Positions 1 to 64,000 of a stretch of DNA of 64,000 nucleotides are shown here, piece after piece. The DNA comes from Candidatus Hydrogenedentota bacterium (GTDB lineage: Bacteria > Hydrogenedentota > Hydrogenedentia > Hydrogenedentales > SLHB01), in the NCBI GenBank assembly GCA_045863295.1, contig BTWA01000007.1, positions 77,889-141,888 on the forward strand, in the 5' to 3' direction. A program made the position numbers and the translations under genes. The notes below the pieces were generated by a model. The model did not search any database, was not told where the DNA came from, and saw only the letters and a list, made by a program, of their open reading frames with translations. How positions within the stretch are numbered: the first letter of the stretch is position 1; each line of letters starts with the position of its first letter.

Positions 1-1457
1 TTAAAAAATGCCAGAACCTCCTCCACCCCGGGAGGGGTTGCCTCTACACAGCATTGAGCAGCGTCCAGGAAACCCTGGTTGGCTTGCAGGCCATCATCCA
101 GTTGTTCTTTGTAGAACGGGGCGATTTCCTCGAATTCCAGGTCGAATTCTCGCGAGTTGCCTTGTAGCGGCCATTCGATATCGATGACACCGTCGTTGTT
201 GATGTCCGCTGTGCGCACATCCAGAACCCCATCCTTATTGCGATCTTCATACGTATACGCCGCATCCACGACGCCATCGAGATTAAAATCCACATCCACG
301 TATCCGTAATCCGCGCCAAGCAAGTGAAGCCGGTCATCGACGGGCTCGTAATAAAATCGAAGCGGGGAGGAAGGGGTGGAGGCAACCTCAATGCGCTTGT
401 TCAATTTCGCGCTGGGGGGGCCACCTACTTGCGGGAAATCCTCGTGTTTCGAAGCTTGATTGAGAATTCCCTCCCAGCGTTCGTTGGGATCCTTGGCCAC
501 ATCTTGATCGGTGTTGCTCCCAAGTTCGTCCCAAGTAAGCAGCGCCTTATCCCACGCAGCGTTCTTCGAAAACGCCTTCGTCGCATCCCATGCGAGCACG
601 GGATGTGTGTCAATGCCGCGAATTTTCAATACCAAGGCAGCTTCAGTCTCGGCGGAGATGCCGCCTTCGCCGGGGATGGCGGTAATGGAAAAATCGTAGT
701 CGTGGGTGTGCCGCCCATTGGCCGTGTCATCGGCGTCGATGCTGTATCGCAGATTCTGAACATCATTGCCGATTGCGCTGATGCGAATGACCACCTCGCT
801 GTTCCGGTCGCCGTCCGGATCGTAAAATGCGAACGGATCTTCCCAGACATTTACCCAGCGGTCATCGCCTTCGGCAAGCCGGAACTGATAGAACATCTCG
901 TCGCCGCTGAAATGTGTCCGCCATTGACAGAGCGGTTGGTAGTAGTTTCCATTAACGTCGTACCAGAGCATGTTGTCATCGCCGACATCGACCGACCACC
1001 AAACCGTGTAGTCATCCTTTCCATCCTTCCAGTCTTTGTCGTAAAAGATGCCCATTTCGTCCAGATCGTTGTCGCCGTCGTTGTCTTGATAATCGGTGAC
1101 CACGTCGATGAAACCGTCGCCGTGGTGATCCCAAAAATAAAGATCGCTGTCGAGATCGCCCCGGCCCATTTCGTGCATATCGCCGTCTTCATCGACAACG
1201 CGGACCACCATGGGCTGAATGTCATGTCGCGGGGAGTAGTCGATGTACCACATCTCGTCGGTAAGGCCGTCGCCGTTGGTATCGTTCTTCAGGGTCTCAC
1301 CCCGTTCCATCGCCTTGACTCGTTCGACGCTCTCTGCCGGCAGCATACGCGGAAGGCCGAATATGCGTTGGAAAACGGCGGAATTGGACTTGTCCTGTGC
1401 CGACGCAGGGCTGGCCACTGCAACGATTCCCAGGACACACAAGAACAATCGTGACAT
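1..1457 (-). CDS. Secreted Asp-rich calcium-binding repeat protein (dockerin/EF-hand-like DxDxDG/DxNxDG motifs); 3' end runs past window start (partial)
   Basis: Hand translation of the minus strand from ATG at 1457 gives MSRLFLCVLGIVAVASPASAQD (Sec signal) followed by repeated D-rich loops (NDTNGDGLTDE, WDHHGDGFIDVVTDYQDNDGDNDLDE, DFNLDGVVDAAYTYEDRNKDGVLDVRTADINNDGVIDIEW). The frame is open to position 1, so the ORF track does not list it as complete. The plus ORF 324..1454 is rich in V/I codons (GAC/GAT read antisense), as expected for the antisense shadow of a D-rich CDS. Confidence 0.6.
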   Translation of the reverse strand, partial: MSRLFLCVLGIVAVASPASAQDKSNSAVFQRIFGLPRMLPAESVERVKAMERGETLKNDTNGDGLTDEMWYIDYSPRHDIQPMVVRVVDEDGDMHEMGRGDLDSDLYFWDHHGDGFIDVVTDYQDNDGDNDLDEMGIFYDKDWKDGKDDYTVWWSVDVGDDNMLWYDVNGNYYQPLCQWRTHFSGDEMFYQFRLAEGDDRWVNVWEDPFAFYDPDGDRNSEVVIRISAIGNDVQNLRYSIDADDTANGRHTHDYDFSITAIPGEGGISAETEAALVLKIRGIDTHPVLAWDATKAFSKNAAWDKALLTWDELGSNTDQDVAKDPNERWEGILNQASKHEDFPQVGGPPSAKLNKRIEVASTPSSPLRFYYEPVDDRLHLLGADYGYVDVDFNLDGVVDAAYTYEDRNKDGVLDVRTADINNDGVIDIEWPLQGNSREFDLEFEEIAPFYKEQLDDGLQANQGFLDAAQCCVEATPPGVEEVLAFF

Positions 1458-1575
1458 TGTCGGGTTCCTCGCGAATAAAGAGTTTGATTGCATGGTAGCG
1501 TTTCACGTGAGATTTTGCTAGCCTGCCCGGAGGGATCGTATCCAGTGTTTCGTTAGTGGTGTGGAGTATGGGGCA

Positions 1576-4500
1576 ATGAAGAATTCACTGTGGAAGGCCT
1601 TCGTCTTTACGTGCTTTGCGCTTGGCGCCAACGCACAAGCGCCGGAATCAGAATCGCGCAAAGCCGAGTACGTGCACCAAGTGACCCGAGGCGCCGGGTT
1701 GATGCCATGGCAGACTTCCGGCACTTCTGAAATGGAAACAGCGTTTAGAACGTCCGCCGAAAGCAGGAAAGACGGGTTGCTGGCGGCCCGCAGCACGATC
1801 CAGCGTCCAGCCTTGATTGATGCCGAAGCATTCGCCCGGGCCAAAGCCAATATTGAAGAATGGGATTGGGCTCAAAGTTGGCTGCAATCTCAAATTGGAC
1901 TCGCTGACTATGTAGCCGCCCAGCCGGTTTCCTGGATAGACGCGATGATTCCGGAATTGTCGCCCGCGCATGGATACGGGTTCACCTGTCCCGTATGCGT
2001 GGGCGATAAGAGTCAGGAAGCGGTGGGCTCGGGGCTGGCCGGTTGGAGCTACGAGAATCCGGAAGTCCTTACCTGCCGCGCCTGCGGCCAGGTGTATCCC
2101 GATCCCGCCTTCCCCGAAACCGCTGTGTTGAAAATGCCGCGCATGGACCAGGAAATTACGTACTATCTGAACCCAGCGGAACAGGCAAACCCGGACGATC
2201 GATCCGGAAAGCTGGCATGGCATTGGGTGAACTATCCAATTCACGTCAGCTTTACCGGGCTTGTTCGAGAGAAGAAACTCGATTTCATGCGCACGGCGGC
2301 AAGGGCGACCGCGCTGGCGCACGCCTTTACCGGCAAACCGGAATACGCAGAAGCCACCCGTGCCATTCTCACCCGCTTCGCGCATTGCTACCGCAACTGG
2401 CTCTATCGCGACTATTGGGACACCTACGCCGACTGCGATCCACTTTATGCCGCATGGCACGACAGAGCCCTGCCATTGGAATGGAAACGTCATTTGAGCG
2501 AAAGCGCCTTTGCGGAGGATACGCTGGAAAAGGCCTCCATGCTGCAAACCTATTGGGGCGCTGGCCGCGTGCATCCCAGCACCGACGCCATCAGCGGCCT
2601 GGATGAATTCGCATTGGCGTACGACCTGACCATTGACGCCGCCGCTCCAGACGGCGAGCCGATATGGGACGATACAAGCCGTGCCAAGGTCGAGCGAGAT
2701 TTGTTCCTGGAGTATCTGTTTGGCGCGGAACCCTATATCGGCGGCCCCGGCAAAGCAGAGAACAAGAACAACAAGTCGCCCCGCATTTACAACGCCATGG
2801 CGGCCGTGGCCAAGGTGCTTGGCCTGCCTGCCTATGCAGATGTCGCGCTCAAAGGATACGAAGTGGTGCGGGATCAGTCGTTCCTGTACGACGGAGTCAG
2901 CAGTGAAAGCCCTTCGTACACCGACATGTACCTCGCCCAACTGTTGATTGTGCCGGAGACCCTGCACGGCTTTGTTTGGCCGGATGGATATGCCGGGCGC
3001 AGCGGTACAGTGGATTATTATTCGTCAGACGAATTGTTGCGCCGGATGTACCGGGGTGTCTTGTGGTCGCTCCAACCCGATGGAACCTATCTTCCCTTGA
3101 GCGACAGTCACGTGCACGATCCCCCCTCCCAACATATCGCGCTTATGGGATTGAAGCGCTACCCCGAGTTCTATGCTGGAGTGCTGCCCAGTCTGTACAA
3201 ACGGTCCGGCGGCGAATACGCGCTCTTTAACTTGTCGCGCGAGGAACTCTTGAGCGACACAGGATTCAACCCGCCGGAGACCTTTTTCCCAGCATGGCAA
3301 ACCGCTGTCTTGCGGCACGGCTTAGGAACCGAGGGCAGTGTACTGTCGCTGGTGCTGAATCCCAGCGGCGGTCACCGGCATCGGGATAACCTGGCCCTAT
3401 TCTATGCCGGCCAAGGCGATACCGCCGTTGGAGACCACGGATACGTGGGCGACATGCCCATCAACAATTGGATTCGAAGCACCTACAGCCACAACTTGGT
3501 AATCGTGGATGATGCCGAGCAGGAGTTCGGCAACCGCGATCCCGAATTCGGATTCATGGCGACCTCACCGTTGGCCTCCGTTGTGGAAGGCACGTCAAAC
3601 GCATATCCGCAGTGTGCGGAATATCGAAGACGCGTTGTGTTGGTGAAACTCCCTCAAGGTGGAACGTTCGCGATTGATCTGTTCGCCGTGGCCGGTGGTA
3701 ACAAACACGCGTTTCGCACTTATAGCGAGATTGCCGCAAGCGACAGTACGAACGGCAGAATCACTTTTGATGGCGTCGCAATGCCGGACGAACCGCCGCT
3801 CCCGGAAGTAGGGGCAAGCCTGGCCGATGCAGACATATTTGGCCTCCGTGATGTTCGAAGCGCCGTCCCAACTCGTTCGCCATGGCACGCAACCTGGCGC
3901 GATGATCGGCGCGCATACCGTTTGTGGATGGCAACTTCCCTCGAACGCGTGGAAGCGTCAAATGGGCCCGGCCAACGATCGCTTGAGGAGACCGGCCGTC
4001 GTGTTCGTTACGTGGATAGCGTTCGCGAAGGCGCTGCCCTGCGAAGTGCCTATGCGGCCGTCCACGAACCTTCCGATCAGGCTGGGGGATTTGCCATTGA
4101 AACAGTGGATTTGTTGGACGTCACCGCCGCCGGCGATAAAGCGCTAGCGCTGCGAATCACCTCGAAAGCAGGCGACTATCTCGTCCTGAACGATTTTCAG
4201 AATGCCGTTTCCGTCGACGGGATCCGGTTCGCCGGCGCCTTTGCATTGATTCGCGGACAAAGCGGCCAGTGGAAAGACTGGTTGACGGTAGGGGCGACGC
4301 ACTTTGCCGAAGGGGAAGCGTCGGTAACACGGGAGGCCGGTATCATCGCGGGGTCCCCAAAGTCGCAAGCTCCGGAAGCGATAGTCGCTGAGTCAGTTGT
4401 CCCCGTCGGGTGGATCGACAGCGACGAGGGCGTGAGATCCTACCTTCGCGTAAAGGCGGAGACCGGCTGGACGGGGTTTCCCGTGCACTCGGTGGATGGT

Positions 4501-4584
4501 TCCGAAATCCATATTGACGACTATCCAGTGCCGGCCATTTCGAACTACGAGTTGCCGGCCGTCGACTATACCTCGCGACCCTGA
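1576..4584 (+). CDS. Heparinase II/III-like polysaccharide lyase family protein (secreted)
   Basis: Track ORF 1561..4584; the likely start is the internal ATG at 1576, giving signal peptide MKNSLWKAFVFTCFALGANAQAP. The C-terminal half carries the heparinase II/III-like signature region (GGHRHRDNLALFYAGQGDTAVGDHGYVGD...YSHNLVIVDD). The N-terminal region is consistent with an alginate-lyase-like alpha/alpha toroid. Confidence 0.7.
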   Translation: MKNSLWKAFVFTCFALGANAQAPESESRKAEYVHQVTRGAGLMPWQTSGTSEMETAFRTSAESRKDGLLAARSTIQRPALIDAEAFARAKANIEEWDWAQSWLQSQIGLADYVAAQPVSWIDAMIPELSPAHGYGFTCPVCVGDKSQEAVGSGLAGWSYENPEVLTCRACGQVYPDPAFPETAVLKMPRMDQEITYYLNPAEQANPDDRSGKLAWHWVNYPIHVSFTGLVREKKLDFMRTAARATALAHAFTGKPEYAEATRAILTRFAHCYRNWLYRDYWDTYADCDPLYAAWHDRALPLEWKRHLSESAFAEDTLEKASMLQTYWGAGRVHPSTDAISGLDEFALAYDLTIDAAAPDGEPIWDDTSRAKVERDLFLEYLFGAEPYIGGPGKAENKNNKSPRIYNAMAAVAKVLGLPAYADVALKGYEVVRDQSFLYDGVSSESPSYTDMYLAQLLIVPETLHGFVWPDGYAGRSGTVDYYSSDELLRRMYRGVLWSLQPDGTYLPLSDSHVHDPPSQHIALMGLKRYPEFYAGVLPSLYKRSGGEYALFNLSREELLSDTGFNPPETFFPAWQTAVLRHGLGTEGSVLSLVLNPSGGHRHRDNLALFYAGQGDTAVGDHGYVGDMPINNWIRSTYSHNLVIVDDAEQEFGNRDPEFGFMATSPLASVVEGTSNAYPQCAEYRRRVVLVKLPQGGTFAIDLFAVAGGNKHAFRTYSEIAASDSTNGRITFDGVAMPDEPPLPEVGASLADADIFGLRDVRSAVPTRSPWHATWRDDRRAYRLWMATSLERVEASNGPGQRSLEETGRRVRYVDSVREGAALRSAYAAVHEPSDQAGGFAIETVDLLDVTAAGDKALALRITSKAGDYLVLNDFQNAVSVDGIRFAGAFALIRGQSGQWKDWLTVGATHFAEGEASVTREAGIIAGSPKSQAPEAIVAESVVPVGWIDSDEGVRSYLRVKAETGWTGFPVHSVDGSEIHIDDYPVPAISNYELPAVDYTSRP

Positions 4585-4631
4585 ATCCAAGACAATTTCA
4601 TTGGCGAATTATCCTGCTCGACAGGTATACA

Positions 4632-7124
4632 ATGAACGATCTTGGGAGTCTTGTTTCGCCAATTGCGGAGGGGTATGGCATGTACAGGGTATGGGCGGTT
4701 GGGCTCTGCGTGGTGTTGGCATTCGGCTGTTGGGCGCCTGCCTGGGCCGTCGTTCTTACAAAGGCCGTGATCGTCGCGAATCCTGCCGACGGCGTCGTCG
4801 GCAAAGCAGCCACCATGCTGCAAGAGGAACTGGAAGAGCGGTCCGGAATCAAACTCCCGATAAGCGGCAATGCCCCGGCAGACTCACCGGCCATTTTCAT
4901 CGGCACGGTGGATACATTGGACGGTGTAAACGTTCCGGAGCAACCGGAGTCGTACGGAATCGCGGTCTCCGGCGACGTCGTAAAGCTGGTGGGCCGCGAT
5001 GCGCGCGGGGCCATGTTTGCGGCGGGGAGATTCATTCGTCTGGCGAATTACCCGGGCCAAACGCTCACGGTCGATCTGTCCGCCCCGATTGCGACAGCAC
5101 CCGACGTGCCCATTCGCGCTCATCAGTTGGCGTATCGCAATACAGCCAATACCTATGACGCATGGACCGTCGAGATGTACGAGCAGTATATCCGCGATCT
5201 CATCTTTTTCGGCTGCAACGGCGTCGAACTAATACCCAGTTATGATCCGGATACCAAAGACGGCCCCGTGATGACTGAATCCATGCATGCCATGAATGTA
5301 AAGCTCTCCGGCCTGATTCGTTCGTATGGCATCGATGTCTGGCTCTGGTCGCCCGTAATGGCGGAACCGGGTGAAGACGTGACTACACCCGATGGAGCCA
5401 AGGAGGCGATTGCCAAGCGCCTGACAGTCTTCAAGGACTATCCAGCCATTGATCATCTCTTTGTGCCCGGTGGTGATGACGGTGACGCTCCGGCAGAACA
5501 CTTGGTGCCGTTTCTCAAGGAATTGTCCGGCTCGTTGAAGGAGATGCATCCCAACGCAAAAATCTGGATTTCTAACCAGACCTTTACGATTGAAGAAAAC
5601 AACTACTTCTTTGACTACCTCAGGAATGAGAAACCGGAATGGCTGACCGGCGTCGTCTATGGGCCATGGACAAAAATGGGGTTGGCGGAAATGCGAGAGC
5701 GCACCCCAGATTCATTTCAGATGCGGCTGTATCCCGATATCAATCATACGACCCGATGCCAGTATCCAATTCCCGAGTGGGACCCCGCCTTCGCCATGAC
5801 AGAGGGCCGGGAACCGGTTATGCCCATGGCCGCGATGCAAAAGCACATCTACCTCATGGATCGCGGTCTCTCCAACGGATTCGGCACCTACTCCGACGGC
5901 ATCCACGACGATCTGAACAAGGTCGTGTGGAGCGCATACGGGTGGGATCCAAAAACCGATCTCGATGCCTTGCTGATTGAATACGGAAAAGTATGGTGGG
6001 GACCGGACGCCGCCGCCGATGTCGCCCGCGGACTTAAAATGCTGGAAGACGATTGGAAAGGCCCTATCCTGGAAAATACGACCATTCCTGAAACGCGCGC
6101 GCTTTGGGAAAACATCTCCAAGGGCCGCCCCGACTTTAACGCAAACTGGCGTGCCCAAATGTATCTGTTCCGCGCGCGCTACGACGAATACGTACAGAAA
6201 AAGGCGGCCGCGGAGGCAAAATACGAAAAGGAAGCGCTGGAAACGCTGGCGAAAACGCGGGAAACCGGAGTGGCTAAAGCCATCGCAGGTGCGAAGGCCG
6301 CACTCGCCAAAGCAGACACACCCGCCGATACCGGCTTGCGGAAACTAATCGAAGGACTTGGGCCGGTCATGCTCAAGAGCATTGGCTATCAGTTGAGTGT
6401 GAAACCGCCCTACCTCGCGCGTAACCCCGAGCGGGGAGCCATGCTGGATTGGCTGGATCAGCCGATTAACGATCGGCCTTGGCTGGAACAACGATTTGCC
6501 GCGATACAAGCTATGGAGACTGAGGAACAGCAGGTGGCGGCCATTGACGAAATCGTCCACTGGTCTGACCCAGGGTCCGGAGGTTTCTACGACAATCTCG
6601 GCGCAGTCGGCCAGTACAAACACGTGGTGCGGCAAAAGTCGTGGGAAGAAGACCCCTCCGCCACAAACTCGCCCCGAGTCGCATTCGTCAATTATAAGGC
6701 GGATAAAGAGGCCATCCAGGCCATAAATGCAGTGGCCGACGACGCAAACGTGGCTTTTAAGGACGAAAAGACGAAACAGTCGCCCCAGACCGCGCAAGGC
6801 CGCCAGGAATTGCGTATGTCCTGGCAGTCACAGATAACGACGCAGTTCGGCACGCCGTTGAAGATGCGCTATGAGGGCCTGGATCCCAATGCAACCTATT
6901 CGCTCAAGGTCACCTATGCCGGACGATACAAGCCAACCATGACACTGACATTAAACGAAATGATGAGCATCCACGGACCCGTGCCACAGCCGGATCCCAT
7001 CTGGCCGGTCACTTATTACATACCGCAAGCCGCCACGAAGAGCGGCACGCTCGACCTGGAATGGGATCTGGTGGAAGGGCGCGGTTGCATGGTGGGTGAA
7101 GTCTGGCTTATCAAGAATAAATAA
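4632..7124 (+). CDS. Putative secreted glycoside hydrolase-like protein, paralog A (GH20/GH67/GH89/GH115-like N-terminal alpha/beta domain + TIM-barrel-like region; family unassigned)
   Basis: 830-aa ORF. The alternative start at 4680 (MYRVWAVGLCVVLAFGCWAPAWA) gives a signal peptide. It shares clear paralogy with the next gene (RAHQLAYRNTANTYDAWTVEMYEQYIRDLIFFGCNGVELIP vs RGHQIGFRNTANSYDAWDIATYEQYIRDCAIFGGNSVELIP; VPGGDDGDAP vs VPGGDPGHTDP; C-terminal ...GRGCMVGEVWLIKNK vs ...GRGCQVAEVWLIKTDG). The hydrolase assignment is inferred from architecture and context only. Confidence 0.55.
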   Translation: MNDLGSLVSPIAEGYGMYRVWAVGLCVVLAFGCWAPAWAVVLTKAVIVANPADGVVGKAATMLQEELEERSGIKLPISGNAPADSPAIFIGTVDTLDGVNVPEQPESYGIAVSGDVVKLVGRDARGAMFAAGRFIRLANYPGQTLTVDLSAPIATAPDVPIRAHQLAYRNTANTYDAWTVEMYEQYIRDLIFFGCNGVELIPSYDPDTKDGPVMTESMHAMNVKLSGLIRSYGIDVWLWSPVMAEPGEDVTTPDGAKEAIAKRLTVFKDYPAIDHLFVPGGDDGDAPAEHLVPFLKELSGSLKEMHPNAKIWISNQTFTIEENNYFFDYLRNEKPEWLTGVVYGPWTKMGLAEMRERTPDSFQMRLYPDINHTTRCQYPIPEWDPAFAMTEGREPVMPMAAMQKHIYLMDRGLSNGFGTYSDGIHDDLNKVVWSAYGWDPKTDLDALLIEYGKVWWGPDAAADVARGLKMLEDDWKGPILENTTIPETRALWENISKGRPDFNANWRAQMYLFRARYDEYVQKKAAAEAKYEKEALETLAKTRETGVAKAIAGAKAALAKADTPADTGLRKLIEGLGPVMLKSIGYQLSVKPPYLARNPERGAMLDWLDQPINDRPWLEQRFAAIQAMETEEQQVAAIDEIVHWSDPGSGGFYDNLGAVGQYKHVVRQKSWEEDPSATNSPRVAFVNYKADKEAIQAINAVADDANVAFKDEKTKQSPQTAQGRQELRMSWQSQITTQFGTPLKMRYEGLDPNATYSLKVTYAGRYKPTMTLTLNEMMSIHGPVPQPDPIWPVTYYIPQAATKSGTLDLEWDLVEGRGCMVGEVWLIKNK

Positions 7125-7167
7125 TTGGGCTTGGCGATACTTCACTGTTTCGAAGGGGGATAAGGGT

Positions 7168-9555
7168 ATGCGAAACTTCGGAGTCGGTCTACTGATTCTG
7201 GCCATCGCGTGTAGTAGTGGCATGGAGACTGCTCAAGCGGATGACGCCCTGGATTTGTCCAAGGCGTCCATAGTCGTAATGAAAGGCGACCCCCAGCTTG
7301 AAAAGACCACAACCATGTTGCAGGAGGAGATTGGACGGCGAACCGGTGTGGAAATGCGCGTGGCGGAAACAGTCTCCGGGCCCACGATCATTCTGGGCAC
7401 CGCAACGGGCTTGCCTGCGGGCGTTTCGTTGCCGGCCGAAGTGGTGGTGCCGGAAGCCCCCGAGGGATTCGCGGTGGGGGTCAGCGGTGAAGCTCTCTAC
7501 CTCATAGGATTCGATACGCGAGGCGCCCTATTCGCTGTGGGACACTTCATCCGAAAGGCCAACCTTTCCAAGGGAAGGGTGTCCATTCCTGCCAGCATAA
7601 ACGTATCGACAGCACCCAAGTATCCCATTCGCGGTCACCAAATAGGTTTTCGGAATACCGCCAACAGCTACGACGCGTGGGATATTGCCACATACGAACA
7701 GTATATTCGCGATTGTGCGATCTTCGGCGGCAACTCGGTGGAACTCATACCCAATTTTGATATGGAAGAAAAGGAAGGCCCTGTGATGAAAGAGCCGCAG
7801 GAGCCAATGAATATCAAAATTGCGGGTGTGCTCAATGCCTATGGCCTCGATCTATGGCTGTGGCTGCCGCTCAACGAAGATGTGACCAAACGCGACGAAT
7901 GGGAGCAAGCCTTGAGCGATCGTGATTTACTCTTTTCCCGCTACCCCGCCATCAGCCACATTATGGTGCCCGGCGGCGATCCTGGCCATACCGATCCGAA
8001 AGACCTGATGCCGTGGATGGCCGAAATGGCGCCCATTCTGCGAAAGCACTTTCCGAACGCCGGTGTATGGGTGTCGAACCAAGGCTTCACGGCGGAACAA
8101 AACGATGTCTTCTTTGGTCACCTGCGCGACAATAAACCAGACTGGTTTACCGGGGTCGTGATGGGGCCATGGGCGAAAATCAGTGAAAAAGAGTTGCGGG
8201 AAGCCACACCCGAACAGTATCCGGTGCGCCGTTACCCCGACATCACCCACAATGTGCGGTGCCAATATCCGGTGCCGGATTGGGATCGCGCGTTTGCATT
8301 GACGTTGGGCCGCGAAGCAGCCAACCCCCGTCCGGAAGATACCGCGCACATTCACAACCTGTACGCGCCATTTGCAGACGGGTTTGTCTCCTATTCGGAT
8401 GGTTGCCACGACGATCTGAACAAGATGATCTGGAGTGCGCTCGGTTGGAATCCGGATGCCAATATCGACGAAATTCTGGAAGATTACGGCCGAGTGTTCA
8501 TGGGCGATGCCTATGCGAAAGACATTGCCAAGGGACTGCGCATGCTGGAACAAAACTGGCGCGGCCCCGCCCTGGCGAACGAAGGGATTGACGATACGGT
8601 CAAGCACTGGCTGGCCATCGAAGACCGTTCCAACGGCGAGTTGAAGGGTAACTGGCGGTTCCAACTGCATCTATTGCGCGCCGTATTCGACGCTTATACG
8701 CGCGAACGGCTATTGGCCGAAACAAAACAGGAAAGAAAAATCTATGAAGCGCTCGCTGCGTCACTGGACAATCCAGCCAAGGCGCTCGCCGATGCGGAGG
8801 CGATACTTAACGACGAATCGATGATTAAGGTCCGGCCAGACTTGCGCGCCCGGATTGTCGAACTGTGCGAGGCTATGCTCCAAAGCATCGGCTTCCAGTA
8901 TTCGATGTTTCCTCCATACTTCGCCCCCAGTTCCGAACGGGGTGCCTTTCTGGATCAGATTGACCGCCCACTCAACGATCGATTGTGGCTCTCGGCGCAG
9001 TTTGCCGAAATCCGCTCCATGAACGCTGACGAGGAAAAGAAGGATCGACTTCACCGGATCGTGAACTGGGAGAATCCGGGGCCGGGGTCATTTTACGATG
9101 ACCTTGGACACGTGGGGCGCCAGCCTCATCTCGTAAAACAAACTGACTTCAAGGACGATCCGGGATTTGTCCACGGACCGCAAAGCGAGCACAGCTTGGG
9201 CTTTGACCGATCGAACGCCGAGTCGCTGGACCTCCGGCTGTCCTGGATCGATCAGGGACAAACCCTCTTCGGCGCTCCCCTGAAAATGCACTACGAAGGA
9301 CTGGACAAAGACGCCACGTATCGCGTTCGCGTTACCTATGCCGGCCGCTTCAAACCGACCGTGCGGCTCGTCGCCGACGGAATACACGAAATCCACCCTG
9401 ACCTCTCCCAGCCACTGCCCATTTGGCCCGTGGAATACGACGTCCCCAAAGCCGCTACCCAGGATGGTTCCCTGGATCTGGAATGGCAACTCAAACCCGA
9501 CGCGGGACGCGGCTGTCAGGTTGCGGAGGTCTGGCTCATCAAAACGGACGGCTGA
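7168..9555 (+). CDS. Putative secreted glycoside hydrolase-like protein, paralog B (tandem duplicate of the preceding gene)
   Basis: Track ORF 7096..9555 overlaps the previous gene. The internal ATG at 7168 (MRNFGVGLLILAIACSSG, signal peptide) is preceded by the purine-rich stretch aagggggataaggg. Collinear similarity to paralog A runs over the full length. Confidence 0.55.
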   Translation: MRNFGVGLLILAIACSSGMETAQADDALDLSKASIVVMKGDPQLEKTTTMLQEEIGRRTGVEMRVAETVSGPTIILGTATGLPAGVSLPAEVVVPEAPEGFAVGVSGEALYLIGFDTRGALFAVGHFIRKANLSKGRVSIPASINVSTAPKYPIRGHQIGFRNTANSYDAWDIATYEQYIRDCAIFGGNSVELIPNFDMEEKEGPVMKEPQEPMNIKIAGVLNAYGLDLWLWLPLNEDVTKRDEWEQALSDRDLLFSRYPAISHIMVPGGDPGHTDPKDLMPWMAEMAPILRKHFPNAGVWVSNQGFTAEQNDVFFGHLRDNKPDWFTGVVMGPWAKISEKELREATPEQYPVRRYPDITHNVRCQYPVPDWDRAFALTLGREAANPRPEDTAHIHNLYAPFADGFVSYSDGCHDDLNKMIWSALGWNPDANIDEILEDYGRVFMGDAYAKDIAKGLRMLEQNWRGPALANEGIDDTVKHWLAIEDRSNGELKGNWRFQLHLLRAVFDAYTRERLLAETKQERKIYEALAASLDNPAKALADAEAILNDESMIKVRPDLRARIVELCEAMLQSIGFQYSMFPPYFAPSSERGAFLDQIDRPLNDRLWLSAQFAEIRSMNADEEKKDRLHRIVNWENPGPGSFYDDLGHVGRQPHLVKQTDFKDDPGFVHGPQSEHSLGFDRSNAESLDLRLSWIDQGQTLFGAPLKMHYEGLDKDATYRVRVTYAGRFKPTVRLVADGIHEIHPDLSQPLPIWPVEYDVPKAATQDGSLDLEWQLKPDAGRGCQVAEVWLIKTDG

Positions 9556-9794
9556 CCCGGGTGGCACCGGCCACGGTGGGCCGTCAATTATTTACACTTG
9601 CAATGTGCTGCCGCAATCTATACACTTGGACGTGGCGCAATGGTGCGCCTTGTTTGGAGTCCGTACGTTTCAGACAACGTTTCGTAGCTGATCCCGCCTT
9701 GAAGTCTGCATTAATGACTCATGTTTGCCCCGGACTGGTTGCCAATCGATGCTGAGAACACGCTCCTGTAAACCACTCCGGAAAGGGTGAACTG

Positions 9795-10070
9795 ATGAAC
9801 ATCTATGTGGGAAATCTCTCGTACGACACGCAGAACGAAGACCTGCGCGAAGCGTTTGAACGTCACGGCGAAGTGACCGACGCGCGCGTTGCCTTCGACC
9901 GTGAAACCCGCCGTTCGCGCGGCTTCGGTTTCGTCGAAATGGCAAATGACGGTGAAGCCCGCGCGGCCATCGACAGTCTGAACGGCACCGACCTTCAAGG
10001 CCGTACCATCAAGGTGAACGAAGCGCGTCCCCGTGAAGAGCGGTCCAGCTCGCGCGGCGGCCGGTACTAG
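9795..10070 (+). CDS. RNA-binding protein with a single RRM domain (glycine/arginine-rich tail)
   Basis: RNP-2 IYVGNL and RNP-1 RGFGFVEM motifs, a 91-aa size, and a C-terminal RSSSRGGRY tail are typical of bacterial Rbp-type RRM proteins. Confidence 0.9.
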   Translation: MNIYVGNLSYDTQNEDLREAFERHGEVTDARVAFDRETRRSRGFGFVEMANDGEARAAIDSLNGTDLQGRTIKVNEARPREERSSSRGGRY

Positions 10071-10087
10071 TCAGATTCGAAATGCGC

Positions 10088-10130
10088 GCGGGGTACTGGG
10101 CTCAAAGCCCGGTACCCCGCTCTTCATTTT
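10088..10130 (+). terminator. Stem-loop (9-bp perfect stem gcggggtac/gtaccccgc with inner extension) followed by TCTTCATTTTC; likely intrinsic terminator of the RRM gene
   Basis: Inverted repeat 10088-10096 / 10112-10120 read directly from the sequence, with a T-rich tract 10121-10130. It sits 18 nt after the RRM stop. Confidence 0.5.
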
Positions 10131-10155
10131 CACGCGCCCTGAGCCGGTGTCCGAC

Positions 10156-11136
10156 TTACGTCCGGGCCTTGGCCGGCGCTGGCACAAATGGATCGCTGAA
10201 AATCTCCTGGAGACTAGCCCCGGCCAGAAACGCCTTCCTGTGCATGGATGTTACCAATTCAGGGGCTCCGCAAAGGAACACTCTCCAACCCTTCAACGTC
10301 CCGACCGTCGAAAGCGCATGCTGTTCAATTGCGCCCACATGGACATCGTCCTCCGCGGGCCCATCAAGCACACAGGGATGGTAGTAAAAGCATTCGTGCA
10401 ATTCCGAAAGCTCTCGAAGTTCGTCCACAAGATAGAGCCCTTCCCTGCGAAGACTTCCGTGGAACAAATGGATAGGACCCGTATGCCCGCCAAGAATCGC
10501 ATCACGGGCAATGGCAAAGAGCGGTGCCAGCCCGGTGCCCGTGCCCAACAGTAAAATGGGCTGCTCGGGCTTGCCCGGCACATAAAAACAGTTGCCGTTG
10601 GGACCCTGTAGCGTAACCTTGTCTCCCGGCTGTGCGCCGTCCGAAACCCAGCCGCTCATGGCGCCCCCGGGAATCAAGGCCATATGAAAGAGCAAATCGC
10701 CATCCAATTCAGGCACACTGGCTATGGAATAACTGCGCGATACGCCGTGACCATTGATTATCGTCACGTATTGGCCGCCCCAGTATTCCTTCATGTCAGG
10801 CGCGGACACGCGTAATTCAATCACCTTCTCCGACAGCTGCCGTTTGGATTGAATCACGCCCTCATACCGGAACCCGTCGCCCGGCATAACCACGCGCAAA
10901 TCGCTTTCCGGCTTACAGCGGCACGCGAGAAAAAAGTGTTGTGCCTTGAGCGTATCCTTTAATCCCGACTGCGATTCGACTGGAGGTACACCCTCAATCG
11001 CGCGCATAAGGCAGGATTTGCACACGCCGCTCCGGCATGAACTCGGCACCGAATGGCCGTGCCGCTCCAACGTTTCGAGAACGGTCTCACCATCGGCGAT
11101 CTCGCAGGTGCTGTCCGCGAATAGTACCCTGGCCAT
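10156..11136 (-). CDS. Oxidoreductase with N-terminal [2Fe-2S] ferredoxin domain plus FAD/NAD(P)-binding ferredoxin-reductase-type domains
   Basis: A Cys cluster SCRSGVCKSC...C is typical of plant-type 2Fe-2S ferredoxin. RSYSIAS matches the FAD-binding RxYS motif and LLLGTGTGLAPL the NAD(P)-binding motif. The start is chosen at the internal Met (MARVLFADST, 11136) rather than track 11193, which would overlap the upstream gene by 44 nt. Confidence 0.8.
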   Translation of the reverse strand: MARVLFADSTCEIADGETVLETLERHGHSVPSSCRSGVCKSCLMRAIEGVPPVESQSGLKDTLKAQHFFLACRCKPESDLRVVMPGDGFRYEGVIQSKRQLSEKVIELRVSAPDMKEYWGGQYVTIINGHGVSRSYSIASVPELDGDLLFHMALIPGGAMSGWVSDGAQPGDKVTLQGPNGNCFYVPGKPEQPILLLGTGTGLAPLFAIARDAILGGHTGPIHLFHGSLRREGLYLVDELRELSELHECFYYHPCVLDGPAEDDVHVGAIEQHALSTVGTLKGWRVFLCGAPELVTSMHRKAFLAGASLQEIFSDPFVPAPAKART

Positions 11137-11149
11137 CGGATGGATTGGC

Positions 11150-11515
11150 CTACCGGCCAAGCACGTCGGCCCGGGTCGTTTCGACAATGGCAAGCACTTC
11201 GTCGATGTCTTTTCTGGGCACGTTGAGTTCGGTCAGCGCTTTGGAAAGATTCTCAGCCACGGCGTTGAAATGAGTGTCGTTCAGCCCCTTTGCAACCAGC
11301 GCGGCATGCGCACCACGCATGTCTTTGCCGGAATACGCGTGCGGCCCGCCAAAAGCAAGCGTCATGAAAGCCTTTTGCTTGGCCGCCTGCCGCTCCATGT
11401 CTATCCCGTCGAACCAGAAATTAATCCGATCATCGGAAAGGACATGCCGGTAAAATACGTCAACCGCGGCGTCTACTGCCGCTTCTCCGCCCAATCGTTC
11501 ATACAAGGTGCTCAT
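11150..11515 (-). CDS. Truncated haemoglobin (group I, trHbN-like globin)
   Basis: MSTLYERLGGEAAVDAAVDVFYRHVLSDDRINFWF... fits the 2-on-2 globin N-terminal pattern. The track ORF 11150..11632 has a 39-aa low-complexity leader, so the internal ATG at 11515 is preferred. Confidence 0.75.
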   Translation of the reverse strand: MSTLYERLGGEAAVDAAVDVFYRHVLSDDRINFWFDGIDMERQAAKQKAFMTLAFGGPHAYSGKDMRGAHAALVAKGLNDTHFNAVAENLSKALTELNVPRKDIDEVLAIVETTRADVLGR

Positions 11516-11561
11516 GCGCAATCTCCCCCTGGTGAAAATCAAACTCGACACATGTAAACTA

Positions 11562-11584
11562 AAGATATATAATATATACATGTT
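11562..11584. promoter_or_regulatory. Imperfect 11-1-11 palindrome AAGATATATAA-T-ATATACATGTT in the divergent intergenic region; candidate NsrR/Rrf2 operator overlapping AT-rich -10-like elements
   Basis: Read directly from the sequence. The right half ATATACATGTT resembles the NsrR half-site AAATACATnTT, and ACATGT occurs twice (11550-11555 and 11578-11583). It lies between the trHb operon start (11515, minus) and the Rrf2 gene start (11656, plus). Confidence 0.35.
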
Positions 11585-11655
11585 TTGCGCCGCGATGTCA
11601 ACCAAGCCTCGCACCGTGCTATACTGTCCCACCGGTGGGTAGTAAGGAAGACGGT

Positions 11656-12090
11656 ATGCATTTGACGCTTTATACGGATTACAGCCTCCGGCTCTTGCTA
11701 TTTCTCGCCATTCAACCCGAAGGGGCCACCATCACCGAAGTCGCCGAACGTTACGGAATCTCCAGAAACCATCTGGTCCGCATTGTTCACGATCTCGGAA
11801 AGAAGGGATGGATCGCCACTGAGCGGGGGAGAGGGGGGGGCATCAAGTTAGCCAAAGACCCCGGCGAAATCAATCTCGGATCGGTGGTACGCGATATGGA
11901 ACCGTTTCAAATAGTCGAATGTTTCAATGCCATATCAAACACCTGTGTAATCGCACCGTCGTGTCTAATGAAAAAAGTGCTCGCCGACGCGGCCGAAGCC
12001 TTTCTGGCCGAACTTGAAAAGTACACGCTTGCCGATCTGATCAAGAACAAAAAGATGTTGTCAAAACACCTGATCGAGCTGGCATCATGA
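11656..12090 (+). CDS. Rrf2-family transcriptional regulator (NsrR/IscR-like, three conserved Cys for an Fe-S cluster)
   Basis: The N-terminal winged-HTH region MHLTLYTDYSLRLLLFLA is typical of Rrf2. The C-x8-C-x5-C cluster ECFNAISNTCVIAPSC is consistent with an Fe-S ligand set. An SD-like aaggaag sits 6 nt upstream of ATG 11656; the track start 11635 is a GTG. Confidence 0.8.
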   Translation: MHLTLYTDYSLRLLLFLAIQPEGATITEVAERYGISRNHLVRIVHDLGKKGWIATERGRGGGIKLAKDPGEINLGSVVRDMEPFQIVECFNAISNTCVIAPSCLMKKVLADAAEAFLAELEKYTLADLIKNKKMLSKHLIELAS

Positions 12091-12104
12091 CCGTGCATTG
12101 ACGT

Positions 12105-13052
12105 TTACTCTTTGCCCATCGTGTTCCTCAGGGTGCCGATTCCGTCTACGCTGGCTTCGATCACGTCCCCGTTTTTCAAATAACGGCCGGTAGCCATTGC
12201 CACGCCGGAAGGCGTCCCCGTGGATATGATATCGCCGGCATGCAGTGTTACCGATTGCGTGATGAACGCGATTACCGCGGCCACCGGAAACACCATTTGC
12301 GCGGTAAGGGCGTTCTGCCGGATCTCGCCATTCACCGTAAGCTTCAACCCCAGCGTCTGCGGATCCGGAATGGCCTTGGCGGAAGTCACGCACGGTCCGA
12401 TCGGGCAGAAGCCGTCATGCCACTTGCCGTGCAGCCAGTCGAAAAACGGGTCGCGCTCCCGCTTCTTGCGATTCGGGAACGGACGATATACGCGATCAGA
12501 TATGTCATTGACCACCGTATACCCCGCCACAAAGTCCAGCGCATTGCCTTCATTCGCATGCTTGCAAGTCTTGCCGATCACCACTGCCAACTCGCATTCA
12601 TAGTCAATATGATCCGGTGAGACGCGGGGAATGAGCACCGGCGCATTCGGATGATTGACCGTTGTAACCGGTTTCATGAACACGTAGGGAAACGTTTCTT
12701 CCCGCTCCACTTCAGCCTCGCCGCCTTCTTTGATGTGTTCGACATAATTGCCCGCGAGCAACAGTATCTTTCCCGGCGAAGGAATGGGACTCTGCAGCGT
12801 AATGCCGTCCACCGGCACGGACAGCGCCTGCTTTTCAGCGGGATTCGCGTCCAGCCATGCTGAGACGGCATGGGCAACGTCTGCCTTTGCGCCGCCCGGA
12901 AGCAATTCCATAATCTCCGTTGCACTCAGGTCGGCATCCCGACCGGCCTTTGCCTTGTATGCACCAGAGGCATCGGACAGCGGCACAACGGTGTCGTCGT
13001 AGTAATAGCCGAACGACGGCTGGCTGTTCTTCAAAAAGCGGCAAATACGCAT
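12105..13052 (-). CDS. Fumarylacetoacetate hydrolase (FAH) family protein
   Basis: The FAH-fold signature region KILLLAGNYVEHIKEGG...DYECELAVVIGK...GDIISTGTPSGV runs the full length of the 315-aa product. Confidence 0.85.
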   Translation of the reverse strand: MRICRFLKNSQPSFGYYYDDTVVPLSDASGAYKAKAGRDADLSATEIMELLPGGAKADVAHAVSAWLDANPAEKQALSVPVDGITLQSPIPSPGKILLLAGNYVEHIKEGGEAEVEREETFPYVFMKPVTTVNHPNAPVLIPRVSPDHIDYECELAVVIGKTCKHANEGNALDFVAGYTVVNDISDRVYRPFPNRKKRERDPFFDWLHGKWHDGFCPIGPCVTSAKAIPDPQTLGLKLTVNGEIRQNALTAQMVFPVAAVIAFITQSVTLHAGDIISTGTPSGVAMATGRYLKNGDVIEASVDGIGTLRNTMGKE

Positions 13053-13062
13053 CGTACTCTCC

Positions 13063-15792
13063 TCACTCTTGACGGTATTCCATGAAGTCTTGCCCGGACT
13101 CGCCCTTCAATTCAAACGTACCAACCTGCATGCACGAACCATGACACAACGCCGCCTGAACTACGGTTCCCGCGGCATCACGGCGCACCCATGCAAGATT
13201 CGCATCGGTTTGCGTGCCGTCGGCATTCACCATCCGGGAATCCCGTTCCAATTCTGGATCGACAATTAACATCAGATCGGTTTCCCCGGACACCATGCGT
13301 ATCTTCAGCGCCACGCTCGAATCGCCCATGGCGTTGCCATTGCTGTCCGTGATTTCTATCCTTTCCACCGATTCGACGACGCCCGCAGTGGCATAAGGCT
13401 CCATGACGGCCGCGAACGTGGATTGAAGCACCTCCTCGCTGTCAGCCTGGCGACGTACAAACACGCGGGGTATCCAATGCTCGTTGTCGGATTCGTATCC
13501 CCCGGCAACCACCCAGGCTTCCGCGGTTCCGGCACTTGCATCGGTCGTAAAATCCCAATACCGCATGCCAATTGCACGGGGAAACGGCAGCAGATTGTAT
13601 ACGTCTTCTACGGTCCAGTTCGCGGACCAGCCGGGTTGCGCATTCGCAGCCATGCGGAAATTCCGCATCTGAGTGTTATTGCCATACTCCCCGGCCTCGG
13701 CCAATTCCAGGCCCGAAGTGGACAGTTGACCGTAATGACTGTGAATAAATTTCGTGTGATCCTTGCCGCCTCCCACGCGAAACACGTCGACAACATAAAA
13801 ATGCTCCGGGCCGGCGTCAACCATCACCGCCGTGCGTTCATACCGGTTGCCGTTATTCGTCTCGGGCGCAGCGGCGCGTATGGCCCGAAAACCCACGCCA
13901 TCCGCCCAAAGGGTAGTCGTGCCAGAACCCTTGGGTTGGTTCGCGCCGTCCACGACCACGGTATTGTGCGAGGCCGTCATCTGATACCACCGGGAACGAG
14001 GCGATTCCCAACCGCCAAACTGCACCGGCGGATACCCAAACTCGGGAAGCAAGTCCAAGCCAAACGCAAAAAGGCCAAGGTTCATGGAATCAAAATGACC
14101 GTGGCCGCCGCCGCTGTCGTAATCGAGCCAAAGCGCGCGCGCATTCAAACCGGCTCCCGATCGCAGAATGCCCAGATGCCAAGCCTCCTTGTTCACGCTG
14201 GGATTGACAATAAGTGTGCCTTCGGACCGAATGACGCTTGCCACCTGCGACTGAAACGTCTGAGGATCCGATCCGTATATGTCGTAGGGAAGTCCATCCA
14301 ACTTGTACCCGTTTTCTTTGTATAACACCTGCACGTAGCGGGGATCGCCCGTGGTTTCATACAGACTCCAGAGAAACCGGTTAATCGAAGGCGCCAGTAT
14401 TGTCCAGCCCCCGACATTCGAAACGTTGCCCCCCGGCTTGATGAAATTTACGCCCACGTATTCGTCCACAGGCGCCGCAAAATGGCCCGCATCGCCGCTC
14501 AGCGGATAATACCGCTGGAGACACAACGTATCGATGTGAAATAGATACGTTTGCTTAAGACTTGGCGTGCGCTCAAGTATCCGCTTGGTAAACGTGGGGT
14601 CTGCCTTGTCGAACTCCGCAAGAAAGTGGGCCAACGCCGAAATCGTAAATGACGCATAGCCCGCCAACCCTTTTTCACCGGTCACGCCGTCTACCGCCGT
14701 CGCTTTCGCCAACATGGGATCCACAATCGCCCAGAACGCCTCGTCCGGTTCCTGCAACACCGCCGTCATCACCGCCTTCAAAACTTCTGTGCGGGGATAG
14801 TTGGAATAGATTTTGCCCGGATTGGCCAGCGCATCCCGCAGAATCCGCTCCTCAATGTTACGCTGGACATCCGCAAATGTCGCTTTTGGATTCGCCAGGC
14901 CATACGTCGTCGCCTGCTGGGCAAGAAATGCAGGCAATGCCGTATCCTCCCTCAGCGCTTCGAAAATCATGTCGTAGCTCATCGCCAGTTCGCGCGTTTC
15001 TTCGCAGGTGTCATGCCAGGTCGAAACATATCCCGCGGACGCAGGCCCCTCATACATCACGCCCTGCGCTTTGAAATCGAAGTCGGGATACAAATCCGCC
15101 ACCCGATCCAACATCACGCCCGCCTTGTGCGCATACTCAGGCTCGCCGGTTACCACATACGCCGCGCTAAGCGCTCGAATACCGCCCAAGACCAACTGCT
15201 TCCATTGCCCGTAGATCAGGTACGCGCCAATAAACCGCCAACGTTCGCCTTTCTCGTTCACATACCCGTTTCCATCATCCACGCCATACAGATGAAGCGG
15301 ATCGTTCGGATCGGGATGCTCCGCGTTAAATAACAACGCACGATCGGCCAGTTGCGGATCGAACACTCCGCGCTCATTTAATCCCGAGTCGTAAAATGCC
15401 TTGAAATCATTCTTGGGAAACAATTCGCCGCTGTGCGGACACTCGACTTTCCATGGATGCTCTTGCGCTTTCATAATCCAGTTGTACATCGGCACGGGCT
15501 GGCCCGTCGCCGGCGAGTACCCGTTCGACCACACCATCCAGGACCGGTTGATGGCCGGACCAAACATGAGGTTCCACAATTCATTGTCCGTCTTGGCACG
15601 CCAAAACTCGGCCATTTCCACAATGCCGGTCTTAACCGAAGCCGCCCAAGGATCGTTCGCGATATTCTCGCGCACACGGGCCACCACCTCCGCTGGATAC
15701 AACACGCTGGCAGACTTGGTTTGCCCATGAGCCAAACCCCATACCGTGGATAGACAGGCCAGGAATGCGAGAACGCGCAGGTGCCGAGTCAT
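13063..15792 (-). CDS. Heparinase II/III-like polysaccharide lyase family protein (secreted), second copy
   Basis: Signal peptide MTRHLRVLAFLACLSTVWGLAHG. The C-terminal GGGHGHFDSMNLGLFAFG...SHNTVVVDG matches the heparinase II/III-like motif also seen in 1576..4584. Confidence 0.7.
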   Translation of the reverse strand: MTRHLRVLAFLACLSTVWGLAHGQTKSASVLYPAEVVARVRENIANDPWAASVKTGIVEMAEFWRAKTDNELWNLMFGPAINRSWMVWSNGYSPATGQPVPMYNWIMKAQEHPWKVECPHSGELFPKNDFKAFYDSGLNERGVFDPQLADRALLFNAEHPDPNDPLHLYGVDDGNGYVNEKGERWRFIGAYLIYGQWKQLVLGGIRALSAAYVVTGEPEYAHKAGVMLDRVADLYPDFDFKAQGVMYEGPASAGYVSTWHDTCEETRELAMSYDMIFEALREDTALPAFLAQQATTYGLANPKATFADVQRNIEERILRDALANPGKIYSNYPRTEVLKAVMTAVLQEPDEAFWAIVDPMLAKATAVDGVTGEKGLAGYASFTISALAHFLAEFDKADPTFTKRILERTPSLKQTYLFHIDTLCLQRYYPLSGDAGHFAAPVDEYVGVNFIKPGGNVSNVGGWTILAPSINRFLWSLYETTGDPRYVQVLYKENGYKLDGLPYDIYGSDPQTFQSQVASVIRSEGTLIVNPSVNKEAWHLGILRSGAGLNARALWLDYDSGGGHGHFDSMNLGLFAFGLDLLPEFGYPPVQFGGWESPRSRWYQMTASHNTVVVDGANQPKGSGTTTLWADGVGFRAIRAAAPETNNGNRYERTAVMVDAGPEHFYVVDVFRVGGGKDHTKFIHSHYGQLSTSGLELAEAGEYGNNTQMRNFRMAANAQPGWSANWTVEDVYNLLPFPRAIGMRYWDFTTDASAGTAEAWVVAGGYESDNEHWIPRVFVRRQADSEEVLQSTFAAVMEPYATAGVVESVERIEITDSNGNAMGDSSVALKIRMVSGETDLMLIVDPELERDSRMVNADGTQTDANLAWVRRDAAGTVVQAALCHGSCMQVGTFELKGESGQDFMEYRQE

Positions 15793-15938
15793 GGTAAGTA
15801 CCCCTCTTGAATAACCGCCGCAGGCGATAATATCCGCGAAGTGGAAGCCTTGTCCAAAAAGATGCGCCGCGTGAAATTACAAAAACCCAGCCCGGATCGT
15901 GTACAACGGTAGTCGACTTGGGAAGGGATGCGCGACAC

Positions 15939-17645
15939 ATGACCAGCGGATTGGCGGCGGCGGATTACACCATACTCGCCGGATTCTTCATTGTGCTCCT
16001 TGCGATCGGCCTGTTCTACTCCGGACGTATGAGCACCCTGCGCGATTTTTTCAGCGGCGGACGCCACGTGCCTTGGTGGCTCGCCGGCATATCCCTGTAC
16101 ATGACCACCTTCAGCGCGTTTACATTCGTTTCCTATTCCGCACTGGCATACAAGCACGGCTTCGTGGCGGTGGCCATTTGGTGGTTTTCCATTCCGGGCT
16201 GCCTGTTGAGCGCCTGGTTCCTGGCTTCCCGATGGAGGCGCGCCGCCAGTACAAGTCCCGTCGAGTACCTGGAAACGCGGTACGGGCATGTACTCCGTCA
16301 GTCGTTCAGTTGGTTTGGCATTCCATTGATCGTGCTCGACGACGCATTGAAGTTGTATGTCATCGGCACCATGATGCGTGTGAGCATGGGGTTCGAAAGT
16401 GACAGCGCCATCAATTGGATTATTCTCTTCTGTGGAATAATCATGGTGCTTTACACGCTTCTGGGCGGCCTATGGGCCGTGCTCATCACCGACTTTATTC
16501 AGTTTGTCGTGATGGGGGTCGCCGTGCTCGTTTTATTGCCGCTGACATGGCGCAGGGCAGGAGGCATGGGCGCAATCGCCGATCACCTTCCCACAGGCTT
16601 TGGAGACATCACCGTTGAAACCTACACCTGGCCATGGCTGCTCTCCTTCGCGGTCGTCCTAGCGCTTACCTTCGCCACGAAGTGGCCCTATGTGCAGCGT
16701 TACTACGCCGCGCGCACCGATCAGGAAGCGCGCTGGGTCGGCTACCTCGTCGCCGCGCTCACCCTGCTCGGACCTCCGTTGTTGTTCTTTCCGGCATTCG
16801 GCGCACGCGTCTACCTGCCCGAAGTCGCGGACGCAAATCAGGTCTATGCCCTGCTCTGCAAGGAACTGCTGCCGGCGGGACTCATGGGTATGATGATCGC
16901 CGCCATGTTCTCCGCCACCATGTCCATGCTCTCCAGCGATTACAATTCCGTGGCTTCCGTGGTCACGAACGATATCGTCAAGCGGCTCTTTATGAAACAT
17001 GCATCAGAAAAGAGTCTTGTCCTCGTGGCCCGTCTTTCCACACTGGCCATCGGCCTTCTTGCCATGGGGCTCGCGCTGCTAATCGCTCAGGCAAAAACCA
17101 TGGACGACCTCGTCAAAATCATGGCACAGTTGTTTGCGGCATTGCTTCCTCCCGTGGCCCTTCCCATGGCCGCCGGTCTCTTGTGGCGCCGCGCCACCAA
17201 CGGCGGCGCGCTGATGGGGTTCGCGCTGGGTGCGACCTGCGGCATCGCCGCATCCATTGCAAGCTACACCACCGGCATGAGCTACCTCCGCGAAGTGCAG
17301 TATCTGACATGGCTCACCTTGCTGCCCACGGCCGCAGGCCTAGGACTCGGCAGTCTGCTCTTTGCGGATTCCGCCGATAAAAGCGAACAAGTGCGCAATT
17401 TCATGGACGGCCTGCAAGGCGCCACGGCGCACGTGCCCGAGCCCGCGAGCAAAACGGACGCGGCCGTGGCCATGCGCATTATCGGATTGACCACCCTGTT
17501 GTTGGGGTCATTGCTTTTCGTAAGTGTGTTGCTGACCGCGGGACTGAGTGGACGCGTCTCTCTTCTGGTGGGTCTGCTTATGGCTGCCGGCGGCATGGCA
17601 ACGTATTTGAAATCGCGCGCGATACTCGCCTGCGCTCAAGAGTGA
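15939..17645 (+). CDS. Sodium:solute symporter (SSF) family transporter
   Basis: Polytopic membrane protein with an SSF-like N-terminal pattern (YTILAGFFIVLLAIGLFYSGRMSTLRDFFSGGRHVPWWLAGISL). ATG 15939 is preferred over the TTG at 15918, with a purine-rich ggaaggg 12 nt upstream. Confidence 0.85.
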   Translation: MTSGLAAADYTILAGFFIVLLAIGLFYSGRMSTLRDFFSGGRHVPWWLAGISLYMTTFSAFTFVSYSALAYKHGFVAVAIWWFSIPGCLLSAWFLASRWRRAASTSPVEYLETRYGHVLRQSFSWFGIPLIVLDDALKLYVIGTMMRVSMGFESDSAINWIILFCGIIMVLYTLLGGLWAVLITDFIQFVVMGVAVLVLLPLTWRRAGGMGAIADHLPTGFGDITVETYTWPWLLSFAVVLALTFATKWPYVQRYYAARTDQEARWVGYLVAALTLLGPPLLFFPAFGARVYLPEVADANQVYALLCKELLPAGLMGMMIAAMFSATMSMLSSDYNSVASVVTNDIVKRLFMKHASEKSLVLVARLSTLAIGLLAMGLALLIAQAKTMDDLVKIMAQLFAALLPPVALPMAAGLLWRRATNGGALMGFALGATCGIAASIASYTTGMSYLREVQYLTWLTLLPTAAGLGLGSLLFADSADKSEQVRNFMDGLQGATAHVPEPASKTDAAVAMRIIGLTTLLLGSLLFVSVLLTAGLSGRVSLLVGLLMAAGGMATYLKSRAILACAQE

Positions 17646-17648
17646 ACC

Positions 17649-18965
17649 ATGGAATACGCCAAGAGCAAGTCCCTATATGATAGAGCCTGCACCGTCATCC
17701 CCGGCGGCATTAACAGCAACGTGCGCGCGGTCTCGGAACCGATACCGCTTTTCTATACGCACGGAAAAGACGCGCGCATCTGGGATGCCGACGGCAACGA
17801 ATACATCGACTATGTTCTCGGTCAGGGACCCATGCTCCTCGGCCATTCTCCCGCAAGAGTTATCGAAGCCATCAAGCAGCAGGCGGAGAAAGGCTTGGTA
17901 TACGCGGGACAATCCGAATCGGAAGTGCGCGCGGCTGAACTCATCCGTGAACTCGTGCCCTGCGCCGAAATGGTCCGGTTCAACACCACCGGTTCAGAAG
18001 CGGTGCATGCCGCCATTCGACTGGCCCGCGCCGCCACCGGACGCAAGAAAGTCCTCCGGTTCGAAGGCCACTACCACGGTTGGCTTGACACGATTGCATG
18101 GAATCCTCCCAAGCCCGGCGTTGCTCTGGGCCCACGCGAAAATCCTATCCTGCGCCCGTCTTCCAAGGGACAAACCGAAGAAGACGCCGCCAACCTCTTC
18201 GTACGCCCCTGGAACGACACCGCGCTCGCTGAAGATCTATTTCGCAACCACGGCTCGGAAATCGCCGCCGTCATCTGCGATCCCTTCGCGTGCGCGTCGG
18301 GACTGATCCCCGCGCAACAAGAGTTCCTGCGCACATTGCGCCGTCTTTGCAATGCCCATAATGCCGTCCTGATATTCGATGAAGTGATCACCGGTTTCCG
18401 CGTCGCGCTCGGAGGAGCGCAACAATACTACGGCGTCACGCCCGACCTCGCCACGTTTGCGAAGGCCCTGGGTGGCGGCGTTGCCGTCGCCGCCGTAGCT
18501 GGCAAAGCAGACCTCATGCGCCTGTTTGGCGAATTGGCCACCGTGCACGCCGGCACCTACAACGCAAATCCCCTGGCCATGGCCGCCACCGTGGCTGCCT
18601 TGGAGTTCCTGAAGGAAGAGGGCGGCGCCAATCTGCAACGGGCACACACGCACGGGCAACAGCTATGGGATGGCCTCTCAAACATCGCCGGCGAACTTAA
18701 ATTCCCCCTCCAACTGCGTGGAGTCCCCAGTGTGTTCAGCACCAGCGTTGTACCCGAAAGCGCGACACCGGTCGTCGACTTCCGAACCGCGCTACAGGCC
18801 GATGCGGAAACCGCAAATGCATTCTGGCGCGACATGCACCATCGCGGCGTGCAATTCACCGCGTTCGGTATCTGGTTTCTCTCTACGGCCCATACAAAAG
18901 CGGATATCGACCAGACCCTCGCGGCGGCCCGCGAGTCCCTCCGCGGTCTCGCCGCCCTGAGGTAA
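17649..18965 (+). CDS. Class-III PLP-dependent aminotransferase (glutamate-1-semialdehyde aminomutase-like)
   Basis: IPGGINSNVR...GHSPARVIEAIKQQAEKGLVYAG...FDEVITGFRVALGGAQQYYGVTPDLATFAKALGGG, with the lysine of the AKALGGG motif (TFAKALGGG) as the putative PLP Schiff-base residue. It starts 3 nt after the transporter stop. Confidence 0.85.
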   Translation: MEYAKSKSLYDRACTVIPGGINSNVRAVSEPIPLFYTHGKDARIWDADGNEYIDYVLGQGPMLLGHSPARVIEAIKQQAEKGLVYAGQSESEVRAAELIRELVPCAEMVRFNTTGSEAVHAAIRLARAATGRKKVLRFEGHYHGWLDTIAWNPPKPGVALGPRENPILRPSSKGQTEEDAANLFVRPWNDTALAEDLFRNHGSEIAAVICDPFACASGLIPAQQEFLRTLRRLCNAHNAVLIFDEVITGFRVALGGAQQYYGVTPDLATFAKALGGGVAVAAVAGKADLMRLFGELATVHAGTYNANPLAMAATVAALEFLKEEGGANLQRAHTHGQQLWDGLSNIAGELKFPLQLRGVPSVFSTSVVPESATPVVDFRTALQADAETANAFWRDMHHRGVQFTAFGIWFLSTAHTKADIDQTLAAARESLRGLAALR

Positions 18966-18973
18966 ATGCTGTT

Positions 18974-20464
18974 ATGCGTATTGCCATCGCCGGTTTCATG
19001 CACGAGTCCAACACCTTCACAGGCGAGAAGACCGAACTCCGCCATTTTCAGGAAGCCTACTACCATCGCGGCGAAGAACTTGTCCCGGTCTGGCAGGACG
19101 CGCATCACGAACTGGGCGGGTTTATTGCCGGTTGCCGCGAAGCGAACGTCGAACTTGTCCCGCTCCTGGCCGCATGGGCCACCCCCAAGGGCCCCGTCAC
19201 CGACGCGGCTTACGAACACATTGCCGCCGAACTGCTCAAATGCCTTCGCGCCGCGGGACCTATCGACGGCCTGCTGCTCGCGTTGCATGGGGCCATGGTC
19301 ACCGAATCGCACTCGAGCGCCGACAGCGAAACGGTGCGCCGCGTCCGCTCCGCAATAGGCTCAACCGTCCCGCTCATTCTCTCGCTCGATATGCACGCCA
19401 ATGTCACGGAAGACATGATTCGACTCCCAGACGCCACCGTCGCTTACCGCACCTATCCACATGTCGACCAACGCGAACGAGGACGCGAATGCGCCCGGCT
19501 TGCCATCGGCGCCGCGCAGGGAAAAATCAAACCGGTGCAGGCGGGATGCAAACTGCCCCTGCTGATTCACATCGTCCAGCAATTCACCGGCTCCGGCCCC
19601 ATGGCCAGCGTGTACAGTGCCGTTGAACGAACCGCGACCCAATCCGGCATCCTCTCGGTCTCGTGTTCGCCCGGATACATTTACGCCGATGTCCCGCACA
19701 TGGGCGTCTGCGTGAACGTCGTCGCAGACCGCGACACCTCGATCGCGAAGGCCGCTGCATCCGCACTCGCCAAGGAGATATTCGCATTAAGAGACGAATT
19801 GAACGCGGGATTGCCCGACACCGCCTCCGCCGTCGCACAAGCCAAAGCGCTCGAGGGTACCGTCTGCCTGATGGACTCCGGCGACAACATCGGCGGCGGC
19901 GGGCCCGGCGATTCCACCATTCTGTTTCACGAACTGTGCAAACAGGGCGTGCCCCGAGTTTGCGTCGTACTCTACGATCCCGAAGCCGCACGCACCTGCG
20001 CGGAAGCGGGGGAAGGCGTGCGCGTCGCCCTTAGGGTCGGAGCGAAAACCGACGCCCAACACGGTGCTCCCGCATCCATCACAGGGAAGGTGCTTCATAT
20101 CTCCGACGGCGTCTTCGTCGAGGAGGAAGCCCGCCACGGCGGCATGCGCGAATACAACCAGGGACTGACCGCGGTCGTGCACACCGACGACGGACACACG
20201 GTCGTCCTCAACAGTCTGCGTGTCATGCCCACCAGTCTGCGGCAACTGCTCAGCCTCGGCATTGATCCCGCAAAACACAAAGCCATCATCGTCAAAGGCG
20301 TTACCGCGCCCCGCGCCGCCTACGACCCTATCGCCGCGGCCATAATCCCCGTCGATACCCCCGGCGTCACCCAGGCCGGCCCCGAGGCATTCGAATACAA
20401 GAATCGCCCACAGCCGCTCTACCCGCTCGATCCGATCGAAAGCTGGAAACTAACATGCTGGTAA
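18974..20464 (+). CDS. M81-family metallopeptidase (MlrC/microcystinase C-like; DUF1485+DUF1446)
   Basis: The N-terminus MRIAIAGFMHESNTF is the hallmark of the MlrC N-terminal domain. The 496-aa length fits, and it starts 8 nt after the aminotransferase stop. Confidence 0.75.
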   Translation: MRIAIAGFMHESNTFTGEKTELRHFQEAYYHRGEELVPVWQDAHHELGGFIAGCREANVELVPLLAAWATPKGPVTDAAYEHIAAELLKCLRAAGPIDGLLLALHGAMVTESHSSADSETVRRVRSAIGSTVPLILSLDMHANVTEDMIRLPDATVAYRTYPHVDQRERGRECARLAIGAAQGKIKPVQAGCKLPLLIHIVQQFTGSGPMASVYSAVERTATQSGILSVSCSPGYIYADVPHMGVCVNVVADRDTSIAKAAASALAKEIFALRDELNAGLPDTASAVAQAKALEGTVCLMDSGDNIGGGGPGDSTILFHELCKQGVPRVCVVLYDPEAARTCAEAGEGVRVALRVGAKTDAQHGAPASITGKVLHISDGVFVEEEARHGGMREYNQGLTAVVHTDDGHTVVLNSLRVMPTSLRQLLSLGIDPAKHKAIIVKGVTAPRAAYDPIAAAIIPVDTPGVTQAGPEAFEYKNRPQPLYPLDPIESWKLTCW

Positions 20465-20726
20465 CATCGAAACCGGACAAAATGGAGAATTACTCACGCA
20501 ACGCCGCAAAGAACTTGAAAGTTCCGGATCTAAGTAGGCAAGAAGGAATCGCTGCTGAAATCAGGTACGTTTAAGCCCGAGCAACAACGGAAAATCCACG
20601 AAGTTCCAACTGAAAATCACTTTGCGTCTTCGCGACTTTGCGTGAAATCAAAATCGTGTCCTGGAAGTTTAGTTCTCATTGTGCGCGCAAAAGGGACTAT
20701 ACTTACTACCTATGGGCGTTCCAACG

Positions 20727-21851
20727 ATGACGTTTCTGCGCCGAAATTCGACTCAATTTCTTTGCGGCCTCTGCGTTTTCGCCCTCGTGCCCGATTCAAT
20801 TCCTGCGCAGGAATGGCCCACGCTGCCCGATGCAAACGCCGCCATCGTGGTGCCCGCCCAGGAATGGGCCTTCGAACCCGCCCCTCGCACGGTCAACGCC
20901 TACCTCCATTACCCCAACGGTTCGATCGCCAACGTCGACGCCAACACCGGCCTTATGCTCAGCCTGCACAACTGGGGCGGCACCCACGCCACCGGCGCGC
21001 CAGACCCCGATACGCTCGCCGATCGCTATAATGTCATTGCCATCTGCGTCGACTACCTGCAGAGCGGCAAATGGAATCCCGAAACAAATCACCCCTACGA
21101 CTTCGGTTACCTGCAGGCCCTCGACGCGCTCCGATCCCTCTATGCCGTCTGGTCCCAACTCGACGCGCGCGAGATCGCGTTCGACAAGGCTCGCATCTAC
21201 GCCGCGGGCGGCTCCGGCGGCGGCAACGTCGCCCTCATGGCCAACAAACTCGCCCCCCGCACCTTCGCCGCCATCGTAAACCTTAGCGGCATGGTGCGCC
21301 TCACCGACGACATCGCCTTCGGACTCGAAGGCGGAAGCGATCTCAACGCCGGATACAGCAACGATCCGAAAAGCCCACGCTTTTTATCGAAGGACGATCA
21401 GGAATTGCGCTTCATCGGAAATCCCGATCATCTCGTGAAACAGGTGTCCCTGGGAAACAAACCCAAAGTGATCGTGGTCCACGGCGCAAACGACGATACA
21501 TGCCCCACCGCGGACACGCGCCAAATGGTGGATACCATGATCGCCGCCGGAATGGACGTCGACGCCCACATCGTCGAAGAGAGTGATATAGACGGCGAAA
21601 TCTTCACCGACACAAAACACTCCCTCGGCGACCGGACAAAAATCGTCCTGCATCTGGCCGGCAAATACCTGCAGCCCGATTCCCCCGAAGCCGCCCGCCG
21701 CTCCATCCCCGCCGACTTCGATCGCAAAGACCGCGCCGTCCGCTACCCAACCCCCCGCGGCGTTTTCATCATCTCCTACGAAAACGGCTACCCCCAAGGC
21801 CGCTTCGAACGGAATGATCGCGATCCCTCCGATCAAGTCGTATTTCCCTGA
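20727..21851 (+). CDS. Secreted alpha/beta-hydrolase (esterase/peptidase-like, GGSGG nucleophile elbow)
   Basis: Internal ATG 20727 gives signal peptide MTFLRRNSTQFLCGLCVFALVPDSIPAQE. It has an AAGGSGGGNVALMA serine motif and downstream VIVVHGANDDTCP and His-containing segments, consistent with a Ser/Asp/His triad. Confidence 0.55.
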   Translation: MTFLRRNSTQFLCGLCVFALVPDSIPAQEWPTLPDANAAIVVPAQEWAFEPAPRTVNAYLHYPNGSIANVDANTGLMLSLHNWGGTHATGAPDPDTLADRYNVIAICVDYLQSGKWNPETNHPYDFGYLQALDALRSLYAVWSQLDAREIAFDKARIYAAGGSGGGNVALMANKLAPRTFAAIVNLSGMVRLTDDIAFGLEGGSDLNAGYSNDPKSPRFLSKDDQELRFIGNPDHLVKQVSLGNKPKVIVVHGANDDTCPTADTRQMVDTMIAAGMDVDAHIVEESDIDGEIFTDTKHSLGDRTKIVLHLAGKYLQPDSPEAARRSIPADFDRKDRAVRYPTPRGVFIISYENGYPQGRFERNDRDPSDQVVFP

Positions 21852-22014
21852 AGTGTGGATTCGTCAACAGAATACAAAGAGGGACAAAACGTAGCCCCAA
21901 TGCACACAACGGGATTGGTGAAGAAGCGCCAAAGCCATGCAGAGATTCCTGAACCGCAGATTCACTTTACTCGCTTCTTGCCTGTGTACATCTGTGTAAT
22001 CTGCGGACGATTCC

Positions 22015-22080
22015 TCATTCATTTGGCCGCGTCCACATCCCCATCGGATCCGGCCCGTCGCCCGTCTTGCCATGCACCGA
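22015..22080 (-). pseudogene. Relic 3'-terminal fragment (about 20 codons) homologous to the 3' end of the GHL-YVTN gene at 26628..28715
   Basis: The minus strand encodes ...VHGKTGDGPDPMGMWTRPNE* against ...KVLKTGDGPDPMSMWFPPRP* at the end of the intact gene. The nucleotide match includes an identical 23-mer, aagacgggcgacgggccggatcc. An in-frame TAG lies immediately upstream, so only the tail is present. Confidence 0.45.
22018..22075. repeat. Left copy of a roughly 55-60-bp imperfect direct repeat (ttggc..ccacat...ggatccggcccgtcgcccgtcttg...gcacc)
   Basis: Compared by eye with 26640..26695: the 24-nt core ggatccggcccgtcgcccgtcttg is identical and the flanks are about 75% identical. Confidence 0.6.
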
Positions 22081-22145
22081 AAGTCTCTACATAGTTGGCG
22101 CAAAAGCTGCTTTTTTTTCAGTTGCGGACTGACGCCTTTTGAACT

Positions 22146-22529
22146 ATGCTAACGCTGCTGTCCCTGTACTCCAATACTCAAGTTGTCGGCATAAGGGCAT
22201 TAATAATGCGTATTGCTGAGCAAAGCCAAGTGAGTCGAGTATGCATTCATTCAGCATTATTATGCTTTATCGCCGCAAATTGCGCTGCTGAGTCCAAACA
22301 CCCGGACGGGTACGTTTTCTACGCCGAAACCTTCGATTTCGGACATGTCGCCGCCGAAACTACCGCAGTGCACATGGAGCCTGCGACTCGCGCCAAGCTC
22401 ATCATTCAAGTTCCCTGGGATCCCAATCACGCTTCGCGTGTGTACAAATCTACGATTGAGGTAACGGCGCTCATCGATGGAAAGACGGAGCGAACCCAAT
22501 TGGAAGCATACGGACTGTACAACGATTAA
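22146..22529 (+). CDS. Hypothetical small secreted protein (low-GC region)
   Basis: 127-aa ORF with an internal hydrophobic N-region (VCIHSALLCFIAANCAAES). No recognisable domain. Local GC is about 40-47% against about 60% elsewhere. Confidence 0.45.
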   Translation: MLTLLSLYSNTQVVGIRALIMRIAEQSQVSRVCIHSALLCFIAANCAAESKHPDGYVFYAETFDFGHVAAETTAVHMEPATRAKLIIQVPWDPNHASRVYKSTIEVTALIDGKTERTQLEAYGLYND

Positions 22530-22603
22530 AAACGCTGGCATACGTCGCCGAACAGGCAAAAGTCGGTTTATCGTCAGCGTAACAACGATCGCAAGAGGTA
22601 TCC

Positions 22604-23620
22604 GTGATGATTCGGACAATCGCTTGGCCAATGATAGCAACCTTGACCGTACTGGCAGCCTCAGGGCAGGAACTCATTACCGGCCCGGCATCGGATCCGC
22701 CCGAAGAATTGCTGGTGCTCGCCCGGGAGTCTAAGGCGATCTACGACAGTATTACGTCATTTAGGGCACACGTCACTAAAGTAACTCGCACTGGGGGAGC
22801 GTCGGCACAAAGCCCAACGCAACCGGTAAACGAAAGAATCGATCGGGTCGAGGCGGAAATGGGCTTCAAGGATGGCTGGTACAGACTCATCCGCAACTGG
22901 ACCACCGAGACCAAGAACCCGGATACGACATCATTTCAAAAGATCACGGTTCTGCTGACGGATTCGTTCTTCTTCCAGTCGTTGGAAGGAAACGAGCAGC
23001 ATCCCGTCAAGACGAGCAGGCAATACTTCGAATTGGCTTCAAAAGATGCACTCGCGCCGAATCAGGATATGTACATCAAGCAGATGTGGAAGCCCGACCC
23101 TAGAATTTTTGGTTACACGATAGGCGACGGAACATTACTTATTGATTACATTGAAAAGATGTCGGATTATCCGGGAGCGGTGTGGTCCCTTCGAAAGTCG
23201 GAAGGAGTCTATTACGCTACAATCCACTTTGATGGTGATGTCCAGAACGGCAGACATCGATCATCCTTCGAAATAGACGCCGAGCGAGACTTCTTTATTC
23301 AGAAAGCAGAGTCGACCAATCGCGAAGGCGTAGTTGGAAGTAGTAGAACCATAGAGCCCCAACAGGTCGATGGTCTCTGGTTTGTCAGCCTTGTTCAAAG
23401 CAAGCTTGTTGATTTGGAGTCAGAAGTAACCTATACGAATGTCGAAATAAACCCAGAGTTTGACGTGGACTATTTCACTCTCAGAAGCTTTGCATTCAAG
23501 GAATCGGATACGATGAACTCGTATTCCCAGGATCGAAGCAGAAAGACGGAAATGGTCTATTGGGGTGGCAAATGGATATCAATCGACCAGTTACGGGAGA
23601 ACAGTATTCCAAAGAAGTGA
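22604..23620 (+). CDS. Hypothetical secreted protein (low-GC region)
   Basis: 338 aa with signal peptide MMIRTIAWPMIATLTVLAASGQE. No recognisable domain. The composition and codon usage are consistent with a real CDS. Confidence 0.55.
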   Translation: MMIRTIAWPMIATLTVLAASGQELITGPASDPPEELLVLARESKAIYDSITSFRAHVTKVTRTGGASAQSPTQPVNERIDRVEAEMGFKDGWYRLIRNWTTETKNPDTTSFQKITVLLTDSFFFQSLEGNEQHPVKTSRQYFELASKDALAPNQDMYIKQMWKPDPRIFGYTIGDGTLLIDYIEKMSDYPGAVWSLRKSEGVYYATIHFDGDVQNGRHRSSFEIDAERDFFIQKAESTNREGVVGSSRTIEPQQVDGLWFVSLVQSKLVDLESEVTYTNVEINPEFDVDYFTLRSFAFKESDTMNSYSQDRSRKTEMVYWGGKWISIDQLRENSIPKK

Positions 23621-23638
23621 CCCATCAGTTCTTGGCTG

Positions 23639-23672
23639 CAACTCCGGATTGAACAACACCCAACCGGAGTTG
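23639..23672 (+). terminator. Stem-loop (9-bp perfect stem caactccgg/ccggagttg, 16-nt loop) followed by a second short hairpin ccccactatgtgggg
   Basis: Inverted repeats read directly from the sequence, 19 nt after the stop of 22604..23620. There is no U-tract, so intrinsic-terminator function is uncertain. Confidence 0.3.
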
Positions 23673-23697
23673 TGGCCCCACTATGTGGGGTACCGCG

Positions 23698-26631
23698 ATG
23701 AAACGTCGATTTGCGCTCGTCTTGCTGTTGCTCAGCGTCACATTCGGTGCGGCTGTATTCTTCTTCGCCAATGGCCGGTCGAATGACAGCAATCGGCCAA
23801 TCCGCCCCGAAAAAGTGGAAGAGGCCAATTATTCCTTTGTCGAAACCGGCCCGGCACCCGAGCCGGAGCACATCGCGCGCGCGGCGATCCGCGCGGAGGG
23901 CGACGCGATACTCAGAGGCCGCGTTCTCGCGTTGGACGGCCAACCCGTTCCGAACGCCGCCATCCGGATCGTGGCGAAGACAACCACATGGAATCACGAA
24001 GGCGGCAGGGTCGGTGAAGAGACACGTCTGCAATCCGATCCCACAGGAGCGTTTGATGCATCACCGCTTCCATTCGGCCACTACCTCGTAATAGCAAGTC
24101 ACGAAGAAGGCTACGCATCCGAGGCGGTCCGCCTGACACGGCGCATCTCGCAAGAGGATGTGCTACTTGTGCTCCATCCGGGAGAGACCATCGCCGGACT
24201 TGTGCGTTCGACAGATGGAACCGCCATCGGCGGCGCGGAGGTGTTCCCCGTGGCATTCAATGGAACGCTTGTCCCGCGCGCCAAAATGGCTGCGTCCATG
24301 GTAACCACGGATTCTGACGGCCGCTTTGCGATGGGCGGATTGGCCGCGGGCCGTTGGATTCTGGTGGCAAAAGCCAAAGACTACGCGCCTGCGGAATCCG
24401 CGGAACAGGTGACCGGATCGGATTCCTGCGAGATCATTCTGGACGCGGGCGCACCGGTTCGCGGAACGGCCATCGACACCGTCACGAACCTGCCCATACC
24501 CAATCTCGTGGTTTCAGCCCTGCCAATCGGTACTCACATACCCAAGGAAACCATCAGCACGGACGATAACGGTCAATTCATGTTCGACCATCTGCCTCAG
24601 GTGAGCTGCGAAATCGGCGTGGACGATGAAAGCTATCTCCTTCTTGAAGGATTGCCGTTGGTGATGCCCGCCGAACCGGCACCGGACATCACGCTACGGC
24701 TCACCAAGGGCGGCGAAGTACGCGGACGCGTGTATGAGGTGGCGTCCGGAGAAGGCGTGAGCGAGGTTCGAATCAGCGCGGAGATCCGGTCGGCGATCGG
24801 CACTTTCCAATTCCAGACTCAGCAGCGCAAGCCGGGCGAACCGGAGATCCCGCTCCGCACTCCATCGACCCTCCCGGACGGCACGTTTTCCATTACTGGC
24901 CTCGCGCCGGGCATGTACCACATTAGCGCGAGTTCGTTTGTGCCCGGCTTCGGGTCAACCCGGCAACGCGATATGGAAACAGACGTGCAACTCAATCCCG
25001 GCGATGTAATTGAAGGGATAGAATTTGCTATAGACCGGGGCATCGTGATGAGCGGACTTGTAGTGGACGTGGATGGGAAGCCGGTGCCCGGATCACGGGT
25101 CAATTGCTGGTATCTCGAAAAAGTGTCCAGGCGGAGCCAGGTTGCCAATGCCGATAACGCCGGCCGGTTCGTGTTTACAGAGATGCGTCCCGATCACGAA
25201 GTAACGGTGTGGGCCGAAGCCGGATCGACAGAAAGCGAAAAAATCGGCCCGCTGATGATCCCGGCCGGTGGACTCCATGAAGTGAAGATCGTAATGACGG
25301 CTACAAAAGATGCAAAGATCAGCGGTACCGTCGTCAATCAGCAAGGCAAACCAGTCGAAGTAACGGTAACAGGCCTCGAACAGACTGAACTGCCAAACCC
25401 AAAGCGGTTCACCACTCAATCCGCATCGGATGGCCGTTTCCTGGTCCCTAACGTGTCTGCGGGAGTGTACGACGTCTCGCTGAACGCGGGCAGGAACGAA
25501 AAACGTCCCGCAGGCGAGGTCACCGTCAATCCAGGCCAGTTTGTACGGGACGTCAGGCTCGTTTTTGAAGAGCAGCCTCTCTATACCATCGAAGGGCATG
25601 TCTCGGACGAAAGCGGCAATCCCCTTGAAGCCTATGTTTCCTATAACCGGGTTGTAGAGAGTACGGCAACGAATCTGGGCGGCGTTCGTTCAGGATCGGA
25701 CGGCTCTTTTCGGATTGAGGGCTTGGAGCAAGGCGCCTATTCCATACACGCGGACTGCGCCGGGTTTGCGTCAGAAGCCACCATGGTAAACGCGGGTGAT
25801 TCAGGAATTCAGATTGTGTTGCGACCGCTAACCGGCACGCTCGCGGGCCGTGTTGTGGATGTGCAAGGCCACGCGGTTCCCGCATTCCGGATTGCTCTCT
25901 TTCGCGATAGTGATTATCGCGGGGTATCCAGCGCGCCCAAAAACATCGTCGATCAGGCTGGGTCATTCGAAATGCAAGTGCGTGAAGGCACATACCGCAT
26001 AGAAGTGCAGGCAGACGGTTATCTTGCAGAGGAAAAAGACGCGGTCGAGGTGGCAACGGGGCAACGCTCGACCGCCACCTTCACCTTGCGGCCGGGAGAT
26101 GCGGAAGTGCGCGGAACGATCGTGGATGCGGCGGGTCAACCCGTGGTATCGGCAAAGATCTTCACGCAGAGACAGCAGGAAAACGGCGAACTGGGCACGA
26201 GTTCCGCCGCGGCCCGATCCGATGCGGAAGGCAGATTCACCCTCCACGCCGTTCCAGACAAACCGCTTGCGATCTCGGCCACGCATCCCAGCGCCGGATC
26301 CGGTTCCGCGATGGTGACGCCAAGATCGAACGCTCCGCAGTCGGTGACCATCGCGTTAGCCGCATTGGGAAAAGTGACAGGGGCTATTCGTGTCCAGGGA
26401 AACCCGCTCACCGGCGGCACAGTCCTGTTGTGCCGGGGCGGCATTGCGTTGTCCTCGGAGTACACCAAGGCCGGTGGCTTATACGAATTCGATCAGGTGG
26501 AAGCAGGCAGATACGACATTGTGGCCTACCCAGGCTTCATAAGCCAAAGTTATCAAGACGCCCCCGCGCCACTCTCTAGAACAGCCGAAATCGTGGACGG
26601 CGCTGTTACCGTAGTCGATTTTGATTTCTAG
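23698..26631 (+). CDS. Large membrane-anchored/secreted protein composed of about 10-12 tandem carboxypeptidase-regulatory-like (CarboxypepD_reg, transthyretin-like beta-sandwich) domains
   Basis: Start MKRRFALVLLLLSVTFGAAVFFFA (signal anchor). A unit of about 80-90 aa recurs, opening with [LIV]xGxVxDxxGxPVxxAx[IV] (LRGRVLALDGQPVPNAAIRIV; IAGLVRSTDGTAIGGAEVF; VRGRVYEVASGEGVSEVRI; MSGLVVDVDGKPVPGSRVN; ISGTVVNQQGKPVEVTVTG; IEGHVSDESGNPLEAYVSY; LAGRVVDVQGHAVPAFRIALF; VRGTIVDAAGQPVVSAKIF; VTGAIRVQGNPLTGGTVLL). Confidence 0.7.
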   Translation: MKRRFALVLLLLSVTFGAAVFFFANGRSNDSNRPIRPEKVEEANYSFVETGPAPEPEHIARAAIRAEGDAILRGRVLALDGQPVPNAAIRIVAKTTTWNHEGGRVGEETRLQSDPTGAFDASPLPFGHYLVIASHEEGYASEAVRLTRRISQEDVLLVLHPGETIAGLVRSTDGTAIGGAEVFPVAFNGTLVPRAKMAASMVTTDSDGRFAMGGLAAGRWILVAKAKDYAPAESAEQVTGSDSCEIILDAGAPVRGTAIDTVTNLPIPNLVVSALPIGTHIPKETISTDDNGQFMFDHLPQVSCEIGVDDESYLLLEGLPLVMPAEPAPDITLRLTKGGEVRGRVYEVASGEGVSEVRISAEIRSAIGTFQFQTQQRKPGEPEIPLRTPSTLPDGTFSITGLAPGMYHISASSFVPGFGSTRQRDMETDVQLNPGDVIEGIEFAIDRGIVMSGLVVDVDGKPVPGSRVNCWYLEKVSRRSQVANADNAGRFVFTEMRPDHEVTVWAEAGSTESEKIGPLMIPAGGLHEVKIVMTATKDAKISGTVVNQQGKPVEVTVTGLEQTELPNPKRFTTQSASDGRFLVPNVSAGVYDVSLNAGRNEKRPAGEVTVNPGQFVRDVRLVFEEQPLYTIEGHVSDESGNPLEAYVSYNRVVESTATNLGGVRSGSDGSFRIEGLEQGAYSIHADCAGFASEATMVNAGDSGIQIVLRPLTGTLAGRVVDVQGHAVPAFRIALFRDSDYRGVSSAPKNIVDQAGSFEMQVREGTYRIEVQADGYLAEEKDAVEVATGQRSTATFTLRPGDAEVRGTIVDAAGQPVVSAKIFTQRQQENGELGTSSAAARSDAEGRFTLHAVPDKPLAISATHPSAGSGSAMVTPRSNAPQSVTIALAALGKVTGAIRVQGNPLTGGTVLLCRGGIALSSEYTKAGGLYEFDQVEAGRYDIVAYPGFISQSYQDAPAPLSRTAEIVDGAVTVVDFDF

Positions 26632-28715
26632 GGTCTTGGCGGAAACCACATGCTCATGGGATCCGGCCCGTCGCCCGTCTTGAGCACCTTTTCCACTTCC
26701 AGTTTTCCCATGTCAATCACATGCAGACCGTCGAGATGTTCGCAACCCACAAATGCCCGTTTCTCATCCGGGGTCAACTCGACTCCAATGGCAAACGGCC
26801 CCACGGCGATGCGTTTCAGCTCCGTGCGGGTCGTCACATCAATGACAATGAGTTCGCCTTTCTCCGTCCAGCTCGGCACGAGCGCCTTCGTTCCGTCTTT
26901 CGTGAACTTGATACGCACGGGCATGCCGGGACAGGGAAAGGTCTCAATGGGCTCATGCGTGGCGAGATCGATGATCGTGATCGAACCACCGGATTGATTC
27001 GCGGCCCACAAGTGTTTTCCATCCGGCGTAAACGCCATGCCTTCGACGCCCTTGCCGCAGGGGATTTGCTTCATCAATTCTCCGGATTTCCGGTCGATTA
27101 CTGACACCGTCTGCGATTCGATATTGGCGGTATACAATCGCTCGTTGTCCGGCGACACGAGCACCATATGCGATATCTTGCCGTGCGTGGGAATGGCTCG
27201 CGTCACCTCGTGTGTGGCCGTATCCACCTCCACGACGAAACCGGTCTGTCCGGCGGTGAAGTAAGCATGCTTTCCGTCGGGCGCCATGGTGGCCCCGTGG
27301 ATGCGCGTGTACTCGCCGGTCTTGATCTGTTTGATGTGTTTTCGCTGCGTCAAATCGACGACCGAAATTGTATCCCCCGGCGCTTCGTAGTTGGAGAGAT
27401 ACATGAACCGCTGATCCGGCGTGATGCACATCTCATGGGGATTCGGTCCGGTCGAAATCACGTCCAGCACGGCAAGCGTATGGGGATCGATAAACGTGAC
27501 GGTATCGTCATGCTTGTTCGCCACGGTGAAGATCGGCCCTTCGGGCCACACGGCCACCCCGCGCAAGGTCTCCGCCGAAGCAATCTCTTTCAAGACCGCA
27601 AACGGCGGCTCTTCACCACGTTCGCGCGTGGTGAAGAAATTGAACACTTGAATGCCGTCCGCGCCGACCTGCCACAATCGCCGCGCCATCTCGCGATACA
27701 TCTCCGGTTCCCGTGCAACTTCAATGGACGCATACAAAGGGAATTCCTGGGGCAACGCTTTCCGGTACGCCTTGAGGGGCAAGGGAAAATCATTCCGCAA
27801 GTAGTGCGAAACAATCACCATATCCAGCAGTCCGTTCTTCGCCCACGACACCGGATCGATTCCAATGGCCGTGTTCTGTTCCGGTTTGGCCATGATCCGC
27901 GCGCACAACAAAATTGGCCGTCCCCGCTGGTCTCCGATCTCCTTGGTCATGGCGCGAATCTCACTCATCCAAGCCGTCATCGTGGGGATGTGCTGTTGTT
28001 CCTCGCCGGGCTTGAAGTACATGGGAAACCGCTGGAAATCGAGATCAAGGCCGTCGAGGTCGTAGCGCTCGCAACATTCGCGAAGCATGGCCAAGGTGTA
28101 CGCCCGCACCTCGGGTATCGCAAAGTTCAACCCCGCCGGAAGCCACGTAGCCACGATCGGGTGCGTGTCCGGACCCAGAATCTCGTGATACACCGGCGGC
28201 AAGGGATCGCTGTGTTTGCCGATGCGCCACTCCGGATGGTCTTTCCAGAATCGCGAGAGAATGACGTGGTCTTCATATTCAACGGCATGAACCTCGTTCA
28301 AGCGAAACGATATGAACGCCTCCATGCCGCGCTCTTTCGCGCGCGATAGGATAAGCGCGATCGGATCATGACCGGCCGAAATCAGCCCGCGCAGATTGAG
28401 GATCCCGCGCTCGGTCGTCTTCTCGGCCGCGTCCGGCGTAATCCGCGCCGCAATCGCGGGGTTCACGTGCTCGCCGATAAAGTCGCCCACCTTCGTGGGA
28501 TAGTTCAGCGTCATCCCGATGTTGGGGCTCATCAGGAACGTGGTAACCTCCGTATCCGCGACTTCATCCACATGCCGGTACACATCCTCCGGCGTCATCG
28601 GCGGCTGCTTGTAAATAAACATGTTGTCGCCGTCGCTGTTGTACAAAATCCGGTGCGGTCCCGCGTGTGCAGCAACAACAACGAACAAGAAACCGGCAAA
28701 AAATCTACACGTCAT
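26628..28715 (-). CDS. Secreted fusion protein: N-terminal glycoside-hydrolase-like TIM-barrel domain (GHL/DUF4015-type, tentative) + C-terminal YVTN-family beta-propeller repeats
   Basis: Signal peptide MTCRFFAGFLFVVVAAHAGP. The N-terminal half (LYNSDGDNMF...DLDGLDLDFQRFPMYF) resembles uncharacterised GH-like TIM barrels. The C-terminal half has about 6 repeats of the YVTN propeller pattern (GPNPHEMCITPDQRFMYLSN...ISVVD; ATMAPDGKHAYFT...VVEVD; MVLVSPDNERLYTAN...VSVID; GMAFTPDGKHLWAAN...ITIID). Its stop overlaps the stop of the convergent gene 23698..26631 in the tetranucleotide CTAG. Confidence 0.65.
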   Translation of the reverse strand: MTCRFFAGFLFVVVAAHAGPHRILYNSDGDNMFIYKQPPMTPEDVYRHVDEVADTEVTTFLMSPNIGMTLNYPTKVGDFIGEHVNPAIAARITPDAAEKTTERGILNLRGLISAGHDPIALILSRAKERGMEAFISFRLNEVHAVEYEDHVILSRFWKDHPEWRIGKHSDPLPPVYHEILGPDTHPIVATWLPAGLNFAIPEVRAYTLAMLRECCERYDLDGLDLDFQRFPMYFKPGEEQQHIPTMTAWMSEIRAMTKEIGDQRGRPILLCARIMAKPEQNTAIGIDPVSWAKNGLLDMVIVSHYLRNDFPLPLKAYRKALPQEFPLYASIEVAREPEMYREMARRLWQVGADGIQVFNFFTTRERGEEPPFAVLKEIASAETLRGVAVWPEGPIFTVANKHDDTVTFIDPHTLAVLDVISTGPNPHEMCITPDQRFMYLSNYEAPGDTISVVDLTQRKHIKQIKTGEYTRIHGATMAPDGKHAYFTAGQTGFVVEVDTATHEVTRAIPTHGKISHMVLVSPDNERLYTANIESQTVSVIDRKSGELMKQIPCGKGVEGMAFTPDGKHLWAANQSGGSITIIDLATHEPIETFPCPGMPVRIKFTKDGTKALVPSWTEKGELIVIDVTTRTELKRIAVGPFAIGVELTPDEKRAFVGCEHLDGLHVIDMGKLEVEKVLKTGDGPDPMSMWFPPRP
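26640..26695. repeat. Right copy of the roughly 55-60-bp imperfect direct repeat, lying inside the 3' end of the GHL-YVTN gene
   Basis: See 22018..22075. This copy encodes the true C-terminus ...KTGDGPDPMSMWFPPRP*. Confidence 0.6.
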
Positions 28716-29093
28716 CGATCCCCCTCTCCTGCGTCACAGGCCAACGTTCGCCTTCAACGCTTAACAAAGCAGAAAACAGTGAGAAATTCCATCAATAACC
28801 CTTGTTTTGTTTTTTTGATTCACCTGCGAAATGCAACACCCCATGACAAATAAGTAAGAGTAACATGTAACAAGACTCGAGCACAGGTGTTGAAATGCAT
28901 CTTCATCCGCGTGAATCCGGATTCTCTTTTCCGGCCTCGGAATAGGCTTGTCGCTTGAAACCGGTTTCATTCGCGATAGTTACCGATAGAGCATAGAGCG
29001 ACTTTAGGAGTCTTCGCACGGGCCCCGCAGGTTTCCCAGAAAGAGAATAAGAAGCGTAGTCGGACGCCCATTGCATGGACTCTGCCCATGCAC

Positions 29094-30506
29094 CTACGCC
29101 AGCACGCCCTGTACAACCTTTCCGTGTACGTCCGTAAGCCGGTATAGGCGTCCCTGAAATTTGTACGTGAGCCGCTCGTGATCGATGCCAAGCAAGTGCA
29201 ACAGCGTGGCATGGAAATCGTGCACGTGCACGCCGTTCTCCGCCACGTTGTAGCCGAACTCGTCCGTCTGGCCGTACGACAGGCCCGGTTTCACGCCGCC
29301 GCCCGCCATCCACACCGTAAAGCAGCGGGGATGATGATCGCGCCCGTAGTTGCCGTCGCTGAGTTTGCCCTGCGAGTAGTTGGTGCGCCCAAATTCGCCG
29401 CCCCAGATGACCAGGGTCTCGTCCAGCATGCCGCGCCGTTTCAAGTCCATGATCAGGGCCGCGCAGGCCTGGTCCGTCTCTTTGCATTTTACTGGGAGAT
29501 TCTTCGGCACGTCGCCGTGATGGTCCCAGTCCCGGTGGTACAGTTGAATGAATTTCACGCCCCGCTCGGCCAATCGCCGGGCCAACAGGCAGTTCGACGC
29601 GAAAGAACCGGGATCGCGCGAATCCGGCCCGTATTCCTCAAAGATCGAATGCGGTTCGTCGGACATGTCGGTCACATCCGGCACGGAGGTTTGCATGCGG
29701 TAGGCCATTTCATACTGCGCAATGCGGGATTCCAATCCCGTGTGCCCGGTTTGTGCCAGTTGCCATTCGTGCAACTCCTTGAGCCGGTCCAGCAACATGC
29801 GGCGGCTTTCGCCCGTCACGCCGTCCGGGTTGGTCAGGTAAAGCACCGGATCGGCCCCGGCCCGGAATTGCACGCCCTGGTGGGTTGATGCAAGGAATCC
29901 GCTGCCCCAAAGCCGCGAATACAGCGGCTGGCCGCCCTTGGCCTTGGTCAACATCACCACGAAGGAAGGAAGATTCTCGTTTTCGGATCCCAGGCCGTAA
30001 GACAACCAGGACCCGATGCACGGCCGGCCCGAAAGTTGGGATCCGGTCTGCAGAAACGTAATCGCGGGATCGTGATTAATCGCCTCCGTGTACATGGAAC
30101 GAATCACGCACAACTCATCCGCCACCTGCGCCGTGTAGGGAAGCTGATCGCTGATCCACTGCCCGCTTTGGCCATGTTGCTTGAACTGGAATACCGACCC
30201 CGCGAGCGGCAGGGACGACTGGTTCGCCGACATGCCCGTGAGCCGCTGGCCCTGCCGCACGGAGTCCGGCAACTGCTGCCCATTGAGCTCGTTCAGCAGC
30301 GGTTTGTAATCGAACAAGTCCATCTGCGAGGGACCGCCGCTCTGAAAGAGATAGATCACCCGCTTCGCCTTCGGCGCGTAATGGGGGAGATCCAATGCCA
30401 TACCGGGTGCAACGCTCGCACCGGCCCCGGAGGGATTGAGTAGATTGGCCAAAGCCATGCCGCCAAGGCCCATGCCGAACCGGTTCAAAAAACGCCGACG
30501 GCTCAT
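29094..30506 (-). CDS. DUF1501 domain protein (sulfatase/alkaline-phosphatase-like fold) with Tat signal
   Basis: The N-terminus MSRRRFLNRFGMGLGGMALANLLNPSGAGA has a twin-arginine motif. The rest fits the conserved DUF1501 layout, including the ...DHHGD... and C-terminal GGGVKPG-type motifs. The internal Met at 30506 is preferred over track 30554. Confidence 0.85.
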   Translation of the reverse strand: MSRRRFLNRFGMGLGGMALANLLNPSGAGASVAPGMALDLPHYAPKAKRVIYLFQSGGPSQMDLFDYKPLLNELNGQQLPDSVRQGQRLTGMSANQSSLPLAGSVFQFKQHGQSGQWISDQLPYTAQVADELCVIRSMYTEAINHDPAITFLQTGSQLSGRPCIGSWLSYGLGSENENLPSFVVMLTKAKGGQPLYSRLWGSGFLASTHQGVQFRAGADPVLYLTNPDGVTGESRRMLLDRLKELHEWQLAQTGHTGLESRIAQYEMAYRMQTSVPDVTDMSDEPHSIFEEYGPDSRDPGSFASNCLLARRLAERGVKFIQLYHRDWDHHGDVPKNLPVKCKETDQACAALIMDLKRRGMLDETLVIWGGEFGRTNYSQGKLSDGNYGRDHHPRCFTVWMAGGGVKPGLSYGQTDEFGYNVAENGVHVHDFHATLLHLLGIDHERLTYKFQGRLYRLTDVHGKVVQGVLA

Positions 30507-30564
30507 GCCGTCCAGGGGCTCCGGACCGGTGCAAACGGGGCAATGTCTATCCATGAAACCAACC

Positions 30565-33500
30565 TCAATACTTGGTTTGAAATGCGTCCACGTTCATGAT
30601 CAATTGGGCCACGGCGGTGGCGGCTGCATACTGCGCGGGATCAAAATCCTCCCGCCGCGGTCTTTCGCCCACATCCGTGTAGGCAATGGCTTCTTCGGCA
30701 TGTGCGGTGTAATACGCAACTTGCTCGTCGTATGCCTGCTGTAAAATTGCCGCTTCTTCCGGCGAAGGGCTTTGGCTCGTTAATGCGCGGTACATGTGCG
30801 TAAGGCGCGCTTCCACATCGGAATGCGCATCCATCGCCTTTTCGGCCAATACCCGCGAAGCTTCAATATACTGCGGATCGTTCAACAGGATCAGGGATTG
30901 AAGCGGAGTCGCCGTGACTTCGCGCCGCACCGTGCACACTTCCCGGTTCGGCGCGTCGAACGTGGCCAACGTGACCGGATGCACCGTGCGCTTCCAGTAC
31001 GTGTACATGCTTTTCCGATAGAGACCGTCGCCCGAGTCGGGCACATAGGTAAGGCCGCTGGCGTCAATCCAGAGATCCGTGGGCTGATACGGCTTCACAC
31101 TGGGTCCCCCCACGGTCGTCACCAGCAGGCTGCTGGCAGCAAGTGCATTATCCCGTATCAGTTCCGCGGAAAGCCGCTGCCGCGGTCCACGTGCGAGCAA
31201 AACGTTGTGCGGATCGCGGTCGGTCAGGTCCGGGCGCGGAGTCGAGTCCTGGCGGTACGTCGCGGACATGACAATCAACTTGAGCAGTTGTTTGGTATCC
31301 CAGCTGGAGTCCCGGTATTCCTTGGCCAGCCAGTCCAGCAAATCCGGATGGGAAGGCGCGCGGCCCTGGGTGCCGAAATCCTCCTGGGTTTCCACCAGTC
31401 CACGGCCAAAAACCATCAGCCAATACCGGTTGACGGCCACGCGCGCCGTCAACGGGTGGTCAGGCTCGAAAAGCCATTGGGCCAATCCCAGGCGGTTTGC
31501 AGGACGCTCGCCGAACGGCATAATGCTCTCCGGCGTGGACGGTTGCACCGGATCGGTCGGGTGATCGTACGCGCCGCGAGCCAGCACGTACGCCTGTCGC
31601 GGTTCCGGCATGTCTCGCATCACCATAATTTCAGGAACCCCGCCAATAAACGTATTCTCGATTTCCCTGGCGACCTGCAATGCCGTTGTGGCATCGCGAT
31701 ACGCCGGATCGACCGCAAGAAGGTAATACGCAAAGAGCGAATCCTCGGCGGCAGGATCCGTCCCGGTGCAACGTTCCGCGATAATAGTAGGGAGATCGTG
31801 TTGGCCGGCTATGGATTCCACTTCCAGCGACGAAATCTCGCGATCGAAAACCATGAATTCATCGAGAAGGCCGTTCGTGAATCCGTTGTCGCGAAAGCGT
31901 TGCCCAAGATGGAGGGCAGGGGAGTCTTTAGGGTCGGCGTACATGATTGTTTTGTACAGATTGTCGCGAATCACCTCTGTTTCAAGGAGTGTGCCGTTCA
32001 TGAACAGGCGGATGCCGGAAGCCTTGCTGGAGCCGTCGTAGGTCACGGCCACATGTGTCCAGGCGTCGATGGGAATCGCTTCCTTCGCGGTCACCCGCAC
32101 GGCATTGCCCGGCCAAAAGTGATTCAACGCAAACTCAGGCCGGCCCTGATTCAGCAGAAGCTCGTAGCCGCGGCTGGCGGCATCGAGAGACGCCTTGGAC
32201 GCATGGCACACCACCATGCGATCCGTATGGCCCGGAATTCGGATCCACGATGCAATGGAAAACGGTTGGCACCGTTCGAACTTGCCCTGCTCGGCGAGTT
32301 TCACCGCGTCTTCGCCGCTAAATAACGCGGCGTGGCCCACTTTGCCCTCCGTTGCGGTCACGCCGGAGTCGACGTCCGCGGGTTTGTCCGCCGTGCTCGT
32401 ATTGGGCGTCTTGCCATCGGAAATTTCGTCGAACGGTAAGTGTGCGATAGGCGCCAGCGGCGGCGCGTTTCGATCGGGACTGTTTCGCCACGCAACGAAG
32501 CGCTCGCGAGCCGGTTCGATGGCCTGTGCGCGTTCGGCAACCTTGGCCTGTATCGATTCCATGTGCCGGACGTGTTCCGCGCGTGATTCCTCGGTCGTCA
32601 GGAACATCCCGGGCGACGGAGTTGCATTGGTGAAGTGGGAGTACATCCCCGATTCGTCCAGATTGTTGAAAAACGAGAACAGGCTGTAGTAATCGCGTTG
32701 CGAGATGGGGTCGAACTTGTGGTCGTGACAGCGTGCGCAATCCATCGTCAGACCGAGGAACGCGGTCGAGAAAGTATTCGCGCGATCCGCAACATAGGCC
32801 ACGCGGAATTCTTCAGGGATACTGCCGCCTTCGTTGGTTTGACGATGTAGGCGGTTGAATGTCGTGGCAAGGACCTGATCCTGGCTTGGATTGGGCAGGA
32901 GATCGCCTGCAAGCTGCCACGTTACAAATTGGTCGTAGGGCATGTTTTCAGTGAATGCCCTGATGACCCAGTCCCGCCAGGGCCATACAAACATTTCGAC
33001 ATCCGCCTGATAGCCATAGGTATCGCCATACCGCGCAAGATCGAGCCACTCATTGGTCATGCGCTCGCCGTACGCCGGCGACTCCAAAAGCCGATCGACC
33101 AGCCGCTCATAAGCGCCTGGCGCTTCGTCGGCAAGAAACGCGTCAATCTCTTCAAGCGATGGCGGCAACCCGGTAAGGTCCATGGAGACTCGGCGGATGA
33201 GGATTTCTTTGTTCGCTTGGGGTGAGGGTGTCAATCCCTCGGCCTGCAAACGCTCAAGGATAAACAGATCGACAGGAGTCTTCGCCCAACCTGCGCTGTC
33301 TCGAATATCCGGCAGTGGGGTGTCCGCCAACGGAATGAACGCCCAGTGTGGTTTGTATTCGGCGCCCTCCCGGACCCATCGAACCAGTTTCTCAATCTGG
33401 GTCGAATCCAGTACGCGCTTGGAATCGGGCGGCGGCATTTTCTCAGATGGATCTCCGCTCGTGATACGCTTGACCAGTTCGCTTGCATCCGAGTTTCCAG

Positions 33501-33723
33501 GCACGACCGCGCCCTTGCTCTTGGCCTCCTCGGCGACGTCCAGCCGGAGTCCGGCCTTGCGCTGGTTGGCGTCCCGGCCGTGGCAATGAAAACAGTTGTC
33601 CGCCAGGATCGGCCGGATATCGCGATTGAAGTCCAGCGGTTTCGTTTGGCCGTATGCGGCTGTGGCAAAGCCGGCAAATGCAGCCCAGAAGGAATAGAAC
33701 AAAACAGCCCGATACATAAACAC
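30565..33723 (-). CDS. Planctomycete-type cytochrome c domain protein (PSCyt1/PSCyt2/PSD1; DUF1549/DUF1553) with concanavalin/LamG-like insert
   Basis: Signal peptide, then a heme-binding CxxCH (DNCFHCHG) near the N-terminus. DUF1549-like ([21 protein letters not shown]) and DUF1553-like (C-terminal) regions are present in 1052 aa. The gene sits immediately upstream of the DUF1501 gene, the canonical pairing. Confidence 0.85.
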
Positions 33724-33841
33724 CTGACCATCAAGTTGCAGCCGCGCCCTCGTGGGGCAGGAGACACACTCGCATCTCTTGCCTTACTCTACAACCCTCG
33801 GCCGAAAGGCGCAAGGAGCCTGCCGTCGCGACGCAGGGCGG

Positions 33842-34891
33842 TCACATCCACCGGTACTGCTGTTCGATGCTGTCATGGGGCCGGTAAGGATGGATAACTT
33901 CCTCCAATTGGGGCCCCAGAATCTCCATTTGGGAGGACTCAAATGCCCCCATGTTCGCCTGGGCGCAGAAGACCAAGTAACCGATCTTGGCGGGGTCAAA
34001 GCCCATGAGGCGCGCGGCGGTACAATCCGCGGCGAGGAAGTCGGTGCTGGCCACGGCGACGCGGTGATCCACCGGTTCGCCTCCCACCGGCCCGTTGTGT
34101 TCCATGCCCTGAAACCCGTCGAGTACGGTAAGGTGTGGGCGCAGCTTCTGGGACAGCGTGAACAGGTTGTAGTGGATGCCTTGATTCTCGGGTCCGCCGT
34201 GGACCAGATGTTTGTCGCTGGACCCCTGGCTGCCCGCGCCCCAACGGAACCCTTTGTCTTTCAGAATTCCACCCACGGTGAGGTTCTTTATGCCGAGGGT
34301 GACCACGGCGCGGTCATGCGTCTTGAAGTTCGCCGTGCTGATAACAAACGTGTCGGGATCGGTCAGGAATGTCGAGAAGCGGATGGGTACTGCATGGTGC
34401 CGTTCGTTGACGACATGCGCGCGTTCAAAGGGCAGGTCGTCCAAATCCAGGAAACGGACCCGGTACCGGTTTGCAAGCGCCGGATACCCATAGTGATCGT
34501 ATCCTTCCACGGTAGCAGCGTTGGCGGAAGTTTCGGCCACGACGATTTCTTCGCTTGTGAGCGGAGTCAGGAATTCCAAAAGACCTTCCAGACACTCGGC
34601 GTGCGTGGCGGAGAGTTGGTTTTCCGTGCTTACAAGATTGGGTTTGATGACAACCCGCTTCTTCGTAGCAAGCGCGGCCTTGATGGATGGTTCTATGCGC
34701 TTTAACGCGTCGAAAATATTCTGTGCCCGACCATCGCCTTGGGTGACAGCCACCTGACTCGGCGCTGGCGCCAACGTTTGCGCAAGGCCAACAAAGTTGG
34801 CGGTGGCAATTCCGAAAACTCCTCTGGCGGCCAACGACATAAAGTGACGGCGATTGACTACAGACTCCAATTTCGCGTTAGACGTGCGCAT
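33842..34891 (-). CDS. DUF362 domain protein with Tat signal peptide
   Basis: Internal start gives MRTSNAKLESVVNRRHFMSLAARGVFGIATANFVGLA (RR motif). A VVIKPNLV-type core is typical of DUF362. Confidence 0.65.
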   Translation of the reverse strand: MRTSNAKLESVVNRRHFMSLAARGVFGIATANFVGLAQTLAPAPSQVAVTQGDGRAQNIFDALKRIEPSIKAALATKKRVVIKPNLVSTENQLSATHAECLEGLLEFLTPLTSEEIVVAETSANAATVEGYDHYGYPALANRYRVRFLDLDDLPFERAHVVNERHHAVPIRFSTFLTDPDTFVISTANFKTHDRAVVTLGIKNLTVGGILKDKGFRWGAGSQGSSDKHLVHGGPENQGIHYNLFTLSQKLRPHLTVLDGFQGMEHNGPVGGEPVDHRVAVASTDFLAADCTAARLMGFDPAKIGYLVFCAQANMGAFESSQMEILGPQLEEVIHPYRPHDSIEQQYRWM

Positions 34892-35096
34892 GGCGAGATC
34901 TCCCCCTGAACGAAGTAGAAGCAATCCTGGGCAGCCTGGACCCCCATCCGGCCGCCCTGGATCCCGTGGCTTGAGTATACCCCAATATACCGATCGGGCG
35001 ACATCAAGTTTGGCTTAAGCTCATTACTGCAATTGCCGGGACCGATTCAGACGAGAGTTGCTTCTTGGCCGCCATACCGGCGGCACAAGAGAAGTA

Positions 35097-35762
35097 TCAA
35101 GACCGTTTTCGGAACAGCCTGGGGTTGCGTCGTATGAATGCCCGGATTCCGTCTCCAATAAACGAGTATCGCCCCGACTTGAAATAAGCCATACCCATGG
35201 CTGCCACGACAGCGGCGCCTGCTATGTCCACCATTAGGTCCTGCATGGTATCGTCTATGCCTGTCTCCACGCTTTGCATATTGGTGCCTGGGAGGGCTCG
35301 ATCGACGATATATTCAAAGATCTCCCAGATTACCCCCATAAAGACGGCGAACGTCACGCCAAAAAAGCAGACAAACGTGGGATGAATGCCTTTGGGTAGA
35401 CGCGATGTTTGGTTCAGCAGATACAAGGTGATAAAGCCCACCATTCCAAACAAGAATCCGGATCCGGCGTGCAGGGCAAGATCCCACCACCAGAATTTGT
35501 AATAGAAATCACCGGCCGATCCCAGAAAGAAAGACAGGAAGATGAATGCAGCCGATATCAACTGGAACTCAGGCGGCAGATAGATGCGATACCGCTTAAG
35601 CACCGCGGGCACCACGGTCAATGCAATCACGAGCAGCGTTAGAAATACATTCTCCCAGTCTTGCCGTACGACAAAAACAACCAGGCCAATTGCCATCGTT
35701 GTCTGAATCACAATGGTCAACTTGAGGTAAAGACTTTGGGAATCCGATTCGTCCTCGGGCAT
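35097..35762 (-). CDS. Hypothetical integral membrane protein (5-6 TM helices)
   Basis: Hydrophobic segments run throughout the 221 aa. No catalytic motif was recognised. Confidence 0.5.
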   Translation of the reverse strand: MPEDESDSQSLYLKLTIVIQTTMAIGLVVFVVRQDWENVFLTLLVIALTVVPAVLKRYRIYLPPEFQLISAAFIFLSFFLGSAGDFYYKFWWWDLALHAGSGFLFGMVGFITLYLLNQTSRLPKGIHPTFVCFFGVTFAVFMGVIWEIFEYIVDRALPGTNMQSVETGIDDTMQDLMVDIAGAAVVAAMGMAYFKSGRYSFIGDGIRAFIRRNPRLFRKRS

Positions 35763-35807
35763 ATGGCACTCTATGCAACTCTACGGCCTCGTTATCCGGG
35801 GTCTTCG

Positions 35808-37556
35808 TCAAGGCCGCTTTTGAATCTCTTCCACAATTCTTAACCGCAACGCTTCCAATATCATTCCTTTTTCTGGCAGGGGTTGAGTTTGCGCCGGGTT
35901 TTCAAGCCATGTGCTCCAAGTGGGTACTGCCTCCCGGATTATTTTGTCCACGGCCTCTCTTCCACCGCGCTGTTCGAGGATGGTGAGGTATTCGTAGTCT
36001 TCCATGCCGTCCCGGAAATTCTTGAGGCGAATGGATGCGATGGGCCCGTCGATGCCTATCTCTTTTCCGGGGTAGAAGAGAAAGCCTTCTCCATTCCATC
36101 GGACGCGGAATCCGGGATCGTGCCATGGATTGCGGTCCGGGCTTCCCCAATAGACAGATGACCAATAGAGGAAGCCAGTAATGTTATAGCGGCGGTTTAT
36201 CCACGGTGCGATGCGGTAGACCAGAGGTGAAAAGTCGATCTGCCAATACGGCGGATCGTCTTCCTTTACCTCTTCGTAATGGGGATGGTAGCTATGTGCG
36301 CGTTGCGTCAGCGCGGTATAGCTCCAGACAGTATCGCCTTCGGCCTGCACAGCCCGGATAGAGTCTTCATCGATGAATCCGAGCAGGGGACACCAGATGT
36401 CGATGGCTTCATTCAAAGTGCCCCACGCTGGGTCGTGTGTGTAGGTTTGTTCTACGATAAGCCGCCGAAGGCGGGGTTCTGCCTCCTCTATCTGCGCCGC
36501 CAGTTCACGGACCTTGTCGTAATCCTCCAATGTGTTGGGTTCGTCGAACATGTAGATATACGAACGATCCACCCATCCTTTTCTTGCAAGAAATTCATGC
36601 CACGAGGTGTAGTAGTTCTTGCGCTTCACCTGGTCTTCCTCTGAATTGCCGGTGTAGGGAGCCCGGTGAATTTCGAAATTGGTGACATGAAATCGATCCA
36701 TGAATTGTGTCAGTCGAGCTTCCAAATCGGCGTCCACCGCGATCACTCCGTCGTCGCCCGGTGTTGGCATGAGTCTCCGCGGTATAGGCGGATTGATCCG
36801 ATGGTCGGCGGCCATCGCGATGAATTGATCTTCGATGGCGTAGTAGGCCTCCTCGTCGGTGTTAAGTCCCCAGTATGCGGCAACCCGTTCGAATCCGCCG
36901 AAGTGATTTTCGTGTGTAGGACCCTCCGGCAGGGAGAAACCCCACACTATCAGCGTTACCGGCACGTCGACTGGCTTTGCATTTTCCGCGGTAATCGAAA
37001 TCGAACCTTTGTACTCGCCGGATTTCGCGTTTTTTGGAACGGCGATATCAATCCATATGTTTTCGTGGTGGTCCTCCCACACGTTAAACGGGACACCGCC
37101 GAACTGCGCGCCGGATACTTTTTCCCCGTTCCATACGGGAGTCTGGATGGGTTCTCCCGTTACTGGATGGACAAAGGGGACAAGGGGATCGGGAATCCAT
37201 CCCGGCGGTTCGGTTGCGCGAGGCGAAGAGACCCGGACGGGTACGTACACTGCCCGGTACAACGTGCATTCCATGGAAGCGGGCGTGCCGCCGGCATCCA
37301 CCATTGGGTTGGCCTTTGCACTTACATTTAGAAGGCTTCCGTTCCTTGCTGTGACGACCACTAGAAACGATTCGGTCTCATTTTGCGCGGCGGCCAAAGT
37401 GGCCTCCGAGGATCCCGCAATTTCGCCGTTTGGCCTGGCTCTTTCATATGCTGGCAAGACATGCGCTTCTATGGAAGGAGAGTTGGGCTGTGCCATGGCG
37501 ATATCCCGTGTCATGATTGCACAGCCCAGGCAAAGTAGCAGCGAGCAGGGTTTCAT
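35808..37556 (-). CDS. Putative secreted glycoside-hydrolase-like protein (DUF4091-like C-terminal region)
   Basis: Internal start MKPCSLLLCLGCAIMTRDIAMAQP (signal peptide). Trp/Tyr-rich C-terminal motifs (YWQIDF, FLYWSSVYWG, FLFYPG, LKNFRDGMEDYEYL) resemble uncharacterised GH-like families. The assignment is tentative. Confidence 0.45.
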   Translation of the reverse strand: MKPCSLLLCLGCAIMTRDIAMAQPNSPSIEAHVLPAYERARPNGEIAGSSEATLAAAQNETESFLVVVTARNGSLLNVSAKANPMVDAGGTPASMECTLYRAVYVPVRVSSPRATEPPGWIPDPLVPFVHPVTGEPIQTPVWNGEKVSGAQFGGVPFNVWEDHHENIWIDIAVPKNAKSGEYKGSISITAENAKPVDVPVTLIVWGFSLPEGPTHENHFGGFERVAAYWGLNTDEEAYYAIEDQFIAMAADHRINPPIPRRLMPTPGDDGVIAVDADLEARLTQFMDRFHVTNFEIHRAPYTGNSEEDQVKRKNYYTSWHEFLARKGWVDRSYIYMFDEPNTLEDYDKVRELAAQIEEAEPRLRRLIVEQTYTHDPAWGTLNEAIDIWCPLLGFIDEDSIRAVQAEGDTVWSYTALTQRAHSYHPHYEEVKEDDPPYWQIDFSPLVYRIAPWINRRYNITGFLYWSSVYWGSPDRNPWHDPGFRVRWNGEGFLFYPGKEIGIDGPIASIRLKNFRDGMEDYEYLTILEQRGGREAVDKIIREAVPTWSTWLENPAQTQPLPEKGMILEALRLRIVEEIQKRP

Positions 37557-37630
37557 CGCGAATCCTCCCGTTATCACGCTTGGACCATCCGTGAAGTCCA
37601 TCGCGCCTTATCCATTGACTCTATACCGCA

Positions 37631-39010
37631 TTGGATAGTATTTTCATGCATCTGGCGACGATACCGTTCAGTAGAAGTGGACATCCCTTGATATCACGCA
37701 TTATATCCGCATCATCGCGTTCACCCGGGACTTTCCTTGCGTTTTTTTTCCTGATGGTATTTTCCGGTTGCCAGACAACTGTCAGCATGATGCCAACACC
37801 CAATATCTACAGGAACGGTGGAGAAAACCCGTTCGAATCGGTGCGAAGCGAATTCAGGACCAACGAAGTAGACATCATTTATGCAACCGACCGTATGCCG
37901 GATGATTTATCTGACGCGCCGCATGTTCAGTATGGCCATATGCGGAGTCCGAAGCTTGTATTTGGCCAAGCCCGGATAGGGTTTGGCGAGGATGTATCGT
38001 GGGAAAACCTGGTGGAAGAGAGCCTTTCCGGTTCGCCCCGCAAGGACATGGCTCCGCGCGTTATTGATGTCCGTGAGATAACTTCGCTTCCGGATCCGGT
38101 GGACTACTTGAATCCAGGGGTTCATGCGTTTTCGGACGACAGTGCGTTGTTGAATATCGAGCAAGCGGCCGCGTTGCGTTTGCATAGTCTGGTAAACGAC
38201 TACGTTGAGGGGAGTGAGCATCGCGAAGCTTATGTGTTTGTACACGGGTACAACGTAAACTTTGACGATTCCGTCAAGGTGATGGCAGAACTTTGGCATT
38301 TTCTGGGCAGGGACGGGGTACCGATTGCCTATACGTGGCCCGCGGGTCACGGCGGCTTGCGGGGGTATACGATTGATCGGGAATCGGGAGAGTTTACGGT
38401 CTGGCATCTGAAGAGGTTTCTAACGGCTCTTGCAGCGTGTCCCTCGCTGGACAGGATCAACATTATTGCTCATAGCCGCGGTACTGATGTTGTGATAACA
38501 GCATTGCGCGAGTTGCACCAATTTCATTTGGGTGGAAATCGCGATACTCGAAGCGTATTGAAATTGGGCAACGTGGTGCTTGCCGCGCCGGATTTGGATC
38601 TCCAGGTGGCGACGCAACGCATTATCCCGGAAGGCTTGGGGAGCGTACCCGAGCGACTGACCATATACATTTCCGAAAAAGACCGGGCGATGGAAGCCTC
38701 CAACTGGTTGTTCGGCGGTGTGGCTCGACTTGGCCGACTAACGATGGCCCTTTTATTGCCTTTGGAATCCCGCCGGTATGAGTCCATGGATACCGTCGCG
38801 GTGATCGATGCCCGTACCAAACGTGCTGATATTTATGGGCACAGTTACTTTTATCAGAGTCCCGCAGTGAGCTCCGATCTTATTTTGTTATTGCGTAAAA
38901 ACTGTGATCCAGGTATTGAGAATGGGCGCCCCCTTCGTCTTGCCGCCCCGAAGTATTGGGTTCTCGATGATTCCTATCCTTCGTTTCCGAAGGGTGAAGA
39001 CGGCCAATAG
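37631..39010 (+). CDS. Lipoprotein alpha/beta-hydrolase of the DUF900 family
   Basis: Lipobox-like FLMVFSGC. VFVHGYNVNFDDS and IIAHSRGTDV (the AHSxG serine motif characteristic of DUF900) with downstream Asp/His candidates. Confidence 0.65.
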   Translation: MDSIFMHLATIPFSRSGHPLISRIISASSRSPGTFLAFFFLMVFSGCQTTVSMMPTPNIYRNGGENPFESVRSEFRTNEVDIIYATDRMPDDLSDAPHVQYGHMRSPKLVFGQARIGFGEDVSWENLVEESLSGSPRKDMAPRVIDVREITSLPDPVDYLNPGVHAFSDDSALLNIEQAAALRLHSLVNDYVEGSEHREAYVFVHGYNVNFDDSVKVMAELWHFLGRDGVPIAYTWPAGHGGLRGYTIDRESGEFTVWHLKRFLTALAACPSLDRINIIAHSRGTDVVITALRELHQFHLGGNRDTRSVLKLGNVVLAAPDLDLQVATQRIIPEGLGSVPERLTIYISEKDRAMEASNWLFGGVARLGRLTMALLLPLESRRYESMDTVAVIDARTKRADIYGHSYFYQSPAVSSDLILLLRKNCDPGIENGRPLRLAAPKYWVLDDSYPSFPKGEDGQ

Positions 39011-39185
39011 CACTATCTGAAGGTATTGTTCTGATTAGATTTACGCAATTACGTACGTCGGCCTCTGGGAGGCCACTGCATCTGAAGTCCGATTGCTGTT
39101 CCCGGGGGCTGTAGATTGAAGTAACTTGGAGCTTCTGCTAAAGTCCCGGAACCATAAAACCTATCAATACAAACTTGAGAAGCTC

Positions 39186-39773
39186 GGCATGCCCGGTTAC
39201 CGGCTTATTGCAGGCGTGATTTTGTGGTCCACTTCCGTCGTGTGCGGATTCTGGATCATTGCGCTTTACGAGAATGAGCCCGCCAAGGCCCAAACTGGGA
39301 TGGTTGTTTGGCCCGAAGGTGTGAACCTGCCGGTAATACCCTCTAAGATGCCCCTACTCCTGTTCATTCATCCCAAGTGTCCTTGTACACGGGCAACGTT
39401 GTCCGAACTGGATAGATTGCTTCCGGACATCTCGTCTCGAGTGAGTCCGATCTTGATTTCATATGAGCCTTCCGATCCTGCCCTTGCGGTCGAATGGCGG
39501 AACACAATCAACGTGCGCTATTTCGACCAAACCCCAGGTGTACAAAAGGTATTTGATAAGCGGGGTGATCTGGCAAGGAAATTTGGCGTGTCGGCTTCAG
39601 GAGCTTTACTCCTCTTTGATACGGATGGAAAATTGCTTTTTCAGGGCGGTATCACAAGCAGCCGGGGCCACGAAGGCGCCAATCCAATACAGGACAGTTT
39701 GGTTGACTTGATTCGAGATGGCAGCGGGAGTCCAGTAATTGCTCCTGTTTTTGGCTGCAGTCTGTTCGAGTAG
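39186..39773 (+). CDS. Membrane-anchored thioredoxin-fold protein (TlpA/ResA-like) with an atypical CPC (CxC) active-site motif
   Basis: An N-terminal TM segment (LIAGVILWSTSVVCGFWIIAL) is followed by LLLFIHPKCPCTRATLSEL...GALLLFDTDGKLLFQGG, which fits a thioredoxin-like beta-alpha-beta topology but with C-P-C instead of CxxC. The internal ATG 39186 is preferred. Confidence 0.45.
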   Translation, partial: GMPGYRLIAGVILWSTSVVCGFWIIALYENEPAKAQTGMVVWPEGVNLPVIPSKMPLLLFIHPKCPCTRATLSELDRLLPDISSRVSPILISYEPSDPALAVEWRNTINVRYFDQTPGVQKVFDKRGDLARKFGVSASGALLLFDTDGKLLFQGGITSSRGHEGANPIQDSLVDLIRDGSGSPVIAPVFGCSLFE

Positions 39774-39848
39774 CTGCAGGTCCAGTGCAAACTTAGAATT
39801 GATTGTGTTCTGTTTGAAACACGATATTCGCGAAAGGTAGCGACGATT

Positions 39849-41750
39849 TTGGATGTTCTAGCGCGAGCCAACGAAATATTCGAGGGAGACCGCAAACGCC
39901 TATTCATTCAAGTGGATAAGGTTTTCGGCGGTTTGATGGTATTTCAGTTTATCGCGTCTGTCGTTTTTGCGCTGGTGGTATCGCCGCGTGCGTGGTCGGG
40001 CGAGGTAAGCCATCTACACCCCCATGTTTGGTCGGCGGTTATACTAGGCGGAATCATCTCCATATTTCCGTGTTTATTGGTTCAGCTTTATCCCGGCATG
40101 CTTCTGACGCGCCATGTGGTGGGTGTTTCCCAGATGTTGATGGGAGCATTGTTAATCCACCTTACGGGTGGCCGGATCGAGACTCATTTTCATGTATTTG
40201 GTTCACTTGCATTCCTTTCATTTTACCGTGACTGGCCTGTATTGATTTCGGCTTCAGCTGTTGTCGCCACGGATCATTTTTTGCGGGGCGTATATTGGCC
40301 GCAGTCTGTATTTGGTGTTTTGTTCGCCTCACAATGGCGATGGATTGAGCATGCCGCGTGGGTTGTGTTTATTGATGTGTTCTTGGTTTCGACCTGTATT
40401 CGCAGCATACGAGAGATGAGAGACTCGGCGAGCCGAATGGCTGAACTCGAAGCGACAAACCGCGTAATTGACGCCAAAGTGAAAGAGCGTACTGCTGAAC
40501 TTGCCCGGCATCGGGAAAGGCTTGAAGAGGAAGTCGCTGAGCGTACGTCCGCACTTCAAGCGGCCATGAGTAATCTGAAGGCCAACAATGTCGAACTCGA
40601 ATTGGCGAATCAGCACAAGAACCGATTTCTTTCCACGATGAGCCATGAACTTCGCACGCCGTTGAATGCGATCATCGGATTTACCGATTTGCTGCAATCC
40701 GAGGGATTTGGCACGCTCAACAAGGATCAGAGTGAATATGTAGGCCGTGTGGCTGCCAGTGGCGAACACTTGTTGTCGCTCATTAATGATGTGCTGGATG
40801 TTGCGCGCATCGACGCGGGGACCATGGAATTTCGCGCCGAACCTTTCGAAGTCAAGTTGGCTGTTCATGAAGTGATGAAGATGTTGAGTGAGCCGCTAAA
40901 GAAGAAGAGTATTTCCATCAAGTCTGACATTCCAGATAACGCGGGTGCAGTGGTCGCCGACCAAAGAAAATTCCGGCAAATTCTGCTCAACCTGGTGGGG
41001 AATGCCATTAAGTACAGCCCAGACGGTGGGCACATTGAAATTGGCGCCCGCCCGGATGGAGAACATGAACTTCAAATTTCGGTCAGCGATCACGGTATTG
41101 GGATTGCTGAAGAAGACCAGTCGCGCATATTTGATGAGTTTCACCAAGTAAACCGGCGACGCGATGAGGCACTTGGCGGAATCGGTTTGGGATTGGCACT
41201 GACACGCCGTCTTGTCGATTTGCAAGGCGGCCGGATATGGGTAGAAAGCGAGTTGGGCCGGGGATCCACATTTATATTTACACTTCCCCGCAGTACCGAG
41301 GGGGTTGCCGGGCCTGAATCCGCGGTGCCGGAACTGGAGCAAGCCGGTGGGCGGCAGACGGAGCAAAAACTGATTTTGATCGCCGAAGATAATGAAGCCA
41401 ATCGAGTGATGATTGAGAACATGATTTACTTGAAGCACTACCAGACGGTTCTCGCGTGCAACGGGCGCGAGTGCATTGAGTTGGCTCAAAAACATAGACC
41501 TGACCTAATCCTGACCGATGTCCGCATGCCGGTGATGGATGGCCTGGAAGCCACCCGTCGTCTTCGCGCGATGCCAGATTTTCAGAACATACCGATTATC
41601 GCACTTACGGCCAATGCCAGCGCCGTATCTGAGGAAGATTGTTTGGCGGCGGGGTGCGACGAACATATGGCGAAGCCGGTAAAAATCCGGCAACTTTTTG
41701 CAGCGCTCGACCGGTATTTGAAACCAGAATCCGACCCGATTCCCGCGTAA
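39849..41750 (+). CDS. Hybrid sensor histidine kinase / response regulator with N-terminal His-rich polytopic membrane sensor domain
   Basis: The HisKA H-box NRFLSTMSHELRTPLNAIIGF, the HATPase N/G boxes (LLNLVGNAIKYS, DHGIGI, GGIGLGLAL) and a C-terminal REC domain (LIAEDNEANR...DLILTDVRMPVMDG...KP) are present. The N-terminal 200 aa has 4-6 TM helices with many His residues (HLHPHVW, THFHVFG, ATDHFLRG). Confidence 0.9.
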   Translation: MDVLARANEIFEGDRKRLFIQVDKVFGGLMVFQFIASVVFALVVSPRAWSGEVSHLHPHVWSAVILGGIISIFPCLLVQLYPGMLLTRHVVGVSQMLMGALLIHLTGGRIETHFHVFGSLAFLSFYRDWPVLISASAVVATDHFLRGVYWPQSVFGVLFASQWRWIEHAAWVVFIDVFLVSTCIRSIREMRDSASRMAELEATNRVIDAKVKERTAELARHRERLEEEVAERTSALQAAMSNLKANNVELELANQHKNRFLSTMSHELRTPLNAIIGFTDLLQSEGFGTLNKDQSEYVGRVAASGEHLLSLINDVLDVARIDAGTMEFRAEPFEVKLAVHEVMKMLSEPLKKKSISIKSDIPDNAGAVVADQRKFRQILLNLVGNAIKYSPDGGHIEIGARPDGEHELQISVSDHGIGIAEEDQSRIFDEFHQVNRRRDEALGGIGLGLALTRRLVDLQGGRIWVESELGRGSTFIFTLPRSTEGVAGPESAVPELEQAGGRQTEQKLILIAEDNEANRVMIENMIYLKHYQTVLACNGRECIELAQKHRPDLILTDVRMPVMDGLEATRRLRAMPDFQNIPIIALTANASAVSEEDCLAAGCDEHMAKPVKIRQLFAALDRYLKPESDPIPA

Positions 41751-41775
41751 CGTATAGACGTCAGGATGAGTGTGC

Positions 41776-42912
41776 ATGGAAATGGCCTTAACCGACAAAA
41801 CATCCGAAATGGCCTTGGACAAGGCCGACATTCTGATCGTGGACGACAGCGAGCAGAATCGTGCTGTCCTGGCCGGTCATATTCGCTTAATAGGTCACAC
41901 TTCCCGCGACGCGGAAAACGGGCTCCTGGCATTGGCGGCCATGCGGGCACAGACACCGGACTTGATTTTACTGGATCTCAATATGCCAGTGATGGATGGT
42001 GTAGAAGTTTTGGGGGAGATGGAATCGGATTCGGTACTTTCCGGCATTCCCGTGGTGATTATATCGGGAAACGATGATCCGACGATCATCAGCGAGTGCA
42101 TACGCCGTGGCGCTGACGATTATCTTGTGAAGCCATTCCAGCCCAGGATACTTAGGGCCCGGATCGAGAATTCGCTCGCCAAATTGCGATTCAGGCAAAA
42201 AGAGCGTGCGCTTCATGAAATGACAGAGAGGTACAACGAGGAGCTGAAAGAGCGCGTGCAAGCACAAGTGCGCCAAATCACCGAAGCGCAGTTGAGCACC
42301 ATATTTGCTTTGAGCACGCTTGCGGAATCCCGCGATCCGGAAACCGGCGCACATTTGGAACGCATGCGATCCTACTGCGCATTGCTTGCGAGTGAACTTG
42401 CCACGAATGGCCCCTATGCAGGTGAGATATCGAGGGACTTTGCGGATTTGCTTTATTCAGCTTCGCCACTGCATGACATTGGAAAAGTTGGCGTTCCCGA
42501 CAATGTCTTGTGCAAACCGGGCAAACTTACTGAAGACGAATATGCGATTATGCAGACGCATTGCCAATTGGGCGCGGATACGTTGCGGCGCCTGAAAGAC
42601 AAGTTTCCTGATAATACGTTTCTGGCCATGGGATACGAGATTGCGTTGTACCACCATGAGAAGTGGAATGGCAAGGGCTATCCCTCGGGATTGCGGGAAA
42701 ATGCGATCCCGTTGTCTGCGCGTATACTGGCATTATGCGACGTATACGATGCGCTTACATCCAAGCGATGCTATAAAGACGCGATGTCTCATGAGGCCAG
42801 CGCGGCAATCATTTACAAGGAGCGAGGTGAGCATTTTGATCCCGCAATTGTGGATGCATTTCACAATTGTGAACTTCAGTTTCAGGAAATCTGCAGACAG
42901 TTTCAGGATTAG
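41776..42912 (+). CDS. Response regulator with REC + HD-GYP domain (c-di-GMP phosphodiesterase-type output)
   Basis: The REC domain has ILIVDDSEQNR...LILLDLNMPVMDG...KP. The HD-GYP domain has HLERM...HDIGKVGVPD...HHEKWNGKGYP (HD and GYP signatures). Confidence 0.9.
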   Translation: MEMALTDKTSEMALDKADILIVDDSEQNRAVLAGHIRLIGHTSRDAENGLLALAAMRAQTPDLILLDLNMPVMDGVEVLGEMESDSVLSGIPVVIISGNDDPTIISECIRRGADDYLVKPFQPRILRARIENSLAKLRFRQKERALHEMTERYNEELKERVQAQVRQITEAQLSTIFALSTLAESRDPETGAHLERMRSYCALLASELATNGPYAGEISRDFADLLYSASPLHDIGKVGVPDNVLCKPGKLTEDEYAIMQTHCQLGADTLRRLKDKFPDNTFLAMGYEIALYHHEKWNGKGYPSGLRENAIPLSARILALCDVYDALTSKRCYKDAMSHEASAAIIYKERGEHFDPAIVDAFHNCELQFQEICRQFQD

Positions 42913-42943
42913 GACACAGTTCACCGTTGTACGAAGCGTTTAG

Positions 42944-45871
42944 TTATTCCCATTGGCCGTTGTCGAATTTCGCGCAGTCTGTCTGATCTCCATTCAAATT
43001 CCAGGATACGGCTTCGCCATGGGCATGAAATTCGCGCCAGTGAGACCTTGATTTCAAATTGCCGTTCTGCCAGTAGATGGACATTACTTCGTTACTTTTA
43101 TCCGTGTGGTCCCGCTTCCATTCGGGTTGTCCGTTGGGTGCGTAAGATATTTCGAGTCCGGTCTTTTGACCGAGTTCGTAGGTAGTTTCGTAGCACTTCG
43201 TGCCGTCGCTGTAGAACCACGACTCCGGTCCATGCAGCAAATAGCGTCCGTCATCGCCTACACCGGCGTTCCATGTGTGCTTGGGTTTTCCGTCGGGATA
43301 TGATTCTGAATACAGATTCACGTCGCGAATCACGTGCGCGGAATTTGTCATCAAGGCCTCATTGGGTGGGCTATTTGATTCCGTTGCGAGTATCCATGAT
43401 TCGTTCATGGCGAAGTGGAGGCAGGGTTTATTCATGGTAGTGATAACGTGGATCAATCCGTCCGGCGCCTGGCGCGCCACGGAGTAGCCAAGCGTTGCCT
43501 CCATATTCACCTTTTCGCTGTCCTCGTGTGGCTGCGCTCCGGGGAGTTTCTTCCTAATCCACGTTTCGCCGTCGTCTTCGGAGAGTGCCACCATAGCGCC
43601 CCTTTCCGAGACGGTAACCGGGGAAGCGCCGTCTATTCGTTGCAGATCGCCGCAGAAGAAGAGACGGCCGCTCTTCAATCGGATTACACACGGCCGTTGA
43701 TTGGAGCCGTAAGCGGGAAACGGTGTTTCAGAGACGGTCCACGATTTTGCTTGATCTCGAGAAATAGACTGAGGCATGTACCCGCCGATTTCACTGCTCT
43801 TGCCTCCCAATCCAAGGATCGATTCTCCGTCGGAAAGGAGCGTAATGGTGGTATGCCGGCCGCCGGTTCGGCCACCGGGATCTTCCCATGTATGTAGGCC
43901 GTCTCTGCTGAGCCAGAGTACGGACGACGGTCCTTCGCCGTCGCTGGGCAGGAAGACGCGCCCCTCCTTGTCTTTTAGCATCGTATTGATGGGTTGTCTG
44001 GAATGGGGCCCGAGTAGTGTCGTGAATTGGGGAAATTGGACGTCGCTCCAGTTGGCCCCGCTATCGTTGGTTTCGATCCAGCTAAAGGGATATGCGCCCG
44101 CCGCGTGGGTATTTGCCCAGAAGAAGCGAACAGTTGTTTCGTCCTTCCATAACAGCGGCGTATTGTCGCAAGCGTCCGGCATGTCCATGAAGAGGCTTGG
44201 CATGTCCCATTCGTCGTTGCCGAACCGCAATCGTGTTGCGATAATGGCCATCCCCGGCTCGTATTCCTCCCATGATGTGAATATTGCCATCAACAGATCG
44301 CCGTTGGGCATGACTTCCAGTGCGGGGCTGTGGTTGTGTCCGCAAAAGGCGGGATGCAATCCGAGTAGTGCCATGGCGCGTACATGGCGCGCGATGCGTT
44401 CGGAGTGGGATTGGGCGTTAAATGCGGTAATGGTTTCGGGGGGCGAAGGAAGCAGGTACCGCTTGCGGAAATAGGGTTTGTTTTCCGGCGGTCCGAACGA
44501 AAGGGCCGCACCATGCGTTAACTGTTTTATGCCTCTGTTGACGAACGGTGTGCATGATGCAACGGGAATAGAGTCGGGCATGGTTGCCTGGACGATGCGA
44601 AAGCCGATGTCATGCCGTCCGAGTTCAGCGGGTCCTTTGTCCGCGCCAAATGAGGGAGGCATTCCTGCGCGATTGGACTGCCGTTGATAATAGTAACCGC
44701 GAGTATGGGGCAGCATGAAGCGTGTGTTTGCGTCGATTTTGTTGCCGCGCACGACGCGAGCGACCCCTGAGGCCGGACCGACGGGGTCACGTTCCGCGAA
44801 TGCAGGGTATTCGCCGTACCAGTCGTGACACCATTCCGCGACGTCGTCGCACATGCCAATGAGGCCGAGTTTCCCTGGGGTTGGCTTTGACAGCAGTGGC
44901 AGGTTTGCGGCTTCCACGCCGTGTGCATCGAAGCCGCCAAGCCACGAAGGCAACGCGTTTGTGGTCTTGTTGAACACGAAATACAGCCGAAAGGGCTTGG
45001 TGGCTTGGATGGACAAAAAGCGATCCTCGTTCGAGTACTCTTCAGTCACGCAGGTCTGAACGAGTCTTGCACCTTCGAGCGATTTGTCCATTTCGGTGAC
45101 GAGATATTCACGATCGAGGTACGGCTTTGCGCCAACCTGGAGGTTTGTGTGGACGCGTTGTGGTCCATAGGCGGGTACAGCGATCTTCCATTCACAACCT
45201 GGATCCTCGGACACCACAATGGGTATGAACGTTCCTGCAGATCCGGTGCGTGCACGGTCATTTCCGCCGAACACGTATTCGCCGGCATCGAACAATTTAG
45301 AGTAGACAATTCCTTCAAACGTCGTGGTTTTAAATACGATATTTGGGGCCAAGTTGAGCGCGGAATTTGTGTTGTCTCCGGGACCGCCTCCGTTGAGCGT
45401 GCAGGCGCGTTCCCACTCCGCTTCGGTCGGCAGCCGATAGTGATTTCCGTCCTTGCTGGAGAGCCAAGTACAGTATGCGACGGCGTCGTTCCAACTGACA
45501 CCTGTGACCGATCCCGAAGCGGAGGAGACTGTATGCGTGGGATCGAACCGCTGGTATTCTTCCAATGTGACCTTTTGAGTGGCGATGCGATATTCGTGAG
45601 TGATAATCACTTCGCGCACGGGTAGTTCGTCCCAATCGCCGGAGTCCGAGCCCATGGTGAAGGAACCTCCGGGAACGGTCACGAAGTTGGCATTATCGGA
45701 CGTGGGAGGGGCGCTGTGCACGTAGACGGGCACTGACAAAAGAAGAAACGTCAGAAGTATGTGACGTGGGCGCAAATCGACCCCTCCCTGTGTGTAGAAC
45801 TTACTCGCACCGGCGGCGGCAACTACATAATACGAAGTCGCGCGACGTAAGCCAATCAGGGGGGGATTCAA
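42944..45871 (-). CDS. Secreted multidomain protein: split FGE-sulfatase (SUMF1/EgtB/PvdO-type) domain + BNR/sialidase-like beta-propeller + C-terminal MORN-variant (YwqK-like) repeats
   Basis: The FGE-type N-terminal half (FTMGSDSGDWDELPVREV...VSWNDAVAYCTWLSSKDGNHYRLPTEAEWERAC) and C-terminal half (LIGMCDDVAEWCHDWYGEY...RVVRGNKID...GFRIV) are separated by a roughly 170-aa insert. Four Asp-box-like motifs follow (SNDSGANWSD, SRDGLHTWED, SRDQAKSWTV, SEDDGETWIR). The last 90 aa have a WxYxNGxxK pattern (WFYSDGTKCYET...YAPNGQPEWKRD...IYWQNGNLKSRSHW). The start codon (45871) overlaps the stop of the upstream OMF gene (45868). Confidence 0.65.
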   Translation of the reverse strand: MNPPLIGLRRATSYYVVAAAGASKFYTQGGVDLRPRHILLTFLLLSVPVYVHSAPPTSDNANFVTVPGGSFTMGSDSGDWDELPVREVIITHEYRIATQKVTLEEYQRFDPTHTVSSASGSVTGVSWNDAVAYCTWLSSKDGNHYRLPTEAEWERACTLNGGGPGDNTNSALNLAPNIVFKTTTFEGIVYSKLFDAGEYVFGGNDRARTGSAGTFIPIVVSEDPGCEWKIAVPAYGPQRVHTNLQVGAKPYLDREYLVTEMDKSLEGARLVQTCVTEEYSNEDRFLSIQATKPFRLYFVFNKTTNALPSWLGGFDAHGVEAANLPLLSKPTPGKLGLIGMCDDVAEWCHDWYGEYPAFAERDPVGPASGVARVVRGNKIDANTRFMLPHTRGYYYQRQSNRAGMPPSFGADKGPAELGRHDIGFRIVQATMPDSIPVASCTPFVNRGIKQLTHGAALSFGPPENKPYFRKRYLLPSPPETITAFNAQSHSERIARHVRAMALLGLHPAFCGHNHSPALEVMPNGDLLMAIFTSWEEYEPGMAIIATRLRFGNDEWDMPSLFMDMPDACDNTPLLWKDETTVRFFWANTHAAGAYPFSWIETNDSGANWSDVQFPQFTTLLGPHSRQPINTMLKDKEGRVFLPSDGEGPSSVLWLSRDGLHTWEDPGGRTGGRHTTITLLSDGESILGLGGKSSEIGGYMPQSISRDQAKSWTVSETPFPAYGSNQRPCVIRLKSGRLFFCGDLQRIDGASPVTVSERGAMVALSEDDGETWIRKKLPGAQPHEDSEKVNMEATLGYSVARQAPDGLIHVITTMNKPCLHFAMNESWILATESNSPPNEALMTNSAHVIRDVNLYSESYPDGKPKHTWNAGVGDDGRYLLHGPESWFYSDGTKCYETTYELGQKTGLEISYAPNGQPEWKRDHTDKSNEVMSIYWQNGNLKSRSHWREFHAHGEAVSWNLNGDQTDCAKFDNGQWE

Positions 45872-47496
45872 TTCTCCTGCGCGGTTAGATTGACCGAGGT
45901 TTCTGTTTCCGGCGAAGGTGTATCCCAGCCTCCGCCCAAAGCCTTGTAGAGTGCTATCAGGTCGGTCAATACGAAGCTTTCGCTCTGTACAAGCTGGTCT
46001 TCCGACAGGAACAGCTGCAATTGAGCCTGCAGCACGTTCAGGAAACCTTCCAAGCCACGTACATATCTTTCATTCGCAAGTTGAACGGCTTTTTCGTTTG
46101 CTTTGACCGCTTCTTCGAGCGACCTTCTGCGAATCTGTTGCTGGGCGAAAGATACCAGGCTGTTTTCGACGTCTTCCAAAGCGAAGAGAATAGTTCGCTC
46201 GTAGGCGATCAGGGCTTGTTCCTGACGCGCGTCCTGTACTTCTACGTTAGCAAGGATTCGCCCGCCTTGAAAGATGGGCCAATGGATGCTGGGGCCGACT
46301 GACCACAATTGATTTGAGGTACTCCACACATTTCCCAAGCTGGGACTTTGCCCGGCAAACGCACCGGTCAGGTAGAACTTTGGAAATAGGTCGGCTTTTG
46401 CCGCGCCTATCCGTGCCGTGGCGGCTGCGAGTTCTCGCTCCGCAGTGCGAATATCAGGCCTGCGGAGGAGGAGTTCCGAAGGCAACCCCACTGGAATTTC
46501 AGCAGGGGTCACCGGGATTGGAAGCGAGGGATAGAGCGTGTCGCGGAAAGAACCTGGGACTTCTCCGGCGAGTACGCCGAGGCGATGAATAGAACTTTCG
46601 ATTTGGGTATGCAGGACTGGCAACTGGGACTGCGTGGCGGCCAGCTGCGCTCTTGCCTGAGTGACATCGAGTTCGCTTGTCAGGCCTGCATCGAACCGGG
46701 CTTGCGTCAATTGTACGGTCTTTGCTTGTGCCTGGACATTTTTTTCGGTGATTTCCAGTCTGCGTTGGGTGGAACGCAACTCAATGTAGTTCAGCGCCAC
46801 CTCGGCGGCCATCGTAACTTGCACATCTCTGCGCCGTTCGATTTCTGCTTCGATGACTGCGCTTGCGGCCTCGGTTGCGCGGCGGTTTCCGCCAAAGACA
46901 TCGATTTCCCAACTTGCATCAAATCCTGCCTGATAGAGTCCCGATGTGCGATCGAATTTTTCGGGCGTGCTTCCGGGAGTGTAGTTATAACTGGTCGCTG
47001 AATCCTGGCCCGTAATGGTTGTGGTTGTGCTCAGGTCACCTCTTCGCGTCGTGAGGCTGCGCGAAATGCCGTTTGGCGACGTGGACAATCCGAACGAGAT
47101 GGGCGGTGCGGCCTGTTGATCGGGTTCCACCACTTGCCGTTCGGTCCATGATGCCGCGGCGTTGAGCGTTGGCCACAAAGCGGAGCCTGCGATACGTCTT
47201 GCGGCTCTGGCTTCACGCACGCGCGCTTCAGCGGTGCGGATTTCAAGGTTGTTCTCGAGGGTTTTGCCGATGAGTTCCGTGAGTACCGGGTCGTTCAACA
47301 GGGTCCACCACTGGCTCAAATCCGTGGATTGATCCACGGCGCCCCCTTCGCGAGGCGATGCCCATTCTGTGGGAATATCCACATCGGGCCGAGCATAGTC
47401 GGGTCCAGTTTTGCAGCCCGTACCCATGATCGTGCTTAAAGACAGAATGCAGGCGAAGATGATGTTGGCGACTCTATTTTGGCAAGTAGCACTCAT
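45868..47496 (-). CDS. RND efflux system outer-membrane factor lipoprotein (NodT/OprM/TolC family)
   Basis: Lipobox LSTIMGTGC, a conserved N-terminal PDYxRP motif (GPDYARPDVDIP), and two coiled-coil/beta-barrel repeats over 542 aa. Confidence 0.85.
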   Translation of the reverse strand: MSATCQNRVANIIFACILSLSTIMGTGCKTGPDYARPDVDIPTEWASPREGGAVDQSTDLSQWWTLLNDPVLTELIGKTLENNLEIRTAEARVREARAARRIAGSALWPTLNAAASWTERQVVEPDQQAAPPISFGLSTSPNGISRSLTTRRGDLSTTTTITGQDSATSYNYTPGSTPEKFDRTSGLYQAGFDASWEIDVFGGNRRATEAASAVIEAEIERRRDVQVTMAAEVALNYIELRSTQRRLEITEKNVQAQAKTVQLTQARFDAGLTSELDVTQARAQLAATQSQLPVLHTQIESSIHRLGVLAGEVPGSFRDTLYPSLPIPVTPAEIPVGLPSELLLRRPDIRTAERELAAATARIGAAKADLFPKFYLTGAFAGQSPSLGNVWSTSNQLWSVGPSIHWPIFQGGRILANVEVQDARQEQALIAYERTILFALEDVENSLVSFAQQQIRRRSLEEAVKANEKAVQLANERYVRGLEGFLNVLQAQLQLFLSEDQLVQSESFVLTDLIALYKALGGGWDTPSPETETSVNLTAQEN

Positions 47497-47509
47497 ACTG
47501 GATTACCGT

Positions 47510-50500
47510 TCAGTTCGTTGCTGGGACCGTCGAATCTGTTTCACGCTTTGGGGGGCGCCGGAAACGGAATTCGCTGATTCCCTGGATGATGACGAAAAAC
47601 AGCGGCACGAAGAACACGGCAAGAAACGTCGCCGCTATCATGCCACCCATGACGCCGGTTCCAATGGAGTGCCGGCCCGCGGCGCCGGCGCCCTCGCTTA
47701 TGGCCAGCGGCAACACACCGAGAATGAAAGCCAGCGAAGTCATCACGATGGGACGCAAGCGAAGCCTGGAGGCTTCCACAGCAGCCTCCACGATACCCTT
47801 TCCTTGTGCGCGAAGCACGGAGCAAAACTCAACGATGAGGATGGCGTTCTTTGCGGCGAGTCCAATCAAGGTCAACAGTCCTATTTGAAAATAGATGTCG
47901 CGCTCGAGGCCACGCAGGTATACCGCCAACACAGCGCCAAATACGCCACAGGGCACAGCGAGCAAAACGGCGAACGGCATGCTCCATTTTTCGTATTGCG
48001 CTGCCAATACGAGAAAGACCACGATCAGCCCGAACATGATAACGAAGGGCGCCTGGTTTCCGGCCTTGATCTCCTGGTATGACGCTCCGCTCCATTCGAA
48101 TCCATAACCCGGCGGCAGCGTTTCAGCGGCGATCTGCTTGATTTGTTCCGTGGCTTGGCCGGTACTGAATCCGGGGGCGGGGGACCCTGTTATTTGCACC
48201 GAAGGAAAGCTGTTGAATCGGCTCATTACGTTGGGCCCGGACCGGTATTGAATGTCGAGCACACTGGACAACTCGACCATCTTTCCCGCGTTGCTTCTCA
48301 CGAATATTTTTCGTATATCATCCGGGTGGGAGCGATATTGCGGCTCTGCCTGAAGCTGGACGCGATATATCCGGCCGTATTTGTTGAAGTCGTTGACATA
48401 CAGCGAGCCGAGGTAAGCCTGCAGCCCGTCAAAGATATTGGAGATTGGCAGGCCCATGGTCATGGCCCGTGTGCGGTCCACGGTCACGAAGAGTTGGGGC
48501 TGTGACACGTTCAACACGCTGGATACCCCCATGAACATGGGATCCTGACGCAACTTACCCACGAATTCGTCCGTGACGGCGGCGAGCTTGCGTACATCGC
48601 TGATACCCCGGCTCTCCAATTGCATTTCGAATCCTGCTCGCAAACCGAGCCCGCGCACAGCGGGAGGATTGAATGCCAGTACCAGGGCTTCCTGCATTCC
48701 CGCGAAGCGGCCGAATACGCGGCCGACAATGGCGTCTACATGATTCTCCGGGGCCATTCGCTCCGACCAATCCTTCAGATTGACAAACATGGCGCCGGCA
48801 CTTGTGCTTGCGGAGCGACCGGCCAGGAAGTCCTGTCCTCCGAGGGTAACGACCCGGGCGATTTCGGGTTGGTTCAGGAGGAAATCCTCCACCTGGCTCA
48901 TTACGGCCTTTGTGCGTTGGAGCGAAGCGCCTTGCGGCAATGACACGACGACCATGAAATACCCCTGGTCTTCCTGGGGCACGAACGCACTGGGGACGCG
49001 CTTGAACAGATCCGACGTAGCCCACAGGAGCACTGCGAAGAGGATAAGCGAGACAATGCCGAACTTGATTCCGAGACGTACCGAGCGCGTATAGAGGCTT
49101 GTCAAGACTCCAAAGATGTTGTCAAACCACCGGAAGAAAAAAGTTTTCGTGTGATTCGGTTTAAGCAGTACGCGACAGAGCGCGGGGCTCAATGTCAATG
49201 CCACGAGGCCTGAAATGGCTACCGAGATGGCAATTGTGACGGCAAACTGTTTGTACATGACGCCGGTCAGGCCGCCGAGGAAAGCCACGGGCAAATAGAC
49301 GGCAGAAAGCACGAGGACAATGGCAATGACGGGGCCTGTGACTTGATTCATGGCCTTGATGGTGGCTTCGCGCACGGGCAAATGTTCGTCGTGCATGATG
49401 CGTTCGACGTTTTCGACGACCACGATCGCGTCATCCACCACGATACCGATGGCGAGCACGAGGCCAAAGAGCGTAAGAGAGTTGATGGAGAATCCGAGGA
49501 GGAGCATGCCTGTAAATGTGCCGACGATGGCCACCGGGACGGCAATCAGGGGTATGATTGTGGCTCTCCAGCTTCCCAGAAACACGAAGACTACAAGAAT
49601 GACCAGTATGACGGCCTCGAAAAAGGTTTTTGCGACTTCGTAGATGGACACATTGATGAATTTTGTGGTGTCGAACGGAATATCGTATTGGACCCCTTTT
49701 GGGAACGCTGTTTGGAGGTTGTCGAGAGCTACCTTCAGGCCGTTCATTGAACTGAGGGCGTTAGCGCCGGGCTGCAGGAACGCGAGTATGAATGCTGTCG
49801 GTTTTCCATTCAGCCGGCCAAAGGAATCGTAGCTCAGCGATCCCAATTCGACACGTCCGATATCACGGATCTTGATGATGGAACCGTCTTCGGTGGCTCG
49901 CAAGATGATGTCTTCAAACTGCTCAGGTTCGTCGAACCGGCCCTCGGTAATTACGGGAATGGTAAAGGAGATTTCGCCACTCCCGGGTTCCGCGCCGATT
50001 CGTCCGGCGGCGTACAATCCGTTTTGTTCGCGAATCGCGTTGGCGACATCCGTGACGGTCAGTCCTTTTGCCGCCATTTTGTCGGGATCAATCCATATGC
50101 GCATGGAGTAGTCGCGCGCGCCGAACACGCTTACGTCGCCTATGCCAGGAACGCGTTTCAGGGAATCCAGCATATAGATGGTTGCGTAATTGCTTAGATA
50201 GAGGTCGTCGAACTGCGGGTCATCGGAATTCAAGGCGACGACGCAGAGGATATTATTCGAGCGTTTGATTACGGAAATGCCCTGGCGGATGACTTCCGCG
50301 GGCAACCGGGGTTCCGCACGTTTCAGTCGGTTTTGGGCTTCTACTGCCGCGATGTCCAAATCGGAGCCGATTTCGAAAGTCAGTGTGATTCCCAAGCTTC
50401 CGTCGTTGGCGCTTTGTGACTGGTAATAGAGCAGATTCTCAATGCCGCTCAATTCCTGTTCGATGGGTGCTGCGAGCGATTCGGCCACGGTTTCCGCGTT

Positions 50501-50659
50501 GGCTCCGGGGTAGTGCGCCAGGATTTCGACGGTTGGGGGCGTAATCTCCGGTGACTGTTCCACGGGCAGAAAATACATCGAGGCGAGGCCGCACAACGTG
50601 ATGATAATCGATAGCACGGATGCAAAAATGGGGCGATCGATGAAGAATTTGGAAATCAT
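47510..50659 (-). CDS. RND efflux transporter permease (AcrB/MexB/HAE1 family)
   Basis: 1049 aa. It opens with the canonical MISKFFIDRPIFASVLSIIITLCG and shows the 12-TM layout with two large periplasmic loops. Confidence 0.95.
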   Translation of the reverse strand: MISKFFIDRPIFASVLSIIITLCGLASMYFLPVEQSPEITPPTVEILAHYPGANAETVAESLAAPIEQELSGIENLLYYQSQSANDGSLGITLTFEIGSDLDIAAVEAQNRLKRAEPRLPAEVIRQGISVIKRSNNILCVVALNSDDPQFDDLYLSNYATIYMLDSLKRVPGIGDVSVFGARDYSMRIWIDPDKMAAKGLTVTDVANAIREQNGLYAAGRIGAEPGSGEISFTIPVITEGRFDEPEQFEDIILRATEDGSIIKIRDIGRVELGSLSYDSFGRLNGKPTAFILAFLQPGANALSSMNGLKVALDNLQTAFPKGVQYDIPFDTTKFINVSIYEVAKTFFEAVILVILVVFVFLGSWRATIIPLIAVPVAIVGTFTGMLLLGFSINSLTLFGLVLAIGIVVDDAIVVVENVERIMHDEHLPVREATIKAMNQVTGPVIAIVLVLSAVYLPVAFLGGLTGVMYKQFAVTIAISVAISGLVALTLSPALCRVLLKPNHTKTFFFRWFDNIFGVLTSLYTRSVRLGIKFGIVSLILFAVLLWATSDLFKRVPSAFVPQEDQGYFMVVVSLPQGASLQRTKAVMSQVEDFLLNQPEIARVVTLGGQDFLAGRSASTSAGAMFVNLKDWSERMAPENHVDAIVGRVFGRFAGMQEALVLAFNPPAVRGLGLRAGFEMQLESRGISDVRKLAAVTDEFVGKLRQDPMFMGVSSVLNVSQPQLFVTVDRTRAMTMGLPISNIFDGLQAYLGSLYVNDFNKYGRIYRVQLQAEPQYRSHPDDIRKIFVRSNAGKMVELSSVLDIQYRSGPNVMSRFNSFPSVQITGSPAPGFSTGQATEQIKQIAAETLPPGYGFEWSGASYQEIKAGNQAPFVIMFGLIVVFLVLAAQYEKWSMPFAVLLAVPCGVFGAVLAVYLRGLERDIYFQIGLLTLIGLAAKNAILIVEFCSVLRAQGKGIVEAAVEASRLRLRPIVMTSLAFILGVLPLAISEGAGAAGRHSIGTGVMGGMIAATFLAVFFVPLFFVIIQGISEFRFRRPPKRETDSTVPATN

Positions 50660-50668
50660 ACCTGCGCC

Positions 50669-51823
50669 TTACTCCGCGTCGGTATTGCTGGAAGTTTGCA
50701 TGGTTTTGACGGGATTGACCACGATTCCGGGCTGCACTTTCATCAATCCTTCCACGATCACCTTTTCGCCTTCAGCAAGGCCATCGTCGATGATCCAATC
50801 CTGGCCAACCCATGCCCCCGGTTTGACGGAGCGAAACTCGGCTTTGTTTCCTTCCGCGACGACATAGACATAGGCGCCTTGTGGTGATTGGCTCACGGCG
50901 CGCTGGGGTATGGCAATGGTTCCGGGCCTCTGCCAGCCACGGATATGGGCTCGGACAAATTGTCCCGGTTTGAGTGTATGTTCTGCGTTTCTAAAGGTGC
51001 CTCGAATTTCTACCGAACCTGAATCGAGATCTACAGACGTGGATTCGAAATCAATTGTTCCTTTTTCGGTATAGACCGTTCCATCGAGCAATGTAATTTC
51101 GAGATAGGGTTTTTCGTCGCCTGCGAGGATAATGCGCCCCGTTGCTTCGTCGTTTCTCATGCTCAGGTATTCGCGTTCACTGACTTGAAAACTCACGTAG
51201 ATTGGGTCTACCTGGTGCATGACGGTGAGCAGGCTGTTTTGAGATGCGTCGACAAGGCTGCCGATTTCTTTTTGAGCTTTTCCGACATATCCTTTCAACG
51301 GCGCGGAGATGACGGTATATCCGAGTTCCAATTCGGCCTTGGCCAATTGGGCTTTAGCGAGTTTAAGCGATGCAGCCGCATCTGATTGATCGGCGAGTTG
51401 ACGGTCCAAATCGCTTTCCGCAATGGCGCCCGGCACATTTACCGATTGGAGCCGTTTTACTTCCTGTTCCGCCAACTTTACGCGGGTCTGTGCCTGATCC
51501 ACGCGCGCGGCGGCAATTTGTTTATCGGCTTCAAACGGCCTTTGGTCGATAGTGAAAAGCTTTGTGCCTTCTTCGATCAGTGCGCCTTCCTCAAAATCGC
51601 GGGATTCGAGAAAACCTTGAACCCGGGCTCTGATTTCAACCGTTTTGGACGCTTCCGTCACACCCACGTATTCGTATGAAACCGGCAGTGTTTTTGCGTT
51701 GATTTCAATAACGGTTACGTCGGGCGGGGGCATTTGACCCGGAGGTCCTTGCGCATGGAGCGCTGGAGCCGCGAGCCACGCGACGAGGGCACAAAAGGCA
51801 AGTATCTGTGGTTTGGTTTGCAT
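50669..51823 (-). CDS. RND efflux periplasmic adaptor (membrane fusion protein, HlyD/AcrA family)
   Basis: Signal peptide, coiled-coil hairpin (AQTRVKLAEQEVKRLQS...LKLAKAQLAKAELELGYT) and lipoyl/beta-barrel segments. It sits immediately upstream of the RND pump gene. Confidence 0.85.
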   Translation of the reverse strand: MQTKPQILAFCALVAWLAAPALHAQGPPGQMPPPDVTVIEINAKTLPVSYEYVGVTEASKTVEIRARVQGFLESRDFEEGALIEEGTKLFTIDQRPFEADKQIAAARVDQAQTRVKLAEQEVKRLQSVNVPGAIAESDLDRQLADQSDAAASLKLAKAQLAKAELELGYTVISAPLKGYVGKAQKEIGSLVDASQNSLLTVMHQVDPIYVSFQVSEREYLSMRNDEATGRIILAGDEKPYLEITLLDGTVYTEKGTIDFESTSVDLDSGSVEIRGTFRNAEHTLKPGQFVRAHIRGWQRPGTIAIPQRAVSQSPQGAYVYVVAEGNKAEFRSVKPGAWVGQDWIIDDGLAEGEKVIVEGLMKVQPGIVVNPVKTMQTSSNTDAE

Positions 51824-51940
51824 GTTCCGCTGGTCCTTACTTCTTGCTCAGCGATTTCCGCGGCGGGCGCCTGATATACATCACATATGCACACCTGACC
51901 GAACACGCTTGCAGCACTATTCCAAGAGAGAGCGATGGGA

Positions 51941-52483
51941 TTACGATACGTTATCGGCCATGTGCAGCAACTCGTCCACCAGCTTTTTGCGTTGTTCGTG
52001 GCTGAATGGAGATACCTGGAGAAGTTCCATCAAGAAGAGCCCATCCGCTGCCAACAACAACAACGCCTTGCGTTCAAACATTTCTGCAGGCGACTTGTGG
52101 CCTTCGAACCGCTTTTCGTTGTATTCACGCACTGTGCTCATGAGCTGCGGCTCATTCGCGATAGCGGCGAGCATGGCCGCACTGACGCGGTCGTCCGAAT
52201 CCCGGCCGAGAAGGAGCGAAATGAGTTCCGCCTTCACTGCCCGGCTTGGTGTCTCGGGCAGGGATTGCAGGGTGGTTTCGCGTCGCGCATAGCTATGATT
52301 AATCAGACGCGCGATCATGCCTACGTGAAGCGCTTCTTTTGTAGGGAAGTGGTATAAGACGCCACCTTTGCTCACGCCCGCTTTTTCGGCGACTGCGTCC
52401 AAGGTGAGCCGAGCCGCGCCACCTTCCATCACTACGGCCTCCGCAGCGTCGAGGATCAGGTCTTTGCAACTGGGTCGTGGCAT
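51941..52483 (-). CDS. TetR/AcrR-family transcriptional repressor
   Basis: N-terminal HTH ILDAAEAVVMEGGAARLTLDAVAEKAGVSKGGVLYHFPTKEAL. 180 aa, transcribed in the same direction as and upstream of the efflux operon. Confidence 0.85.
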   Translation of the reverse strand: MPRPSCKDLILDAAEAVVMEGGAARLTLDAVAEKAGVSKGGVLYHFPTKEALHVGMIARLINHSYARRETTLQSLPETPSRAVKAELISLLLGRDSDDRVSAAMLAAIANEPQLMSTVREYNEKRFEGHKSPAEMFERKALLLLAADGLFLMELLQVSPFSHEQRKKLVDELLHMADNVS

Positions 52484-52501
52484 TTATGGGCACTCTGTAA
52501 C

Positions 52502-52521
52502 TATACCATCCGGACGGTATA
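52502..52521. promoter_or_regulatory. Near-perfect 20-bp palindrome TATACCaTCCGGAcGGTATA 19 nt upstream of the tetR start; candidate TetR operator
   Basis: Read directly from the sequence: tatacc / ggtata arms around the self-complementary tccgga core, one mismatch pair. Its position overlaps the likely tetR promoter. Confidence 0.4.
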
Positions 52522-52583
52522 CTAACTTTTACGTGTACTGCCTGTCAAGTAATTGATTTATTGGGAGACGGTGCGGAAGACGG

Positions 52584-52624
52584 CCACAGGGTGGAACGAC
52601 CCTTTCGGTCGTTCCACCCTGTGG
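52584..52624 (-). terminator. Perfect 18-bp stem / 5-nt loop hairpin (ccacagggtggaacgacc ctttc ggtcgttccaccctgtgg) downstream of the HEAT-repeat gene
   Basis: Read directly from the sequence, about 20 nt past the stop of 52645..54561 (minus strand). It lacks a U-tract, so it is either a rho-independent terminator without a poly-U or an RNA-stability element. Confidence 0.45.
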
Positions 52625-52644
52625 GAACTACGCTGGTTGTGCGG

Positions 52645-54561
52645 TCAGCCGCCGAGGCTGGTCAGGGTTCGTTGTGCTCTGTCTTTGATGCCTTCGTTGG
52701 TGGCTTTTCCCATCACGGCCTTCAGCGCTTCAATTGCGGGCGCTTTGCCGGCCTCCTGCTTGCCCAGTTCCGACGCGGCGCTCACAATGGCTGCTGCGGC
52801 CTCGTTTTGCACCGCCGGGTCATCCAAGTAGGGCTTCAATGCGTCCAGGGATCCCGGAGTGGGCAATGTACCCCATGCGCCGAGGACGAGCCATTTTTCC
52901 TCGGTTTTGGAAGCAATTCCCGTTGCCGTGGTCAGCATTTCGGCTTTCTTTGCGAGATCGGCCTCGGACCTCGCCAGGCGTACGTATCCACGAAGACCCA
53001 GGTCTTTTCGGGATGCATTGTCGCCCTGTGCCAGAGCGAGCAGGTGAGGAGCCGCTTCTGCGTTCGGCCAATCCGCCAATACACGGGCCGCCTCGTCGCT
53101 CAAGGATGCATCCGCATCTCCGAGCGCCGTGACGACAGCTTCAAGCGCTTTCGGGCTCCCTATGCGATTCAATGCGGCCAGGATCGCCACACGGGTCGAT
53201 GGAGACGTAGACGCCATGGAAGCGAGCAGTGCGGGCAGGACTTCGTCTCCGTAACTTCGGCTGATGGCATCCACGGCCTGTGCGGCTGCTCCGCGTTCGG
53301 CATCGTCTTTCGCGGCTTCCAATGTAGCGAGAATTGCCGGCATATCCTCCTTGCTTCCCAATACGGTCAAGGTTTTCAACGAAGCGAAGCGAACGTCCGC
53401 ATCCGCGTCCTTTATGTTTGCCGCGGCGAGTCCAGCCGCCTGAGGCGCCATGCGCCGGCCCAACAATTCAATGACGGGTGCTTTGACCTCGGCGGAGGAT
53501 GAAGCGACTGTGGCTGCCAATGCGGCATCGGCTTCCGCGCCTTTTAATTTGGTGAGTGCCTGCATGGCCAAGTCGGCGACCGTCTTATCGGGCGATGCGA
53601 GCAGTGCCGCAAGTGCGACGACGTCATCGGCATTGGCGAGTTTTCCGACGGCCTGAAATGCTGCGGCCTGGATGGCCTTGTCGTCGCTGCCGAGGAGTTC
53701 GAGGATGGTTTCACGCGCGGCCGGATCCTGGCGGTCGCCGAGACCCCGAATCAGCGCGGCCTGACCACCGGGCGGCAACGTGGGTAGTGTAGCCAGCAAG
53801 GCGCTGGTTGGCACGGAGCCGTCGGTTTTTTCTGAGACAATTTGCGCGGCCAGATCCCGGAAGACGGGGTCGTTACCGGCCAACGCCGCAATCAGGCGTT
53901 TTGGCGCTTGTTTTGGCCGCGTATCCATAACTGCTCGAAACGCGCCGGTCCGTACATACTCGGGTTCGCTTTCCGCGAGCAGCGCCTTCAGCACCGGCAT
54001 GGCCGCCTTGGGATTGCCGTCCGCGGCGAGTTGTTGTGCGGCTGCGAGCAATCCTTCGGCCAGCGGTGTGGACAGCGCATCCGCAGCGTTTTCTTTCACC
54101 GCCATCAGCGCCTTTGCTGCTTCTTCCGTGCCGATCCGGCCGAGTGCGCCGGCCGCTGATCGAGCGATTTCGGCATCCGCGTCGTTCAGAAGCTGTGCCA
54201 GCATCGAAGCGGCCTTGGCGTCCCGCCGCTCACCTAGCGAAATAATCACACCTGCCTTGTGGAGTCCGGTTGTAGAGGCCAGCGCATCACGCAGGGCCTG
54301 GTCGACTTCCGGATAGGGCATGGGTTCCAGGGCGTTGCGCGCTGCGTGGCCCAGTTTCTCCACGTTGAGCAGGGCCGCGAGGGCAGGTACGGACTTGGCG
54401 GTGCCCACGACCTGCAACGCGCGGCATGCCTCGAATTTGGCTTGCCATGCGGCATCACTCTGCAGCACGGCTATGAGTTCGTCTTCGTTGCCCGTATACT
54501 GGGCGAACGCAGCTGAGGCCAGAGCCGCTGTCAACAGCATGGCCAGCCCCGCCGATCGCAT
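52645..54561 (-). CDS. Secreted HEAT-repeat (PBS-lyase HEAT-like) protein
   Basis: Internal start MRSAGLAMLLTAALASAAFAQ (signal peptide). The rest is Ala/Leu-rich helical repeats of about 30 aa with recurring ...ALGxIGxxxAxxALxxLLxDxD... units. Confidence 0.7.
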   Translation of the reverse strand: MRSAGLAMLLTAALASAAFAQYTGNEDELIAVLQSDAAWQAKFEACRALQVVGTAKSVPALAALLNVEKLGHAARNALEPMPYPEVDQALRDALASTTGLHKAGVIISLGERRDAKAASMLAQLLNDADAEIARSAAGALGRIGTEEAAKALMAVKENAADALSTPLAEGLLAAAQQLAADGNPKAAMPVLKALLAESEPEYVRTGAFRAVMDTRPKQAPKRLIAALAGNDPVFRDLAAQIVSEKTDGSVPTSALLATLPTLPPGGQAALIRGLGDRQDPAARETILELLGSDDKAIQAAAFQAVGKLANADDVVALAALLASPDKTVADLAMQALTKLKGAEADAALAATVASSSAEVKAPVIELLGRRMAPQAAGLAAANIKDADADVRFASLKTLTVLGSKEDMPAILATLEAAKDDAERGAAAQAVDAISRSYGDEVLPALLASMASTSPSTRVAILAALNRIGSPKALEAVVTALGDADASLSDEAARVLADWPNAEAAPHLLALAQGDNASRKDLGLRGYVRLARSEADLAKKAEMLTTATGIASKTEEKWLVLGAWGTLPTPGSLDALKPYLDDPAVQNEAAAAIVSAASELGKQEAGKAPAIEALKAVMGKATNEGIKDRAQRTLTSLGG

Positions 54562-54637
54562 GAGGGTGCAAGACCCAAGTATCCCCTTCATCGTTCCACC
54601 TTTCTATCGAATGCCCGTTTTCTTGAATGGTCCGGTT

Positions 54638-55003
54638 CTATCTCATGGATTGGTCAAACGTCAGCCGGTTGCCAAACGGATCGACAACCTCGACGCAAAT
54701 GGAATTCCATGGCGTATTGCCAATGCCCGGCTTCATGTATGGGTTGGTCCGAGCATTCCATTCTGTGTGCAAAGCCTTTGCATCGTTCACACGAATGAAC
54801 ACCCTCGCTCCGGGAGAGCAATCGCCGTAATGCTCGGTCAGATGCAGAGTGCATGCATCTCTTGTCACTTGCATGTACCTCGGCGCGACCCCTTCAAACT
54901 GATGTTCCCATTCCAAAGCGAATCCCAGCCAATCGATGTAAAACGACTTTGCCATTGCATGGTCAAAGACTCGCAAAATGGGTATGGGCGCCATCAAGTT
55001 CAT
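54638..55003 (-). CDS. VOC (glyoxalase/bleomycin-resistance/dioxygenase) superfamily protein
   Basis: 121 aa with a beta-alpha-beta-beta-beta module pattern (ILRVFDHAMAKSFYIDWLGF...HLTEHYGD...VFIRVNDAKALHTEW) typical of small glyoxalase-fold proteins. Confidence 0.7.
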   Translation of the reverse strand: MNLMAPIPILRVFDHAMAKSFYIDWLGFALEWEHQFEGVAPRYMQVTRDACTLHLTEHYGDCSPGARVFIRVNDAKALHTEWNARTNPYMKPGIGNTPWNSICVEVVDPFGNRLTFDQSMR

Positions 55004-55021
55004 GATTCAGAAACCACTTTC

Positions 55022-56317
55022 CTACAGGTACCACGGTTCGCGGTATGCGCGTGACCGGAGCCGGTTTCCTTCGTCGTCTCCAATACATTCTTCCTTGACC
55101 GGGTCCCATTTGATGGGGCGGCCGAGGCGTTTGCAGATATTGGCGACGTGGCATGACGAGATGGACCGATGCGCCACTTCTCCGTTTGAAATACATTCGG
55201 TTCGAGTTTTCACGCAATCGAGAAACGCTCGAATGTGATTATCCGGCGGATAGCCTCCTTCAAAGCCCCGGTTGCCGAGCAGCGATTTAGGATAGGTTTC
55301 CACGATGCCGTCGTCGCCGGTTTCGACCCAGCCCTCGGTACCTTCGAATCGCACCGGGCAGGAGCCGAAGCGTAAACCGGTGCGAATGACCAGCTTTACG
55401 CCATTGGCGTAGCGGCCGCAATACCGGTCGCCTTCTTTCCAATACTCGATGGGGCTGGTATCGTCGGCGTTGTTTGCCCATTGGCACAGGTCCACGGTAT
55501 GGCTTCCCCATTCACAGATGGACGCGCCGCTGAAGTCGACGTGATTGCTCCAGAAACCGCGTGTCGGATATTTGGCATTGTAGGGACGCCATGCGGCCGG
55601 CCCCAGCCAGCGGTTCCAGTCAAACACTTCCTTGGGCGGCTCTGGTTCTTCGGGCAGCACTTCGTAGTTGAACGTTTGCCATCCGCCCGCCTCTTCTGCA
55701 TGAACTTCCTTTAATTCGCCCAGCTTTCCGCTACGGGCCAGTTCGCACGCGAAAATAAAGTTACCGATGCTTCTCCGTTGCGTTCCGCACTGGAAGATGC
55801 GTCCGAGGCGTTTCATGGTATCGGCCACCGCGCGCGATTCGGTAATGCACACACTCAATGGCTTTTCACAATACATATCCTTGCCTGCACGCGCGGCCAT
55901 GATAGATACGCCGGAGTGCCAATTGTCGCCGGTGGCAATCAAGCACGCATCAATGTCTTTCCGGTCCAGCAATTCCATCATGTCGATGTAGGCTTTGCAG
56001 TCCTGATTGCCGTACGTTTGATTGACGTGGTTCTTTCCGCCCTCACGCCGATCTCCGAACGAGTCGCATACGGCGACCACTTGCACATCCGGCTGAGCCA
56101 TGAACGCGCGCATAACGCCTTGGCCGCGTCCCCCCAGGCCGATGACGCCCAGCGTAATTCGTTCGCTGGCCGCCGCCCGGTCCGCGGCCCCCAACGCTTT
56201 TGAGGTGATGACGGTCGGTGCGGCCACCACGCTTCCTGCTGCCACGGCCGCGCCTTTTAGAAAGCGCCGCCGTGTCCAATTCGCTGCTTGAATCTTTTTC
56301 ACGATTCCTTCCCTCAT
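55022..56317 (-). CDS. Gfo/Idh/MocA-family NAD(P)-dependent oxidoreductase with Tat signal
   Basis: Internal start MREGIVKKIQAANWTRRRFLKGAAVAAGSVVAAP (RRxFLK twin-arginine motif). Rossmann GVIGLGGRGQG and EKP motif (MYCEKPLS) are characteristic of the family. Confidence 0.85.
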   Translation of the reverse strand: MREGIVKKIQAANWTRRRFLKGAAVAAGSVVAAPTVITSKALGAADRAAASERITLGVIGLGGRGQGVMRAFMAQPDVQVVAVCDSFGDRREGGKNHVNQTYGNQDCKAYIDMMELLDRKDIDACLIATGDNWHSGVSIMAARAGKDMYCEKPLSVCITESRAVADTMKRLGRIFQCGTQRRSIGNFIFACELARSGKLGELKEVHAEEAGGWQTFNYEVLPEEPEPPKEVFDWNRWLGPAAWRPYNAKYPTRGFWSNHVDFSGASICEWGSHTVDLCQWANNADDTSPIEYWKEGDRYCGRYANGVKLVIRTGLRFGSCPVRFEGTEGWVETGDDGIVETYPKSLLGNRGFEGGYPPDNHIRAFLDCVKTRTECISNGEVAHRSISSCHVANICKRLGRPIKWDPVKEECIGDDEGNRLRSRAYREPWYL

Positions 56318-56561
56318 GTTGCACCCGTTACTTCGGTGTCCAAAGCTCCCCGCCATGGATGCCCAAACATGTCTTTAACAGTACTCCTTCCCGAGCGGCC
56401 GTGTAAATGCCGCAACTTGCCATGGCTTCACCTTGTTTGGACGGGACTGGAGGGGTATAGTGAGCTTGGAAGGGCGGGTAGCCAAAGTTGGATTCTGCGT
56501 ATCATGAAAGGAGTCCCTGACGTCGAGTCTCCCTGAGATTAGCCATCGCGGAATTGCCGTA

Positions 56562-57278
56562 GTGTCGTTCGCGGTTGTCTACGGTGTATTGACCCACTTC
56601 ATCTTTGCGGTTGCCGTGACGGTAATGAGTATTGGGCTTTACACTGGACTGAGTTCAGGTTGGGGACGACTTGACGGCTGGCTTGCCGTGTTGGCCAATC
56701 TGCTTCTCCTTGTTCAGTTTCCGATAGTACATTCGTATTTGCTTTCCACGCAGGGCCGTAAAGTATTGTCCCGATTGTCGCCCATGCGACTTGGAGCGGA
56801 CCTTGCGCCTACCAGTTTTGTTTTATTTGCCAGTCTTCAACTTATCATGACATTTGTTTTGTGGTCGCCAAGCGGGGTGGTTTTAGGGGGCAACGAATTC
56901 GAAAGATGGTTGTTTCGCGCGTTCTTTGTTGGAAGTTGGATTTTCTTATTGAAAAGCTTGGCCGATGCCGGGCTCGGTCTGCAGACGGGTTACATCGGTT
57001 GGGTATCCGTAGCCCGCGGCAAACCTGTCGACTATGGCGCGTTTCCCACTAGCGGATTGTTTCGCTTTTGCCGCCATCCGGTTTATTTGGGATTTGCGCT
57101 GGTATTGTGGACGGCGCCTGTCCATACCTTCGATGGACTTTTGCTTGCCGTTATTTGGTCCGCCTATTGTGTCATCGCGCCGCGATTTAAAGAAGAACGC
57201 TATCTCAAGTGGCACGGCGATTCCTATCGCCTTTATCGAGACTCCGTACCCTATATGATCCCACGATTCCGCGGGTGA
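56562..57278 (+). CDS. Membrane methyltransferase of the ICMT/PEMT (isoprenylcysteine carboxyl / phospholipid methyltransferase) family
   Basis: Multi-TM protein with the C-terminal signature GLFRFCRHPVYLGFALVLW and ...EERYLKWHGDSY, the AdoMet-binding region of this family. Confidence 0.7.
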   Translation: MSFAVVYGVLTHFIFAVAVTVMSIGLYTGLSSGWGRLDGWLAVLANLLLLVQFPIVHSYLLSTQGRKVLSRLSPMRLGADLAPTSFVLFASLQLIMTFVLWSPSGVVLGGNEFERWLFRAFFVGSWIFLLKSLADAGLGLQTGYIGWVSVARGKPVDYGAFPTSGLFRFCRHPVYLGFALVLWTAPVHTFDGLLLAVIWSAYCVIAPRFKEERYLKWHGDSYRLYRDSVPYMIPRFRG

Positions 57279-57282
57279 CGCG

Positions 57283-57789
57283 CTACCGCATTCCCTGTAT
57301 TTTCCGGACTTCATCTACAAAACCATGCGGACACTCTGGCGTCACAACGAAGGTGCGATGCAAGGTGCGGATAACGACGGATTTGGATGGATTCGTCGCG
57401 TAGGCTCGGTAGGTACCCAGCCTCTTGTTGCGGAATAGACCGGAGAAACAGAACAATCCCCCATTGCCCCATAGGCGGATGGATCGCGTCATGGCTTCCG
57501 GGTCGGCTTCAACAGAAGTCAATTCGCTTGTGTCGATAGTAGAATGCCAACCGAGACGCCTTATCAGAATTGCGTTCTTGGTGAGCTTGTAGCCGCGTAT
57601 AACAAAGATTGCGCAGGAAACGACAGTAGCCATCGGCAGGAGCACCATGACTGCCATCCAGGCTGGGTTGCTGCGGGGCCCCGAGAAGGTCGCTATAAGT
57701 GGAATGCCCACCAGTAATGCGGTAGAGAGTGTGGAAATTAGTTTAAGCGCTGTACTCCAGGGTGCCGCGTACTCGACCGGTTTTTCCAT
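57283..57789 (-). CDS. Membrane protein with bacterial PH-like (bPH/DUF304-type) domain
   Basis: Two N-terminal TM helices are followed by YKLTKNAILIRRLGWHSTIDTSELTSVEADP, resembling YdbT/bPH_2 domains. The call is tentative. Confidence 0.45.
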   Translation of the reverse strand: MEKPVEYAAPWSTALKLISTLSTALLVGIPLIATFSGPRSNPAWMAVMVLLPMATVVSCAIFVIRGYKLTKNAILIRRLGWHSTIDTSELTSVEADPEAMTRSIRLWGNGGLFCFSGLFRNKRLGTYRAYATNPSKSVVIRTLHRTFVVTPECPHGFVDEVRKIQGMR

Positions 57790-58113
57790 GTTGACTCGTT
57801 TCCGTCCTTTGATTCGGATCTTCCATTCGCCATCAAGTATACCAGTTGTTTGGTGTGTATTTGAGAGCGCGTAACTGTATTGTCTTCATTTTAGCCTGTT
57901 TACAGAAGGGAATCTATTGACAAACCTCATGGAATCCACTTATAACCACCACCATTTAGCTTCACGATCGCTGACTTTTGAATTGTTGCGAGCATAATTC
58001 AAGGATTGTAACTTCCTAAAAACCATGCGAAACTGGTTGGTATCCGGAACTTTTGTCGCCTGACCGTGTTCCAATTGCGTCAGTCCGGCGTTGCCGAAAG
58101 GAATCGACCGCTT

Positions 58114-58788
58114 ATGCATTTTTCATCTTCGGCCCTAACCCGCCGGTCCCTGATTAAGGGAATTGCCGCTGGTGCGGTCTCATTCTCGAGCCCCGGGGTG
58201 TTTGCGGAGGCATTGTCCTTGACCCCCGCGCAAACAGAAGGTCCTTTTTACCCAGACCGTCTTCCTCTCGATACCGACAACGACTTATTAGTCATCAATG
58301 ACAGTATTCATTCGGCGGTGGGTGAAGTGACCCATTTGACGGGGCGGATTCTGGACTCCCAGGGCAATCCCCTTCGCAATGCCCTCGTGGAGATCTGGCA
58401 AGTCGACAACAATGGGGTGTATATCCATACGAAAAGCCCAAGCCGCGACAAGTTGGACGGCAATTTTCAAGGATTTGGGCGATTTCTGACTGGGAAAAGC
58501 GGAGAGTATTATTTTCGGACGATCAAGCCCGTGCCGTATGCGCCGGGTCAAGGTGGTCGACCGCCCCATATTCACATGGCGGTCGAGGTGAAGGGGCAAG
58601 AGACTTTCACGACCCAATGCTATGTGAAAGGGCACCCGTTGAACGAGGGGGATGGCGTATTGCGTGGCTTGCACGAGCAGGCCCAGCGCGATCGCCTCAT
58701 GGTCGAGTTTGCGGCATTGCCGGAATCACCGGCTGGCGAATTGTCAGCGGTGTTTGACGTTGTTCTCGGGCTTACGCCGGAACATTGA
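58114..58788 (+). CDS. Intradiol ring-cleavage dioxygenase family protein (protocatechuate 3,4-dioxygenase beta-subunit-like) with Tat signal
   Basis: Internal start MHFSSSALTRRSLIKGIAAGAV. TEGPFYP, RILDSQGNPLRNALVEIWQVDNNGVY and PPHIHM (Fe-ligand His/Tyr region) match Dioxygenase_C. Confidence 0.8.
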   Translation: MHFSSSALTRRSLIKGIAAGAVSFSSPGVFAEALSLTPAQTEGPFYPDRLPLDTDNDLLVINDSIHSAVGEVTHLTGRILDSQGNPLRNALVEIWQVDNNGVYIHTKSPSRDKLDGNFQGFGRFLTGKSGEYYFRTIKPVPYAPGQGGRPPHIHMAVEVKGQETFTTQCYVKGHPLNEGDGVLRGLHEQAQRDRLMVEFAALPESPAGELSAVFDVVLGLTPEH

Positions 58789-58863
58789 CACGACAAATTA
58801 CCTGTTCAAAGACAGCCTTTGTGCGGGTGGTGAATCGGGCAATTCACAACAGGAGACGGCCAA

Positions 58864-59646
58864 ATGGTTACGAAGCGATCTTGGGTACCGTTAAGAGGCG
58901 TGCGTTGGGCCTTGATGGGAGCTGCATGTGCGGCGCTTTGCATAGGCGGCATACAGGCTTCGGCGCAGCCGGGCGGCGGCGGCGGGGGAGGCGGCGGACT
59001 CGATCCGGCTAAGCGTGAAGCAGCCTGGTTGTTGCAGGCGAAGGGTGTAGCGAAAGAGCTTGCTCTGAGCGACGAGAACACAGGGAAACTTGCGGACGCA
59101 TACAAGACCAGCCGGCAAGCGTTGGAAGATGCAGTGCAATCGGGTGACGGCCAGGGCCGCGGCGGCCGCGAGCGCTTTTCCGCGATGCAGGAACTGGCCA
59201 AGCAGCACCGGGACAAGTTCAAGACGGACGTGTCGGCGTTTTTGACGGAAGAACAGGCGACCAAGGCGATGGCGACGCTTGGTTCCTTCGATCGCCAGTG
59301 GGATCGCATGGTGGACACGCTTTCGGGCCTTGGGTTGGAGCAGGAGAAGTTGGACAAATCGCTGGCACTTGTTTCCGCGTACGTGGCGGAAGCGAGTGCA
59401 GAGCGCGAGAAGGCGATGTCCAGCGGCGATTTCCAATCCTTGCGCACAGTGTTGGGTCCAGTTCGCGAGAAGTTGGACAAGGGCTTGAAAGAATTGCTTT
59501 CGGAAGAGCAGTTGATGAAGTGGACTGAAGCGACTGCAATGCGTGGCCGCGGCGGTCCTGGAGGTCCTGGCGGCCCCGGAGTTCCTGGCGTTCCCGGCGC
59601 TCCTGGCGGCGGTGAAGGTGGCGAACGCCGGCGTTCGGAGAACTAG
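58864..59646 (+). CDS. Secreted Gly-rich protein with LTXXQ (Spy/CpxP-like) motifs
   Basis: Signal peptide, then a poly-Gly tract (AQPGGGGGGGGGLDP). Helical core with FLTEEQATKA and LLSEEQLMKW. The C-terminus is a (GGP/GVP)n tract (GPGGPGGPGVPGVPGAPGGGEGG). Confidence 0.45.
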   Translation: MVTKRSWVPLRGVRWALMGAACAALCIGGIQASAQPGGGGGGGGGLDPAKREAAWLLQAKGVAKELALSDENTGKLADAYKTSRQALEDAVQSGDGQGRGGRERFSAMQELAKQHRDKFKTDVSAFLTEEQATKAMATLGSFDRQWDRMVDTLSGLGLEQEKLDKSLALVSAYVAEASAEREKAMSSGDFQSLRTVLGPVREKLDKGLKELLSEEQLMKWTEATAMRGRGGPGGPGGPGVPGVPGAPGGGEGGERRRSEN

Positions 59647-59862
59647 AGCCGGTCTCGATAGTCGAAGCTAATCTCGGATGGGAGTCCATGACATCATGGG
59701 CTCCCAATTTTAGTTTGGTGGCACTTTTCGTCATTGGTGGCGCGGCCGGCGCAAGGTCCGAGGTTTGGACCGGTGAATCCTCGCACCCAAAAGAATGACT
59801 TGCCGTGGACTCAGCCGGTATCATAAATTCGCAGAGGAACTTTGGGGAAAGGATTAGCAGCG

Positions 59863-62202
59863 ATGTCGACCTTAGTCATGCGAGCCGTATGTGTATTGGC
59901 TATTCCACTTATGTCTGTTGGTTTTTCCATGGCAACTGGGGAGACTGTGGAGCAGTCGTCCGTTTTTTGGCGCCCTCAACCTGATGCGGTTTATCTTCAG
60001 GAGTTTGGGGAGAAGGTTGCGACCGAGTTTCCCGTGAGTGACGTGGTTGCCCTTGACGACACGGTTCTCGCGCTGGCCAATGGGAAAGTCCACAGACTCA
60101 GCGGTACAACTCTCGTACCCGCCGCGGACGCGCCGGAAGGAGTCACGCGATTGCGGGTTTTGAACGGTGCGATCTGGTCCGTTGGAAAATCCGGAGTGTA
60201 TCGGCTTGAAGTTGGAAAGTGGAATCGGATTGCCGAAGGCGAGTACGTGGATGCTTGCCTGCACTTGGGGGCTGTACATGTGGCCACTCGCGATGAAATC
60301 TATCGCATTGACACGGATCAGATAGTCAACATCAAGCCCGAGGGTGGGTATTTGTCCAATGACAGCACGGTGCTTATGGAGGACTTTACGCAGGTGCTGG
60401 CGGATCCGGTCCGGATTGGTCCGATTGAACGTATCATGTCCTATAGCGGCACGCTGTACCTACTGCGGCCGGGTGGTCTGGCACTGTTGAACATGGGTCA
60501 ATATGTGGAAGATCCGATTGACTGGGGCACTTTGCCATCGCGTATCACGCGCGATGCGCTGTCGGCCGGCAACCGCCTTTATATTACAACGGATCGCGGA
60601 TTGGGTGTGTTGCGGGGTATGGCGCTAACCGTAGTTACCGGGGAAGAGGGGCTGCCCTATGAGGACACGACATGTTTGGCCGCGGGTTTTGACGGCGATC
60701 TGTGGATAGGCACGACGACCGGGGCCATTCGTCAGACGAGAGAAGGATTTCAGTATTTTGGCGCGCACCATTGGCTTCCCGGCGACTACGTCAATGCCAT
60801 AGCCGTGGGTGAGGATGTGGTCTACATTGCGACCAATTCGGGTCTTGGCGTGATTCGTTATGAACCGTACACATTGGCAAAGAAGGCGGCCTATTACGAG
60901 CGAGAGTTGGAGGAGTGGGGGCAAAAGCGGCTTGGATTCGTGCACAAGTTGTTTTGGTCGCGGGATGAGAATACGTGGATACGCGAAGTGAGCGACAACG
61001 ATGGCGGCCATACCTCTCATTACCTCGCGGCGATGTCGTTCAAGTATGCCGCAACGAATGACAAGCATGCGCGGGAGGAGGCGGTAAATGCCTTCAAAGC
61101 AATGGCTTGGTTGGATTCGATTACTCCGAAGCCGGGATTCATTGCGCGGGCCATATGGGCGGAGAATGTGGATAAAGGCAAGCGTGCTGAACGGGGTTCA
61201 GGCGGTTTGCCCGCTAAGTGGTATCCGTCGGACGATGGCCTCTGGCAGTGGAAGGGCGATACGTCCAGTGACGAGGTGAATGGGCATATTTACTCTGTTG
61301 CGCTGTTTCACGATCTGGTGGCGGAAGGCGCGGAGAAGGAACGCGCGAAAAAGCACATCGCCAACATAGCCTCGCATATCATGGACAACGGCTGGGTGCT
61401 GATGGATATGGATGGTAAACCCACGCGTTGGGGGCGGTGGGATCCCGATTATCTGTTGAGACCGTACGGTTACGTATCGAACGGCCTGAACGGGATGGAA
61501 GCGCAAACGTATATGTGGACAGCCTACGGATTGACGGGCGATTCCAAGTACATGGAGGGATTGGAACAGCTTATCCAGTGGCGGTATCACACGTTTACTG
61601 TCCGGCAGAAGTTGACATTTCCGCCGGATACCGTCGTGCCCTGGGATGATGAGTTGGCGTTTCGTTCCTATCACGCGTTGTTGACGCACTGCACCGACCC
61701 CGGATTGCGTTCGGTGTATCTACGCAGTATCGAGCGGTCATGGGAAGTGATGCGTATGCAGCACATTCCGTATTTCAATTTCATCTATGGCGCCATGACG
61801 GGCAACGATTGCGAAGAAGACCGGGCCGTGCAGTATTTGCGCGAATGGCCGGTGGATTTGGTGGGGCATAGTTACACCAACTCACACCGCCACGATCTTG
61901 CGCCTGAGCCGGGGTATGTTCCTTATGGTGGGGGCACGCGCGGCATTTCCCCGCGCGAGCAGGAGGCAATGTGGGGCAGCAAACCGACGATACTTTATGA
62001 CGGCGGTAGCGGTAGCCGGTCGGTCACGCCGCCAGTGGGCTGGCTTGAGGACTATTGGATGGGCCGTTACTACGGGTTCATTGAAGCCCCGGACATCAAG
62101 GACAAGAAACTAACGTCGATCGAGGAAAGGCCGTTCAAGCGGCAAGGCGCGGCACCCTACGATGGGCCTGCACGGCCGGATGATCAGATCATGGCGTATT
62201 GA
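59863..62202 (+). CDS. Secreted protein with N-terminal two-component-regulator-type beta-propeller (Reg_prop-like) region and roughly 450-aa C-terminal domain of unknown function
   Basis: Internal start MSTLVMRAVCVLAIPLMSVGFSMATGE. N-terminal repeats (YRLEVGKW; LYITTDRGLGVLRG; DLWIGTTTGAIRQT; VVYIATNSGLGVIRYEP) resemble regulator-propeller blades. The C-terminal half is Trp-rich (WQWKGD, RWGRWDPDY) with no recognised family. Confidence 0.55.
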   Translation: MSTLVMRAVCVLAIPLMSVGFSMATGETVEQSSVFWRPQPDAVYLQEFGEKVATEFPVSDVVALDDTVLALANGKVHRLSGTTLVPAADAPEGVTRLRVLNGAIWSVGKSGVYRLEVGKWNRIAEGEYVDACLHLGAVHVATRDEIYRIDTDQIVNIKPEGGYLSNDSTVLMEDFTQVLADPVRIGPIERIMSYSGTLYLLRPGGLALLNMGQYVEDPIDWGTLPSRITRDALSAGNRLYITTDRGLGVLRGMALTVVTGEEGLPYEDTTCLAAGFDGDLWIGTTTGAIRQTREGFQYFGAHHWLPGDYVNAIAVGEDVVYIATNSGLGVIRYEPYTLAKKAAYYERELEEWGQKRLGFVHKLFWSRDENTWIREVSDNDGGHTSHYLAAMSFKYAATNDKHAREEAVNAFKAMAWLDSITPKPGFIARAIWAENVDKGKRAERGSGGLPAKWYPSDDGLWQWKGDTSSDEVNGHIYSVALFHDLVAEGAEKERAKKHIANIASHIMDNGWVLMDMDGKPTRWGRWDPDYLLRPYGYVSNGLNGMEAQTYMWTAYGLTGDSKYMEGLEQLIQWRYHTFTVRQKLTFPPDTVVPWDDELAFRSYHALLTHCTDPGLRSVYLRSIERSWEVMRMQHIPYFNFIYGAMTGNDCEEDRAVQYLREWPVDLVGHSYTNSHRHDLAPEPGYVPYGGGTRGISPREQEAMWGSKPTILYDGGSGSRSVTPPVGWLEDYWMGRYYGFIEAPDIKDKKLTSIEERPFKRQGAAPYDGPARPDDQIMAY

Positions 62203-62366
62203 GTGCGGTCGCTGAGTCGACTTTTTTCAAAGTTGTTGCTGTGATCGCCGGTATTGAATGGTTTGCCCTTACAGGGTGCACATGAAATACCGACGGCGAT
62301 GCACGCTGGGAAGCGCATTGTAAGTTTCTTTACCACGCCCACCGTTCGCGTGGTGAAAGACGACTG

Positions 62367-63677
62367 TTAGCTTTCGTCCGCGCCTCGAATGGGCTCGGTT
62401 TTGAGTTGGAGGTATTGCTTGGTGGATTCGGGGGAGGATTGTTTCCATTCCCACTTGCCGGGTTCGAAGAGAAGAGTCAAGTTTTCGATATCACTTTCGA
62501 TTACACCCATGAGACCGTTTTGATTGAGCGGGTCCAGACTGTAGTTCTTTTCCGACAAGTGATAGTCGGGCACATTACACGTGACGGAGTATTCTTCGCG
62601 GGGCAGATTCTTGATCGTGAAATTGCCTTGTGGGTCTACCTCGGCCATGGCCCAGTCCCACGCCCGTTCACGGGAGAACATCACTTTCGTACCTTCCGGT
62701 ACTTGTGCGCCGTCGGATAGGACAATTCTGCCGGTAACCGTGTGGCCACGCTGGGTTTCCAAGACACCGACATCGAGGATGTCGTTTTCTTTGTCTATTC
62801 TAAGTATCTTTTCCCTAACGACTCCATCTTCAATGGGTGTGCTCAATTGGCTGTATACGGTGTATTCGAATTGCGATGGGACGTTTGCAAAGACAAACGT
62901 TCCATCGCTTCCTGTTGCCACTTCCATCTCGCCGAGAAACGTATCGGAGGCGTGACTGGTTTGTGTGATGCCCATGGATACGCCGGCGACGGGTTTTCCG
63001 TTATTCAACACTTTGCCGGTGACTGTCGAGCCGAATTGCAGTGACAGGTCATGCGTTTTATCACCGGCCGCCAGTTCGGGGAAGTTCTTTTTTGCCAGTC
63101 CGGTTGCTTCCACGCTTACGCTCAATTTTACGCCGGGCTTCTCCGATGTAATCATGAAGACGCCTTCGGCATTGGTTGCTGCAAGCGCGTCGATTCCATC
63201 GAGGCCACCGAATCGGGTGGAGTTTTCGAAGTGGATGGCAAAAGGCTCGATCACCGCGCCTGCGACGGGCTTGCCCTGGGGATTCAATACGCGGCCACGC
63301 AACACATGGCCGGTCTTGAGACGTTCCGGGTCACGTGCCACCAGTTTTGCGAGCACGGGTCCCAATTCAGGGTCCGTGTTCTCGATAAACTGTGGAGTGT
63401 AGTTTTCTTCCACGATGAGTAACTTGAACAACAGTGATGGATCGACATCGGGCAGGGTAAAAGTGCCATCGGCCTTGGTGGTATCACGTTTGGCACAGTC
63501 GAGGTAGCAGGAAGGGCAGAGTACGCCTTGGCCCACGCGGGGTTTGGCTGTATACACTTTGACCATCGCACCCTGCACGGGTATTTCGTCTTCGTTGTAA
63601 ATCGTGCCGGTGATATCGAGTGCGAATGCGTGTGCAGAGAGGGTTATGGCCGAAAAGACGGAAATGCAGCGGGTCAT
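62367..63677 (-). CDS. Secreted protein with multiple carboxypeptidase-regulatory-like (CarboxypepD_reg) domains
   Basis: Signal peptide MTRCISVFSAITLSAHAFA. Repeats ITGTIYNEDEIPVQGAMVKVY, LRGRVLNPQGKPVAGAVIEPF, VTGKVLNNGKPVAGVSMGI and VTGRIVLSDGAQVPEGTKVMF follow the same pattern as in 23698..26631. Confidence 0.65.
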   Translation of the reverse strand: MTRCISVFSAITLSAHAFALDITGTIYNEDEIPVQGAMVKVYTAKPRVGQGVLCPSCYLDCAKRDTTKADGTFTLPDVDPSLLFKLLIVEENYTPQFIENTDPELGPVLAKLVARDPERLKTGHVLRGRVLNPQGKPVAGAVIEPFAIHFENSTRFGGLDGIDALAATNAEGVFMITSEKPGVKLSVSVEATGLAKKNFPELAAGDKTHDLSLQFGSTVTGKVLNNGKPVAGVSMGITQTSHASDTFLGEMEVATGSDGTFVFANVPSQFEYTVYSQLSTPIEDGVVREKILRIDKENDILDVGVLETQRGHTVTGRIVLSDGAQVPEGTKVMFSRERAWDWAMAEVDPQGNFTIKNLPREEYSVTCNVPDYHLSEKNYSLDPLNQNGLMGVIESDIENLTLLFEPGKWEWKQSSPESTKQYLQLKTEPIRGADES

Positions 63678-63781
63678 TCCGGTATCTCCCTGACATACGG
63701 TGTCTGTGTTTGCCTAATAGGATTATATGCCAACTGGGGCAATTTGGAAAGCTGCTTGTTAGCCGGTCAGGGACAATCCCG

Positions 63782-64000
63782 TTAGTCCGTGTTCTCGGTC
63801 ACTTCGAGGGTGGGTTGGGATGAGATCAGCAGTTTATCGATTCGTTGCCCGTCCATGTCCATTACTTCGAAGCGCCATCCTGCACATTCAAACGATTCTC
63901 CGGCACTGGGGATTTTGTTGAACTGGGTCAAGGCGAAACCGGCCACCGTTTCAAACGTGTGGCTTTCTTCGTCCGGTAATTCATCGATACTCAGTATGCG
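63782..64000 (-). CDS. C-terminal fragment of a CNNM/CorC/HlyC-family transporter (CorC_HlyC transporter-associated domain); 5' part lies beyond the window end
   Basis: Hand translation of the minus strand gives RILSIDELPDEESHTFETVAGFALTQFNKIPSAGESFECAGWRFEVMDMDGQRIDKLLISSQPTLEVTENTD*, matching the conserved CorC_HlyC C-terminal domain pattern (...TvgGlv...lgriP..Ge.fe..g..feV...d..RI.kv.i). The stop is at 63782-63784. Confidence 0.7.
   Translation of the reverse strand, partial: RILSIDELPDEESHTFETVAGFALTQFNKIPSAGESFECAGWRFEVMDMDGQRIDKLLISSQPTLEVTENTD

Follow-up and report, generated by a model that had tools for sequence, protein, structure and literature searches.

The closest described relative of the locus analysed here was predicted for Legionella pneumophila, in which nsrR lies divergent from an operon of glbN and a 'ferredoxin reductase' gene (Rodionov et al. 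2005, PMC1274295). This glbN–reductase operon is the sole NsrR target predicted in that organism (PMC1274295), and the prediction is repeated in a later review (Gardner 2012, PMC3820574). The function put forward there, an Hmp-like oxidation of nitric oxide (NO), is the same as the one that we propose below (PMC1274295, PMC3820574). Hmp, an NO dioxygenase regulated by NsrR in many bacteria, likewise places a globin and an FAD/NAD(P)H module of the FNR type under NsrR, in a single polypeptide with a 3-on-3 globin, no iron-sulfur centre, and direct electron transfer from FAD to haem. An experimentally supported split system is Bjgb–Flp of Bradyrhizobium japonicum, encoded in an operon, narK-bjgb-flp-nasC, in which a haemoglobin and an FAD/NAD(P)H flavoprotein stand side by side and protect against nitrosative stress (Cabrera et al. 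2016, PMC4724949). The haemoglobin Bjgb is of the single-domain 3-on-3 type, and its operon is nitrate-responsive, being controlled by NasS-NasT without NsrR (PMC4724949).

The means by which truncated haemoglobins regain their reduced state in vivo comes up repeatedly as an open question in work on NO dioxygenases. NO dioxygenase activity is described as ubiquitous among haemoglobins in vitro and limited in vivo by reduction (PMC2323109), and for HbN of Mycobacterium tuberculosis it has been speculated that the pre-A sequence may help contact with a specific ferredoxin reductase (Gardner 2012, PMC3820574). A literature search for experiments on a reductase specific to trHbN, or on the Legionella reductase lpg2536, returned the 2005 prediction and the 2012 review only, and found no experimental characterisation of any member of the cassette. 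An NsrR-regulated haemoglobin of A. baumannii was considered and set aside, being an Hmp-derived protein and not the same system (PMC11836069).

The window, by which we mean the whole 64-kb stretch of DNA that was analysed, comes from a Hydrogenedentota MAG, Legionella being a gammaproteobacterium. It carries the Legionella-type layout of a divergent nsrR, a two-gene glbN–reductase operon, and a box upstream of glbN. Common to both loci are the divergent nsrR, a truncated haemoglobin of the cyanoglobin type with a 'ferredoxin reductase' coming after it, and one upstream NsrR box, which reads GATGTATTTcAAATACATC in Legionella and GATATATAATATATACATG in the window, the latter being the more degenerate. 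In this comparison lpg2536 is represented by its description alone, as a 'hypothetical ferredoxin reductase' (PMC1274295), and Legionella is absent from our best 80 reductase loci and from the matches listed. Unlike Hmp, the cassette consists of two polypeptides; its globin is of the 2-on-2 group-I type, and an additional [2Fe-2S] domain at the N-terminus of the reductase is expected to relay electrons. Since the architecture was already predicted in 2005, the present locus is not a new idea, and the surprise is limited. An earlier note on this DNA had called a Fer2–FAD–NAD reductase an unusual partner for a globin; this was overstated, given the Legionella pair predicted in 2005 (PMC1274295) and the wide occurrence of the cassette.

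Predicted function and the globin pocket

All elements described in the earlier note, that is, the globin, the reductase, the divergent Rrf2 gene and an 11-1-11 palindrome, are found in the sequence, and its proposal that an Hmp-like NO-detoxification module is split here and controlled by a divergently encoded, NsrR-like Rrf2 repressor agrees with the synteny, the NsrR scores and the operator motif. The cassette, comprising an NO-sensing repressor, a truncated haemoglobin and an iron-sulfur flavin reductase, is very probably a destroyer of toxic nitric oxide. We propose, with a probability of about 70%, that the locus is a self-contained and self-regulated nitrosative-stress cassette encoding an NsrR-controlled two-component NO dioxygenase, according to the following model. 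Without NO, a holo (Fe–S) dimer of the NsrR-type Rrf2 protein would sit on the single 23-bp box at 11562-11584, and occupancy of this box would repress both the glbN–reductase operon and nsrR. NO would nitrosylate the cluster, held by Cys89, Cys97 and Cys103 together with Asp8 of the other subunit, and the nitrosylated regulator would come off the DNA, allowing both transcripts to be made. The globin and reductase would then act together as a two-component NO dioxygenase, in which the oxy-ferrous truncated haemoglobin, with its pocket of TyrB10, GlnE7 and GlnE11, would convert NO and O2 to nitrate and itself turn ferric. The dedicated reductase would re-reduce the ferric globin by passing electrons from NAD(P)H through FAD and the N-terminal [2Fe-2S] domain to the globin haem. 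Such a function would equal that of Hmp, where it is housed on a single fused polypeptide.

The first gene of the operon (11150-11515, minus strand) encodes a group-I truncated haemoglobin of the glbN type, 121 aa in length, which matches the Pfam family Bac_globin (PF01152) with an E-value of 3.5e-19 and 69.6 bits, the cut-off being 21. Its best PDB relative is the Synechocystis cyanoglobin (3.7e-32), followed by the globins of Chlamydomonas and Tetrahymena and by M. tuberculosis HbN. The top 25 PDB matches, reaching to 2.3e-09, all belong to group I (cyanoglobin, Chlamydomonas LI637 and THB1, Tetrahymena, Paramecium, and M. tuberculosis HbN), and the first matches outside this group come at 2.5e-09, to a chain deposited as 'Globin', and at 5.1e-07, to a Geobacillus truncated haemoglobin. 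By these matches the protein is assigned to group I rather than to groups II or III.

Helix positions were derived from an ungapped alignment to Synechocystis GlbN, and are labelled by the GlbN numbering. On this basis Tyr22 (B10), Gln43 (E7), Lys46 (E10), Gln47 (E11) and His70 (F8) are invariant in all 80 cassette globins; the Gly-Gly hinge motifs G9-G10 and G56-G57 are present as well, G56 in 79 of the 80 proteins and the other glycines in every one. HbN and the Chlamydomonas protein THB1 belong to the same globin group (7.8e-21 and 5.3e-27, respectively) and have TyrB10 and GlnE11 in common with the cassette globin, which resembles THB1 in its Lys at E10. HbN carries a pre-A extension and lacks a dedicated reductase next to it, whereas the cassette globin is a minimal protein of 121 aa with its own reductase, predicted to be co-transcribed. 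THB1 reportedly takes electrons from nitrate reductase, unlike a globin that comes with a reductase gene of its own.

Does this pocket serve NO dioxygenation? It is conceivable that the regulation is as proposed and the chemistry is another one, with the globin–reductase pair serving mainly to reduce NO anaerobically, to reduce nitrite, to scavenge peroxynitrite or peroxide, or to buffer O2 or NO, possibly in a low-oxygen habitat rich in nitrogen oxides. Truncated haemoglobins carry out several ligand chemistries in vitro, and the MAG name AMXMBFR suggests, as far as names allow, an anammox-type bioreactor. The generic nature of NO dioxygenase activity in vitro, and its limitation by reduction in vivo, could be cited in the same sense (PMC2323109), as could the A. 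baumannii haemoglobin, which is credited with both NO dioxygenase and NO reductase activity (PMC11836069). We nevertheless consider a different chemistry unlikely, given that the invariant TyrB10/GlnE7/GlnE11 pocket is that of the NO-dioxygenating HbN and THB1, that sustained dioxygenase turnover needs a dedicated NAD(P)H-linked reductase of the kind encoded here, and that many hosts of the cassette, such as Myxococcota, Methylococcales and Zetaproteobacteria, are aerobic or microaerophilic.

The regulator and its predicted operator

glbN and nsrR are separated by a divergent control region of 140 bp (11516-11655), beyond which the gene for the NsrR-like Rrf2 repressor (11656-12090, plus strand; 144 aa; Pfam Rrf2, 9e-36) is read away from glbN. 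The earlier description of this protein as a divergent Rrf2 regulator with an NsrR-like set of three cysteines holds up well. Among the NCBIfam models NsrR scores best, with 148.5 bits against an equivalog cut-off of 182, ahead of RirA (103.5) and IscR (47); 33 of 33 relatives of the regulator match the NsrR model, which also has the best E-value among the models in that set (6.3e-47, compared with 1.1e-39 for RirA). The closest solved structure is that of Streptomyces coelicolor NsrR (ScNsrR, 5N07; 8e-17), with IscR at 9e-09. Cys89, Cys97 and Cys103 are invariant among the relatives and Asp8 is present in at least 90% of them; all four residues align with the cluster ligands of 5N07. By analogy with the ScNsrR structure, Asp8 and the three cysteines presumably serve as [4Fe-4S] ligands; the cysteine spacing, C-x7-C-x5-C, is unlike that of ScNsrR in the alignment.

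An 11-1-11 imperfect palindrome, AAGATATATAA-T-ATATACATGTT, occupies positions 11562-11584 of the control region, its arms being complementary at 8 of 11 positions. We predict that this sequence, AAGATATATAATATATACATGTT, is an NsrR-type operator. Scored with a matrix built from 66 sites of other genomes, the window being excluded, it is the top site of the 64-kb window at 26.3 bits, with a runner-up at 11.4. This score is far beyond chance: the maximum per 64 kb in 200 Markov simulations was 11.0 ± 2.7 on average and never exceeded 18.7. A de novo sampler, applied to the upstream regions of 80 loci, selected the same positions as the site of the window, and the palindromic motif obtained de novo from the 80 globin upstream regions, AAGATGTATTTAAAATACATCTT, contains the published NsrR consensus gATGyAT-N5-ATrCATc (Rodionov 2005, PMC1274295). 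Compared with GATGYAT-N5-ATRCATC, the operator has two mismatches; its GATATAT...ATACATG deviates at strongly conserved G and C positions. The palindrome had been singled out in the earlier note as resembling NsrR boxes, and both the 26.3 bits and the match to the published consensus with two mismatches bear this out. The motif also carries over between taxa: when a matrix trained on Myxococcota and Acidobacteriota was applied to 44 loci of the divergent type, 38 had a site that outscored the 99th percentile of shuffles, as did 22 of 22 in the reverse test. Exact matches to the consensus occur in 10 of 85 loci, once in each, and in all nine of the tabulated ones the match lies directly upstream of the globin.

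Rrf2 subfamilies are hard to tell apart by sequence, and the regulator could in principle sense a signal other than NO, such as Fe–S or iron status (IscR, RirA), redox state (RsrR) or nitrite, in which case the cassette would serve iron or redox homeostasis. Its 148.5 bits do fall below the NsrR equivalog cut-off of 182, the 103.5 bits for RirA are substantial, and the RirA model is matched by all 33 relatives. We regard a non-NO signal as improbable all the same: no other model fits the window protein as well as NsrR, which also gives the best E-value across the 33 relatives, the nearest solved structure is NsrR and only then IscR, the operator motif equals the consensus by which NsrR sites upstream of hmp, hcp and ytfE are known in many phyla (PMC1274295), and the controlled gene encodes a globin of the NO-detoxifying type.

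Further copies of the palindrome, for which the earlier note had suggested a search, did not emerge from the 64-kb window, where the other candidate boxes are all at chance level. The runner-up at 16996 (11.4 bits) scores about what simulated sequences reach at their maximum; two further matches to the consensus with at most two mismatches lie inside coding sequence, one (8904-8922) within the ORF at 7096-9555 and the other (54841-54859; 5.4 bits) within a gene of the glyoxalase family, and all three were taken as chance occurrences. Both copies of the ACATGT motif are indeed there, one at 11550-11555 and the other at 11578-11583; an additional NsrR site at the first of them (11549-11571), scoring only 3.8 bits, was rejected. 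A repeat search of the intergenic region, which skips the AT dinucleotide runs that abound in the imperfect arms, returned none. A structured RNA in the control region or leader was likewise rejected, Rfam giving no match at E ≤1.

The position of the box suggests how both genes could be controlled at once. A promoter scan of 10000-12200 produced a single match, a promoter-like site for nsrR (11545-11573, plus strand) composed of TCGACA, a 17-nt spacer and TATAAT, with 11 of 12 consensus matches and a −10 hexamer (11568-11573) that lies within the operator. For glbN, a promoter-like site was read by eye on the minus strand (11573-11601), with TTGACA (11601-11596) and TATATA (11578-11573) separated by 17 nt; it does not appear in the scan output because position 6 of its −10 hexamer is A, and this hexamer, too, falls within the operator. 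Both sites are candidates by consensus, and the promoter rules of Hydrogenedentota may differ. Since the −10 hexamers of the two divergent candidates overlap with the box, binding of NsrR would be expected to repress the glbN–reductase operon together with nsrR.

The globin-linked reductase and its conservation

The second gene of the operon (10156-11136, minus strand) encodes a Fer2–FAD–NAD reductase of 326 aa, counted from an ATG. The ORF list gives an upstream TTG at 11193 as the start; homologues align from the ATG, and M1 is nearly invariant. Three Pfam domains are found, all above cut-off: Fer2 (residues 10-77), FAD_binding_6 (94-185) and NAD_binding_1 (196-298). Invariant in 25 homologues are Cys34, Cys39, Cys42 and Cys72, R134-x-Y136-S137, and C289-G290; in the stretch G198-T-G-T-G-L-A-P205, six of the eight residues are invariant among the same homologues, and T199 and T201 are conserved in at least 90%. 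The four cysteines correspond to the predicted ligands of a plant-type [2Fe-2S] domain, which is followed by FAD (RxYS) and NAD (GxGxxP) modules. The AF2 model of the reductase (pLDDT 93.8) finds its best folds in GcoB (5OGX), BenC (1KRH), T4moF and CarAd. Its FAD/NAD part superposes on E. coli Hmp (1GVH) and on the reductase domain of V. cholerae NOD (4EH1), and the NCBIfam flavohaemoprotein model matches residues 94-319.

GcoB, the closest solved reductase (3.2e-36 by sequence, 4.9e-28 by Foldseek), is followed by BenC, T4moF (4WQM) and CarAd (7C3A). In domain order, cofactor motifs and fold the cassette reductase is the same as these proteins, MmoC and DmpP, yet identity to the three-domain reductases of oxygenases and P450s is just 24-28%, and the protein scores below all NCBIfam equivalog cut-offs (PRK05713, 152 versus 338; BenC, 139 versus 430; MmoC, 137 versus 500; AntC, 102 versus 402). 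Unlike in the GcoB/BenC/MmoC class, the conserved neighbour is a globin in place of an oxygenase. By these sequence criteria the cassette reductase is a separate, globin-linked subfamily. GcoB, whose deposition names it a cytochrome P450 reductase, transfers electrons directly to the P450 haem protein GcoA and thus provides a precedent for a reductase of the same class as electron donor to a haem protein.

Is the association with the globin conserved? Synteny was assessed in the best 80 reductase loci, from different species, obtained by a scan of genome contigs. In 77 of these 80 the gene immediately upstream of the reductase, and on its strand, is the globin gene; an Rrf2 gene is adjacent in about 65. 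Hosts include Hydrogenedentota, Gamma-, Zeta- and Betaproteobacteria, Myxococcota, Acidobacteriota, Nitrospirales and Planctomycetota. The Rrf2 gene is divergent in Hydrogenedentota, the three proteobacterial classes and Nitrospirales; in Myxococcota and Acidobacteriota it belongs to the same operon, lying downstream. When the globin was the starting point, three of three sampled loci contained the module, and fusions of globin and reductase were absent among the 120 best matches of either protein. The idea that the reductase is not the donor of the globin, and that it is instead a co-regulated, independent flavin or ferric reductase or the partner of a distant oxygenase, with the globin reduced by housekeeping systems, appears the least probable of the alternatives, since same-strand adjacency in 77 of 80 genomes of many phyla, with spacers from a few up to tens of nucleotides, and the lack of any oxygenase gene conserved near the cassette outweigh the fact that the nearest characterised relatives (GcoB, BenC, T4moF, CarAd, MmoC) serve oxygenases or P450s. 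Some loci (L022, L071, L082) have the reductase but no intact globin, which would fit an independent enzyme; in L071 and L082, though, the globin is present as a visibly decayed remnant.

With confidence little above even, we extend the two-component reading to the family as a whole: the globin-linked Fer2–FAD–NAD reductase may be the enzyme that is dedicated to reducing group-I truncated haemoglobins in the cell, forming with NsrR and its operator a compact, self-regulating NO dioxygenase cassette that has spread over at least eight bacterial phyla or classes, in place of or beside Hmp, and in which the [2Fe-2S] domain would donate directly to the haem of a 2-on-2 globin. We know of no globin for which this direct electron route has been described. 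A reductase gene that adjoins trHbN in 77 of 80 genomes, under NsrR, is a directly testable candidate for the missing partner, and the cassette offers a simple two-protein system for biochemistry. In addition, the canonical NsrR operator and regulator are extended to Hydrogenedentota, Myxococcota, Acidobacteriota, Nitrospirales and Planctomycetota, which helps the annotation of NO defence in uncultured lineages of nitrogen-cycling communities.

The genes flanking the cassette are unrelated between loci. Recent horizontal transfer, as judged by composition, was rejected for the window, where the GC content of 0.51-0.59 over the cassette shows no anomaly against about 0.56 in the flanks. The arrangement noted earlier, with a [2Fe-2S]-domain reductase following the globin after a 13-nt gap, is confirmed by the Pfam domains and by the spacer itself (11137-11149, minus strand), which runs from the TAG stop codon of the globin to the ATG of the reductase; related loci have similarly short spacers, of 3-33 nt. 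No obvious Shine-Dalgarno sequence was seen in these 13 nt ahead of the reductase gene, which suggests that translation of the reductase may be coupled to that of the globin. At the other end, a GC-rich hairpin of 15 pairs (10088-10120) between the convergent gene for an RRM protein and the 3′ end of the reductase gene is likely the terminator that bounds the operon; as the T-run follows it on the plus strand only, termination of the minus-strand operon at this hairpin is something that we infer.

The globin, its reductase and the Rrf2 protein

Domain content and synteny support the reading, proposed in the earlier note, of a three-gene module that splits the functions of the flavohaemoglobin NO dioxygenase Hmp. 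On the reverse strand, glbN, which encodes a 121-residue group-I truncated haemoglobin (trHb; 11150-11515, Bac_globin 3.5e-19), is followed by a gene for a 326-residue reductase with the Pfam domain order Fer2, FAD_binding_6, NAD_binding_1 (10156-11136), whose ATG lies 13 nt past the globin's TAG stop. An nsrR-like Rrf2 gene (11656-12090, 144 residues; Pfam Rrf2 9e-36) is encoded on the forward strand, 140 bp from the globin gene. A mechanical ORF list runs the reductase up to a TTG at 11193; the start is ATG in all 24 aligned homologues, with M1 nearly invariant. A GC-rich, 15-pair hairpin followed by a T-run (10088-10120), located between a convergent RRM gene and the reductase 3' end, probably bounds the glbN-reductase operon.

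Judged by sequence, the three proteins look functional. The nearest solved relatives of the globin are all group-I trHbs, with Synechocystis cyanoglobin (3.7e-32) preceding those of Chlamydomonas and Tetrahymena, THB1 and M. tuberculosis HbN. It has Tyr22 (B10), Gln43 (E7), Lys46 (E10), Gln47 (E11), His70 (F8) and the two Gly-Gly hinges, and across 80 related cassette globins none of these residues varies except Gly56 (79/80). The reductase retains C34, C39, C42 and C72 as [2Fe-2S] cysteines, together with R-x-Y-S for flavin, GTGTGLAP for nucleotide binding and a C-terminal Cys-Gly. Its AlphaFold model (pLDDT 93.8) is nearest in fold to GcoB (5OGX), BenC (1KRH), T4moF (4WQM) and CarAd (7C3A), and the FAD/NAD half also superposes with flavohaemoglobin reductase domains. 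Because it falls below the curated cut-off for every named equivalog (PRK05713, BenC, MmoC, AntC), we place it in a subfamily of its own; by sequence it forms a separate branch, linked to globins, within the three-domain reductases. GcoB, the closest solved reductase, supplies electrons to a haem protein, and the three-domain class is therefore capable of doing so.

For the Rrf2 protein, NsrR is the best model (148.5 bits, short of the equivalog cut-off of 182), ahead of RirA (103.5) and IscR (47), and it is also the best match by E-value for all 33 Rrf2 relatives scanned. The closest solved relative is Streptomyces coelicolor NsrR, with which Asp8 and the three cysteines align, in line with the proposed NsrR-like ligand set; these four residues are kept among the relatives.

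How general is this arrangement? When one genome for each GTDB species was scanned with a reductase profile, 519 relatives emerged; in 77 of the best 80, which were analysed, the gene immediately upstream, in the same orientation, encodes a group-I globin (54-83% identity). The view that a 2Fe-2S-FAD-NAD reductase is an unusual globin partner therefore overstates its novelty. An Rrf2 gene (44-69% identity) adjoins in about 65 of the same 80. The contigs of the first three reductase homologues each have an Rrf2 gene divergent from a Bac_globin gene and then a Fer2-FNR gene, amid different neighbours each time, and the full module also occurs in all three loci picked via the globin. The position of the Rrf2 gene varies. 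It lies upstream and is transcribed divergently in Hydrogenedentota, Gammaproteobacteria (Methylococcales, Chromatiales, Ectothiorhodospiraceae), Zetaproteobacteria, Gallionellaceae and Nitrospirales; in Myxococcota (Archangium, Hyalangium, Corallococcus, Myxococcus, Pyxidicoccus, Vitiosangium) and Acidobacteriota it follows the pair within one operon. One Phycisphaeraceae locus contains globin and reductase genes with no visible regulator.

The predicted operator and candidate promoters

A palindrome-constrained Gibbs sampler, given 80 non-identical regions upstream of globin genes, returned the motif AAGATGTATTTAAAATACATCTT, whose core is the NsrR consensus gATGyAT-N5-ATrCATc, obtained by Rodionov et al. 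from the promoters of hmp, hcp and ytfE (PMC1274295). The resemblance to an NsrR box claimed for the 11-1-11 palindrome between glbN and nsrR (11562-11584) thus holds, and the sampler picked exactly that palindrome in the window; the upstream copy of the duplicated ACATGT, considered as a second NsrR site, scores 3.8 bits and was ruled out. A matrix of 66 sites that excludes the window gives the predicted operator 26.3 bits, the top score in the 64 kb (next, 11.4); maxima in 200 simulated Markov runs averaged 11.0 +/- 2.7 and never exceeded 18.7. When the matrix is built from Myxococcota and Acidobacteriota alone, 38 of 44 divergent-type loci have a site that exceeds the 99th percentile of shuffles; with the two groups exchanged, the count is 22 of 22. 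This shows, at the level of sequence, that the motif accompanies the cassette across phyla. The exact published consensus, from which the window operator differs by two mismatches, occurs once each in 10 of 85 loci; the nine tabulated with gene positions all have it just upstream of the globin. A relaxed search of the window gave two further matches, both poorly scoring and within coding sequences; one, a one-mismatch match (GATGCAGAGTGCATGCATC, 54841-54859) inside a glyoxalase-superfamily gene (54638-55003, reverse strand), scores 5.4 bits and was judged to be chance.

Consensus matches suggest a promoter facing nsrR, TCGACA-17-TATAAT (11545-11573, forward; 11/12 matches, the only scan match in 10000-12200), and, by eye, one facing glbN on the reverse strand, TTGACA (11601-11596) and TATATA (11578-11573) with a 17-nt spacer; promoters of the host phylum are uncharacterised. 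Both putative -10 hexamers lie within the operator, and therefore one bound dimer would occlude both promoters.

Proposed NO oxidation and its precedents

We propose that a single NsrR dimer would block both promoters, giving classical repression with autoregulation, and that NO, by destroying or nitrosylating the NsrR cluster, would derepress the operon. The oxy-ferrous globin would then dioxygenate NO to nitrate and be returned to the ferrous state by electrons passing from NAD(P)H through FAD and [2Fe-2S] to haem. Synteny, the short intercistronic gap, intact cofactor motifs and NsrR control point this way. The same pair might run a different haem chemistry, which we consider unlikely. That the regulator senses a signal other than NO, as its sub-cut-off score might allow, is less probable still, given the NsrR-type operator. 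A reductase working independently of the globin, as the few loci lacking an upstream globin might hint, is marginally the least plausible against so constant a pairing.

The proposed two-component NO dioxygenase has a clear antecedent. Rodionov et al. proposed Hmp-like NO oxidation for the Legionella glbN-reductase locus, for which their supplement gives the entry 'glbN-lpg2536(<nsrR)' and the site GATGTATTTcAAATACATC (PMC1274295), and a 2012 review by Gardner returns to it in discussing trHb electron donors (PMC3820574); architecture and hypothesis are thus prior art. Our comparison with Legionella covers gene arrangement and the NsrR site. The parts of a Hydrogenedentota MAG paper available to us note nsrR and glbN separately and mention no link between them, and the open-access literature yielded no experimental study of the globin-reductase pair. 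The nearest split system with experimental support, Bjgb-Flp of Bradyrhizobium japonicum, differs in three respects: its globin is of another class, the description of its flavoprotein includes no Fe-S domain, and it is controlled by NasS-NasT. The present analysis adds the breadth and tightness of cassette conservation, the motif across phyla and the reductase branch. The window locus, from a Candidatus Hydrogenedentota MAG, is a candidate-phylum example of a module whose prediction dates back two decades and has apparently drawn no experimental test. Although unsurprising to a NO-regulon specialist, it offers a clean and testable candidate for the reductase that serves group-I trHbs physiologically.

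Variant cassettes and neighbouring genes

The order glbN-reductase-nsrR on one strand, with an NsrR box upstream of glbN, is an alternative arrangement that follows taxonomy (fifteen myxococcotal and five acidobacteriotal loci, and also loci L087 and L088) and places nsrR inside its own target operon. In metagenomic L088 (3367-4336) the reductase, 130 nt after the globin, is called as 279 residues with FAD and NAD domains only; a mis-called start or frameshift probably hides Fer2, rather than this being a true two-domain variant.

Two of the three loci without an upstream globin, both gammaproteobacterial, keep nsrR and reductase beside a decayed globin remnant (L082:3625-3933 and L071:3669-3968). 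The L082 remnant ORF joins N-terminal (FNRLGGEAA) to C-terminal (TTRSDVLGR) globin fragments, and looks like an internal deletion that left the reductase orphaned. In zetaproteobacterial (Mariprofundaceae) cassettes nsrR and reductase are separated by a tandem pair of group-I globin genes; the second copy (L012:3426-3929, L021:3330-3884, L035:3338-3892) begins with a hydrophobic stretch of some 45-60 residues (e.g., MHLETFIPAFLLFAVLGLVLPVALSS...), which suggests a membrane-anchored or exported trHb paralogue.

The flanks of the window cassette bear no relation to nitrogen-oxide metabolism, encoding an RRM-type RNA-binding protein, a fumarylacetoacetate-hydrolase-family protein, two large paralogues and a heparinase II/III-like protein. 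The RRM-type protein (91 residues; 9795-10070, forward), directly upstream of the hairpin, matches the NCBIfam 'RNA-binding regulator' above cut-off (120 bits). The adjacent, clearly paralogous ORFs at 4632-7124 and 7096-9555 (both forward) share 29 nt and encode proteins of about 820-830 residues, each with an N-terminal signal-like segment and almost no Pfam coverage; with a sub-threshold Glyco_hydro_20b match in one and none in the other, they may represent an uncharacterised glycoside-hydrolase-like family in Hydrogenedentota.

Follow-up and report, generated by a model that had tools for sequence, protein, structure and literature searches.

MlrC is the only M81 enzyme with a known substrate, and it is a peptidase that cuts only the bond between Adda, a beta-amino acid, and Glu (PMC4810221). 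Its catalytic and zinc residues have been assigned as E56/H150/D184/H186/H208 (PMC12474180), and the zinc ligands form an Asp/His/His set, D167/H169/H191 in MlrC and D138/H140/H162 in the structure 3iuu (roles from PMC4810221 and PMC12474180). In addition, E70 hydrogen-bonds the substrate amine, and W59, F67, F96, S392, Q468, S485 and R492 bind the substrate (PMC9982164), these contacts deriving from docking and mutagenesis rather than a structure of the complex. Among the relatives of HemL, the glutamate-1-semialdehyde aminomutase (GSAM), Kat is a 3-aminobutyryl-CoA transaminase, a "misannotated hemL" found within a catabolic cluster (PMC3149608). Here we analysed a stretch of 64,000 nucleotides (the window) from a Candidatus Hydrogenedentota MAG, in which a sodium:solute symporter (SSF), a class-III aminotransferase (AT) and an M81 protein are encoded one after the other.

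Organization of the locus

The three genes and their surroundings comprise the following features:

12105..13052, - strand: FAH-family hydrolase, 315 aa, cytoplasmic (PF01557, E=3e-64)
13063..15792, - strand: exported heparinase II/III-like protein (polysaccharide-lyase-like), 909 aa, divergent and probably associated (PF07940, E=6.6e-9)
15793..15938, no strand: divergent intergenic region of 146 nt between the heparinase-like and SSF genes, presumed promoter/regulatory
15939..17645, + strand: sodium:solute symporter family transporter, predicted importer, 568 aa (PF00474, E=6e-40)
17649..18965, + strand: class-III (fold-type I) PLP aminotransferase, GSAM/HemL-like paralogue of the Gly407/Trp409 type, 438 aa, cytoplasmic (PF00202, E=1.6e-64)
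18974..20464, + strand: M81-family (MlrC-like) zinc amidohydrolase, 496 aa, cytoplasmic (PF07364, E=1.5e-96; PF07171, E=6e-50)
20712..21851, + strand: exported alpha/beta hydrolase (DUF2920 / S9-like / esterase-like; Pfam and NCBIfam matches, membership doubtful)

The three central open reading frames are real genes with family matches far beyond chance, and the same three were returned by an independent gene call on the public contig that carries the identical protein. Two starts are possible for the SSF, TTG 15918 and ATG 15939, the latter being likelier because homologues align from residue 1 of its product. The junction sequences (...GAG TGA acc ATG... between SSF and AT, ...GAGG TAA atgctgtt ATG... 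between AT and M81) bear out the gaps of 3 and 8 nt given in the original prediction, whose three family assignments, including the "GSA-aminomutase-like" one, were also right according to Pfam, NCBIfam and PDB matches. The GAGG before M81 is a Shine-Dalgarno-like motif within the 3' end of the AT gene. No terminator-like site exceeded the shuffle background within the three-gene unit, and its layout suggests a single co-transcribed operon. In the divergent region the lone sigma-70-like match (TGGACA-18-TATTAT, 10/12) lies on the - strand and points at the heparinase-like gene; no + strand consensus promoter was found there, and a sigma-70-like consensus may not be that of the host.

The scores behind the heparinase-like assignment are weak (36 bits with Pfam, E about 1e-7 in the PDB comparison), as is the similarity of the protein to the PL17 alginate lyases 4nei/4ojz (E=4e-7) and to heparinase III 5jmd; the N-terminus of the protein resembles a signal peptide. 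The FAH-family hydrolase, in which no signal peptide was found, has HpcE 1gtt, 8gsr and the acylpyruvase FAHD1 as nearest structures and scored 178 bits against the 2,4-didehydro-3-deoxy-L-rhamnonate hydrolase model, under its cut-off of 500. It is probably associated with the triad as a downstream C-C hydrolase or decarboxylase, a link by adjacency. On the other side, the alpha/beta hydrolase gene starts 247 nt past M81 and encodes a signal-peptide-like N-terminus; a search of the related loci gave no homologue, and the gene therefore does not count among the conserved parts of the module.

Sequence features of the transporter and the two enzymes

The transporter belongs to the symporter family by a match to PF00474 over the whole profile (137.8 bits, positions 1-406 of 406), and a crude hydropathy scan fits a membrane protein of 13 to 15 helices. 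It scored under all NCBIfam equivalog cut-offs (PutP, PanF, YidK-like), and we rejected its assignment as PutP (89.7 bits vs a cut-off of 515.5) or PanF (70.7 vs 328). Among solved structures, the sialic-acid symporter SiaT (5nv9, 119 bits) and SGLT1 (110 bits) come closest. In 5nv9, Arg135 is the carboxylate-binding residue, alongside Thr58/Ser60/Thr63. These last three are retained as T57/S59/T62, but the Arg135 position is a gap flanked by D134-D135, and the "LIVLDDALK" motif with its two aspartates (DD) is common to the orthologues in the related loci L006, L007, L075 and L084, while the Arg is retained in Terriglobia SSFs adjoining M81. With Arg135 missing and DD kept in its place among orthologues, we also rejected a SiaT-type sialic acid symporter, a reading of the DD motif that is made by analogy with one structure.

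Class-III membership of the AT follows from PF00202 (218.6 bits), and no signal peptide was found in it. Its K272 aligns with the PLP lysine of GSAM (the Schiff-base Lys of FAKALGGG) and is invariant in M81-linked homologues. Alignments to five GSAM structures indicated that it also retains the Ser/Arg of GGINSNVRA, N-terminal residues that bind the substrate carboxylate in GSAM structures. In all five, however, the Glu of the HemL C-terminal motif "QFEAGF/SQFEG", Glu406 in Synechococcus numbering, corresponds to Gly407 in the AT, and the YHGH of HemL reads YHGW; 20 M81-linked homologues all have G407, W409 and W145. The AT just passed the cut-off of the NF000818 subfamily (408.7 bits vs 398), missed that of the hemL equivalog TIGR00713 by about 140 bits (386 vs 527.3) and reached 367 bits with the GntE model. 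Overall scores, which is all that this comparison covers, were 264-284 bits against GSAM and PctV and 167-177 bits against the beta-transaminases 2yku and 4ao9, which come up in the same list of PDB matches. In an AT-anchored control, 9 of 30 Gly-type ATs had an M81 neighbour vs none of 35 Glu-type ATs (Fisher p=4.5e-4); among the sampled ATs, the Glu type recurrently adjoins HemA, HemB, HemC and HemD, which no Gly-type AT does, and the window AT adjoins SSF and M81 rather than heme-biosynthesis genes. Judged by sequence and gene neighbours, the AT is not HemL.

The M81 protein matched the full profiles of PF07364 (DUF1485, 323.6 bits) and PF07171 (MlrC_C, 170.3 bits), which places it in the M81 family, and its PDB matches were MlrC 7ylq (E=2e-46) and 3iuu (E=2e-44); no signal peptide was found. 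Its E11/H105/D139/H141/H163 align with the five catalytic and zinc residues of MlrC and are invariant in 14 homologues (alignment A1), and the position of E70 is occupied by D42. The seven substrate-binding positions listed above for MlrC read H31, V39, W68, H363, A445, T462 and F473, respectively, and only the change from F96 to W68 keeps the character of the residue. Against the microcystinase model NF041767 the score was 174.7 bits, with a cut-off of 999. The family is abundant (6329 proteins at E<=1e-20 among 8000 candidates scored; at least 570 confirmed relatives in a scan of species-representative genomes), yet MlrC is its one member of known substrate.

Conservation of the aminotransferase-M81 pair

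Homologous triads, whose absence elsewhere had been named as evidence that would count against the original prediction, do exist: the order SSF>AT>M81 occurs in L005, L006, L007 and L075, often with 4-nt overlaps at the triad junctions. The predicted three-gene module therefore recurs in four related genomes, but the transporter is not part of its core, which is AT plus M81; this SSF is confined to the Hydrogenedentota-like clade, and AT-M81 loci of other clades use MFS, ABC or different SSF transporters. In the window's own M81 subclade, all seven loci that are informative have the AT directly upstream of M81, and an AT lies within the fetched flanks of 22 of 80 species-representative M81 loci. 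At least four further Terriglobia loci have an Amidohydro_2-AT fusion directly upstream of M81, and the pair is present in about 26 of the 80 species-level M81 loci, from Hydrogenedentota, Nitrospirales, Acidobacteriota and Chloroflexota. The Chloroflexota loci L067, L069 and L078 have the reverse order (M81>AT), and in L085 the two genes diverge. About two thirds of the M81 loci at 42-57% identity have no AT nearby, so the two genes are not obligatorily coupled. AT-M81 is an uncharacterised, widespread module built from known families.

The window, L006 and L084 share a combination of FAH, Hepar_II_III, DD-type SSF and Gly-type AT genes. In L006, orthologues of the heparinase-like protein (60% identity, same divergent position) and of the FAH-family hydrolase (51% identity, same position) are present; in L084, an FAH orthologue (39% identity) lies directly downstream of the Gly-type AT, in an array with the DD-type SSF and a different Hepar_II_III_C protein that is not the window orthologue. 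WbsX-like genes follow downstream in L005, L006 and L058, and neighbours elsewhere include GFO/IDH/MocA, SDR, DHDPS, Kelch/NanM-like, BNR and MR_MLE proteins; the Opp/Dpp-type peptide transporter is not among the top neighbour families of the loci. Judging by its genes, the context in the Hydrogenedentota lineage is carbohydrate-like, with an exported heparinase II/III-like protein, FAH and a sugar/sialate-type SSF. Outside this clade the neighbourhoods are heterogeneous, with peptide- or amide-like neighbours in some loci (M24 and Amidohydro_1 in L067, an M19 dipeptidase in L108, a creatininase-family protein in L102). In L102 and L121, an aldehyde dehydrogenase shares one operon with AT and M81, which is what aldehyde production by the AT would predict.

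Proposed function and comparison with known systems

We propose, with a probability of about one half, that the triad is one operon for the salvage of an amide-linked amino compound by import, amide hydrolysis and transamination, which in this lineage is fed from glycans and drained by the FAH-family hydrolase. The compound, possibly glycan-derived, or a fragment of it would enter the cell through the SSF on the sodium gradient, and the cytoplasmic M81 zinc amidohydrolase would cut an amide bond beside a free amine, as MlrC does in releasing N-terminal Adda. The Gly407-type GSAM-like AT, as a true transaminase and not a HemL aminomutase, would then take an amino group in a non-alpha position (beta, omega or sugar-borne) from one hydrolysis product and transfer it to a 2-oxo acid, leaving a ketone or aldehyde that can enter central metabolism. 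In the Hydrogenedentota lineage, the exported heparinase II/III-like protein probably feeds the pathway by breaking down an extracellular glycan or glycoconjugate, and the FAH-family hydrolase probably drains it by acting on a 1,3-dicarbonyl (acylpyruvate-like) transamination product. We infer the order of the steps, their catabolic direction, the glycan origin and the role of FAH.

This salvage reading is favoured because the genes are closely spaced and both triad and pair recur in other genomes, because the intact catalytic and zinc residues and PLP lysine suggest competent enzymes, because the amine-anchoring E70 of MlrC aligns with an acidic residue, and because the predicted compartments fit, M81, AT and FAH being without a signal peptide and the heparinase-like protein having one. 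The HemL-like precedents Kat, GntE, 2yku and 4ao9, which act on non-alpha amines, argue for a true transaminase, and the nearness of the SSF to SiaT, SGLT and YidK-like transporters points to a carbohydrate-type context. The route of import, hydrolysis and transamination that had been predicted for an unusual amino-compound or small peptide remains the most economical reading, with the pair conserved; its small-peptide option is less favoured, because the genes surrounding the triad in this clade are carbohydrate-type, not peptide-type.

A more specific version, which we offer as speculation and consider rather unlikely in full, is that M81 and the Gly407-type AT form a two-enzyme module, undescribed but widespread (Hydrogenedentota, Acidobacteriota, Chloroflexota, Nitrospirales and others), whose logic is that of N-acyl amino-sugar biosynthesis (oxidise, transaminate, acylate) run backwards. 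It would de-acylate or de-amidate a glycan-derived amino sugar (acid), and transamination of the liberated non-alpha amine would yield a keto sugar. The keto sugar would next undergo reduction (GFO/SDR neighbours) or cleavage in the form of a 2,4-diketo acid (FAH neighbour). If true, this would give the M81 family its first non-peptide substrate class and would constitute a new route by which uncultured phyla of soil and water release nitrogen from complex glycans.

The substrate could instead be a small peptide or pseudopeptide with an N-terminal beta- or omega-amino acid, freed by M81 and passed to the AT as a beta/omega-amino-acid transaminase, the glycan-type neighbours being unrelated. 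We regard this as possible but doubtful: the sole action of MlrC on the Adda-Glu bond (PMC4810221), the amine-binding acidic residue and catalytic set retained in M81, the proven beta-transaminase activity of some HemL-like enzymes and the M24, M19, Amidohydro_1 or creatininase-family genes of some AT-M81 loci are in its favour, but the SSF is closer to sugar/sialate symporters than to PutP (119 vs 90 bits), the AT is much nearer to GSAM/PctV than to beta-amino-acid transaminases, and F473, A445 and H363 stand where MlrC has its peptide-tail residues R492, Q468 and S392. Moreover, no peptide-type transporter or other peptidase adjoins the Hydrogenedentota-like triads, and FAH, Hepar_II_III and SSF genes accompany a Gly-type AT at three loci. 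It is improbable that the genes form a biosynthetic or modification module, in which the AT would aminate a keto intermediate (cf. PctV, GntE), M81 would trim a protecting or leader amide and the SSF would import a precursor. Synthetase, glycosyltransferase, NRPS/PKS and export genes are all absent beside the triad, and an importer, IclR/GntR regulators and aldehyde dehydrogenase, FAH, DHDPS and SDR partners typify catabolic loci, even though, of the non-HemL relatives that have been characterised, several of the closest have biosynthetic roles (PctV-like 4zm3, ForI, the mycosubtilin AT domain, GntE) and the AT-M81 pair of L003 comes after sugar-nucleotide genes (epimerase/dehydratase, SIS protein).

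Very little speaks for three unrelated functions lying side by side by chance, with the AT as housekeeping HemL. GSAM gives the best PDB and NCBIfam matches of the AT, the NF000818 cut-off is just passed and in L002 the AT-M81 pair has a URO-D-family gene upstream, but the TIGR00713 shortfall, the Gly407 and YHGW replacements, the restriction of heme-gene neighbours to the Glu type, of which none of the 35 sampled has an M81 neighbour, and an AT-M81 linkage repeated across phyla in different orders all stand against it. Even less credible is a microcystin/nodularin degradation locus with M81 as true mlrC: homologues do carry the public label "microcystin degradation protein MlrC", and fold and catalytic residues are common to both, but the microcystinase cut-off is far from reached, mlrA (CAAX-type), mlrB (beta-lactamase-type) and mlrD (PTR2) are absent from the neighbourhood, and hydrophobic or peptide-binding residues are lost (W59 to H31, F67 to V39, R492 to F473).

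A defined subset of the M81 and HemL-like families is thus a conserved functional pair, and Gly for the HemL Glu together with Trp two residues on is a sequence marker that separates this paralogue from true HemL. Public annotation spreads the "microcystin degradation" label over all M81 proteins and routinely calls the partner AT HemL; the conserved pair and the marker therefore correct two systematic misannotations. The pair is a tractable two-enzyme target for biochemists and, if the substrate is a glycan-borne amine or an unusual beta/omega-amino amide, would represent an additional nitrogen-scavenging route in barely cultured phyla that dominate soils and sediments.

Compared with MlrC (MEROPS M81; 7ylq) and the uncharacterised 3iuu, the window M81 has the same two-domain DUF1485 + MlrC_C architecture and Glu/His/Asp/His/His set, and like MlrC it is predicted to be cytoplasmic, to act after an importer and to present an acidic residue to the free amine. 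It differs from MlrC in the docking-defined Adda phenyl and peptide-tail contacts, which are replaced, in its distance below the microcystinase cut-off, and in having a transaminase and an SSF as partners, not a PTR2 transporter, in a neighbourhood without mlrA, mlrB or mlrD. HemL/GSAM (2gsa, 3bs8) is the best overall sequence match of the AT (about 280 bits), with fold, PLP lysine and N-terminal Ser/Arg in common, whereas the AT type has Gly for the "QFEAGF" Glu, an altered gating-loop region and YHGW for YHGH, stays below the equivalog cut-off, is never found in a heme operon and is M81-linked. Kat, GntE (guanitoxin aldehyde transaminase), PctV-like 4zm3, MesAT 2yku and VpAT 4ao9 share its GSAM-like class-III branch and convert non-alpha amines or carbonyls, the partner being a 2-oxo acid or an amino acid, but none is orthologous to the AT (167-367 bits, under family cut-offs where these exist) or has a known pairing with an M81 enzyme. 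SiaT/SGLT-type symporters are the best structural relatives of the SSF, which retains the Thr/Ser/Thr of SiaT TM1 and differs in the two aspartates flanking the missing carboxylate-binding Arg135 and in a C-terminal extension with additional predicted helices.

A parallel in logic is ectoine degradation by DoeA/DoeB/DoeD/DoeC (hydrolase, deacetylase, transaminase, aldehyde dehydrogenase), in which import is followed by one or two amide hydrolyses, class-III transamination and aldehyde oxidation. No Doe orthologue was found in the window, where M81 takes the place of M24/AstE and a GSAM-like enzyme that of the EctB/DoeD-like transaminase, but some AT-M81 loci do carry DoeB-like (AstE family), M24, EutB-like PALP and aldehyde dehydrogenase genes.

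Gene layout and linkage of the aminotransferase and M81 genes

The putative operon under study consists of the following genes:

15939-17645, + strand, SSF transporter, 568 aa (Pfam SSF E=6e-40)
17649-18965, + strand, class-III aminotransferase (AT), 438 aa (Pfam Aminotran_3 E=1.6e-64)
18974-20464, + strand, M81 (MlrC-like) protein, 496 aa (Pfam DUF1485/M81 E=1.5e-96, MlrC_C E=6e-50)

The original prediction of three co-directional reading frames separated by 3 and 8 nt is borne out by the ORF list and by the junction sequences, which read TGA acc ATG between SSF and AT and TAA atgctgtt ATG between AT and M81, the latter with GAGG just upstream. Its family annotation and pathway logic were also right, and none of the three families is new. 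The same three genes were called independently on a public contig, a protein identical to the M81 product is recorded from a Candidatus Hydrogenedentota MAG, and SSF homologues match from residue 1 of the product that starts at ATG-15939. Scanning for promoters and terminators revealed no terminator-like sites above the shuffle background inside the triad, and neither a + strand promoter upstream of the transporter nor a terminator after M81 was detected with the signals searched, from which those of this phylum may differ. The spacing suggests that the triad is co-transcribed. The alpha/beta hydrolase gene that follows (20712-21851, + strand) was left out of the conserved parts because the related loci carry no homologue.

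We used an M81 alignment to scan species-representative genomes (one per species), keeping the best 80 of at least 570 relatives, and counted adjacency by tblastn instead of ORF clusters because the greedy ORF caller sometimes picked antisense ORFs over M81 or AT. Related M81 or AT loci in other genomes and metagenome contigs are given L-numbers. With the window proteins as queries, the order SSF>AT>M81 was recovered at 60-73% identity in L005, L006, L007 and L075, with 4-nt overlaps at the AT/M81 junction in the first three and at the SSF/AT junction in L075, while L002 (Nitrospirales) and L003 have AT>M81 and lack the SSF. When the M81 proteins are placed in a neighbour-joining tree, AT lies directly upstream of M81 at all 7 loci of the window's subclade with enough upstream sequence. 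The pair is adjacent in Acidobacteria L024, L033, L042 and L049, one to a few genes apart in Acidobacteria L013, L016, L027, L029, L041 and L051, reversed in Chloroflexota L067, L069 and L078, divergent in L085, and present in a further metagenomic clade (L102, L103, L108, L120, L121). Seven Terriglobia/Versatilivorator loci (L028, L038, L045, L046, L048, L056, L061) hold a different, richer version of the module, in which the gene immediately before M81 encodes a 780-880-aa fusion of Amidohydro_2 and a GSAM-like AT domain (about 5600-7970 in each locus). A triple-RidA gene (L-PSP x3), more Amidohydro_2, a DHDPS-family gene and a convergent SSF are found there as well.

A GSAM-like AT was found inside the fetched flanks of about 26 of these best 80 M81 loci and, since we estimate only a few GSAM-like genes per genome, the linkage is far above chance; that gene order, spacer and fusion partner vary suggests that linkage was selected for repeatedly. 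No family among 120 immediate non-AT neighbours comes near the frequency of AT (SDR 6, SSF 6, MFS 5; PALP, WbsX-like, BNR and GntR 3 each), and no Opp/Dpp-type peptide transporter appears in the top 25 neighbour families.

Residues of the aminotransferase and the M81 protein

The best PDB matches of AT are GSAM/HemL structures (about 280 bits), and it scores above the cut-off of NF000818, a broad subfamily model, falls short of the hemL equivalog (386 vs 527 bits) and scores almost as high on GntE. Alignments to five GSAM structures showed that the PLP lysine and the N-terminal Ser/Arg are kept, that Gly407 stands where the HemL motif QFEAGF has its Glu and that the loop after YHG differs; G407, W409 and W145 are invariant in 20 M81-linked AT homologues. 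As a control, we took an AT-anchored metagenome sample of 35 Glu-type genes (true HemL) and 30 Gly-type genes, in which M81 neighbours 9/30 of the Gly-type and 0/35 of the Glu-type (Fisher p=4.5e-4) and the Glu-type adjoin HemA, HemB, HemC and HemD. Gly407, the missed hemL cut-off and this control mark the window AT as a predicted HemL paralogue with a different job, and the HemL reading was rejected on these grounds together with the invariant residues. Enzymes of the 'HemL-like' kind that in fact transaminate non-alpha amines have been published before: Kat (PMC3149608) is a 3-aminobutyryl-CoA transaminase that came to light in a catabolic cluster under a wrong hemL annotation, and GntE acts as an aldehyde transaminase on the way to guanitoxin. 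The PDB match list of AT also holds the beta-transaminases 2yku and 4ao9 and the 4zm3 aminotransferase, and a profile of M81-linked ATs retrieved no PDB structure closer than GSAM or 4zm3.

Over its whole length the window M81 can be aligned with MlrC 7ylq (E=2e-46) and also with 3iuu, which is uncharacterised. The MlrC residues around zinc, E56, H150, D184, H186 and H208 (PMC12474180), where the mutants D167A, H169A and H191A (other numbering) are inactive (PMC4810221), have their counterparts in E11, H105, D139, H141 and H163, which are invariant in 14 homologues of 49-68% identity; given this invariance, the window M81 should be active. It is not a microcystinase: on the NCBIfam model for that enzyme it reaches 174.7 bits against a cut-off of 999, and neither mlrA, mlrB nor mlrD was found in the neighbourhood of the triad. 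For MlrC, docking plus mutagenesis (PMC9982164) identified contacts to the Adda phenyl and to the peptide tail, most of which differ in the window protein: W59 to H31, F67 to V39, S392 to H363, Q468 to A445 and R492 to F473. N13 preserves MlrC N41, and D42 is aligned with E70, from which MlrC makes a hydrogen bond to the free amine of its substrate (PMC9982164). Cleavage by MlrC is confined to the bond after the N-terminal Adda, a beta-amino acid (PMC4810221). What is kept of the MlrC site therefore suggests an amidase that would recognise a free amine close to the amide it cleaves and release another leaving group than MlrC does. A signal peptide was not found in the M81 protein.

Transporter and gene neighbourhoods

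The window SSF falls under every NCBIfam equivalog cut-off, and its closest structures are SiaT and SGLT1, not amino-acid carriers. The TM1 Thr/Ser/Thr of SiaT is kept, and SiaT Arg135, the carboxylate ligand of that transporter, aligns with a gap between D134 and D135 (window 16338-16343, TM3). The surrounding motif LIVLDDALK is clade-specific and conserved in the orthologues of L006, L007, L075 and L084; unrelated M81-adjacent SSFs of Terriglobia keep the Arg there. By analogy, D134-D135 would suit a positively charged substrate group and could possibly serve as its marker.

Two genes lie divergently upstream of the triad:

12105-13052, - strand, cytoplasmic FAH-family enzyme
13063-15792, - strand, exported protein of 909 aa whose C-terminal domain is of the heparinase II/III family

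The 909-aa protein is weakly similar to PL17 alginate lyases and heparinase III, and the FAH enzyme is nearest to HpcE, L-2,4-diketo-3-deoxyrhamnonate hydrolase and the acylpyruvase FAHD1. Both genes are present and identically arranged in L006 (60% and 51% identity, respectively). The metagenome contig L084 holds a single co-directional array of an IclR regulator, a TonB-type outer-membrane protein, a neutral-ceramidase-like amidase, a GFO/IDH/MocA oxidoreductase, a Gly-type AT (44% identity), FAH (39%), a different heparinase II/III-domain protein, a GH-like protein and a DD-type SSF with the D134-D135 motif (46.5%). Since the heparinase-like proteins of L084 and the window belong to the same domain family and are not orthologous, what recurs is the family and not the gene itself. 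In L005, L006 and L058, WbsX-like genes are found downstream of M81. With these FAH, heparinase-like and WbsX-like neighbours, the Hydrogenedentota-type module sits among glycan-processing genes, and the compartments fit extracellular depolymerisation, import and then cytoplasmic processing.

Other clades have other company. L102 and L121 carry IclR, an ABC sugar/polyamine-type binding protein, two permeases, an aldehyde dehydrogenase, a creatininase-family amidase, AT and M81; L067 carries M24, Amidohydro_1, M81, AT and M24; L108 carries AT, MFS, M81 and an M19 dipeptidase; L027, L041 and L051 carry DHDPS, an AstE-like gene (nearest DoeB), Kelch, AT, a metallo-beta-lactamase-fold protein, PALP, SDR, M81 and SSF. 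The constant theme is amide hydrolysis plus amino-group removal, and the carbon skeleton probably differs between clades. A classical sialic-acid cluster was considered for L027, L041 and L051 (DHDPS, Kelch/NanM-like, BNR, GntR-FCD and SSF with AT and M81) and was not adopted for the window, because their NanA and NanM scores are far under the NCBIfam cut-offs and such genes are not in the window. The ectoine (Doe) pathway was likewise rejected, with weak DoeB-like and EutB-like matches confined to other loci and none in the window. L002 holds the AT-M81 pair closest in sequence to the window's (AT 74% identical), and a gene of the URO-D (uroporphyrinogen decarboxylase) family (5380-6486) just upstream of it may be a non-haem pathway enzyme of that family or a coincidence.

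Elsewhere in the window, a GH123-like glycoside hydrolase (35808-37601) lies 15 kb from the operon, and neutral-ceramidase-like genes stand beside AT and M81 in L084, L089, L019 and L020. The GH123 enzymes characterised so far are beta-N-acetylgalactosaminidases with glycosphingolipid substrates, and together these genes hint at amino-sugar or sphingolipid-type substrates. A DUF1501 and PSCyt1/PSCyt2/PSD1 (with Laminin_G_3) gene pair (29094-33723) lies about 9 kb downstream of M81; members of both families turn up again no more than 8 kb from M81 in Acidobacteria L024, L028, L038, L042, L046, L048, L050, L061 and L064, which may be chance given their great abundance in genomes of this kind. 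A split flavohaemoglobin-like pair on the - strand (Fer2/FAD/NAD reductase ~10156-11136, bacterial globin ~11150-11515) and a divergent Rrf2-family regulator (~11656-12090) give 10156-12090 a layout resembling an NsrR-controlled nitric-oxide detoxification unit. The 982-aa protein at 23683-26631 is almost all CarboxypepD_reg (transthyretin-like) repeats (at least 8; 264 bits in total), preceded by two small ORFs without family match (22146-22529, 22604-23620). At 324-9555, four large + strand ORFs in a row (376, 1007, 830 and 819 aa) match no Pfam family at E<=1e-5. At 39849-42912, a hybrid histidine kinase/response regulator precedes a response regulator that carries an HD-GYP-like HD_5 domain; neither has an evident link to the operon.

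Proposed route and alternatives

We propose that the operon serves import, amide hydrolysis and non-alpha transamination, a reading to which we give a probability of about 0.5, and less to its glycan and FAH parts. SSF would drive import with sodium, M81 would hydrolyse an amide adjoining a free amine, and the Gly407-type AT would transaminate a non-alpha amine. In this lineage a glycan or glycoconjugate would probably be the source of the substrate, and the FAH enzyme would receive the keto product; AT might convert a 4-amino-2-oxo (or 2-amino-4-oxo) acid into a 2,4-dioxo acid, the kind of substrate that FAH-type acylpyruvases cleave.

A peptide route on the MlrC model is permitted by the residues and the precedents, but it is unlikely in view of the type of transporter, the gene neighbours and the changes at the tail-binding residues. 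Several of the nearest characterised relatives are biosynthetic, yet the context looks catabolic, and a biosynthetic role is accordingly improbable. Incidental adjacency with a housekeeping HemL is very hard to sustain with an aminotransferase that is not HemL. We rejected a true microcystin locus, the least credible reading, given a score far below the microcystinase cut-off, the missing mlr genes and the changed docking-defined contacts.

Our searches of the literature (M81/DUF1485/MlrC-like with aminotransferase; gene-cluster accounts) returned no description of the M81/HemL-like pairing. What is new is that the AT-M81 pair is a recurrent module, that its AT partner is a recognisable non-HemL type and that the module travels with glycan-type genes in Hydrogenedentota. 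This is useful for correcting annotation and offers a good biochemical target, and is not surprising in principle. The catabolic logic of the proposed route, with importer, amidase and transaminase, is comparable to that of the MlrC/Adda and ectoine Doe routes.

Follow-up and report, generated by a model that had tools for sequence, protein, structure and literature searches.

How did the last codons of an intact gene come to stand a second time, out of context, at some distance from that gene? The question is raised by a locus within a stretch of 64,000 nucleotides (the window) of a 215.7-kb contig from a Candidatus Hydrogenedentota bacterium. The 55 nt that end a GHL-YVTN gene (26628-26682, minus strand) recur there as an orphan at 22015-22069, in the same orientation and 4613 bp apart, and the block of 4,613 bp that is delimited in this way consists of three co-oriented genes for secreted or envelope proteins. 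The features of the locus are the following:

20679-21851, plus strand: DUF2920/S9-type esterase gene on the left flank, convergent with the orphan tail across a 163-nt spacer
21881-21898, minus strand: terminator-like hairpin and T-run (a consensus match only, such sites being no more numerous than in shuffled sequences), about 117 nt downstream of the orphan stop and on the orphan's strand
22015-22045, minus strand: orphan tail, the last 10 codons (PMGMWTRPNE) and stop of a gene of the GHL/YVTN family whose body is missing upstream
22046-22069, minus strand: core copy 1 (orphan), CAAGACGGGCGACGGGCCGGATCC, coding for (L/G)KTGDGPD-P, an exact 24-nt match to 26659-26682
22070-22145, no strand assigned: 76-nt junction region that does not resemble the GHL-YVTN gene
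22146-22529, plus strand: small ORF of 127 aa, 50.0% GC, with a hydrophobic N-terminus and no known family
22604-23620, plus strand: ORFan of 338 aa with a signal-peptide-like N-terminus, at 49.2% GC the lowest in the window
23683-26631, plus strand: membrane-anchored protein of 982 aa with about 10 CarboxypepD_reg repeats, 58.9% GC and native-like codon use
26628-26658, minus strand: live tail, the last 10 codons (PMSMWFPPRP) and stop of the GHL-YVTN gene, fitting the family consensus TGDGPDPMSMW[FY]PP
26659-26682, minus strand: core copy 2, within the intact GHL-YVTN gene, an exact repeat of core copy 1
26628-28715, minus strand: GHL10-like and YncE/YVTN beta-propeller gene (695 aa, AMXMBFR84_15120), intact and with Pfam matches

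Diverged tails after an identical core

The direct repeat (22023-22069 against 26636-26682; 47 nt, 85% identity, spacing 4613 bp) is the strongest in the whole window, and its identical part, CAAGACGGGCGACGGGCCGGATCC on the minus strand, occupies 22046-22069 and 26659-26682. Even when up to 3 mismatches are allowed, these two are the only copies of the core in the window, and none of 100 shuffled sequences contained any match. An earlier note on this DNA had described the repeat with an identical core of 23 nt; the repeat holds and the core measures 24 nt. The translations given there (KTGDGPDPMSMWFPPRP for the gene, KTGDGPDPMGMWTRPNE for the orphan, each followed by a stop) were reproduced, but its coordinates for the gene end (26640-26695) are about 12 nt off, the GHL-YVTN gene ending at 26628. 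Over 16628-34068 (17.4 kb) the sequence agrees without any difference with an independent Logan assembly of run DRR491770, which reproduces the repeat structure, so the locus is not a misassembly.

Both copies end like members of the same protein family. Homologues of the GHL-YVTN protein, up to 73% identical, end in the same motif, and when 43,055 six-frame fragments were searched with a family tail HMM, the orphan scored E = 3.6e-8. The orphan reading frame is interrupted by a stop 8 codons upstream and its own terminal stop is intact. The two tails are identical at 18/30 positions, which is the mean for unrelated family members and places them as far apart as tails from different phyla. Since both nevertheless retain the conserved P-M-x-M-W-x-x-P pattern and a stop in the usual place, they appear to have evolved as the working ends of two different genes before they were joined. 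A closer assignment of the orphan tail to a clade was rejected: its nearest relative (P0017/L036, 23/30) lies within chance for the best of 68 comparisons.

Apart from the orphan tail, no trace of a gene body was found. Searching 21500-26700 by tblastn with 11 family proteins returned a 15-residue tail only, a scan of all six frames of 21852-22603 yielded no Pfam remnants, and the tail HMM found no family tails in the window besides the two repeat copies.

The repeat is also a mosaic: all 24 core positions are identical, whereas 14 of the 31 tail positions differ (Fisher p = 7.9e-5). Judged from the codon usage of the window, a second copy coding for these residues would hit on the same 7 codons with a probability of about 1e-3, and 0/68 foreign homologues exceed 18/21 in the core, even where the amino acids are identical. 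In the alignment, homology to the GHL-YVTN gene breaks off at the 5' edge of the core. The mosaic repeat, the family-like character of both tails and this sharp edge together indicate that two anciently diverged family tails were joined through recombination at the core. A crossover at an att-like core yields just such an identical core followed by diverged, family-like tails, as in e14 and icd/icdC (PMC13626634). The metagenome collection contained nothing that matches the core or the relic tail exactly at the DNA level, and among 2.9 million viral contigs there were no exact matches to the core and no matches to a degenerate tail motif.

The block and its possible arrival by insertion

The block might be expected to carry hallmarks of mobility. 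As the earlier note had stated, there is no integrase, transposase or excisionase between the repeats, either in Pfam scans of the ORFs or in six-frame translations of the non-coding parts, and the absence of recombinases, transposases, excisionases and tRNAs extends to the whole window. Recombinase remnants were likewise missing from alternative minus-strand ORFs and from the six frames of 21852-22603 in Pfam scans, the segment has no matches to PHROGs with an annotated function, the inner block ends have no more short repeats in common than shuffled sequences (no arm-type repeats), and searches of phage and plasmid collections with the 4.8-kb DNA gave no match.

The cargo itself is uneven in character. 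Neither the 127-aa ORF nor the 338-aa protein matched Pfam or PHROG; the latter found only itself among 5.8 billion proteins, and its AlphaFold model (pLDDT 31.7) is unusable. These two genes have the lowest GC contents among the window's genes, yet several others lie at 51-52%, and the value of about 40-47% in the earlier note proved too low for both, the lowest 400-nt window reaching 46%. In the independent assembly, the small ORF is called as 107 aa from 22206. The CarboxypepD_reg array that had been noted in the 982-aa protein was recovered with 10 repeats. The best homologue of this protein (32-35% identical) is colinear with it up to the very C-terminus, which is thus a natural one. Its gene, which accounts for 64% of the block, shows ordinary codon use and looks native in composition; foreign-looking composition is confined to 1.5 kb of ORFan sequence. 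The overlap of its stop codon with that of the GHL-YVTN gene in CTAG, also described before, is borne out by the gene ends at 26631 and 26628, and fits long-standing neighbours at least as well as an insertion.

We tentatively favour the view that the block is a Campbell-type insertion scar in the 3' end of the GHL-YVTN gene, comparable to e14 in icd or to a CIME and now immobile. The block, extending over 22070-26682 or, equivalently, 22046-26658, would have entered through one reciprocal crossover within a 24-bp sequence common to the gene and a circular incoming molecule. The incoming DNA would have brought along, adjoining this site, a diverged version of its own of the last 10 codons typical of the family, so that the tail PMSMWFPPRP now ends the GHL-YVTN gene, and the former end (PMGMWTRPNE) would have been displaced 4.6 kb downstream to survive as an orphan beside the DUF2920 gene. 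Were the two cores to recombine, the block would be cut out and a 695-aa frame ending in the other tail would be restored. Today the block would be a fixed scar, or at most movable by a recombinase encoded elsewhere. That DNA was gained rather than lost, that a circle was involved, which of the tails is the original one and that an enzyme acted are points we infer from this arrangement.

Insertion comes out as the most likely reading through the diverged working tails, the sharp edge of the core and the identical codons within it, the ORFan cargo, the single family locus found in related genomes and the precedent of known elements. Moreover, when the block is closed to a circle, the core falls in the only gap (about 130 nt) that separates the last gene from the first. 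Against it stand the lack of a recombinase or tRNA in 64 kb and of arm repeats, the native-looking 982-aa gene and the absence of a second orphan among 75 family loci. The integration proposed in the earlier note is partly supported: the geometry fits it and the mosaic repeat strengthens the case for recombination; a recombinase, arm repeats and a second case among the 75 loci did not emerge.

Two known systems come close to such a scar. In E. coli K-12, e14 is flanked by icd and the C-terminal pseudogene icdC (PMC13626634). There, as with phage 21, the intact gene runs into the insert, which supplies diverged last codons, the displaced end forms a pseudogene on the far side, and a crossover between the copies would give back a chimeric gene of full length. 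However, e14 measures about 15 kb, brings its own integrase, excisionase and prophage genes and has been observed to excise, whereas the block comprises 4.6 kb with no recombination or phage genes, only 55 nt are duplicated, and neither excision nor an empty site was seen. The CIMEs of streptococci are closer in content: they span 1.2-13 kb, have att sites in the 3' ends of protein genes, lack recombination genes and are reported to be common (PMC7563491), the target genes being fda, rpsI, rpmG and rplL (PMC7563491). The block resembles them as a cargo-only segment at the 3' end of a protein gene, with flanking, putatively att-type direct repeats and no recombination or transfer genes. The repeats are candidate att sites, and the inner ends have no arm-type repeats in common. 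In contrast to the block, CIMEs are recognised through related ICEs or IMEs that carry integrases at the same att site, often in tandem; in the 75 loci we found no related element, tandem partner or other occupant of the site, and the phylum is an unrelated one.

It seems improbable that a chromosomal recombinase which recognises the 24-bp site in the KTGDGPDP motif still moves the block in trans, as a cassette lacking a recombinase of its own, and that its insertion or excision swaps the last ten residues. To our knowledge, no integrative element has been described in Hydrogenedentota, and a cassette moved in trans would be the first, targeting a conserved protein-coding motif. If the insertion took place, lineage-specific envelope genes including an ORFan would have entered a little-known uncultured phylum with the target gene undamaged, and a 24-bp recombination site would lie inside a conserved protein motif.

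Relatives and competing explanations

A direct test would be an empty site in a relative, and none was found: the closest homologues reach 73% for the YVTN protein and 62% for the DUF2920 protein, and the 338-aa protein has only itself. With the YVTN and DUF2920 proteins as queries, the 90% cluster of the protein proved to have one member only, and synteny with the window is absent from the loci of the two best-placed homologues (L001, L002). Of the 75 family loci, 72 are genome loci, and at least 5 kb of downstream sequence is available in 50/72. A regular expression and the tail HMM detected no orphan tail in the 75 loci other than the window's own.

The foremost alternative, possible though rather doubtful, is that the orphan is the remnant of a lost paralogue, which is the form that the recombination product listed in the earlier note would take here. 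A second GHL/YVTN gene on the same strand would have ended at 22015 beside the DUF2920/MlrC cluster, gene conversion from the surviving gene would have overwritten part of it together with the 24-nt core, and its body would have been deleted or replaced up to the core, leaving 55 nt. As a corollary of equally doubtful standing, the three genes would simply be resident ones, or the low-GC part of 1.5 kb would alone be new, and there would never have been a mobile element. This account needs no recombinase, is in keeping with a 982-aa gene that looks native and whose stop overlaps that of the YVTN gene, and appeals to a frequent process, deletion remnants being common in bacterial genomes. Tandem same-strand paralogues of the family occur in 4/72 loci, in Bacteroidota but in none of the 18 Hydrogenedentota genomes, and in six Bacteroidota loci an MlrC gene is found at no more than 6-7 kb from a YVTN gene, which makes a family member beside the MlrC/DUF2920 cluster plausible. 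The nearest parallel is a tandem pair in an uncultured member of the Cytophagales (L055), with two 725-aa copies 4,879 bp apart and a 92-nt identical run that ends four codons before the stop, after which the copies diverge. The pair thus resembles the window in family, strand, a distance of about 4.9 kb and a run of identity that ends a few codons before the stop. However, both of its copies are full-length and similar throughout, as in a recent duplicate, and the ends beyond the identical run are not family-like, whereas the window keeps only 55 nt with an anciently diverged and genuine family tail.

This divergence speaks against a lost paralogue. Tails that agree at 18/30 positions, as between phyla, disfavour conversion between such old copies, no trace of a gene body was left in the tblastn search, the homology stops sharply instead of decaying gradually, and three separate events (paralogue, conversion and deletion) would be needed. 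Further, one family locus each was present in 18/18 Hydrogenedentota genomes scanned, with a second in 0/18; the phylum therefore does not normally have a second resident copy. Cluster look-ups of ten NCBI homologues for paralogues from the same MAG surfaced only the sister MAG AMXMBFR82. If a paralogue was lost after all, the locus would record routine gene loss. Under this reading as under insertion, current understanding would be unchanged, given that the class of mechanism has long been known from e14/icd and from ICEs, IMEs and CIMEs in gene 3' ends.

Another one-off recombination product, with neither element nor paralogue, is unlikely. Complex repair, a template switch or acquisition from a related genome with the same structure might account for features that the two main models leave unexplained (the missing recombinase together with a native 982-aa gene; conversion between diverged copies), and the comparative data leave the history unconstrained. 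Simpler routes fail on the structure of the repeat. To judge from the geometry, recombination with a linear fragment, be it a double crossover or homology-facilitated illegitimate recombination, would replace host DNA and could not leave two host cores. A transposon or insertion sequence was rejected as well, with no transposase and no terminal inverted repeats at the ends, and target-site duplication is dismissed because the repeat runs on into a diverged, in-frame, family-like gene tail, which cannot arise that way.

It is very improbable that the orphan has been kept for a function, either in a plus-strand RNA, read downstream of the DUF2920 gene, that could pair with the YVTN mRNA at its 3' end or in a programmed excision that swaps the last ten residues. 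The core is perfectly kept, the orphan frame and stop are intact, and the orphan, on the opposite strand, takes up nt 164-218 counted downstream from the DUF2920 stop; a recent event would explain the perfect preservation equally well, though, and there is neither a recombinase nor a second example in the 75 loci. Rfam had no match in 20000-29500, and the folding of the spacer is weak and unremarkable (z = -1.97). Chance similarity or an assembly artefact has a negligible claim in view of the 0/100 shuffles, the HMM score of the orphan and the 17.4 kb identical in an independent assembly. For annotation, the GHL-YVTN gene counts as intact and 22015-22069 as a fragment of a pseudogene.

A repeated gene end in an ordinary chromosomal setting

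The window comes from the Candidatus Hydrogenedentota MAG AMXMBFR84, from a contig of 215,708 bp. Its top-scoring repeat is a direct one, 22023-22069 versus 26636-26682, with 85% identity over 47 nt and a spacing of 4613 bp, and this repeat search bore out the earlier note in that the end of the GHL-YVTN gene recurs as an orphan in the same orientation. The features concerned are the following:

20679-21851, plus strand, DUF2920 esterase gene (AMXMBFR84_15080)
22015-22069, minus strand, orphan copy of the gene end
Between the repeats, plus strand, 127-aa ORF with a hydrophobic N-terminus (107 aa in the Logan assembly call)
22604-23620, plus strand, gene for a 338-aa protein (AMXMBFR84_15100), predicted to be secreted from its signal-peptide-like start
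23683-26631, plus strand, gene for a 982-aa membrane-anchored protein with an array of CarboxypepD_reg domains
26628-28715, minus strand, intact GHL-YVTN gene (AMXMBFR84_15120), 695 aa

Alignment of both copies with their flanks, the check proposed in the earlier note, gave an identical core, diverged tails and a loss of homology beyond the core. The core (CAAGACGGGCGACGGGCCGGATCC, minus strand, at 22046-22069 and 26659-26682) is 24 nt long instead of the 23 nt first counted, and it occurs at these two sites only in the window with up to three mismatches allowed (shuffles with a match: 0/100). The live gene ends in KTGDGPDPMSMWFPPRP and a stop codon at 26628-26630, hence at 26628 and not within 26640-26695 as first placed; its stop overlaps that of the 982-aa gene in a common CTAG, as had been read. 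In the GHL-YVTN frame, the orphan translates to KTGDGPDPMGMWTRPNE with a stop at 22015-22017, while upstream of it a stop lies eight codons away, before which nothing resembles the gene. Window positions 16628-34068 recur base for base in an independent Logan assembly (run DRR491770), so the locus was not misassembled; both chance similarity and artefact are excluded as explanations.

Some smaller sequence features accompany the repeat. The core holds a tandem 7-mer (GACGGGC GACGGGC), and the border between identity and divergence sits, as read from the orphan, within the 8-nt palindrome CGGATCCG, whose counterpart in the live gene is CGGATCCC. A sigma-70-like promoter match (TTGCCA-17-CATAGT, 22067-22095, plus strand) begins at the orphan core's edge and is directed toward the three genes; it is a consensus match only, of a kind not enriched relative to shuffles. 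The second-ranking repeat of the window is likewise direct (12041-12073 versus 49102-49134, 33 nt, 82% identical, 37 kb apart).

The surroundings of the locus are ordinary chromosome. Genes for a solute symporter, a class-III aminotransferase, an M81/MlrC peptidase and the DUF2920 esterase lie to the left and DUF1501 and PSCyt/PSD genes to the right, with an RND efflux system, a two-component system and glycoside hydrolases farther out. The 64-kb window contains no tRNA, and domain searches found no integrase, transposase or other recombinase in it, which extends to the whole window what had been noted for the segment between the repeats. No Pfam match at E <= 1e-5 was obtained for four large ORFs at 324-9555 (376, 1007, 830 and 819 aa). 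For the 1007-aa ORF, a homologue with 46% identity is encoded in another locus (L054), 3.3 kb downstream of a YVTN family gene; the same region there (14202-17189) also shows weak similarity to the heparinase II/III-like protein of the window.

A family tail on a shared core

Homologues of the GHL-YVTN protein number in the hundreds (top identity 73%) and fall into three architectures, GHL-YVTN, DUF1080-GHL-YVTN and DUF1080-YVTN; nearly all of them end in TG[DN]GPDP[MI]x[ML]W[FY]PP with two or three more residues after it. When 43,055 six-frame fragments, taken from the window and from 75 fetched loci, were searched with a profile of this tail, the orphan matched at E = 3.6e-8, and all other matches sat at the terminus of a long reading frame. 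The orphan is thus a real fragment from the C-terminus of a family protein, and tblastn with 11 family proteins found no other pieces of the gene in 21500-26700.

Live gene and orphan differ at none of the 24 core positions and at 14 of the next 31 nt (Fisher p = 7.9e-5). From the window's codon usage, the same seven core codons would arise by chance at about 1e-3; in the 73% homologue (L001) the core amino acids are unchanged with four synonymous differences, and across 68 foreign homologues the codon-aligned core agrees at a maximum of 18/21 positions. Judged from these comparisons, amino-acid conservation and codon bias do not explain the identity of the core. The tails, on the other hand, are identical at 18/30 positions, the mean for unrelated family members of other phyla, and both retain the family's conserved residues P, M, M, W and P, with a stop codon in the customary position. 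An identical core with anciently diverged, family-like tails means that two once-functional gene ends, long separated, were joined recently to one same core. Past the core's opposite edge the orphan has no homology to the gene, a pattern that means recombination at or beside the core.

The family is modular, and GHL alone, DUF1080-GHL, DUF1080-YVTN, GHL-YVTN and DUF1080-GHL-YVTN are all found. The nearest homologues (P0002-P0016, 60-73% identical) have 920-975 aa and an N-terminal DUF1080 domain (3-keto-disaccharide hydrolase-like), which is missing from the window's protein, where a signal peptide immediately precedes the GHL domain.

The three genes between the repeats

The three genes are separated by spacers of 62-76 nt. 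None of their proteins (0/3) matches a PHROG family of known function, and the DNA between the repeats has no match in phage and plasmid collections. No homologue of the 338-aa protein was found among 5.8 billion proteins, nor any Pfam or PHROG match, and its AlphaFold model (pLDDT 32, mostly strand) is unusable; it is a true ORFan or perhaps not a real gene. As for the 982-aa protein, about ten CarboxypepD_reg domains were found, in agreement with the array first described, and its nearest relatives are 32-35% identical and colinear up to the final residue. The non-coding or doubtful stretch 21852-22603 contains no Pfam domain in any frame, and Rfam yielded no family.

The description of the cargo as low in GC holds in part. 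The two small ORFs are lowest (50.0% for the 127-aa ORF, 49.2% for the 338-aa gene), less extreme than claimed, and the 982-aa gene has 58.9%. Window genes span 49-63%, several others being at 51-52%. Upstream of the YVTN gene, the 378-nt intergenic region (28716-29093) is markedly low too, at about 47%, so low GC is not specific to the bracketed segment.

Possible histories of the segment

A Campbell-type insertion scar is the best fit, and we hold this reading tentatively. Circular DNA carrying the core beside its own copy of a family tail would recombine at the core with the gene, which would thereby gain the incoming tail while the former tail is displaced. In one step, this would yield an identical core, two functional-looking tails of old divergence, a sharp loss of homology and an intact gene, and the segment closed as a circle would have a single gap of about 130 nt containing the core. 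The geometry of the proposed att-like scar and the mosaic repeat stand. Against this reading, a recombinase is absent throughout the 64 kb and the inner ends share no common repeats. The native-looking 982-aa gene, whose stop overlaps the YVTN stop, also speaks against insertion, as does the arrangement being a single case among 75 loci. Scanning a single genome per species gave 72 loci with family members, of which 50 extend 5 kb or more beyond the gene on its downstream side, and the orphan tail was absent from all 72 (75 loci in total). A degenerate tail motif had no match among 2.9 million viral contigs, so that there is no sign of an element family using this site. Exact DNA scans found neither relic tail nor core in metagenome contigs, and no core in viral contigs.

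The main rival, which we consider doubtful, is that the orphan is the remnant of a lost second family gene whose 3' part was overwritten by gene conversion. Tandem family paralogues do exist in Bacteroidota. In an uncultured Cytophagales locus (L055), paralogues of 725 and 726 aa (1375-3552 and 6254-8434) lie 4,879 bp apart and are followed by a third member of 378 aa; their identity is patchy, with 83% over the first 300 nt and a perfect run of 92 nt ending four codons before the stop, which looks like concerted evolution within the family. However, those copies are recent duplicates, whereas the window's tails have diverged like inter-phylum homologues, and conversion is disfavoured between copies so different. 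Moreover, a second locus showed up in 0/18 Hydrogenedentota genomes, and three events would be needed. Other one-off recombination histories are unlikely, and retention of the orphan for a functional role is very improbable.

Whichever history holds, the kind of event is well known. The arrangement under the insertion reading is that of e14 in icd with its icdC pseudogene (PMC13626634), and CIMEs, integrase-less blocks of 1.2-13 kb that keep their att sites at the 3' ends of protein-coding genes, are reportedly common (PMC7563491). The window structure shares both geometric features of elements in gene 3' ends but has no recombinase in 64 kb; it resembles CIMEs in content, but no related element that bears an integrase is known to use the same site. 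For these reasons the segment should not be filed as a 3'-end integrative element or a CIME; at most it works like them.

No relative near enough to reveal an empty site was found: the YVTN protein is the single member of its 90% cluster, the nearest DUF2920 homologue is 62% identical, and no synteny was found with the contexts of two closer YVTN homologues, P0002 (73%) and P0017 (61%). In a Pirellulaceae MAG (L027, 2740-6231), DUF1501 and PSD/DUF1553 genes lie within a few kb of a YVTN family gene, comparable to the window's right flank. Likewise, six Bacteroidota loci (L035, L039, L042, L052, L060 and L063) combine YVTN family genes with MlrC/M81 genes about 2-7 kb away, whose proteins are 33-36% identical to the window's (18974-20464); this echoes the order MlrC, DUF2920, orphan tail and suggests a functional link.
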